Shown here piece after piece: positions 1 to 64,000 of a stretch of 64,000 nucleotides of DNA. A program made the position numbers and the translations under genes. Numbering within the stretch: position 1 is the stretch's first letter; each line of letters opens with the position of its first letter. The notes under the pieces were generated by a model that did no database searches, was not told where the DNA came from, and was given only the letters and a program-made list of their open reading frames with translations. This DNA is from Macrostomum lignano (Eukaryota), in the NCBI GenBank assembly GCA_002269645.1, contig NIVC01000477.1:111021-175020 (forward strand), written 5' to 3'.

Positions 1-183
1 TCCTTTTAAGATTTTGTCATCATAATCGGTGCCTTATCATACTACTTTCCATATGAGTCTACAAGTAGCATGGAAAAGATTTTTAATAAATAATTTTGAG
101 CAAAATTAAATAAACAATTTTAAGCAAAATTATTTAAATTCAGACACCGAAACTCGTCGCGCCGTCGTCATAGCAACAGCGCG

Positions 184-24486
<24,303 letters not shown>

Positions 24487-24759
24487 AAAAATCCATTTTT
24501 TGGTAGTATTTCTGGTGTAGCTTCTATTGGACTGATAGATTGTCGCGTTAGTGTTCATTGACCTCACCTATGCTGTACGAGTATGGCTGTAGATTATCCA
24601 TTTCTTGGAAAAGGATGCGTGTACGTGAAAATCATTTCTTAGAAAGGCGCTGAATATTACTGTTTCTTGGAAAGTTTATCGATTATCGATAATCATCCCT
24701 GTTTCCTGGAATGTTACGCTCGTATTTACGCACTAAATTCCTATTTCTAGGAAAGTGAC

Positions 24760-25010
24760 GAATGCAATAATAATTCCCGTTTCTTAGAAAAGTTACTGCG
24801 CGATGATGATTATCGTTTCTTAGAAAGTTGACGTGAGCAATAATAATTCCCGTTTCTTAGAAAAGTTACTGCGCGATGATGATTATCGTTTCTTAGAAAG
24901 TTGACGTGAGCAATAATAATTCCCGTTTCTTAGAAAAGTTACTGCGCGATGATGATTATCGTTTCTTAGAAAGTTGACGTGAGCAATGATAATTCCCGTT
25001 TCTTGGAAAG
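24760..25010. repeat. 73-bp higher-order tandem repeat (dimer around gtttcttagaaa)
   Basis: About 3 copies plus degenerate monomers. Confidence 0.85.
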
Positions 25011-25779
25011 CGATGCTCGCTGCCCGCGTTTGCGTTTTTGTTGTCCTCTTTCTTAGAAATCGTGTTGCATTTTAAGGATAACTAGCTACCTATTTTCTGG
25101 AAATAGAGCAGTGTGCACTTCGTCAATTTTTTTCCTTTTAAATTTGTGCTCACAGCAAGTGTCGTCACTATTTTCAAATTGGAAAACTTCAGATTTAACA
25201 GATTCAAAAGACAACTACACTCATTCAGAGTTAAATGAGTTTAAATTGTGATTGATAACCATGAAAATATCACGGAATGTTTTCTATTTTTAACAAAATT
25301 TTTGACAATATATTGAACTGAAATTACTTCATTATAACAATGCAATTCGTGTATTTATTTACTACAGAGTTTGGCCAGTTGTATATCTAAAGTTGTCGTA
25401 TTGTAAACAAGGGGAAAACCTAAACTTCATGACGTCTGTATATTTTTGTATTTTTGAGCCTCGATCTCGATCTTTGTCTCTTGTCCTCCCTCTCTGCGCA
25501 TGTAAAACCCTTAGCTACTCGGAACAAAAAATAAAAAACATATGTATATCAGATACACGTATTTTTGCTCCACAATGAACACAGTGGTTCTGACTGAGTC
25601 AAGATGCATCATTGACCAACTCTGTACACAGCACCTGCATCTATGCATGACTTTTGTTAATGCGTTTTGTACACCTACGTTGGAGTGTCACAGCGGTCTG
25701 CTTATTTTGGAAATGAGTAGCGGGGGCATGAAATTTGAAAAACTAACATAACTCTATTTGAGCTTTATCTTGTAATCTA

Positions 25780-26410
25780 CTTCTATCATCTGCCTCTCAT
25801 CTCTCTCCCTCTAATCTCTCACATCTCATCTCTATCTCTCTTATCTCTCTCCCACTCCACTCTCCCCCTCTCATCTCTCTCCCCTCCACTCTCCCTTACA
25901 CTCTCCCCTCCACTCTCCCGTTCTCATCCGTCTCCTTATCATTTCTCTTCCTCTCATCTCTCTCCCTCTCATCTCTCCTTCTCACTCTCTCTCCCTCTCA
26001 TCCCTCTCCCTTTCATCCCTCTCCCACTCCACTCTTCTCCTCTCATCTCTCTCCCTCTCATCTCTCCTTCTCTCTCCCTCTCATCTCTCTCCCTCTCATC
26101 TCTCTCCCTTTCATCCCTCTCCCTTTCATCCCTCTTCCACTCCACTCTTCTCTTCTCATCTCTCTCCCTCTCATCTCTCTCCCCCTCCACTCTCCCCTCC
26201 ACTCTCCCCTCCACTCTCCCCTCCACTCTCCCCTCCACTCTCCCCTCCACTCTACCCTCGACTCTCCCGCTCTCATCCCTTTCCCTCTTCTCTCTATCTC
26301 TCTCATCTCTCTCCCTCTCATCTCTCTCCCTCTCATCTCTCTTCCTCTCATCTCTCTCTCTCTCATCTCTCTTCCACTCCACTCCACTCTCTCCATCTCA
26401 TATCACTCCT
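25780..26410. repeat. TC-rich low-complexity tract
   Basis: Direct. Confidence 0.9.
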
Positions 26411-26799
26411 CTCATTTTAGTGCATGAGATCCAAAGCCTCTGGCTGCACAGGACACATTTATCCAACTGCTCACTCAATGGATCAATATTTTAATGTTGA
26501 CTATAAGCGGACCGCATGCATTGATTATAAAGCTACGGTTGCTCTGCATAGGGAAGAATAGCCTTATTGCAATAAACTCTTGCTGGTATGAGCTTGTACC
26601 CAATAGAACTGTTAAATATCGTGCAGAAATTTCCTATGGGCAACAGGTTTGGTTCAGAGTACAACGTACTGACTGGAACAACACAAAACAGTAACTATTT
26701 ATGTGAGTAATTTCATAGTGTCTGTAACACACACAGTTTCAGAAAGTACAATTTACAAATTAATGCAAAACAGTAGAAGAGAAAACTAACGCTCAAAGT

Positions 26800-27320
26800 G
26801 GCAGTCCTGACACACTCAAATTTGCAGTCCTGACACACTCAAACTGGCAGGCCTGACACACTCAAATTTGCGGTCCTGACACACTCAAACTGGCAGTCCT
26901 GACACACTCAAACTGGCAGTCCTGACACACTCAAACTGGCAGTCCTGACACACTCAAACTGGCAGTCCTGACACACTCAAATTTGCAGTCCTGACACACT
27001 CAAACTGGCAGTCCTGACACACTCAAACTGGCAGTCCTGACACACTCAAACTGGCAGTCCTGACACACTCAAACTGGCAGTCCTGACACACTCAAACTGG
27101 CAGTCCTGACACACTCAAACTGGCAGTCCTGACACACTCAAACTGGCAGTCCTGACACACTCAAACTGGCAGTCCTGACACACTCAAACTGGCAGTCCTG
27201 ACACACTCAAACTGGCAGTCCTGACACACTCAAACTGGCAGTCCTGACACACTCAAACTGGCAGTCCTGACACACTCAAACTGGCAGTCCTGACACACTC
27301 AAACTGGCAGTCCTGACACA
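26800..27320. repeat. 23-bp minisatellite (tggcagtcctgacacactcaaac)
   Basis: About 22 copies just past the CCDC149 stop codon. Confidence 0.97.
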
Positions 27321-27351
27321 TCAAGTCAGGCCTCCTGAAACATCAGAAGCG

Positions 27352-27762
27352 TCAGCCGAATCCTTCGGGATCCCGGCAGGGCCACCGATCCAATCCGTCC
27401 TCGTTATCGCCGCTGCTGCCGCCTCCACCCACACCGCCCTCGCCGCCGCCGCCTCCCGCCTCGCAGCCGGCCACCCTCTCCGGGAACAGGTTCCTCACGT
27501 CGTCCAGGCTGCGAGCTTTGCACACAAAAACTGAGCAGGCGTTTCTCCAATAGCCTGAGCACTCCATGCCTCCCGCCTGCCGCTCCAGGTCCGCCACTCG
27601 CTCAGCTAATAGGCGGTTGGCCTTGCGCTGATGGGTGAGCGCCAGGTTCTTGTCCTGGGAGCGGGTGGGGTGACTCACTGACTAACTAACTAACTAACTA
27701 ATTAACTAACTAACTGACTAACTAACTAACTAACTAATTAACTAACTAACTAACTAACTAAT

Positions 27763-27815
<53 letters not shown>

Positions 27816-27816
27816 G

Positions 27817-27875
<59 letters not shown>

Positions 27876-28058
27876 GACTAACTAACTAACTAACTGACTA
27901 ACTAACTAATTAACTAACTAACTAACTAACTGACTAACTAACTAACTGACTAACTAACTAACTAACTGACTAACTAACTAATTAACTAACTAACTAACTA
28001 ACTGACTAACTAACTAACTGACTAACTAACTAACTAACTAACTGACTAACTAACTAAT

Positions 28059-28091
<33 letters not shown>

Positions 28092-28112
28092 GACTAACTA
28101 ACTAACTAACTG

Positions 28113-28143
<31 letters not shown>

Positions 28144-28170
28144 GACTAACTAACTGACTAACTAACTAAT

Positions 28171-28207
<37 letters not shown>

Positions 28208-28242
28208 GACTAACTAACTAACTAACTGACTAACTAACTAAT

Positions 28243-28279
<37 letters not shown>

Positions 28280-31200
28280 GACTAACTAAATAACTAACTG
28301 ACTAACTAACTAACTAACTAATTAACTAACTAACTAACTAACTAACTAATTAACCAACTAACTAACTAACTAACCTGTATAGTGTCCAGCAAGGCCTTGG
28401 CCAAACTTTGCAGATCGCGCAGTGTGGCAGCACTTGGCGTCAGGGTGGACACCAGGGACCTGACGGTCTTCTGGGTGATGACAGTCTGGGCCGGACAAGC
28501 GGCTTGGGCAGCGGTGACTGTCAGGTCGGATGCCAGCGATGAATTCGATGTCGAGGCCTGCGGCTGTGGCGGCTGCGGCGGCTGCAGCGGCTGCGAAAGT
28601 TGCGCCTGCGGCTGTGTTGGCATCAGGGTGTCGAAGACCGCGGTTTTGTGTCTCTCCAGCATGGACTTGTACTTGGATACGGCTTGGTAAGCCATGGCTC
28701 GCTCCTCCTCCATGTGGTTGAGGCGCTCCTGAGTTGCCATTGGTTCAATCACAGTGTTGTACATTTTTAAAGCCTTTTTATACAAATTTTACATACAAGC
28801 TACTAGTATGGGACTTTTTCAATATCTTTCTCCTCTCAACAATTCTCTTCCCAATCATTGTTTTCCCTTTTCAATTTCTTGTTTACTTTCATTTCTCTTG
28901 TTAGTACCTCTCGCCTTCCCTCTTTCCACTCCTTCTCCCTTCTCCCCTCTCCCTTTTCCCCTCTCCTTTCTCCCTTCTCTCCTCTCCCTTCTCCCTTCCC
29001 CTCTCCCTTCTCCCCTCTCCCTTTTCCCCTCTCCTTTCTCCCTTCTCTCCTCTCCCTTCTCCCCTCTCCCTTTTCCCCTCTCCTTTCTCCCTTCTCTCCT
29101 CTCCCTTCTCCCTTCTCTCCTCTCCCTTCTCCCTTCTCTCCTCTCCCTTCTCCCTTCTCTCTTCTCTTTTCTCTCTTCTCTCTTCTCCCTTCTCCCTTCT
29201 CCCTTATCTCTTCTCCCTTCTCCCCTCACCCTTCTCCCTTATCTCTTCTCCCTTCTCCCCTCTCCCTTCTCCCTTCTCTCCTTTCTCCCTTCTCCCCTCT
29301 CCCTTCTCCCTTATCTCTTCTCCCTTCTCCCCTCTCCCTTCTCCCTTCTCTCCTTTCTCCCTTCTCCCCTCTCCCTTTTCCCCTCTCCTTTCTCCCTTCC
29401 CTCCTCTCCCTTCTCCCTTCTCTCCTCTCCCTTCTCCCTTATCTCTTCTCCCTTCTCCCCTCTCCCTTCTCCCTTCTCTCCTCTCCCTTCTCCCCTCTCC
29501 CTTTTCCCCTCTCCTTTCTCCCTTCTCTCCTCTCCCTTCTCCCTTCTCTCCTCTCCCTTCTCCCTTCTCTCTTCTCCCTTCTCCCCTCTCCCTTCTCCCT
29601 TCTCCCTTCTGTCCGCTCCCTTCTTTTTTTTCTCTTCTCTCCCTTATCCCTCATCCTCCCTCTGCTCTCCCATCACGCATTTAATTCATCCACAGGTAAC
29701 ATTACTAATTACTAACCTGCAAATAGCGATTCTCCATCACCACAGCATCAATATCCAGAATCTTTCCAGCGTCGCCTTTCAAAATGTAGTTGAGCTCGCA
29801 GTTCACTCTGTCATATTTGCCTCTCAAAGCGTCTCTTTCAACAACCAACTCCTCTTTCTCGTCTAGCAGAGTTCTGAGATCTGCTTGCAGTTGGTCGAGT
29901 CGGCTCCGGCAATGCTCAAGCTGCTCAACCAGATTGCAGCGCTCCTGAATCCACGCTGGGTCAAGCAGAGGTTGCTGCTGCTGCTGCTGCTGGTTGCTGC
30001 GTCGCAGCAGTGCCATGTCGCCCTCCAGATTGTCCAATGATTCTTGCAGCTCAGCGTTTCGCGTCTGCAACGCCTTGTTATGCTCAATGCATTCGAATAG
30101 CAACTGTCTGAGCACGGTCTCGTCCCCGCTTTCAACTGAGATCGGCTTCATCTGTTCTTCGAGTAGTTCGCCAAAGCCGAGGGCGCGTCGCATGATTTGG
30201 CAGCGGGCGTGCGCCTGAGGGGGGAGGTTGCGAATCCCTACAGATGTCTATGATGTCTATAGATTTCTGTGATGTCTAGGATGTCTATAGATGTATATGG
30301 TGTCTATAGATGTCTATGATGTCTATAGATTTCTGTGATGTCTAGGATGTCTATAGATGTATATGGTGTCTATAGATGTTTATGATGTCTATAGATGTCT
30401 GTGATGTCTATGATGTCTATAGATGTCTATGGTGTCTATAGATGTTTATGATGTCTATAGATTTCTGTGATGTCTATGATGTCTATAGATGTTTATGATG
30501 TCTATAGATTTCTGTGATGTCTATGATGTCTATAGATGTTTATGATGTCTATAGATGTCTGTGATGTCTATGATGTCTATAGATGTATATGGTGTCTATA
30601 GATGTTTATGATGTCTATAGATGTATATGGTGTCTATAGATGTTTATGATGTCTATAGATGTATATGGTGTCTATAGATGTTTATGATGTCTATAGATGT
30701 ATATGGTGTCTATAGATGTTTATGATGTCTATATATGTATATGGTGTCTATAGATGTCTATGATGTCTATAGATTTCTGTGATGTCTATAGATGTCAATA
30801 GATTTCTATGACGTCTATAGGTTTCTATGACGTCTATAGGTTTCTATGATGTCTATAGATGCTTATGGTGTCTATAGATGTTTATGATGTCTATGGATGT
30901 CTATGATCTCTATGTCTAGATGTTCATGACCATGTTGGTCTCTAAATTTATTCAATGGATTATTCAATGGCACGTAAATTTGCCTCTAGAGCAGACAAAA
31001 ATAACTGTCTATAGAAGATAATATACTTTATACAGATTAAATCAATAGATCAAACAGGATTGTCTCTAGATTAAGTCTATAGATGAGACAGAACTGTCAC
31101 TGGATTAAGTCTACAGGTAAGACAAAAATCTCTAGATTAAATCTATAGACGAGAAAGAAATACCTCTAGATTAAGCAAATGGATCAAACAGGATTGTCTC

Positions 31201-31828
31201 TAGATTAGGTCTATATAGATGAGACAGAATTGTCTCTAGATTAACTCGATCACTAGATCAAACAGGATTGTCCCAAAACTAGTCTATAGATGAGACAGGA
31301 TTGTCTCTAGATTAAGTCAATAGATCAAACAGGATTGTCTCTAGATTAATTCAATAGACACAGCAGAACTGTCTCTAGATCGAGCCTACAGACTCTCACC
31401 TGTTGCGCCAGCGCTTTGAACTCCTCTCTCTCCTCCTTAATCTTGTCCAACTCCCTACAGAGCACGCCGAGCGCTTCGCATTTGCTCACTAATTTTCTTT
31501 TACAGACGTACAGCTCGTTTTTCAAGTTGAACTCAGCAGCAGACTGATGATGATAGTTGTAGGCGGACAGGAGGTCCCCAGTTCGAGACCCGTTCGGGCT
31601 GGAGTAGCGTCGTAGCCGCTGGAACAGCCGCCGATGAAGGGCCGGCCGACCTCCGGCAGCTGAGCTAGCCTGACTGTTCAAGGACTCGCCAGACATCTGC
31701 TTCTGCTGCTGCTGCTGCAGGCAATGGTTATCCGACAGATCAGGGAATAGTGCCCGCTTATCCTGGCTCCTGTCGCTGCTGTCCATGCCCACGTTTGAGT
31801 AGCCAGCAGTGGGCGCAGCATGTGGCAT
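27352..31828 (-). CDS. CCDC149: Coiled-coil domain-containing protein 149 (DUF2353 family)
   Basis: Exons 31828-31400, 30214-29717, 28728-28375 and 27654-27352, all joined in phase 0. Diagnostic segments: LKNELYVCKRKLVSKCEAL, ILDIDAVVMENRYLQERL, VSKYKSMLE, KNLALTHQRKANRLLAERVADLE. The start Met is uncertain. Confidence 0.92.
27680..28374. repeat. (CTAA)n microsatellite filling a CCDC149 intron
   Basis: Direct. Confidence 0.98.
28900..29640. repeat. TC-rich (ctcccttctcc)n tract
   Basis: Direct. Confidence 0.92.
30240..31380. repeat. Two adjacent arrays: (gatgtctata/gatgtctat)n at 30240-30920 and degenerate gtctctagattaa units at 31040-31380
   Basis: Direct. Confidence 0.9.
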
Positions 31829-32389
31829 GCGGGGGCTTTGGAGGATCCGACCTTCTTCAGCTTTCAAAGCTCTCCCTCTAGCCTTGAAGTAGGCATAGCC
31901 AGCCAGCAATATGGAATTGAATTGAATTGAAAAAGAAAATCGATCTATTAATATTTTAGCAGGGTGCAGCTCGGCTGGGGAAGGGGGGGTCCCCACACAC
32001 TTTTGTCTCCTTGAATTGACAAACCGACTGTTCAAAAAGAATTTTCCAGATCGATACAGGCAAGGGGTGAGACAGGGGGGGGGGGGAAACTGCACTCAGC
32101 AATTCTTCGTACGTTCAAGTGGACTGAAGGGCGTTTGCTATTTTTAGAAGCAAGTTCTATGCGATTTGTTATAACGCGACGAATTTTTAAACAATGAAAA
32201 ACATTTATTTTATTTTGCGTACTAAAAGTAGCCAGTACCGAAAGTTTATTAAATAAATTTTCGATATTTTACTAACAGTAGTGTAGAATGAAACGCTTAG
32301 TTAAAAACATAACAACTTAAATTTCAAGCATACTTTTCTAGACACTTTCCTGTTAAACTTTTCATTTGAAGTCTTAAATCTCAAAAAAT

Positions 32390-32850
32390 ACAGGCAGATA
32401 CAGACAAATACATATAGAAACATCCCAGATACAAAACGGCTGATACAGCCAGATATACAGCCAGATATACAGCCAGATATACAGCCAGATATACAGCCAG
32501 ATATACAGCCAGATATACAGACAGATATACAGCCAGATACAGACAGATATACAGCCAGATATACAGACAGATATACAGACAGATACAGACAGATATACAG
32601 ACAGATACAGACAGATATACAGACAGATACAGTCAGATACACAGCCAGATACAGCCAGATACAGCCAGATATACAGCCAGATTTACAGCCAGATACAGCC
32701 AGATGTACAGCCAGATATACAGCCAGATACAGACAGATATACAGAAAGATATACAGACAGATATACAGCCAGATACAGATAGATATACAGACAGATATAC
32801 AGCCAGATACAGATAGATATACAGACAGATATACAGCCAGATACAGACAA
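32390..32850. repeat. Degenerate (cagatatacagc)n
   Basis: Direct. Confidence 0.9.
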
Positions 32851-33441
32851 CAAAAGCCAATACAAAGGAAACTACAGACTGTTACACTCGGACACACAAT
32901 TACTAGTTAAGGGAAAATCCTTTCAGAATATGCGCATCTCACAGTATCAGACAATAATCACTAAATCGAAAGTCAAGAGCTTTACAAGACATTCATAGAG
33001 CTATTTCTCAGAATAGGCTATTCTTTAAAAACTGAATTCTACAATCGAAATCGTATAGCATTACAGAAATACTCCCCGAGATTCCACCAAAGGGATATTG
33101 GACTCCAAAATTTTCAGTTTTTTGATCGGCCGCCTACTCGGGTTCAGTAAAGATTTCTAGCCTTTCTCTTCTAGAAGAAAAAGACAATACACAGCCAGAC
33201 AGCAAGAAAAACACGGGAACAGATTGCGACCAGATGCTGCAGTTGAGCCAGGGACGTTTCTTGAAGCGAAATTGGACACCAACGGCGACTGCGGAGCAGT
33301 CTGTTCCGCTAACAATATGGGAAACATTTCCTACTCTACTTGGGAGCAAAAATCCCTATTTGGGAACTTAAAAAGGGAAAGAGTTTTGAGCAGTTTAAGG
33401 CACGGTAAGACTCGTATTTTCTGCAACTGACTTTGAGCACG

Positions 33442-34788
33442 ATGCAGCTGAGCCTAGCCATTCTAACCGTTGTATTGGTTGCTATGGCAACCGGACAGAC
33501 CGCCAGCGGGATTGACGTCTGCAGCCAGGCCGAGTGCGGCTGCAGGCCCCCCGTTGAGAAGTCTCAGGGCCGCAGCTTCACCAAGACTATCGGCAGCAAG
33601 ATGTGCGTCTGTCTGTGCGGCTCGGTGAGCTTTGATTGGGAGATTGGTTGATATTGGATCCAGGGAAGATCGGTGAGATAGATTGGGAGATAAGGTGAGA
33701 TTAGATTGGAAGATAAGGTGAGATTAGATTGGAGGATAAGGTGATATTAGATCCAGGGAAGATGGTTGAGATTAGATTGTGAGATAAGGTGAGATTAGAT
33801 TGGAAGATCAGGTGAGATTAGATTGGGAGATAATGCAAGATTAGATTGGGAGATAAGGTGGGATTAGATTGGGAGATGAGGTGAGATTAGATTGGGAGGT
33901 CCGTTGAGATTAGATTGGGAGGTCCGGTGAGATTAGATTGGGAGGTCGGATGAGATTAGATTGGAAGGTCGGGTGAGATTAGATTGGGAGGTCGGGTGAG
34001 ATTAGATTGGAGGATCGGGTGAGATTAGATTGGAGGATCGGGTGAGATTAGATTGAAGGTTTCGAGACAGATTAGGTTTAGAGATCGGGTGAAATTATTT
34101 TGGGAGATTGGGTGAGATTAGATTGGAGTATTGAGTGAGATTCAATCCATGGAAGATCAGATGAGATTAGATTGCGAGATCGGGTGCGATTAGATTGAGA
34201 GGTTGGGTTAGATTAGTTGGGGCGATCGGTTGAGACTGGACCCAGGGGAGATCAGATGAGACTAGTTGAGAGGTCGGGTGAGATAAGATTGGAGAATCAT
34301 GTTCAGATTATATTTAAAGATCAGGTAAGATTAAGTTAAGATTAGATTGGGAGATCCGATGAGATAGATTGAGATATTGCTATTAATTGAGATTAGATTG
34401 GGAGATCCGATGAGATAGATTGAGATATTGGTATTAATCAAGATTAGATTGGGAGGCAAGAAAAGATTGGGGTCGAAAACAAAATTAGATGGAACCGGAA
34501 GACCAATTAGAATGAGCAAAGTTGCCAATGCGGACAAACTAAAACTGCGAGTCAACCAACTTCAAGGAAGTAAACGAAGAGTGCAAAACAGACGGACAGT
34601 GCGTGTCCGGGTCCTACTGCAAATTCGAATATTCCACGGCCGATGCGAGTTTCGCCTCGACAGGAAAATGCAAAAGTGAGTTGTTGATTGTAACAGTTGA
34701 GCTTGGCCTATTTTCAGATGTCCTTGTTGTTCGGATTGAGCATGTTTTTCCATTTTCCAACGCCATTTTGCGCCCGTCGAGTTACTAA
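33442..34788 (+). CDS. Small secreted cysteine-rich protein (about 121 aa, 10 Cys)
   Basis: Exons 33442-33624, 34567-34675 and 34718-34788, with GTGAG donors and consistent phases (0, 1). Hydrophobic signal peptide MQLSLAILTVVLVAMATG. Cys pattern C-x4-C-x-C..C-x-C-x-C / C-x5-C-x5-C..C. Confidence 0.7.
33630..34470. repeat. Degenerate 23-bp array (gagattagattgggagataaggt)
   Basis: Begins within 10 nt of the donor at 33625. Confidence 0.9.
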
Positions 34789-34929
34789 GCGGGTGCCAAG
34801 CCTCCAAATTTCAACTCCGAGCGAGATTTTTCATCATACATTTAACATTTCTGGAGCTCTCAGAAGTATTTTAAGCTCTTTAAATAGCTCTGAGAAGTCT
34901 TGATCAGCGAAACTACGCTCGTAGATAAA

Positions 34930-35310
34930 TCTGCAACAGGGTGTCCATAGTCACCTGATGCCACCTGTTGAAGGTCCAGAAGCTCCGCCTGGGTGAAGGC
35001 CAGTGACCAACGAAGTCAGACCTGATGCAGACACGTGTGTTCGACGTGCTGATGAAATTTGGAGGCTTGGCAAGGCTGCACTGAGGCGCAGTGCCGATTG
35101 GCGCAGGGGTGTACTGAATTTACACAGGCGCTTATGGAAAAAATGCGACCTTTTGGAAGAATCGTCGAATATCTCGACAGTCCAGAGGGCTGGCGACTTG
35201 ACTCTTGTTTGATAAGGTGCGCAACAAAAATTTGGCGCGTGTTCTTGAATTTCGTGTGCCTGAGTTGCTCCCTTCTGGAGCAGCAATAAAAATGGTTTGG
35301 GGGAATCCTG
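34930..35310. repeat. Dispersed repeat, homologous to the 57.7-58.5 kb element
   Basis: Shares agaatcgtcgaatatctcgac..agggctggcga..tttcgtgtgcctgagttgc with 58360-58470. Shares caacagggtgtccatagtca..ccacctgttgaaggt in reverse with 58082 and 58233. Confidence 0.8.
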
Positions 35311-36129
35311 TCAGGATGAAATGGAGGAATCTAGCACGCTGACGAGTGTGTCAATGGAGGAATCTAGCACGCTGACGAGTGCGTCAATGGCTGAAACACG
35401 AGTGCGCGTAGCGCACGAGGGTTTTTGCCATAGACGCACAAGTCAAAGTGCTTGATTCCCATTCTTATTTGATCCAACATGTGTGGCTAAAGTAGACAAG
35501 GGTGGAGCTGGGGTGTGGAGTTAGACTTGAACCATAGACAAAATATGCGCGAGCTAGTCTGAACATTCTTGCACGATGGAAAGAAGATTGTGCTTGTAGT
35601 CTATGGCTGTTATGCTAAATATAGAAACATTGCGCATTACATTCTTGCACTATTGACATTCCTGCACGGAGTGCACATGTAAATTCAAGGTGCTTTTACC
35701 ATAGACACTTGCATTTCTGCACGCATATGGCGACTTCCAAAGCATTCTTGCACGCTGGATCAAATAAGAATCATGTTTTATGGCGCCAACTAAACTCAAC
35801 TAAAATTAAGGCAACTGCGAGCGCAAGGAGTGCCCCCAGTTTCACGAGTGCAGCATCTCCTCAGCCGATGGCACAGCGACCTGCGCCTGCAGCAGCTATC
35901 CCTGCGATAACAGCGTCGTTGTTCCAATCTGCGCCGCTGCCATCGACGACAGGACAATCCTGCGGTTCAATAACACGTGAGGTTTACCTGTGATCATTTG
36001 GATAATTATGTTAATCCATTTAGATTACATATATACCCAGATTAACTTGTTGTTTTCATGCCTAGGATGCTCGATGAGTGGCGATAAAAACTGTAGGTGT
36101 GATATCCTGTCTAAAAGGTGTGACTACCA

Positions 36130-36430
36130 TCTGTCTAACAGTCCAGCTGTGAAACCCTCTGTCTAACAGGTGTAACACCCTCTGTCTAGCAGGTGTGATA
36201 CCCTCTGTCTAAAAGGTAGGTGTGGTACCCTCTGTCTAAAAGGTGTGACACCCTCTGTCTAACAGGTGCGACACCCTCTGTCTAACAGGTGTGATTGTCA
36301 TCTGTGTAACAGGTTTGACGCCCTCTGTCCAACAGATGTGACACCCTCTATCTAACAGGTGTGATTGTCATCTAACAAGTGTGACACTCTCTATCTAACA
36401 GGTGTAACTACCAACTGTCTAACAGGTGTT
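36130..36430. repeat. 23-bp array (ccctctgtctaacaggtgtgaca)
   Basis: Direct. Confidence 0.88.
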
Positions 36431-37009
36431 ATTGCTATCTTTTGCTTCGATGTTACAAAAACATACATGCACTTCATGAAATCAACAACCCCACCAACTC
36501 CAGATGCCTGTTCATCAACGCAAACTGCGAACGAAAGTCTAAAGGTCTCAGCGAGTTGAAATCTTTTGTTTGCATGGGCAGTTAAAAGTACATCGTGTAC
36601 ATGTGTACTTCGGAGCCACCAGTCAGTCCAGGAGACGAAGACAATAGAATGAATTGCTGCCCACTTGGAACTATCTTTGACACTGCATACTAAATTTGTT
36701 GATGCCAATGACGGGTATTAATTATCTATTGGTGATCGGTAAAAAACATTATAATATAATAAACAATTTTCATTGGTCAAGCTAAGAATGCGAATATTTG
36801 TGCATGGCTGACGTAACTAGGCGAACTTGAATTTATAATTTATAAAATTTCATGCTTACTTGTCAACATTTGTCAAGTCTTCTATAGCACAGTTGAATTA
36901 CAAAATAGTCTTTTTACTTTTAGGAAGAAGCTCGTGTGCTTAACGTCTATCATCACATGATATCATCACATCACATGATATGACCCACCAATTAGTGGTC
37001 TTTGTAGCT

Positions 37010-37310
37010 TAACTGTGACACCAATTAGTCTCTTTAGAGCAAGTGCGACACTGATTAGTATTTATAGATCAACTGCGACACCGATTAGTCTTTGTAGTTC
37101 AACTTTGACACCAATTAGTCTTTGTAGCTCAACTTTGACACCGATTAGTCTTCGTTATAGCTTAACTGCGACACCGATTAGTCTTTGTAGCTCAATTGTG
37201 GCACCAATTAGTCATTGTAGAGCAAGTGGGACACCAATTAGTCATTGTAGAGCAAGTGTGACACCGATTAGTCTTTGTAGCTAAACTTTGACACTGATCA
37301 GTCTTTGTAG
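37010..37310. repeat. 30-bp array (tgacaccaattagtctttgtagctcaactt)
   Basis: Direct. Confidence 0.88.
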
Positions 37311-39377
37311 CGTCATTAAAGCGCAATAATAATATGCTTAGTACATAAAGTTCCAAGAATACAAAAGGTTGAATAAAATTTCTTTATAATTACTACTGTG
37401 CCATTTTTATACAAGGCAAATAGCCAAAAATTAATCACGCGATTGGCATACTTTAAGCTCTGAACCACATAAACTATATTGCGTTCAGTTAAGTAATACA
37501 TATATTTATAATGAAAGTATATACTTATATAATTATTAACCACTGAATATAAACTGTGGGTATGAACAAGAATTCGATCAAGCAAGACACGAATAGACAA
37601 GATTAAAATTTTATAATCAGTAGGTTGTGAAACCTCAATAGATATTAAGGAACACAAGATGAGCCATTAGTCTATCGAATACTTAAACTACTTGCAATGG
37701 GCGTCTGGTAGGAGTTTTATGACTAAATTACGACTTTACGAGTTTAGTTTGTCTAGATTGTGCGCGATGCTACTCCCATTTTGTCCTCCGCTAATTTATC
37801 GATCGCCTTGGTTAGCTCAACCCCACCGCCCGGGTCTTCCACACGCGAATTCTTCTCTACCCCCGCCACCTCCATTTTATTGGTTTCCTCACCGATGTAC
37901 ATTCTCAGTTAGAGCTAGCCAATGTACATTATAATGCCTGCCCAGATAAGTTTATTAACGACCATTAAACCCAACTTTAACTGCCCTTTTTAGTTCGAAG
38001 CGTAATAAATAAAAATTTAGGTGGCCATGCGCACCTATATGTCTAAAAGAAAGTAGACTAGACGCATTTTGCAAGAAAAATTAGCGAATGGCCTTGTTTC
38101 TGTTTTTTGATATCCAGTGATAAAACCAGAATATCGAGGCAAAAACACTGAGAAGTGGCACAGAGAAAATAGAATGCGAACGAAATGCTACTCTGACGAT
38201 GCGTTACTACTGTTCAGTAGGAAAGTCAGGCATAATTTGTCAAAGAAAATTTAGAAATTTAAAGACTTAAATTTGCCTGACAGTTCTTCTGGGTCTTCAC
38301 AGCGTCGATGCTAAATTAACACACAATGCAAGTAACACATCGGAAATCATAATTAATAAAAGCGCATTTGTTTGATTTTTCTATGATCAGATTCTGAAAC
38401 AAAGACAGGTTTTTCTTTATTTAAATCAACTCTATCTAAAACATTACCTTTACACAACACGATGAGCTGGACAGATAATGCCAGCTGCAGTTGGAGGGAG
38501 ACAGACGGGGAGCGTGGGGGGACATAGGAGGTGAATCACACAAGAAGAAACAGGAAACACAGAAGAGGCAGACATGCAGAGAAGAACCATACAGTAATAA
38601 AAACTGATCAAAGAAATAAGCAGTGACGCAGACCAACAATAAAAAATGATTAATTAAAAGCAGCAAAAAGCGGAAAGCGACGCAAAAGCAGAAAAAGCAA
38701 ATACCGTATAAATATTATTGAAATTTCAAACACGGTATCGAGGCAGATGTTTTTTGGCAATAAAAAAGAGCAACAAGTGAAAGGAATTAAATGACCTTCA
38801 AATTTACCGATAGCTAACTAGTGCATCAGTAAGTCAAGCTGTACAATAACACTAAGTGATAAAGCACAAAAATACAATCCATTTGCAACTGACATTGGAA
38901 CCCGATTGAAGGAAATTGTGAGAATGTAAGAAACTGTAATATTTTTATAATTGCAATAACCTACGGTACACTTATTATACTACTAGTATTAGGCCTGAAA
39001 ATTAGTAGTATAATTACAATAATGAAGTAAACAGAAATTCGGTATTGTTGATACTTAAATAATGAACATAAATACTACAATAATATTAATAGCCTAACGA
39101 AATTTGTGATGAAATATTATTCACTACTAGTATCGTACTACCATATTATAATTTTATAAACTTTATTATTATACAATCTAGCTAGGATTTTTATATTAAA
39201 AATTATTAGCTTGAAAAATGTTCTTTTCCTCGATTTCTTTACTAAAACGATCTCCAATACCCTACTAGTAGTAGGCAAGTCGCGAATATTAGCATTATTT
39301 TTTAATAAAAAACCACGTGATTTCTCAATGTTTTACTGTATTGAAAGACTTGCAAGCGCACACGTGCAGAAAAATAT

Positions 39378-42300
39378 TTACAGTCTTTGCTCATCTGCAG
39401 CCTCGTCTTCGGCATATCCAATTAAATCTTGCAATATTCCAACGCCAGGCGACTGACTGCTGCAGCAGCAGTAGCTCGGAGCGCCGCTGGAAGATGCGCC
39501 GCTGCCGCCGCCCGCGCCGCAGACGCCACAACCGACGCGATTGCAGGCGTGAGGCGCCTGCGACACGGCCTCGGGATCGAAATTGAGCACGATTAATTTG
39601 GCATCCTCGGAGCCGTTTCTGGAGCCGGCGGCGCACACCAGGCGCGTGTCGGAGGCGCAGATGCGCCAGACGACGCCGCCGTGACCGGCTGACTCCAGGC
39701 GGAGCAGGTCGCGCACAAATTGACCAGTGGTGGCGCTCCACATTTTCACCTGAGGCAGATAATTATAATAATAGTAAATATACTTTTTATAAATAATCAG
39801 CTTTTTGGCTTTTAGCATACCAACTTTAATAATATGGCAAGTCAGATTTTTGGTTGAAATCTCAGAACCGAAATCCCAGAATCCAATCCCGGAATCCAAA
39901 TCCCAGAATCCAATCCCAGAATCCAAATCCCAGAATCCAAATTCCAGAATCCAATCCCAGAATCCAAATCCCAGAATCCAAATAGCAGAATCCAATCCCA
40001 GAATCTAATCCCAGAATCCAATCCCAGAATCCAAATCCCAGAATCCAAATCCCAGAATCCAAATCCCAGAATCCAATCCCAGAATCCAATCCCAGAATCC
40101 AATCCCAGAATCCAAATCCCAGAATCCAAATCCCAGAATCCAAATTCCAGAATCCAAATCCCAGAATCCAAATTCCAGAATCCAAATCCCAGAATCTAAT
40201 CCCAGAATCCAATCCCAGAATCTAATCTCAGAATCCAATCCCAGAATCCAAATCCCAGAATCCAAATCCCAGAATCCAATCTCAGAATCCAAATCCCAGA
40301 ATCCAATCCCAGGATCCAAATCCAGAACTCAAATCTCAGAATCCAAACTCCAAAGATCTTTAGAAATCCCATTCATAATAAAATCCCAAAATCCAAATCT
40401 TTAAGGTCTTAAGAAATCCCATCCATAATAAAATCCCAAAATCTAAATCTCTAAGATCTTCAGTATTCCCATCAATAATAAAATCCCAAATCGAAATCTG
40501 TAAGATCTTCAGAAATCCCATTCATAATAAAATCCCAAAATCTAAATCTCTAAGATCTTCAGAAATCCTATCCATAATAAAATCCCAAATCAGGCAGCTC
40601 ACCGTCCCATCATCGGATGCGGACACAATAAAATCCTGCACAATCTGCACAGAGGTGATGGCGCTCTGGTGCTTGTCCTGGCCGCCAAGACCCAGCACGT
40701 GCTGGCACTGGCCGGTGCTCAGATCCCACACTCGCAGGGTGGTGTCGGCATTGCCGCTGACCAGCCTACCATCCGGCAGCACCAGCATGCCAGCCGTCAG
40801 AGACTGATGCCCCAGCAAAGTTCGAATTAGTTGACCATCCGAACTGCGCCAAACTCGAATCGTAGTATCTAAGGAGCCGGACATAATGTACTGAGGCGTG
40901 GCCGCCAGAGTGTACACCCGGTTGATATGCTGATCTAGCACGTACTTGCAGTAGTACGGACCTCGGCTACTGGGCTCGATACACCAGACTCGGACTGTGC
41001 TGTCGTAGCTAGCGGACACCAGCTCGCTGTCCGACAGCCACTGCACCGCCCTGACCGCGGCCCGATGCCCGTGCAGTACAACTTGACAAGCCCCTGTGTG
41101 CAGATCCCACACTCTCAAGCTGGTGTCTCTAGAACCGCTAGTCACGTGACTGCCTCGGCCTGCTAAACAGCGAACTGTGCTCACGTGACCAGCTAGAGTG
41201 TGCCGACAAATGCCAGTCTTCATGCACCAGACCCGGACTGTGCGATCTGTGCTGCCAGAGACCAGCAGGTCGTCGACAATGGCGGTGGACCAGACGCCGC
41301 CAATGTGACCAGTGAGGGTTCGCACCTGCGATGGTTTACGATGCTTTCTCAGAGTTAAGAACGCCATTGTCTATCTAATCATTCATATCTATCTAATAAA
41401 CTCGATTGAAGATATTGACCAAATCTAAATATGCCGAGTTTAGTAAAGAAACTCGGTCTCAGTGTGATCACTGAAAGTATCAGATGAGGCTCTAAGCATC
41501 CCCATAAAGCATCAGATGAGGGTGTCAGCATCCCCATAAAGCATCGGATGAGGGTGTCAGCATCTCCATAAAGCATCAGATGAGGGTGTCAGCATCTCCA
41601 TAAAGCATCAGATGAGGGTGTCAGCATCTCCATAAAGCATCAGTTGAGGGTGTCAGCATATCCATAAAGCATCAGATGAGGCTCTAAGCATCCCCAAAAA
41701 GCATCAGATGAGGGTGTCAGCATCCCCATAAAGCATCAGATGAGGGTGTCAGCATCTCCATAAAGCATCAGTTGAGGCTCTAAGCATCCCCATAAAGCAT
41801 CAGATGAGGGTGTCAGCATCTCCATAAAGCATCAGTTGAGGGTGTCAGCATCTCCATAAAGCATCAGATGAGGCTCTATGCATCCCCATAAAGCATCAGT
41901 TGAGGCTCTAAGCATCCCATAAAGCATCGGATGAGGGTGTCAGCATCCCCATAAAGCATCAGATGAGGGTGTCAGCATCCCCATAAAGCATCAGATGAGG
42001 GTGTCAGCATCCCCATAAAGCATCAGATGAGGGTGTCAGCATCCCCATAAAGCATCAGATGAGGGTGTCAGCATCCCCATAAAGCATCAGATGAGGGTGT
42101 CAGCATCTCCATAAAGCATCAGTTGAGGGTGTCAGCATATCCATAAAGCATCAGATGAGGGTGTCAGGATCTCCATAAAGCATCAGATGAGGGTGTCAGC
42201 ATCTCCATAAAGCATCAGTTGAGGCTCTAAGCATCCCCATAAAGCATCAGATGAGGGTGTCAGCATCTCCATAAAGCATCAGTTGAGGGTGTCAGCATCT

Positions 42301-43472
42301 CCATAAAGCATCAGATGAGGCTCTATGCATCCCCATAAAGCATCAGTTGAGGCTCTAAGCATCCCATAAAGCCTCGGATGAGGGTGTCAGCATCTCCATA
42401 AAGCATCAGTTGAGGGTGTCAGCATCCCCATAAAGCATCAGATGAGGGTGTCAGACAGGCGGTCTCACCAGCTGCCCAGTATCCGCTCTCCACAGCCGTA
42501 TAGTAGAATCATCGCTAGCCGACACAATCAAATTGCGCCACATCTCCAAGCAGGTGATCACGTGATTATCGTGAGCAGGCAGCGTCAGCATGGAGGGCAG
42601 GGTTGCACCGGGCAGGCGGCAGGGCCCATTCACGGGTCGAGCGATTGACACTCCGCGCAGCCAGTTGCAACGCACCTGCCTAGCCCGCTGATAGGCCCGT
42701 TTGCCTCCCTGCCGGCGCCACAGATGAGGATCTTCCGCTAAGAGGCGCCAACGACGCGAGACTTGAGCGCAGACTAGCAGATCTCTTGGAGATAACTCGC
42801 CAAGAATCCTTAACGACAGCTCGGTGGGCAGGTGAGATACAAAGTCGCGCTTGAGCCGGGGCATCAGTGAGCAATGCAGGTGGATCAACTCCGGATGGGA
42901 GCATTTCGCTATCAGATTGGACAGCACGCAGAGGCGATCCTGAGGCGTCAGGGAGTCGAAAGTGTGCTCCCAGTCCGATCTGGGGGGGGGGGGGAGAATT
43001 CAGAACTAATAAATGGCTTTAACATTTGATTAATGAACTTAACTCAAAACTCTTTAATGCCAATTTAAATGCCACTATGAGATCCTGAACTGCCACTATG
43101 AGATCCTGAACTGCCAATCTGAGATCCTGAACTGCCAATCTAAGATCCTGAACTGTCACTATGAGATCCTGAACTGCCAATCTGAGATCCTGAACTGCCA
43201 CTATGAGATCCTGAACTGCCAATCTGAGATCCTGAACTGCCAATCTGAGATCCTGAACTGCTAATCTGAGATCTTGAACTGCCTATCTGAGATTCTGAAC
43301 TCCCAATCTGAGATCCCGATTCCCGAAACTGCCTATCTGAGATCCTGAACTCCCAATCTAAGATTTTAAACTGTCTATCTAAGATCCTGAATTCCGAACC
43401 TGAGATTGAAAAATGCACTTACTCAGTCTCTATCTTGAGCCTTTTCTTTTCAGGCTCATCTTCATCAGCCAT
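39378..43472 (-). CDS. FBXW7: FBXW7/SEL-10/archipelago-like F-box + WD40 protein (about 550 aa)
   Basis: Exons 43472-43423, 42979-42469, 41325-40603 and 39749-39378 (phases 2, 0, 0). D-domain plus F-box (RDFVSHLPTELSLRIL..AEDPHLW). WD40 motifs HDNHVITCL, GHIGGVWS, STVRCL, SGSRD, AAVRAV, NRVYTL, HQSAITS, GGVVWRICASDTRLVCAAGSRNG align with FBXW7. Confidence 0.93.
39870..40590. repeat. 13/14-bp array (cccagaatccaaat) grading into a 50-bp array
   Basis: Direct; last FBXW7 intron. Confidence 0.93.
41480..42455. repeat. 32-bp array (gcatcagatgagggtgtcagcatccccataaa)
   Basis: Direct. Confidence 0.96.
43070..43400. repeat. 21-bp array (gatcctgaactgccaatctga)
   Basis: Direct. Confidence 0.93.
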
Positions 43473-45277
43473 GAATATTGGCTATTGAAATTGAAAATTA
43501 CACAGCAAAATGTATATAGAAGTAGGTATATTAATTTTTACAAATTAAATTCATCATTTAAATTTCTAATCTTTATACAACATTATAAAGTTTGATAAAT
43601 ATAACATGATAATTAAAATATACAAAATATCTCTTAATGTGTAATATTTTCCTCTTATATATAATAACTATCGAAAGTACTTGCTTTTATATTAATTTTG
43701 AAATCATTAAGTATCAAAACTTTATAAAAAAGAAATAGAAAGTTTCTAGTTATTCAATAGTTTCTTACATTATTATAATAAATAAATGCTTTCTATGTTG
43801 CAACAAGCATATCTATTATCATCTTGTAAGCTTAGTCAATCTTGCATTGAGCAATTGTTATAATTAGGCCATATTTTCTTTATTTTTTCTTGGCATGAGC
43901 TTGCTTATTTGCCTTGGGCTTGGCATCAAATCTAGCAGCTTAGACTAACTGCAATAGAGCTAGTGTGACAACTAAAGGCTTTTATCTAGACCTTGATAGC
44001 TAGTGGGCTATTTAGGGTCTGCCAAACTTATTATGCTACTTAGATTAAATTTGTCATCATCTATTTGATAATATGCTCATTGTCTATAATACTGTAGGGA
44101 AAAAACATTTGGTGCACCAAATGTAGAAACTCTTAGAGGCAGCTTGGACCAGAAGGCTTCTATATACATGCTATATAGACTGCCACAGCTATTATTAGCT
44201 ACTGGTATTGAGAGAGAGCTAGGCCTACCAATCTTCTAGCATTGTTATTCCTCTCATAGGTTGGCTCTCTTACCCACTTATCTCCTCTCTAGCACCATCC
44301 AATAACACATTCAGCGAAATTCCCCCTCCAGCTCCTCAAGTGTGGCTGTCTTGGTGTGTGGCAGTCTTAGTCCTACACCTAAGCCCTACACCTTGAAGTT
44401 ATTACCCAAGATCAAGGAGCTTCACTGCTTCTCAAACTTAAATCCTATGACCTATGCCATGGTCTTGTGAATATGAATTATGAATATTGCTAGGCCTACA
44501 TGGCTACACAGTACACCTTAGGCCTATTATAATAAGCCCTTACGCCTAGTAGGCCTAGCACATCTATGCACTTCTCACATTCTCACTTTCATTTTTTAAA
44601 TTTACTTTTTAGTCTTATATAAATGATCTTTACGGTTAAAAGTTGTCTTCTATTACTACTACTGGTTCAAGAGCTCAATTTCATATATTATATCAAAACT
44701 TTAATATTTTAACAGACAGGCTCCAATAAGGCCTAACTCTACTGTGGATCAAATAATTTGGCTTGAGCCAAGCCAAGAGGTCTAATATTTGAACTCTACA
44801 AATTTAGTCTTTTATAGTCGGAATTTATAATGAAATAGACAAAATTTAAAAGATAATGCACTCTGCCCGGACACCCTAAGCCTAATTAAAAAATGAATTA
44901 AGTTGACAGAATCCATTAAAAATAGTCCAAAGAGGTTTTTTAAAAACAGAAAATGTTTTTTTTGCGCAGCTTAACAAATTTTAAGTGTTTTATCCTGAAC
45001 GTAAAAAGCTTTTTTTGTAAATTGTAATTAAATGTAACTTTATTAATTAGTTATTTAAGTGGGATACATGGAAAATTACCAAATTGTTTTATCATAAAAA
45101 CTTTCTACAATGCTATATTTTAAACATGAATCAAATCATTTTTTTCATTTCCGCGTATATTCTATACTGTTTTGCTGACATTTGAATTTAGAGAAATAGG
45201 TGTTATAGGGTTTAGTTGTTTGAAATTGGTATCCTGTTTTATACAACCATTTTTTTCCTGGTTGTTCGCTAATCAAC

Positions 45278-48200
45278 ATGGCTCAAGTCCAAATGAATCG
45301 ATCACAAGGCTATCCTTCGCAGTCGTTCGGATACCCAACTGCCCCAGTTGGATATGACGCGCGCCAGCCAAGTTACGCAGCAAGTGTCAACAGCTATGGG
45401 GCTCCAGCCGGTTATCCAGGCGTCCCACAGACACCTGGTCGCGGCTCCATTAATCCTTACGCTAGCGGACAATTTACGCGGGCTTCTACAACCGGTCCTG
45501 GACGTTCGAATTCCCGCAGCAATCTGGCGCGCCAGTCAAAGAGCTTGGGCGTATCGAAAGCGTCACTTGCTGATGAAAAAGGCGGCAAAACAAACATTCG
45601 TCAGGAGTATCACGACAAGAAGTTGCGGACCAACTTTCAATCGCCAAACTACGGTAGAGGCAGGACGCCGTTTCGGATCAGCATAGCTCTGTTCGTGGTA
45701 GGCGGGATTATCATCATGGTTGGAGTCACACTGCTGCTGCTGCGCTTCCATAACAACATCATGCTGTCGGTTGATAAGGGAGAAATTATTGGGCCAATTC
45801 TAATAGCAATCGGTGTCGGGGCCATTGCCGGCGGAGTCAAGTTCTGCTATGACGCTTATAAAATCAGCAACTCCGAGCGGCAAAAGATCAAGGTGAGCAT
45901 TAATCAGGCGCTTAGACAGGGGAACAGTGAGTGTGTCACAGTTGGCTGATTAAAAGTATATGGCGCCCCCAGTGCTGGCGCCTCTGGTGCTGGCACCCCT
46001 GGTGCTGGCGCCGCCAGTGCTGGCGTCCCTGGTGCTGGCACCCCTGGTGCTGGCACCCCTGGTGCTGGCGCCCTTGGTGCTGGCGCCCCTGGTGCTGGCA
46101 CCCCTGGTGCTGGCGCCCCCAGTGCTGGCGTCCCTGGTGCTGGCGTCCCTGGTGCTGGCGCCCCTGATGCTGGCGCCCTTGGTGCTGGCGCCCCTGGTGC
46201 TGGCACCCCTGGTGCTGGCGCCCCCAGTGCTGGCGTCCCTGGTGCTGGCGTCCCTGGTGCTGGCGCCCCTGATGCTGGCGCCCCTGGTGCTGGCGCCCCT
46301 GGTGCTGGCGCCCCTGGTGCTGGCGCCCCTGGTGCTGGCGCCCCTGATGCTGGCGCCCCTGATGCTGGCGCCCCTGGTGCTGGCGCCCCTGATGCTGGCG
46401 CCCTTGGTGCTGGCACCCCTGGTGCTGGCGCCCCTGATACTGGCGCCCCTGATGCTGGCGCCCCTGGTGCTGGCGCCCCTGATGCTGGCGCCCCTGATGC
46501 TGGCGCCCCTGATGCTGGCGCCCCGCCCGGTGCTGGCGCCCCCGCCCGGTGCTGGCGCCCCCGCCCGGTGCTGGCGCCCCCGCCCGGTGCTGGCACCCCC
46601 GCCCGGTGCTGGCGCCCCTGGTGCTAAAGCTCCTGATACTAAAGCTTCTGATGTTAAATCCCCCGGCGCTAAATCCCCTGTTGCTAGCTGACTTCTGGCT
46701 ACATCCATCGAGTATAAATAGGAAGTTTATAAAATTCTTGTGTAACAAACAAGTAAATAATAGGAACAAAAGCTTTGAAATAATTGCTATTGTTTATGAA
46801 TTAGATTTTTGGTTGTAATGCAAATTGTGTGCATATTAATATTTATTTGAGATGGCGCAATAAAATTTCAGTTCACCGCCGCCGACCAGTCTCTAATATC
46901 GGCCAGGACTATGGATTCCGCTAGGAAGTTCAAGCAGGCACCTGGGTAAGCCAATTTTGTCCTGACTTGCTTTCGTGGGCACCAAAATTATTGAAGGCTT
47001 GATTTGTTTGGCCTTTTTATAGGTTAGGCGCCTCATTTATCGTAGAAGGCGCCTCATTTATCACAGAAGGCGCCTCATTTATCGTAGAAGGCGCCTCATT
47101 TATCACAGAAGGCGCCTCATTTATCGTAGAAGGCGCCTCATTTATCACAGAAGGCGCCTCATTTATCGTAGAAGGCGCCTCATTTATCACAGAAGGCGCC
47201 TCATTTATCACAGAAGGCGCCTCATTTATCGTAGAAGGCGCCTCATTTATCACAGAAGGCGCCTCATTTATCACAGAAGGCGCCTCATTTATCGTAGAAG
47301 GCGCCTCATTTATCGTAGAAGGCGCCTTATTTATCACAGAAGGCGCCTCATTTATCGTAGAAGGCGCCTCATTTATCGTAGAAGGCGCCTCATTTATCAC
47401 AGAAGGCGCCTCATTTATCACAGAAGGCGCCTCATTTATCACAGAAGGCGCCTCATTTATCACAGAAGGCGCCTCATTTATCACAGAAGGCGCCTCATTT
47501 ATGACAGAAGGCGTCTTACTTATCGTAGAAGGCGCCTCACTTATCATAAATGGCGCCTCATTTATCGTAGAAGGCGCCTCATTTATCACAGAAGGCGCCT
47601 CATTTATCACAGAAGGCGCCTCATTTATCACAGAAGGCGCCTCATTTATCGTAGAAGGCGCCTCATTTATCACAGAAGGCGCCTCATTTATCGTAGAAGG
47701 CGCCTCATTTATCACAGAAGGCGCCTCATTTATCACAGAAGGCGCCTCATTTATCACAGAAGACGCCTCATTTATCACAGAAGACGCCTCATTTATGACA
47801 GAAGGCGTCTTACTTATCGTAGAAGGCGCCTCACTTATCATAAATGGCGTCTTATTTATCACAGAAGGCGCCTAGTTTATCATAAAAGGCGCTTCACTTA
47901 TCATAGAAGGCGCCTCATTATCATAAAAGGCGCCTCACTTATCATAGAAGGCACCTAGTTTATCATAAAAGGTGCCTCACTTATCATAGAAGGCGCCTCA
48001 TTATCATGAACTGCGCCTCATTTATCATAGAAGGCGCCTCACTTATCAAAAATGGCGCCTCATTTATCACAGAAGGCGCCTAGTTTATCATAAAAGGTGC
48101 CTCACTTATCATAGGTAGAAGGCGCCTGATTTATCATAAAAGGCGCCTCATTTTTCACAGAAGGCGCCTCAGGTATCAGAGTAGGCGCTTCATTTATCAT

Positions 48201-48456
48201 AGAAGGCGCGCCTCAATGATCAGAGTAGGCGCCTGATTTTTCATATTGGGTGGCTCTTGCAATCTGTGCTCAATTCTTCTATATCAACGTATTTACTACT
48301 CGAACATTTTCATTGTTAAATCTAAAGTACATATGCAATAATTAGTGTTTCCCCATCACTCATTATTCAAGTGAGGTACTGGTCAGTGGCACAGTGACAG
48401 CCAACGCCGTTAGCCGGACACCCCACGGTTCGATGGGGTCCTTGAACGACATCTGA
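45278..48456 (+). CDS. Two-pass membrane protein of unknown family (257 aa), Pro/Tyr/Gly-rich N-terminus
   Basis: Exons 45278-45892, 46872-46945 and 48372-48456 (phases 0, 2). Two hydrophobic helices, ISIALFVVGGIIIMVGVTLLLL and IIGPILIAIGVGAIAGGV. Confidence 0.8.
45965..46620. repeat. GC-rich 15-bp array (ggcgcccctggtgct) ending in 21-bp variants
   Basis: Direct; intronic. Confidence 0.96.
47020..48230. repeat. 21-bp array (ggcgcctcatttatcacagaa)
   Basis: Direct; intronic. Confidence 0.96.
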
Positions 48457-49269
48457 ATTTGCAATGACGGCAAATTGACAAAAATATTGTTTTTTAAAAT
48501 ACGTCCGTTTTATTCAAATATGTGCCTTCCTTTGTTTACCTGGTGACAATTCTGACCAGCAAACCATTCCAAATAGCGCAGCAATTATTGTTGCCCCTCC
48601 CTCTGATCACGAATATTTCCAAGCACATTTCTTCCTGGTGTTTCTTGGATAGCATTACTTTCGTTGTAACAAATTAATGACGAGTTCTTCTTTTACAAAA
48701 ATATTAACAATCTACACATTTTGTATTACAACCCCGCCTTGCATTCCAAGCTAAACTAAATATATAACTACTGTGCTTTACATTAATTTACTAAACATTC
48801 CCAGTTTATGTTCTATCTGGTGCTTAATTGTTGTCTTTTTTAAAAATGTCAGTAGGGAAAAATATTGCATTCGTCACGTGTTGCATCTGTGTAAAACAAA
48901 ACAATTGCTCCAACTTTCAAATTGCCTTTTTGTAAAAAAATATAGCTGGCACTCCCATCCATTTGTGCTATTCCTGATGTACTTTTGCCTAGGGAGACCT
49001 TTTGAATTCCTTATTATTGCTACTTAATTTTTACCTAATACGACGACTGTATTTTAAAAATAGTTTCAATTTTCCATTTATTGTTGTGTACTACTTAAAG
49101 TACTGTTTTGCTGGCATGCGAGACCAAAACTATTCATTAAATAAACTTTTATTTAATTTTATAATAGCATATATTGACGCAACAAATTAATTTGAGGACT
49201 TCCTGGGTTTAGCTGACTTCACAATCATTGCAATCAAAATCATTAACTGTCTGTCTGTCTATCTACTTC

Positions 49270-49514
<245 letters not shown>

Positions 49515-49861
49515 CTTCTTATATTTATGTATTGGTTAAAAACTAATAGTGGTAAACAGTAAAAAGAACGAGTATATTGTCAATACCACATTGCGTTAGA
49601 CTAGGTAGTAATTAATGATGGTATTAAGTGCATACTTTAATTATATTTTATATATATTATATATATATATTATATTTTAAAGAAATAATTTTAAAAGTAA
49701 AAAAATTATCCACGGATACGGGATCATTTTTGTTGGGTTGGGTTGGGTTGGGTCTTAATTCATATGATCAATATCAAAATCGTCTACCGAAGGAATCAAT
49801 AGATTCGATTTTCAGACAAAAAATGTCTCATAATAAGTTACAGTTAGGTTAAAAATTCCAG

Positions 49862-52800
49862 CTACATTATAGTCTTCTCCGAATAAACTGATCCGAGTCG
49901 AGAATTCCAGACTCTCGACCTGGCAGCCAGCATCAGACCAAAGCAAGCCGCCAGCAAAAGCAGCATCGAGGATGCTAAACTAATCAGCAGATAGTTTCCT
50001 CGATTCTCATGATCAGCATTATCATCGACCGTCATTCGACTTTTTGCAGTTTTCATTAGACAGAAAAATGACTTCAATCTGCGAGAAGCCGGCTTCATCG
50101 CTTCGTCCATGACAACGGGACTGCACGGATTTGTGAAGTTAATTAGTGACTTTTTTATTACGGTACCTGTTGAATCTTCGTCCAAAAATGAAAACGATCA
50201 TGATTTCGATATTAGAACTAAATTATTAACATGATAATATGTATGGAGGTTGTAATGTAAGGCATAACTGCAGGAGAACAAGAAACCATTATTAAAGCGA
50301 AAAAACGTTCGACTTTTTCAACCATTACAGACTCACCTGTCTAAGCCTCGTCTGATGAAAATTTCACCAACGTCGTCGTGCCTCCCTGCTAGAAGTTCCG
50401 TGGATCCCGGCTGCAACCTCCTGCGGCACTCCGCCAGCGCCAGGCGGGGACTGACTGCTCGTACCATCAAAGCGCAGCCTGCTGACGGCTCCGACTTTGA
50501 CAGCAGTAGCGGTCGGAGCGGCGGTGGGCAGCGACGATCGCCAGCAGCTTCGAGCGACTCAACGGAATCCACTGGCTGCCGATGTCGTCGCTGAGGCGCC
50601 TTGCAAAGGTGAAAGTGTCGCGCCTCTGGTTGGTACGTCCGCCACACCAGCCTCGGTCGAGCGTCCATCAGGAAGCCGAAGTTCATAGGCGGGTTGCTGG
50701 GACCGACCAGCCAGTTTCTGAAAGGGGGAGATTCTGCATGTACAGTATTTAATAATGATCTGTTTCAGGTTGTGTCCGTTTTTGTATATTACATAAACTC
50801 ACACGCTGACATTAACGCTCGTGTTGTCCTTGAGCCACTTGAACTTCCCTCCGTCTGCCTCGTCTCTGTACAGTCCGGTCCACGCTGCGTCTCCTTGAAA
50901 CCTGCAGTCTCGGCACTGAGCTCTGTAGTCTTCTCTGAGTCTCCAGTTCCTTGCTGAGTAGTCAGTAACCCAGTCCATCTCGGCTTGAGAATCGATCCAG
51001 AGCAGGTGAGCAGACGGGTCTCGTCTCTGACAGTCAGACACGGCCTCGGTGAGGTTCCTTCCATTGGATCCCTTGACCAGGAGGTAGCAGAAGCCATTGA
51101 ATTGCAGCCAGTCCTGTGACGGACAGGCCCCTTGAAGAGCTGTGGTTGTGGTTGGCATAACGGTGGTTGTTTCAGGTGTCGACTGCAGAGTAGTAAGATC
51201 TTGAGTAGTGGGTGGCACAGTAACAATTTCATAAGTTGTTGTCGGCTCCCTTGTTGCGATAGTTGTTGTTGCTGTCGCAACAGTGGGTGCCGTTGTGCTG
51301 ACAAACACAGGCGCTTTGCAGAAGTGATAGTGCTTGGCTTCAGGCGAGTAGGTTCGGAAGTACAAGTCGTTCGTTGTTTCATAAATATAAGCGTAATTTT
51401 TCGGTGGATTTTGAGGATCTATAAAAAACCATCGCCTAAAGTGAAAGGAAACTCGTCGAATAGAAACGGGTTGAATCATACCGATTCACCGAAAAACAAG
51501 AAGTTTACATTCACTTACCCAATGACATTCACTTTGGAGTTGTCCCTGAGCCACTTAAACCTTCCTCTGTCCGTTTCATTTCTGTACAGTCCGGTCCATG
51601 CGGCGTCTCCCAGCTGCCGGCAGTCTCGGCACTGAGCTCTGTAATCTTCTCTGAGTCTCCAGTTCCTTGTTGAGAAGTCCATCACCCAGTCCATCTCGGC
51701 TTGAGAATCGATCCAGAGTAGGTGAGCAGACGGGTCTCGTCTCTGACAGTCAGACGCGGCCTCGGTGAGGTTCCTTCCGTTGGATCCCTTGACCAGGAGG
51801 TAGCAGAAGCCCTTAAACTGTAGCCAGTCCTCTGACAGACATGAACCTTGAGGGATTTCTGATTTTTTAGTAGTCAACCCCATAGTAATCGAAGTCTGCC
51901 GCTCAGAAATCGTAGGTTCTAAAGTGACAGTTTCAGCAGTTTTTGTCGGCAATGACAAGCTAGACAATGGCGGCATCGTGGAAGATGATGGTGTTGCGCT
52001 GACAAGCTTAGGTGCTTTGCAGAAATGATAAAAGTTTAATCCTGATATAGAGGTTCGAAAGTACAAGTTGTTCAACGATTCATAAATGTAGCCATAGTTT
52101 CTGGGTGGATAAGCAGGATCAAAGACGAACCATTCTCTGAAATGACGACAGACGACATATTTGGCTTTTGAAAATAGCGAATCCTTTATGCCACTTTGAA
52201 ACAGGCTTCGAAGCTTTTCTGTCGGCATTTACATGAAAAATCAAGCAAAATTTTCTAGAATGCCTCGTAAAAAGACGCTGTCTATATGAAATATTTCTTA
52301 AAAGATAGCTAGCTGTAATGTGACATTACAAAGATTAATATTTCATTGACTGTTTTAGCATCTCCCATTTATCATAAATAGCACTATGGATACATCTTTA
52401 AGGACATTTACTGTTTACTCAAATTAAACTCAAAAGTTTGCAACTGCAAAATAAACAACCTGCAAATATAAACTATATCTAGCCTTAAGACATGCAAATC
52501 ATGCAAAAATAGGTATTTTTACGATAGAAAAGCAACGATTATGTTATTTACAGCCGTTTCAATCAAAATTTCCTAGCGAAGTTATTTATGAAAATCATCC
52601 GCAAAAAACAGGTAAAATAATAGGTGCAAACAAGTAAAGCGATCTCACACTGTGACTTCCAAATTTGAGTTGTCCCTGAGCCACTTGAAATTCCCACCAT
52701 CTGCCTCGTCTCTGTACAGTCCGATCCACGCTGCATCTCCTTGATGCCTGCAGTCTTGGCACTGAGCTCTGTAGTCTTCTCTGAGTCTCCAGTTCCTTGC

Positions 52801-53070
52801 TGAGAAGTCCATCAACCAGTCCATCTCGGCTTGAGACGTGACCCAGAGCAGGTGAGCAGACGGGTCTCGTCTCTGACAGTCAGACACGGCCTCGGTGAGG
52901 TTCCTTCCGTTGGATCCCTTGACCAGGATGTAGCAGTTGCTCCCGTATGACAACCAGTCGGTAGGGCAGTCAACGGCGTCTGCAGCCTGGTGACACAGCT
53001 GTAGGCTCAGCATCATCAGCAGCCACAGTGTGAATGCATATCCTAAAGCTTTAGCTTGTCCCCTATTCAT
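49862..53070 (-). CDS. Lectin gene B: signal peptide - 3 atypical C-type lectin domains with S/T linkers - degenerate CTLD - TM - short tail (about 775 aa)
   Basis: Exons 53070-52649, 52136-51519, 51435-50803, 50717-50368 (or 50337) and 50166/50175-49862. Motifs CP..DW..F.G.CY, A.SDC, AAWTGL, FKWL.DNS, HFCK. TM segment YLLISLASSMLLLLAACFGLMLAA. The last junction needs the weaker donor at 50367. Confidence 0.8.
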
Positions 53071-53873
53071 ATTCAGAGTTCTTCTGTACAGCAAACTAGA
53101 CCTTATACTTGTAGCGCACAGTATTTGCCTGCTTCAGTTAGCCTTGACACCTGATTTAACATTGAGCTATAGCCCGACTTATTAGTTGCTACTTTTTACA
53201 GTGCTGCCACCAGTTGCGAATAGTTAAATAACTTAAATAATTGAAAGGAGAGATTCTCCTCGCTGATAAGATACGGGTATCGTGATTCTGCCCTTCCTAA
53301 GGAACATTAAAAGGCTAAATGTGTGTCGTCCTTGTGCGTAAAGACTGTGCCTTATTACTTACGAGTAATACATGTAGCTAGTTTATCCCAGATTTATTGC
53401 GAGGTATAGAAAATCCAATAGCAAAATAGCATATGAAAATCGAACCTCCACCATTGGTTCAGATTCGCTAGAAAAAAGTCAAACAACAAAGTTGAATGGC
53501 TAAACAAAAATATACGCCAGTCTATTTTTATGTGTTTACTTGTTTTGCTTGTTATACATTTACTGCATATGCAATAAAATAATTTATTGCTCATTTTCAC
53601 GTCATCAATTGGTGTGTACTTAAGTTTTTAAAATCCTAGCAGAAAAGCCAAAATGACCAGACTGGCCAGCAGACAGCGCACACAACCCGCCTGACATCTC
53701 GCTGCAGACCGCGGAAGAGACGCCTCGACGCCGCAGAAGAAGGTGCGAAGCCGACGCCGCCTCGCCAATTGGTTGCCACGAAAACTGCGGGCAGGCAACG
53801 CGGCGGATTCGAGACTCAATGAATCGGTCAGGCAAATCCGTAACAAAAAATCGCATCGGCTCTTGAAACTCAC

Positions 53874-56800
53874 CTGGCGAAAGGTTTAGCAAAGTCCACG
53901 CGCCTCCCCACCAGAAGTGCCGTGGACCCCGGCTCCAACCTCCTGCGGCACTCCGCCAGCGCCAGGCGGGGGCTGACTGCTCGTACCGTCAAAGCGCAGG
54001 CTGCTGACGGCTTCGACTTTGACAGCAGCAACGGTCGGAGCGGCGGCAGGCACCGGCGATCGCCAGAAGCTTGGAGTGACTCAACCGAATCCAGTGGTTG
54101 TCGATGCCGTCGCTGAGGCGCCTTGCAGAGGTGAAAGTGTCGCGCCTCTGGTTGGTACGTCCTCCACACCAACCGCGGTCGAGAGTCCATCAGGAAGCCG
54201 AAGTTCATGGGCGGGTTGCTGGGACCGACCAGCCAGTTTCTGTAAGGTCAGAGATTTTATATTAGTGATTCGTTTTAGGGTGTTTCCGTTCATCTTTATG
54301 GCAGTAAAGCTCACACGCTGATGTTGACAATGCCATTTTCCATGAGCCACTTAAACTTCCCTCCGTCTGCCTCGTCTCTGTACAGTCCGGTCTACGCTGC
54401 GTCTCCTTGAAACCTGCAGTCTCGGCACTGAGCTCTGTAGTCTTCTCTGAGTCTCCAGTTCCTAGCCGATGTGTCCATCACCCAGTCCATCTCAGATTGA
54501 GACGTGACCCAGAGCAGGTGAGCAGACGGGTCTCGTCTCTGACAGTCAGACACGGCCTCGGTGAGGTTCCTTCCGTTGGATCCTTTGACCAGGAGGTAGC
54601 AGAAGCCCTTAAACTGCAGCCAGTCCTGTGACGGACAGGCACGTCGAGGAGCTGTGGTGGTCGTTAGCATAACGGTAGTTGTTTCAGGTGTCGACTGCAG
54701 AGTAGTTAGGTTTGGACTAATCGTTGGCAAAGTAACAATTTCATGAGTTGTTTTCGGCTCCCTTGTTGCAATAGCTGTTGTTGCTGTCGCACCAGTGGGG
54801 GCTGTTGTGCTGACAAACACAGGCGCTTTACAGAAGTGATAGTGCTTGGATTCAGGTGAGTAGGTTCGGAAGTACAAGTTGTTTACTGTTCCATAAATGT
54901 AGCCATAGTTTCTTGGTGGATTACCTGGCTCTAAAAAAACCAATTCCTGAAAGGAATGAAATTTACTTATGTTTGAAATGGAGCTAAAGCCAATTGTAAG
55001 AACTATAAGCAAATTTAAATGCATCACTTACACGGTAACATCTAGATTGGAGTTATCAATGAGCCACTTGAAATTCCCTCCGTCTGCCTCGTCTCTGTAC
55101 AGTCCGGTCCAGGCGGCATCTCCCAGGTTCCTGCAGTCTCGGCACTGAGCTCTGTAGTCTTCTCTGAGTCTCCAGTTCCTTTCTGAGTAGTCGGTAACCC
55201 AATCCATCTCGGCTTGAGACGTGACCCAGAGCAGGTGAGCAGACGGGTCTCGTCTCTGACAGTCAGACACGGCCTCGGTGAGGTTTCGTCCGTTGGATCC
55301 CTTGACCAGGAGGTAGCAGAAGCCTTTAAACAGCTGCCAATCCACTGATGGGCATGAACCCTCGTTCTCGTTGGGCCGTGTTGTTTCCTCTGCAATAAAT
55401 TATACACAGGTCTAGAAACAAAAAAGTATTTTCAACTTTCAGTTTTTTAACTTCAAAGCTGAATCTAAATCCTGCTAGTTAATTGCTTTGCCGTAGACTT
55501 TTCATTTATGTTATTTTGTCATACGTTTTTAGTAGGTCTTTCTGTCGTGAATTCTGATAGTGCTCCTGTCGATTGCTCGGTTTGTAGATTCATTCGTCGG
55601 TCTGTTGTTGATTCAGTCCAATTGAAAACTGAAGAAATCGTTGTAAATTTTGTTGTTTGTCGTTCTGTTTTATCTGTTTGTAGTTCTGTCAATATCTTTT
55701 TGTTGTTCCATTTATCTTTACTGCTGTTTTTTCCGTCAATCGTTTTCTTGTTGATTCGGAAGAAATTTCTGTTGTTGGTTGTGTGAAGCGTTCTATTTGT
55801 CCTCTCATTGATCGTTTCGTTTGTGGTTCTGTGTCTTGTTACGAGCTATTCTTTATCCTGTTATCCTGTTATTTTTTTGTCAGTATATTTGTTTTTTATT
55901 CCGTAAGTTTGTCTGTTGTGTTGGTTCCGTGAATAGTTCTGTTGCTGATTTTGACGATGTGCTGTTGTTTGTTGTGTTGATCGTTCTTGTTGATGTGGTT
56001 CTGTCTATCCTTCTGTTATTCATATCGTCAGTCTCTCTGTTACGAGAGCATTGATTCCGTCAACAGTTCGGCTTTTCGTTCCGTTGACGGTGCTAAAGCT
56101 ATTGTTGGTCACTTTTTCGATCGTTCTGTTGAGGGTTTTATCGGTGGCTCCGTATTTTTTCTGTACTCGACACTGTCGTGTATTCGGTCGATTGTTTTGC
56201 TGTAGACGCCAGTGCTGTTGTTATTTTTTAGCCAGCTACTTCTATTATATTTTTGCACAAAAGTGGAGTTATGAGTGGAGTGTAGTGTATGAAGGCTAAC
56301 TCACTTTTGAGACAAAAAAGGTTAATAATAACCCCATTTCGCATTGTAATTTGGCCCCTGTATTTTTGGGTCGTCATGCTCACTTAAGGCGGCATGTTTA
56401 GGCATCAACGGCTGTCATTATAATGAGTCTCTATGGGGTCCATAGGTGGCGTCATAGAAACGCCATAATCTGAATGAACTACTTCTGACAAACGTTTTGA
56501 ACGTACCAATATGTCGAGTGCCTAAATAAGTGACAGTGTCCTCAAATCCACCAGGCTTCTGAACGATCACGCTCAGATTGTACTCAAGACCTGTGTGCAA
56601 ATTTTTGCATGTAGCCATCGGAACCGTCGATTTGACAACTGTGACATCGCTGTTAGTGCCGACACGACTGCAGGTGAGCGCGTAGGTGACTGCTGGAGTG
56701 TTGGACTCCGACCAGCTCACTGTAATTCCAGTCTCGTACACCGCGTATTGAACTTTGTTGACATCTATGGGGAATAGTTCTGAAATTTTGTTTTGCAAAT

Positions 56801-59123
56801 ACATGTCCACTGAAACAGGTATGGAGGTCATCATGAACGTAGCAACGAAAGTGCACAAAATTCAAATTGCGGTTTGAACAACATTCGAAAAACACGAATA
56901 TTGTTTTTCGCAACAACTTTTGCCAAGGCAAAGGTGGCAGTTCCAATAATTACATTAGGGCTTTAGTGCATTTCTGGCTCGGGAAAACAAAAGTATAGCT
57001 ACATGGTGCTACAGAATATTCTTACGAAAAAACAAGGCATTATAATTATTGAAAGTCAATTAGAAATAAGCTTATAACATGCACTTAAATAAAATCTTTT
57101 ATATTGAAATTTCTAGAATGTACTTTTAGCGTGATTGCTTACAAATGTCTCTTTTTCCCCAAAGCATGCAATTTTTACAAAAATAGATTATGGCACCGAA
57201 ATATTGCTAATAACTGCTTACTGGTAAGCGCCGTGCCTCGAACATAACTAGACTGAGGAAATCCCGGCTTCACAGTTCGAACTGTCACATCGATGCTGGC
57301 GCCAGATTGCAGATTGCTGCACAGGACACTGTCGCCATCGACAATTCCTGCGCAGCTGACTTCGTAACGGATGCCAACATCGGGCGACGGAACCCAATGG
57401 ACTCGAAAACTGGTCTCATCAATGTCAGAGAAGTGCAACGGCTCTGGTAGATTGCTGAGGGCTGACGATATGAGGCTTCGAGTTAGTACTTATTTGTTAG
57501 ATATTTATCAATTAAACGAGACTATCATGCAACTGCCGCGTGAAATCACGCCATCGGTAGCGCGGCGATTCAAGGTCAAATGCTAAATAAGGCAGAACTG
57601 CCACGCACAGTGCGCGTGATCTATGGGTAAACAAAACCAAGGTATCCTCGTTCAGTTACGTGCACATGAATTTGGTGCTTGTGCCTTAACATTACGAGCG
57701 TATAACTACCAAGGGGATTCCCCCCCCTGACATTTTTTGCTGCACCGGAACGGAGCAATGCAGGCACACAGAACTCCAGAACGTCGAGATTTTTAACGAT
57801 TCTACCAGAAGGTCGGATTTATTGATTTTCCTTGTATTGCATGATTTAATAATGTACGTGCTTTATTCAGTTCGCTATGTACGCTGATTGAGCCCAGGCC
57901 CATTACACCCACCCCCTCCGCGCTGGCTGATATTCTGACTGACTGCAAATAAATATATCATCGAGAGGGCTTGCTAGCCCTATGTACAGTTTACGGTTTA
58001 CGTTTCGTTTTGTTATCATCTCGCATGAGCCTCAGCTCCAGATAGTTTGGCGGACCATCGGTCTCTTCATTTCTACAGTACACCTTCAACAGGTGGCAAC
58101 AGATGACTATGGACACCCTGTTGCAAATTTCTTTAGTTTCGCTGATCAAGCCTTGATAGTGAGCAAGCCTCAACTGCTGGACATCCTCAGCTAGTCTTTC
58201 AAACATTCCGTCATCACCCCGACGCCGTCAGCACCTTCAACAGGTGGCACCAGGTGACTATGGACACACTGTTGCAAATGTCTTCGATGTCGCTGACCGA
58301 GCATCAGTAATGGGCAAACTTCAACTCCTGGTACGAGAATTCTCAACCTGTTGAAGGCAGAATCGTCGAATATCTCGACGGTCCGGAGGGCTGGCGATTT
58401 GATTCTTGTTTGAGAAGTTGTGCGCAACAAAAAGTTTGTCCGTGTTCTGGAGTTTCGTGTGCCTGAGTTGCATCGTTCTGGCGCAGTAAAAACAATTGTG
58501 TCCCCCCTTGGTAACTCGACGGGTGGAAAGATGGTTTGCCATTCCGCTGTTAAAATTGACATTTGGGCAATTCTCGCCTATGAAGGTCAGAGGTCAGGCC
58601 CCAAGGCTGACACAAGGTATGTACATTGCCTGATGATAAGAAAGTCAGGGCTGCTGAACACCCTGTGTTAGTGCCCGCCTGCGTACACATCTGTCCCCAG
58701 TAACAAAAACCCGTGTTCAACTTGCCTTATGCTTCACTCTGTCTCACCTGTCTTGGCATTCAAAACGTAGGACGGACTCAATTCGCAGTCGCGATGCCCA
58801 GCCTGCAGCAACACCACGTATTCCATGGCGGGAATCAATCCGGAAAATTTGTACGTGGTACCCGAGGTGGTGATTTGCTGTTCGTGACCTGTACAGCCGG
58901 GACAACTGAGCACGTAGTAAAAGTCCCATAGCTCCGGTACGGTCGATGGCTGCAGCCAATCGACAATGATTTCCGACACAGTTGATCGACGAACAATCGC
59001 TAGGGTGATTTTGTCGACTTGGTTTGGGTTGGCAACGCCGCACCTGATGTTTGCCTGCACATTTGAGCTAATTAAACAGCAGCTCAGGATTAAAAAGCAT
59101 GAGAGATTCCAGTTCGAGCTCAT
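53874..59123 (-). CDS. Lectin gene A: signal peptide - 3 FN3 - CTLD - Thr-rich linker - CTLD - degenerate CTLD; disrupted as assembled, 3' end unresolved
   Basis: Exons 59123-58748, 57443-57222, 56809/56779-56507 and 55389-55032 are joined in phase 1. Exons 54946-54315 and 54239-53874 are joined in phase 2. FN3 hallmarks: V.W....Y.L.C; L.P.xEY.V. Exon 54946-54315 has a 1-nt loss in a T-run and a TGG>TAG change at 54392-54394. Confidence 0.72.
57709..58511. mobile_element. Candidate non-autonomous element (MITE-like) with degenerate long inverted ends
   Basis: TA-CCAAGGGG ... CCCCTTGG-TA termini. 57720-57805 is an imperfect reverse complement of 58360-58510. A related partial copy lies at about 34930-35310. 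Confidence 0.45.
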
Positions 59124-59349
59124 CTCGAGTGGAGAAAGTTAATTAATCTTTTAAGTATATTAGTCTGAGCACAGTCTGCGCTCGTTTCTCTAAGACCACT
59201 CTTGACTCTGAGACCGCAGGCAGATATAGTGTGAAATTGCACAGCTGGTCAGCTAAGATAAGAGAGAAAAAGAAACTAAGGTTTATGGCCAGATAAAGTA
59301 ACAATTTTTTCGCAAAAAACTGATGCACTATTTGGTAAAGTTCGATCTA

Positions 59350-59870
59350 ACTACCACTTCTGTTCCACCAGTCTGGATCTAGCTACCGTGCTTCTGCTCA
59401 ACCAGTCTGGATCTAACTACCACTTCTGCTCTACCAGTCTGGATCTAACTACCACTTCAGCTCTACCAGTCTGGATCTAACTACCACTTCCGCTCTACCA
59501 GTCTGGATCTAACTACCACTTCCGCTCTACCAGTCTGGATCTAACTACCACTTCTGCTCTACCAGTCTGGATCTAACTACCACTTCCGCTCTACCAGTCT
59601 GGATCTAACTACCACTTCTGCTCTACCAGTCTGGATCTAACTACCACTTCCGCTCTACCAGTCTGGATCTAACTACCACTTCTGCTCTACCAGTCTGGAT
59701 CTAACTACCACTTCCGCTCTACCAGTCTGGATCTAACTACCACTTCTGCTCTACCAGTCTGGATCTAACTACCACTTCTGCTCTAAAGTCTGGATCTAAC
59801 TACCACTTCTGTTCTACCAGTCTGGATCTAACTACCACTTCTGCTCTACCAGTCTGGATCTAACTACCAG
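59350..59870. repeat. 32-bp array (ctggatctaactaccacttctgctctaccagt)
   Basis: About 16 copies, no spacers. Confidence 0.96.
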
Positions 59871-60281
59871 TAGAGCTAGTGAGTAAAATGCAGCTACGAT
59901 CATAATTAATCAAGTCGATATGCCCCACTAGCACCCAGAAGTCTTCTGACGAGTACATTGCTCATTAAAAAAATAAATAAGGGCTGGAAATTCTCTTCTA
60001 CACAGTATTTTGTACGCCGTGAATACTTTCGATAACAGTCACAGATAATGATCTGTATACGGGTTTGACTTCAGTTTTTTACATTCCAACCTCTACATCA
60101 CTGGAGTAAAAAATGTCAAAACTATTGCATAACATCACATAGGCATTTTTGCAATGGCTTTATCTGACCTAATGAGCAGGAGCAGATACAATTACAAGTG
60201 TACTATCAAACATCTCTTGTCCTGTTATTCCTGTAATGAACTTGGCCTGAAACTGTTACTTGCAACTTTAGGCATTCTACC

Positions 60282-60510
60282 CTGAGCTACTCTGAGCTAC
60301 TCTGAGCTACTCTGAGCTACTCTGAGCTAGTCTAAGCTACTCTAAGCTACTCTAAGCTACTCTGAGCTACTCTGAGCTACTCTGAGCTACTCTGGGCTAC
60401 TCAGAGCTACTCTGAGCTACTCTGAGCTACTCTGAGCTACTCTGGGCTACTCAGAGCTACTCAGAGCTACTCTGAGCTACTCTGATCTACTCTGAGCTAC
60501 TCAGAGCTGC
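60282..60510. repeat. 10-bp array (ctgagctact)
   Basis: Direct. Confidence 0.95.
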
Positions 60511-61102
60511 CTATGGCTAGTATATGCTACTATTCCTTTTGATTTGAATTCTATACTATCAACCTCATGATACCATCAATCACACATCCAAGTGCCCATT
60601 TTAAGGTTTCCTTATAGTCCTTATAGTTTGCGCTTAGTTGGAATTTAAATATAGCTTGCTAACAGAAATTAAGCATCCTTTCACGAACGATATCGCGTGA
60701 GTAACGTTAAAAACGTATACAAAAAGTTTTTGCTACTGATTAGGATAACAGCACACCAAATATGTTGTAAGTTTTTATAGTTTCAATCGTAGTGTTTGGA
60801 CATCCTTCAATCTCAAGTAACAGTTTACAGTGGTCTTTATTTAGTTGAAAATCAAGTTCTTTATTAAAAGTTTCAGGATTGTTTCATTTAGAATACGAAA
60901 ACAGGTACAAAACTTTAAGGCGCGTACATGATATAAAGACTCAATCGAAAGACCTTCAATCAGAGATAAACAATATTTGAAATAAAAGTATTTGCAGTCA
61001 AAGCTCAAAACTAAACAGGTAGCTCTTTAAGCTACCTGTTTCTAAGAAAAGGCAAGCGTGTTTTTTGCAATAAATATTCAAAAAGAACAGAGTAACGCCA
61101 AT

Positions 61103-64000
61103 TTAAATGACGCTTGTTTTCATCGCATCGCTACCAACTGGTTCCATCGACACAGAGACAGAGGTTGGTGTGTCCAATTGAATATTAGAAATTCCGTTAC
61201 GCGTCACGTGACTTGCGTCGTCTAAGAATCCGCCATTGACGGCCGACTGCGCAGCACCTGCAGCCTGTGCGGAGGCAAAGAATTTGAAGTAGATAACGGC
61301 AGCAGCAACTGCTGCAGCTACGACAGAGACCGAGCTGATCCAGATGATGTGCACGTACAGCATTGGTAAACCGCCCTCTGGCTGAGTCAGATCAGAGCTG
61401 GTGACAATTGTGGTGCTGTCTAAACCTGAAGTTGAAGCCCGGCTCGCTGTTGTTGAATGCCGCATCGTAATTGAAGTATCTTGACTGTCCGAAGTCGTCA
61501 GTGTTGACTGTACAAGGGTGGTTTCCATTCTCGAGGTAATGGGTGATGCTACGGTGGTTTCGGAAGCTGTTTGACTCGATGTAGGTTCCGTTGTTTGAGC
61601 AGTGCTAATTTTTTCTGCAGTTGACGGGCTTGTTGACGTCCTGAGTGTAAAATCTGTCGGTGATGATGTTGTCTGGCTCTGTGTTGCCTCTGGTGTTGTC
61701 TGGCTCTGCGTTGCCTCTGGTGTTGTCTGGCTCTGCGTTGCTTCTGGTGTTGTCTGGCTCTGCGTTGCTTCTGATGTTGTCTGGCTCTGCGTTGCCTCTG
61801 GTGTTGTCTGGCTCTGCGTTGCTTCTGATGTTTTCTGGCTCTGCGTTGCTTCTGGTGTTGTCTGGCTCTGCGTTGCTTCTGATGTTGTCTGGCTCTGCGT
61901 TGCTTCTGGTGTTGTCTGGCTCTGTGTTGCCTCTGGTGTTGTCTGGCTCTGCGTTGCTTCTGGTGTTGTCTGGCTCTGTGTTGCCTCTGATGTTGTCTGG
62001 CTCTGCGTTGCTTCTGGTGTTGTCTGGCTCTGCGTTGCTTCTGGTGTTGTCTGGCTCTGCGTTGCTTCTGGTGTTGTCTGGCTCTGCGTTGCTTCTGGTG
62101 TTGTCTGGCTCTGCGTTGCTTCTGGTGTTGTCTGGCTCTGTGTTGCCTCAATTGTAGATTCAGTCGGTGTTGTGTCTGGTGTCGACTGGCTCTGCGTTGA
62201 TTCGATTGTAGACTCATTCGGTGTTGTGTCTGGTGTCGACTGGCTCTGTGTTGTCTCAATTGTAGATTCAGTCGGTGTTGTGTCTGGTGTCGACTGGCTC
62301 TGTGTTGCCTCAATTGTAGATTCAGTCTGTGTTGTGTCTGGTGTCGACTGGCTCTGTGTTGTCTCCATTGTAGATTCAGTCAGTATTGTGTCTGGTGTTG
62401 AATGACTCTGTGTTGCCTCAATTGTAGATTCAGTCGGTGTTGTGTCTGGTGTCGACTGGCTCTGCGTTGATTCGATTGTAGACTCATTCGGTGTTGTGTC
62501 TGGTGTCGACTGGCTCTGTGTTGTCTCAATTGTAGATTCAGTCGGTGTTGTGTCTGGTGTCGACTGGCTCTGTGTTGCCTCAATTGTAGACTCATTCGGT
62601 GTTGTGTCTGGTGTCGACTGGCTCTGTGTTGTCTCAATTGTAGATTCAGTCGGTGTTGCGTCTGGTGTCGACTGGCTCTGTGTTGCCTCTTGTGTCGACT
62701 GGCTCTGTGTTGTCTCAATTGTAGATTCAGTCGGTGTTGTGTCTGGTGTCGACTGGCTCTGTGTTGTCTCAATTGTAGATTCAGTCTGTGTTGTGTCTGG
62801 TGTCGACTGGCTCTGTGTTGTCTCAATTGTAGATTCAGTTGGTGTTGTGTCTGGTGTCGACTGGCTCTGTGTTGCCTCAATTGTAGATTCAGTCTGTGTT
62901 GTGTCTGGTGTCGACTGGCTCTGTGTTGCCTCAATTGTAGATTCAGTCTGTGTTGTGTCTGGTGTCGACTGGCTCTGTGTTGCCTCAATCGTAGATTCAG
63001 TCGGTGTTGTGTCTGGTGTCGACTGGCTCTGCGTTGATTCGATTGTAGACTCATTCGGTGTTGTGTCTGGTGTCACTGGCTCTGTGTTGCCTCAATTGTA
63101 GATTCAGTCTGTGTTGTGTCTGGTGTCGACTGGCTCTGCGTTGATTCGATTGTAGATCATTCGGTGTTGTGTCTGGTGTCGACTGGCTCTGTGTTGCCTC
63201 AATTGTAGATTCAGTCTGTGTTGTGTCTGGTGTCGACTGGCTCTGTGTTGCCTCAATTGTAGATTCAGTCTGTGTTGTGTCTGGTGTCGACTGGCTCTGT
63301 GTTGCCTCAATTGTAGATTCAGTCGGTGTTGTGTCTGGTGTCGACTGGCTCTGTGTTGCCTCAATCGTAGATTCAGTCGGTGTTGTGTCTGGTGTCGACT
63401 GGCTCTGCGTTGATTCGATTGTAGACTCATTCGGTGTTGTGTCTGGTGTCCACTGGCTCTGTGTTGCCTCAATTGTAGATTCAGTCTGTGTTGTGTCTGG
63501 TGTCGACTGGCTCTGCGTTGATTCGATTGTAGACTCATTCGGTGTTGTGTCTGGTGTCGACTGGCTCTGTGTTGCCTCAATTGTAGATTCAGTCTGCGTT
63601 GTGTCTGGTGTCGACTGGCTCTGTGTTGCCTCAATTGTAGATTCAGTCTGTGTTGTGTCTGGTGTCGACTGGCCCTGCGTTGATTCGATTGTAGACTCAT
63701 TCGGTGTTGTGTCTGGTGTCGATTGGCTCTGTGTTGCCTCAATCGTAGATTCAGTCGGTGTTGTGTCTGGTGTCACTGGCTCTGTGTTGCCTCAATTGTA
63801 GATTCAGTCTGTGTTGTGTCTGGTGTCGACTTGCTATATGTCGTATAATCAGCTAGTATTGTGGCAGACGTTGTAACACTTGAGCTAGAAGTAGGCCAGT
63901 TTGTGTTGTAGACTCGATGTCACTAATGTTGTCGATTCTGTTGTTAGGATATTCGTTGTTGTTGGCGTATGCGTTGGCGCTGTTGTGCTAACAAACACAG
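61103..64000 (-). CDS. Lectin/mucin gene C (3' part): Ser/Thr-rich mucin stalk + TM + cytoplasmic tail; 5' end outside the window; frameshifted as assembled
   Basis: Repeats of 18 aa (54 bp, STPDTTxTESTIEATQSQ) and 9 aa (27 bp, TTPEATQSQ). TM segment IIWISSVSVVAAAVAAAVIYF; C-terminus TSVI. The window end reads PVFVSTTAPT, the post-CTLD linker of genes A and B. 1-nt losses near 63774, 63156 and 63074. Confidence 0.8.

What the first reader, a model, noticed from the sequence alone, without database searches (positions are those of the whole stretch)
49862..55389. Split C-type lectin cassette array: potential combinatorial receptor diversification
Seen: five CTLDs, each cut by a phase-2 intron at the same place (after W L.DNS...V). 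Internal exons (52136-51519, 618 nt; 51435-50803, 633 nt; 54946-54315, 632 nt) encode the C-half of domain n, an S/T linker and the N-half of domain n+1, with phase 2 at both ends. N-halves are nearly identical. C-halves carry the long-loop region and differ (EWFVFDPAYPP..SISGLNFYH; RWFFIDPQNPP..YSPEAKHYH; NWFFLEPGNPP; NWLVGPSNPP..RPRLVW). Any N-half donor can therefore splice in frame to any downstream C-half, and unequal crossover adds or removes whole cassettes. Known: CTLD long loops determine ligand specificity, and invertebrates diversify receptors by splicing or duplication (Dscam, FREPs). Inference: a modular lectin/mucin surface-recognition system for immunity, mucus or adhesion.
Basis: partly seen in the sequence, partly recalled or inferred. 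Interest (0 to 1): 0.75.

Follow-up and report, generated by a model that had tools for sequence, protein, structure and literature searches.

The report
Flatworm split C-type-lectin repeat gene pair
This stretch of Macrostomum lignano (flatworm) DNA holds two neighbouring genes of a lineage-specific family of membrane glycoproteins, built from repeated lectin-like domains that an old intron splits at the same spot. The layout shows how the family gains and loses repeats, but I found no evidence for the proposed Dscam-like combinatorial splicing.

Summary
They are not one array. They belong to two tandem genes on the minus strand of Macrostomum lignano DNA.

- **Gene B (53070-49862):** an intact 770-aa type I membrane protein with a signal peptide, three CTLDs joined by Ser/Thr/Pro linkers, a degenerate half-domain stalk and a TM segment. 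All four introns are phase 2.
- **Gene A (59123-53874):** three FN3 exons plus two CTLDs and no TM exon. In this assembly its 632-nt cassette carries a 1-nt deletion and a TGG>TAG stop, so it cannot have phase 2 at both ends.
- **Domain identity:** the CTLD fold is confirmed (AlphaFold pLDDT 88; Foldseek top hits DCIR, CEL-I, CD23). The canonical Ca2+/sugar motifs and the C2-C3 disulfide are absent.
- **Sequence divergence:** N-halves are 74-89% identical in protein, not nearly identical. dN/dS is about 0.2-0.3 in both halves, so there is no diversifying signal.
- **Family-wide features:** the same intron position occurs in distant paralogs with 1 and 7 CTLDs. A ~95%-identical second copy of the locus holds one fused 3-CTLD gene, so cassette gain and loss is supported.
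- **Combinatorial splicing:** nothing supports it. The one apparent skipped model has a non-canonical junction inside the repeat.

Ordinary; low interest.

The parts
52649..53070 (-). Gene B exon 1 (422 nt): ATG at 53070, signal peptide (MNRGQAKALGYAFTLWLLMMLSLQLCHQAADA), N-half of CTLD B-D1. The donor is GTGAGA, phase 2.
   Evidence: Gene model. The 5' part resembles exon 1 of the upstream CTLD-mucin gene of L001.
51519..52136 (-). Gene B exon 2 (618 nt, phase 2 to 2). It encodes the C-half of B-D1 (EWFVFDPAYPP...), a 56-aa linker (50% S+T+P) and the N-half of B-D2.
50803..51435 (-). Gene B exon 3 (633 nt, phase 2 to 2). It encodes the C-half of B-D2 (RWFFIDPQNPP...), a 61-aa linker (52% S+T+P) and the N-half of B-D3.
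50337..50717 (-). Gene B exon 4 (381 nt, phase 2 to 2). It encodes the C-half of B-D3 (NWLVGPSNPP...) plus a stalk that looks like a degenerate N-half of a further CTLD.
   Evidence: hhalign of the tail to the CTLD profile gives E 0.073 for gene B and E 3.5e-4 for the paralog P0005, in the same register.
49862..50120 (-). Gene B exon 5. It encodes the juxtamembrane segment, the transmembrane helix (residues ~729-747), a 19-aa cytoplasmic tail and the TAG stop at 49864-49862.
   Evidence: Kyte-Doolittle maximum 2.35 at residue 729.
56507..59123 (-). Gene A exons 1-3 (59123-58748, 57461-57222, 56779-56507). They encode the signal peptide and three FN3 domains, with phase-1 introns.
   Evidence: Together with exon A1 they give 415/415 residues identical to M. 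lignano UniProt model P0002.
55032..55389 (-). Gene A exon 4 (A1, 358 nt, phase 1 in, phase 2 out): N-half of CTLD A-D1.
54315..54946 (-). Gene A exon 5 (A2, 632 nt). It encodes the C-half of A-D1, a linker and the N-half of A-D2. It is disabled in this assembly by a T7 run instead of T8 at 54939-54933 (frameshift) and by TAG instead of TGG at 54394-54392.
   Evidence: The intact equivalent is in L001 and in model P0002.
53874..54239 (-). Gene A exon 6 (A3, 366 nt). It encodes the C-half of A-D2 (NWLVGPSNPP...) plus the stalk, and its C-half is 95% identical in DNA to that of gene B exon 4. No TM exon follows.
53071..53873 (-). A-B spacer. It has no counterpart in L001. It contains AATAAA at 53588-53583 and an AG at 53085-53084, 14 nt before the ATG of gene B (a possible trans-splice acceptor; this is inference).
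   Evidence: Part of the spacer (53788-53681) appears as an exon in the independent model P0004.

Best explanation
The region is part of a small tandem cluster of a Macrostomum-specific gene family. The family encodes heavily glycosylated type I membrane proteins whose ectodomain is a string of divergent C-type lectin-like domains joined by mucin-like Ser/Thr/Pro linkers.

An old phase-2 intron splits every CTLD just before the long-loop/beta3-beta5 part. Each internal exon is therefore a symmetric (2-2) cassette: C-half, linker, next N-half. Unequal recombination and gene conversion between these similar cassettes add, delete and homogenise repeats, and can split or fuse genes. That explains the differences between this locus, its ~95%-identical second copy and the paralogs.

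The exons are most likely spliced constitutively.
- **Gene B** is the intact product: signal peptide, 3 CTLDs, stalk, TM.
- **Gene A** (FN3x3 + 2 CTLDs) has lost its TM exon. In this assembly it carries a frameshift and a stop, so it is probably a decaying duplicate.

What is shown and what is inferred:
- Shown: the gene anatomy, the fold, the loss of the canonical Ca2+/sugar site and the variation in cassette number.
- Inferred: constitutive splicing, and a cell-surface or glycocalyx adhesion/recognition role that does not use canonical Ca2+-dependent sugar binding.
For: **Gene models and context**
- Gene models have GT-AG introns and uninterrupted reading frames.
- The units are confined to 55384-49865.
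- All close relatives are M. lignano proteins.

**Domain identity**
- The CTLD profile hits only CTLDs in the PDB, with E down to 2e-9.
- The AlphaFold model has pLDDT 87.9, and the Foldseek top 50 are all CTLDs with TM 0.6-0.8.

**Architecture**
- Linkers are 50-52% S+T+P, each N-half carries an NLT sequon, and the TM hydropathy peak is clear.

**Family-wide pattern**
- The same intron position occurs in the 34%-identical 7-CTLD paralog and in the 1-CTLD paralog.
- Two metagenome ORFs end exactly at that site.
- L001 is colinear at ~95% but holds one fused 3-CTLD gene.
- L002 has a duplicated cassette.

**Exchange between units and selection**
- In nt 91-135, N-half A1 is identical to Lc, whereas its positional ortholog La is closest to B1.
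- dN/dS is about 0.2-0.3 in both halves.
Against: - No transcript data for this locus could be reached, so constitutive splicing is assumed, not shown.
- Gene B exons 1-2 are not represented in any public protein model found, so expression of gene B is unproven.
- The frameshift lies in a homopolymer and could be an assembly error. The UniProt model P0002, identical over the first 415 residues, reads this exon intact.
- Pfam Lectin_C does not match, not even at E<=1.
Confidence: 0.7

Rival explanations
1. One reading: the symmetric half-domain cassettes are used combinatorially. Exon skipping between non-adjacent phase-2 junctions would generate a repertoire of receptors with different C-half (long-loop) specificities.
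For: - All CTLD-region junctions of gene B and of L001 are phase 2, so any skip keeps the frame.
- C-halves diverge more than N-halves.
- In L002 an intact-looking duplicate cassette (6331-6834) is left out of the annotated transcript model.
Against: - Gene B has only two internal cassettes, so at most 4 forms are possible.
- Frame symmetry is a precondition for any tandem exon duplication to survive, so it is not evidence of alternative use.
- dN/dS of C-halves (0.19-0.45) is no higher than that of N-halves.
- Synonymous divergence is also higher in C-halves. This points to homogenisation of N-halves rather than selection for C-half diversity.
- The 3' end of each N-half co-varies with its partner C-half type (KFKWL...VNxSV with NWLVGPSNPP in 4 of 4).
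- There are no docking/selector complementarities.
- The one 'skipped' model, P0001, has a non-canonical junction inside the repeat and comes from a short-read pipeline.
Confidence: 0.1
2. Genes A and B are one transcription unit. There are two versions. In the first, two alternative 5' modules (the FN3 module with its promoter, and the signal-peptide exon B1 with its own start) share the single TM exon at 50120-49862. In the second, a polycistronic precursor is resolved by spliced-leader trans-splicing at the AG 14 nt before the ATG of gene B.
For: - Gene A has no TM exon of its own.
- The A3 donor is phase 2, like the TM-exon acceptor.
- The L001 copy is a single gene in which the FN3 module is joined to the TM exon.
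- The gene model P0004 joins A and B exons.
- About 7% of M. lignano transcripts are multi-gene precursors and about 39% of genes are trans-spliced (PMC5730564).
Against: - Gene A is interrupted by a frameshift and a stop in this assembly.
- P0004 is a prediction that threads out-of-frame pieces.
- An AATAAA lies 285 nt after A3.
- There is no transcript evidence either way.
Confidence: 0.15
3. The two-gene arrangement, or its lesions, is an assembly artefact produced by mixing near-identical copies of a neopolyploid genome.
For: - M. lignano has 180 Mb of blocks that are at least 95% identical (PMC5730564) and is neopolyploid (PMC10733133, PMC5704211; abstracts).
- The frameshift sits in a T7/T8 run.
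- P0002 matches the window perfectly for 415 residues, then reads A2 intact and ends like L001.
Against: - The A-spacer-B order, including the spacer-specific 53788-53681 sequence, recurs in P0004. P0004 differs from the window at several residues, so it comes from another copy or assembly.
- Exon-intron structure is coherent throughout.
- TGG>TAG is a substitution, not a typical homopolymer error.
Confidence: 0.05

Closest known systems
Multi-CTLD type I receptors of the mannose-receptor family (MRC1, DEC-205/LY75, PLA2R, Endo180) and CD302
   Same: - Type I membrane topology.
- Several CTLDs in tandem.
- Most CTLDs lack a working sugar site.
- DEC-205 and CD302 are the best PDB sequence matches. 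MRC1-like vertebrate proteins are the next relatives in the library of 1.84 billion representative proteins.
   Different: - No ricin-type or FNII domain.
- The N-terminal module is FN3x3 in gene A or absent in gene B.
- Mucin-like linkers of 56-61 aa lie between the domains.
- The CTLDs lack the C2-C3 disulfide and carry an extra CxxC-containing helical insert.
- The cytoplasmic tail is very short.
Dscam1-type mutually exclusive exon clusters
   Same: Exons encode half-domains, and variable halves are joined to more constant halves. This comparison rests on my own knowledge of Dscam exon 4 and exon 6 clusters.
   Different: - Here the cassettes are serial modules, each carrying halves of two different domains. 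They are not alternatives for one slot.
- Including all of them gives the intact protein.
- There are only 2 internal cassettes per gene.
- No competing RNA pairing elements were found.
- No isoform evidence exists.
Repeat expansion by tandem duplication of symmetric exons (exon-shuffling rules; concerted evolution of repeat-encoding exons)
   Same: - Internal exons have the same phase at both ends.
- Copy number differs between paralogs and between duplicated loci.
- Sequence sharing between units is mosaic.
   Different: - The duplication unit is offset from the domain boundary because the intron lies inside the domain.
- The phase class is 2-2 rather than the 1-1 class typical of extracellular modules. 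The FN3 exons of gene A are 1-1.
Membrane-tethered mucins and invertebrate CTLD-mucin proteins
   Same: - Ser/Thr/Pro-rich linkers.
- A neighbouring family member with a long 18-aa tandem repeat, 54 bp x ~39 copies, at 61673-63835.
- Signal peptide and single TM segment.
   Different: The linkers in genes A and B are short, and the globular CTLDs dominate. No SEA, VWD or other mucin hallmark domains were detected.

Membership tests
C-type lectin-like domain (CTLD) superfamily | CTLD fold: two helices, two antiparallel sheets and a long-loop region | tested here: met
   The AlphaFold2 model of B-D2 has pLDDT 87.9 and pTM 0.85. The Foldseek top 50 PDB matches are all CTLDs (DCIR, CEL-I, BDCA-2, CD23, DC-SIGNR), with E down to 2e-8 and TM 0.6-0.8.
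C-type lectin-like domain (CTLD) superfamily | Sequence signature: WIGL-type motif, the C1-C4 cysteines (alpha1 to beta5) and the N-terminal hairpin cysteines | tested here: met
   AAW[TI]GL, C33, C148, C2 and C14 are invariant across 11 units. The profile hits DEC-205 at 2e-9, CD302 at 6e-8 and CLEC4A at 9e-7.
C-type lectin-like domain (CTLD) superfamily | Match to Pfam Lectin_C (PF00059) above the gathering score | tested here: not met
   There is no Lectin_C hit even at E<=1. The only hit is UL45 (a C-type lectin-like family) at 21.5 bits, below its cut-off of 27.
C-type lectin-like domain (CTLD) superfamily | C2-C3 disulfide (beta3 to the loop after beta4) | tested here: not met
   C-halves contain a single cysteine, in ..HFCK. 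A CxxC pair in the N-half insert is invariant instead.
Ca2+-dependent carbohydrate-recognition domain (C-type lectin proper) | EPN or QPD motif plus WND motif forming Ca2+ site 2 | tested here: not met
   In the alignment to langerin, the EPN position reads EPG, DPQ, DPA or GPS, and the WND position reads FRT (the alignment is weak, E 0.05). The result agrees with the alignment of 11 units.
Mannose receptor family (group VI CTLD proteins) | N-terminal ricin-type Cys-rich domain, FNII domain, then 8-10 CTLDs, a TM segment and an endocytic tail | tested here: not met
   No ricin or FNII domain was detected. There are 2-3 CTLDs. Only the tandem-CTLD, type I TM layout is shared.
Dscam-like mutually exclusive splicing array | A cluster of alternative exons that all encode the same protein segment, with exactly one used per mRNA | tested here: not met
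   The cassettes are serial and each spans two domains. Joining all of them gives an uninterrupted 770-aa ORF.
Dscam-like mutually exclusive splicing array | Docking-site and selector-sequence RNA complementarity in the introns | tested here: not met
   Only 8 short inverted repeats (14-28 nt, 71-93% complementary) were found, and no arm is shared by several partners.
Dscam-like mutually exclusive splicing array | Many isoforms observed in cDNA | not testable with these tools
   No transcript reads were reachable. Public models derive from short reads or ab initio prediction.
Repeat family evolving by symmetric-exon duplication | Internal exons with identical phase at both ends, and variable copy number among paralogs | tested here: met
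   Phase is 2-2 for the 618-, 633- and 381-nt exons. The same split occurs in L002 (7 CTLDs plus an extra duplicate cassette) and in L003 (1 CTLD). L001 has 3 CTLDs in one gene, against 2+3 in two genes here.

The most novel reading that the evidence does not exclude
The cluster is a small-scale isoform generator, in one or both of two ways.
- Regulated skipping of the symmetric half-domain cassettes yields hybrid CTLDs and variable domain number.
- Two alternative 5' modules (the FN3 module and the B1 signal-peptide exon) share the single TM exon, a miniature protocadherin/UGT1A-like variable-constant arrangement.

Either way, a flatworm-specific surface recognition repertoire would be produced.
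Probability: 0.1. Interest if true: 0.5.

Novelty: new member of a known kind. Interest (0 to 1): 0.25.

Why it matters
As it stands, this is a tidy textbook case.
- An intron inside a domain makes the duplication unit a 'C-half + linker + N-half' exon.
- Two ~95%-identical copies of the locus in a neopolyploid genome show repeat gain and loss, gene fission or fusion, and the onset of pseudogenisation.
- It documents a Macrostomum-restricted, non-canonical CTLD subfamily with a CxxC insert, no C2-C3 disulfide and no Ca2+ site. Pfam Lectin_C misses this subfamily.

It would matter more only if long-read cDNA showed regulated cassette choice. That would be an unusual way of making hybrid lectin-like domains.

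Tried and rejected
- **Pfam scan of the 770-aa product:** no Lectin_C hit. I turned to a profile of 11 units, AlphaFold and Foldseek instead.
- **Second word-index search with the CTLD alignment:** no hits. The exhaustive HMMER search replaced it.
- **Full-text search for the gene identifiers** Mlig027029, Mlig021682 and Mlig022912: 0 papers.
- **The 'C-type lectin' gene Mlig-tuf2** in PMC12732829: a different architecture (Ig-like + CLECT), and I could not tie it to this family.
- **P0001 as evidence of a skip** (N-half 1 joined to the last C-half): rejected. Its N-half is a chimera of N_a and N_c, joined inside the exon at a GG..AC 'intron'.
- **Nucleotide-level constraint on blocks of the N-half:** clustering of invariant third positions is only marginal, with permutation p 0.04-0.18. 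I do not claim it.
- **Search for docking/selector complementarities:** nothing beyond short, chance-level inverted repeats.
- **Tail of gene B as a degenerate N-half:** only weakly supported for gene B itself (E 0.073) and better for paralog P0005 (E 3.5e-4).

Full report
**What is there**

Everything lies on the minus strand. tblastn of the spliced product finds the repeated unit only between 55384 and 49865. Joining the exons at GT-AG sites gives two genes.

Gene B has five exons:
- 53070-52649
- 52136-51519 (618 nt)
- 51435-50803 (633 nt)
- 50717-50337 (381 nt)
- 50120-49862

Its four introns all fall after the second base of a codon. The product is 770 aa and consists of:
- a signal peptide
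- three ~150-aa domains separated by linkers of 56 and 61 aa that are 50-52% Ser+Thr+Pro
- a Cys-containing stalk
- one strongly hydrophobic segment (residues ~729-747)
- a 19-aa tail

Every N-half carries an NLT sequon.

Gene A starts at 59123. It has three FN3 exons with phase-1 introns (59123-58748, 57461-57222, 56779-56507). It continues with A1 (55389-55032), A2 (54946-54315) and A3 (54239-53874). Its first 415 residues are identical to the M. lignano UniProt model P0002, so the organism is Macrostomum lignano.

**Check of the observation**

The exon coordinates, the position of the intron and the 'C-half + linker + N-half' content of the internal exons are correct. Three points are not.

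1. Exon A2 is 632 nt, so it cannot be phase 2 at both ends.
   - It has 7 T (54939-54933) where the intact relative has 8. The quoted NWFFLEPGNPP therefore crosses a frameshift.
   - The Trp codon of the WTGL motif is TAG at 54394-54392.
2. Gene A has no TM exon.
3. N-halves are 74-89% identical in protein and 84-90% in DNA. C-halves are 36-95% identical, and A-D2 and B-D3 share one C-half type.

**Is it a C-type lectin domain?**

Pfam Lectin_C does not match. Other evidence places it in the fold:
- A profile of 11 units (5 from the window, 6 from paralogs) hits only CTLDs in the PDB: DEC-205 at 2e-9, CD302 at 6e-8 and CLEC4A at 9e-7.
- An AlphaFold2 model has pLDDT 87.9.
- The 50 best Foldseek matches of that model are all CTLDs, with TM 0.6-0.8.

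The fold and the WIGL/C1-C4 signature are therefore met. The C2-C3 cysteines are absent, and a CxxC-containing helical insert is invariant instead.

Aligned to langerin, the EPN position reads EPG, DPQ, DPA or GPS, and WND reads FRT (the alignment is weak). These are lectin-like domains without the canonical Ca2+/sugar site.

In the model the intron falls between beta2' and the W..xP start of the long-loop region. The C-half therefore holds the loop and beta3-beta5.

**Relatives and evolution**

An exhaustive HMMER search of 1.84 billion representative proteins finds about ten close relatives. They are M. lignano proteins plus two short metagenome ORFs that end exactly at the intron site. After these come only generic multi-CTLD proteins, from vertebrate MRC1-like and bivalve sources.

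The same split is present in:
- the gene of the 34%-identical, 7-CTLD paralog P0003 (L002)
- the 1-CTLD, FN3-containing paralog P0005 (L003)

L002 also contains an extra cassette that is 95.6% identical to its neighbour and absent from the annotated model.

L001, from assembly Mlig_3_7, is colinear with the window at ~94-95%. This fits the known neopolyploidy and the 180 Mb of blocks at least 95% identical (PMC10733133, PMC5704211). L001 holds one intact gene: FN3x3, three CTLDs, stalk and TM. Between two recent copies of the locus, cassettes have therefore been gained or lost, and a gene has been split or fused.

The 5' end of gene B resembles exon 1 of the upstream CTLD-mucin gene. The stalk after the last C-half looks like a decayed N-half.

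**Selection**

| Region compared | dS | dN | dN/dS |
|---|---|---|---|
| N-halves of different units | 0.16-0.43 | 0.05-0.12 | mostly 0.2-0.3 |
| Alignable C-halves within the window | 0.6-1.5 | 0.15-0.30 | 0.19-0.24 |

These are Nei-Gojobori estimates. The C-halves are only 42 codons, so their values are noisy.

Both kinds of change are lower in N-halves while the ratio is the same. This fits homogenisation of N-halves plus purifying selection. It does not fit diversifying selection on C-halves.

Exchange between units is visible directly. In nt 91-135, A1 is identical to Lc, while its positional ortholog La is closest to B1.

**Combinatorial splicing**

Frame compatibility is real, but any tandem exon duplication needs it to survive. 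Several observations argue against combinatorial use:
- Gene B could yield at most four skip forms.
- There is no docking/selector-like complementarity.
- The 3' end of each N-half tracks the type of its partner C-half.
- The one model that resembles a skip (P0001) is a chimera of two N-halves joined at a non-canonical site inside the exon. It comes from a short-read and BLAT pipeline.

I could not reach transcript reads, so this remains untested rather than refuted.

**Verdict**

This is an ordinary, lineage-specific pair of multi-CTLD, mucin-linked membrane-protein genes. Its split-domain cassettes explain repeat-number evolution. One copy is probably decaying. The combinatorial-receptor idea is unsupported.

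Noticed in passing
window 61673-63835 (minus strand ORFs 63791-61106): A 54-bp tandem repeat of about 39 copies encodes an 18-aa Thr/Ser-rich unit (TPDTTPTESTIEATQSQS). It corresponds to the mucin part of a third, upstream CTLD-mucin gene (1384-aa product at L001 2337-7184), which runs off the window end.
   Followed up: partly
L002 6331-6834: The 7-CTLD paralog gene contains an extra cassette exon with an open frame. It is 95.6% identical in DNA to the cassette at 3624-4353 but has a different C-half start. The annotated transcript model P0003 omits it. It could be a skipped exon, a pseudo-exon or an annotation collapse.
   Followed up: partly
L001 13714-15738 (model P0001): The NCBI model BOX15_Mlig027029g1 shows one CTLD where the DNA encodes three. 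Its N-half switches from copy N_a to copy N_c inside the exon at a non-GT/AG junction. This is a likely collapse of near-identical repeats in transcript assembly.
   Followed up: yes
window 53588-53583 and 53085-53084: An AATAAA lies 285 nt after the last exon of gene A, and an AG lies 14 nt upstream of the ATG of gene B. These could be a poly(A) signal and a spliced-leader acceptor of two separately matured mRNAs.
   Followed up: no
window 49250-49514: A (TCTA/GATA)n microsatellite of about 66 copies lies ~350 bp downstream of the gene B stop codon. A short (CCCAA)n run lies at about 49765-49745.
   Followed up: no
window 9988-11141 (+): A mariner/Mos1-type transposase remnant lies in two overlapping frames (HTH_48 at 1e-12, Transposase_1 at 4e-5), flanked by (TATC)n runs at 9722-9899 and 11209-11527.
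   Followed up: partly
window 40525-43000 (-): An F-box/WD40 gene has a 32-bp minisatellite (41474-42454, about 31 copies) between the WD40 and F-box exons. It is colinear with L001 at ~95%.
   Followed up: partly
window 29708-32095 (-): Exons of a CCDC149 homolog (Pfam CC149, 1.5e-35), flanked by CT-rich and 66-bp tandem repeats.
   Followed up: no
window 16764-18652: A 78-bp satellite of about 24 copies creates spurious open frames of 700-830 aa on the minus strand with no Pfam match. The window as a whole is packed with minisatellites (64 TRF rows with score >=300).
   Followed up: partly
proteins P0008, P0009 (JGI metagenome contigs of 1.1-1.6 kb): Two environmental ORFs look like single cassette exons of this family and end exactly at the conserved intron site. 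This suggests related flatworm DNA in metagenomes.
   Followed up: no
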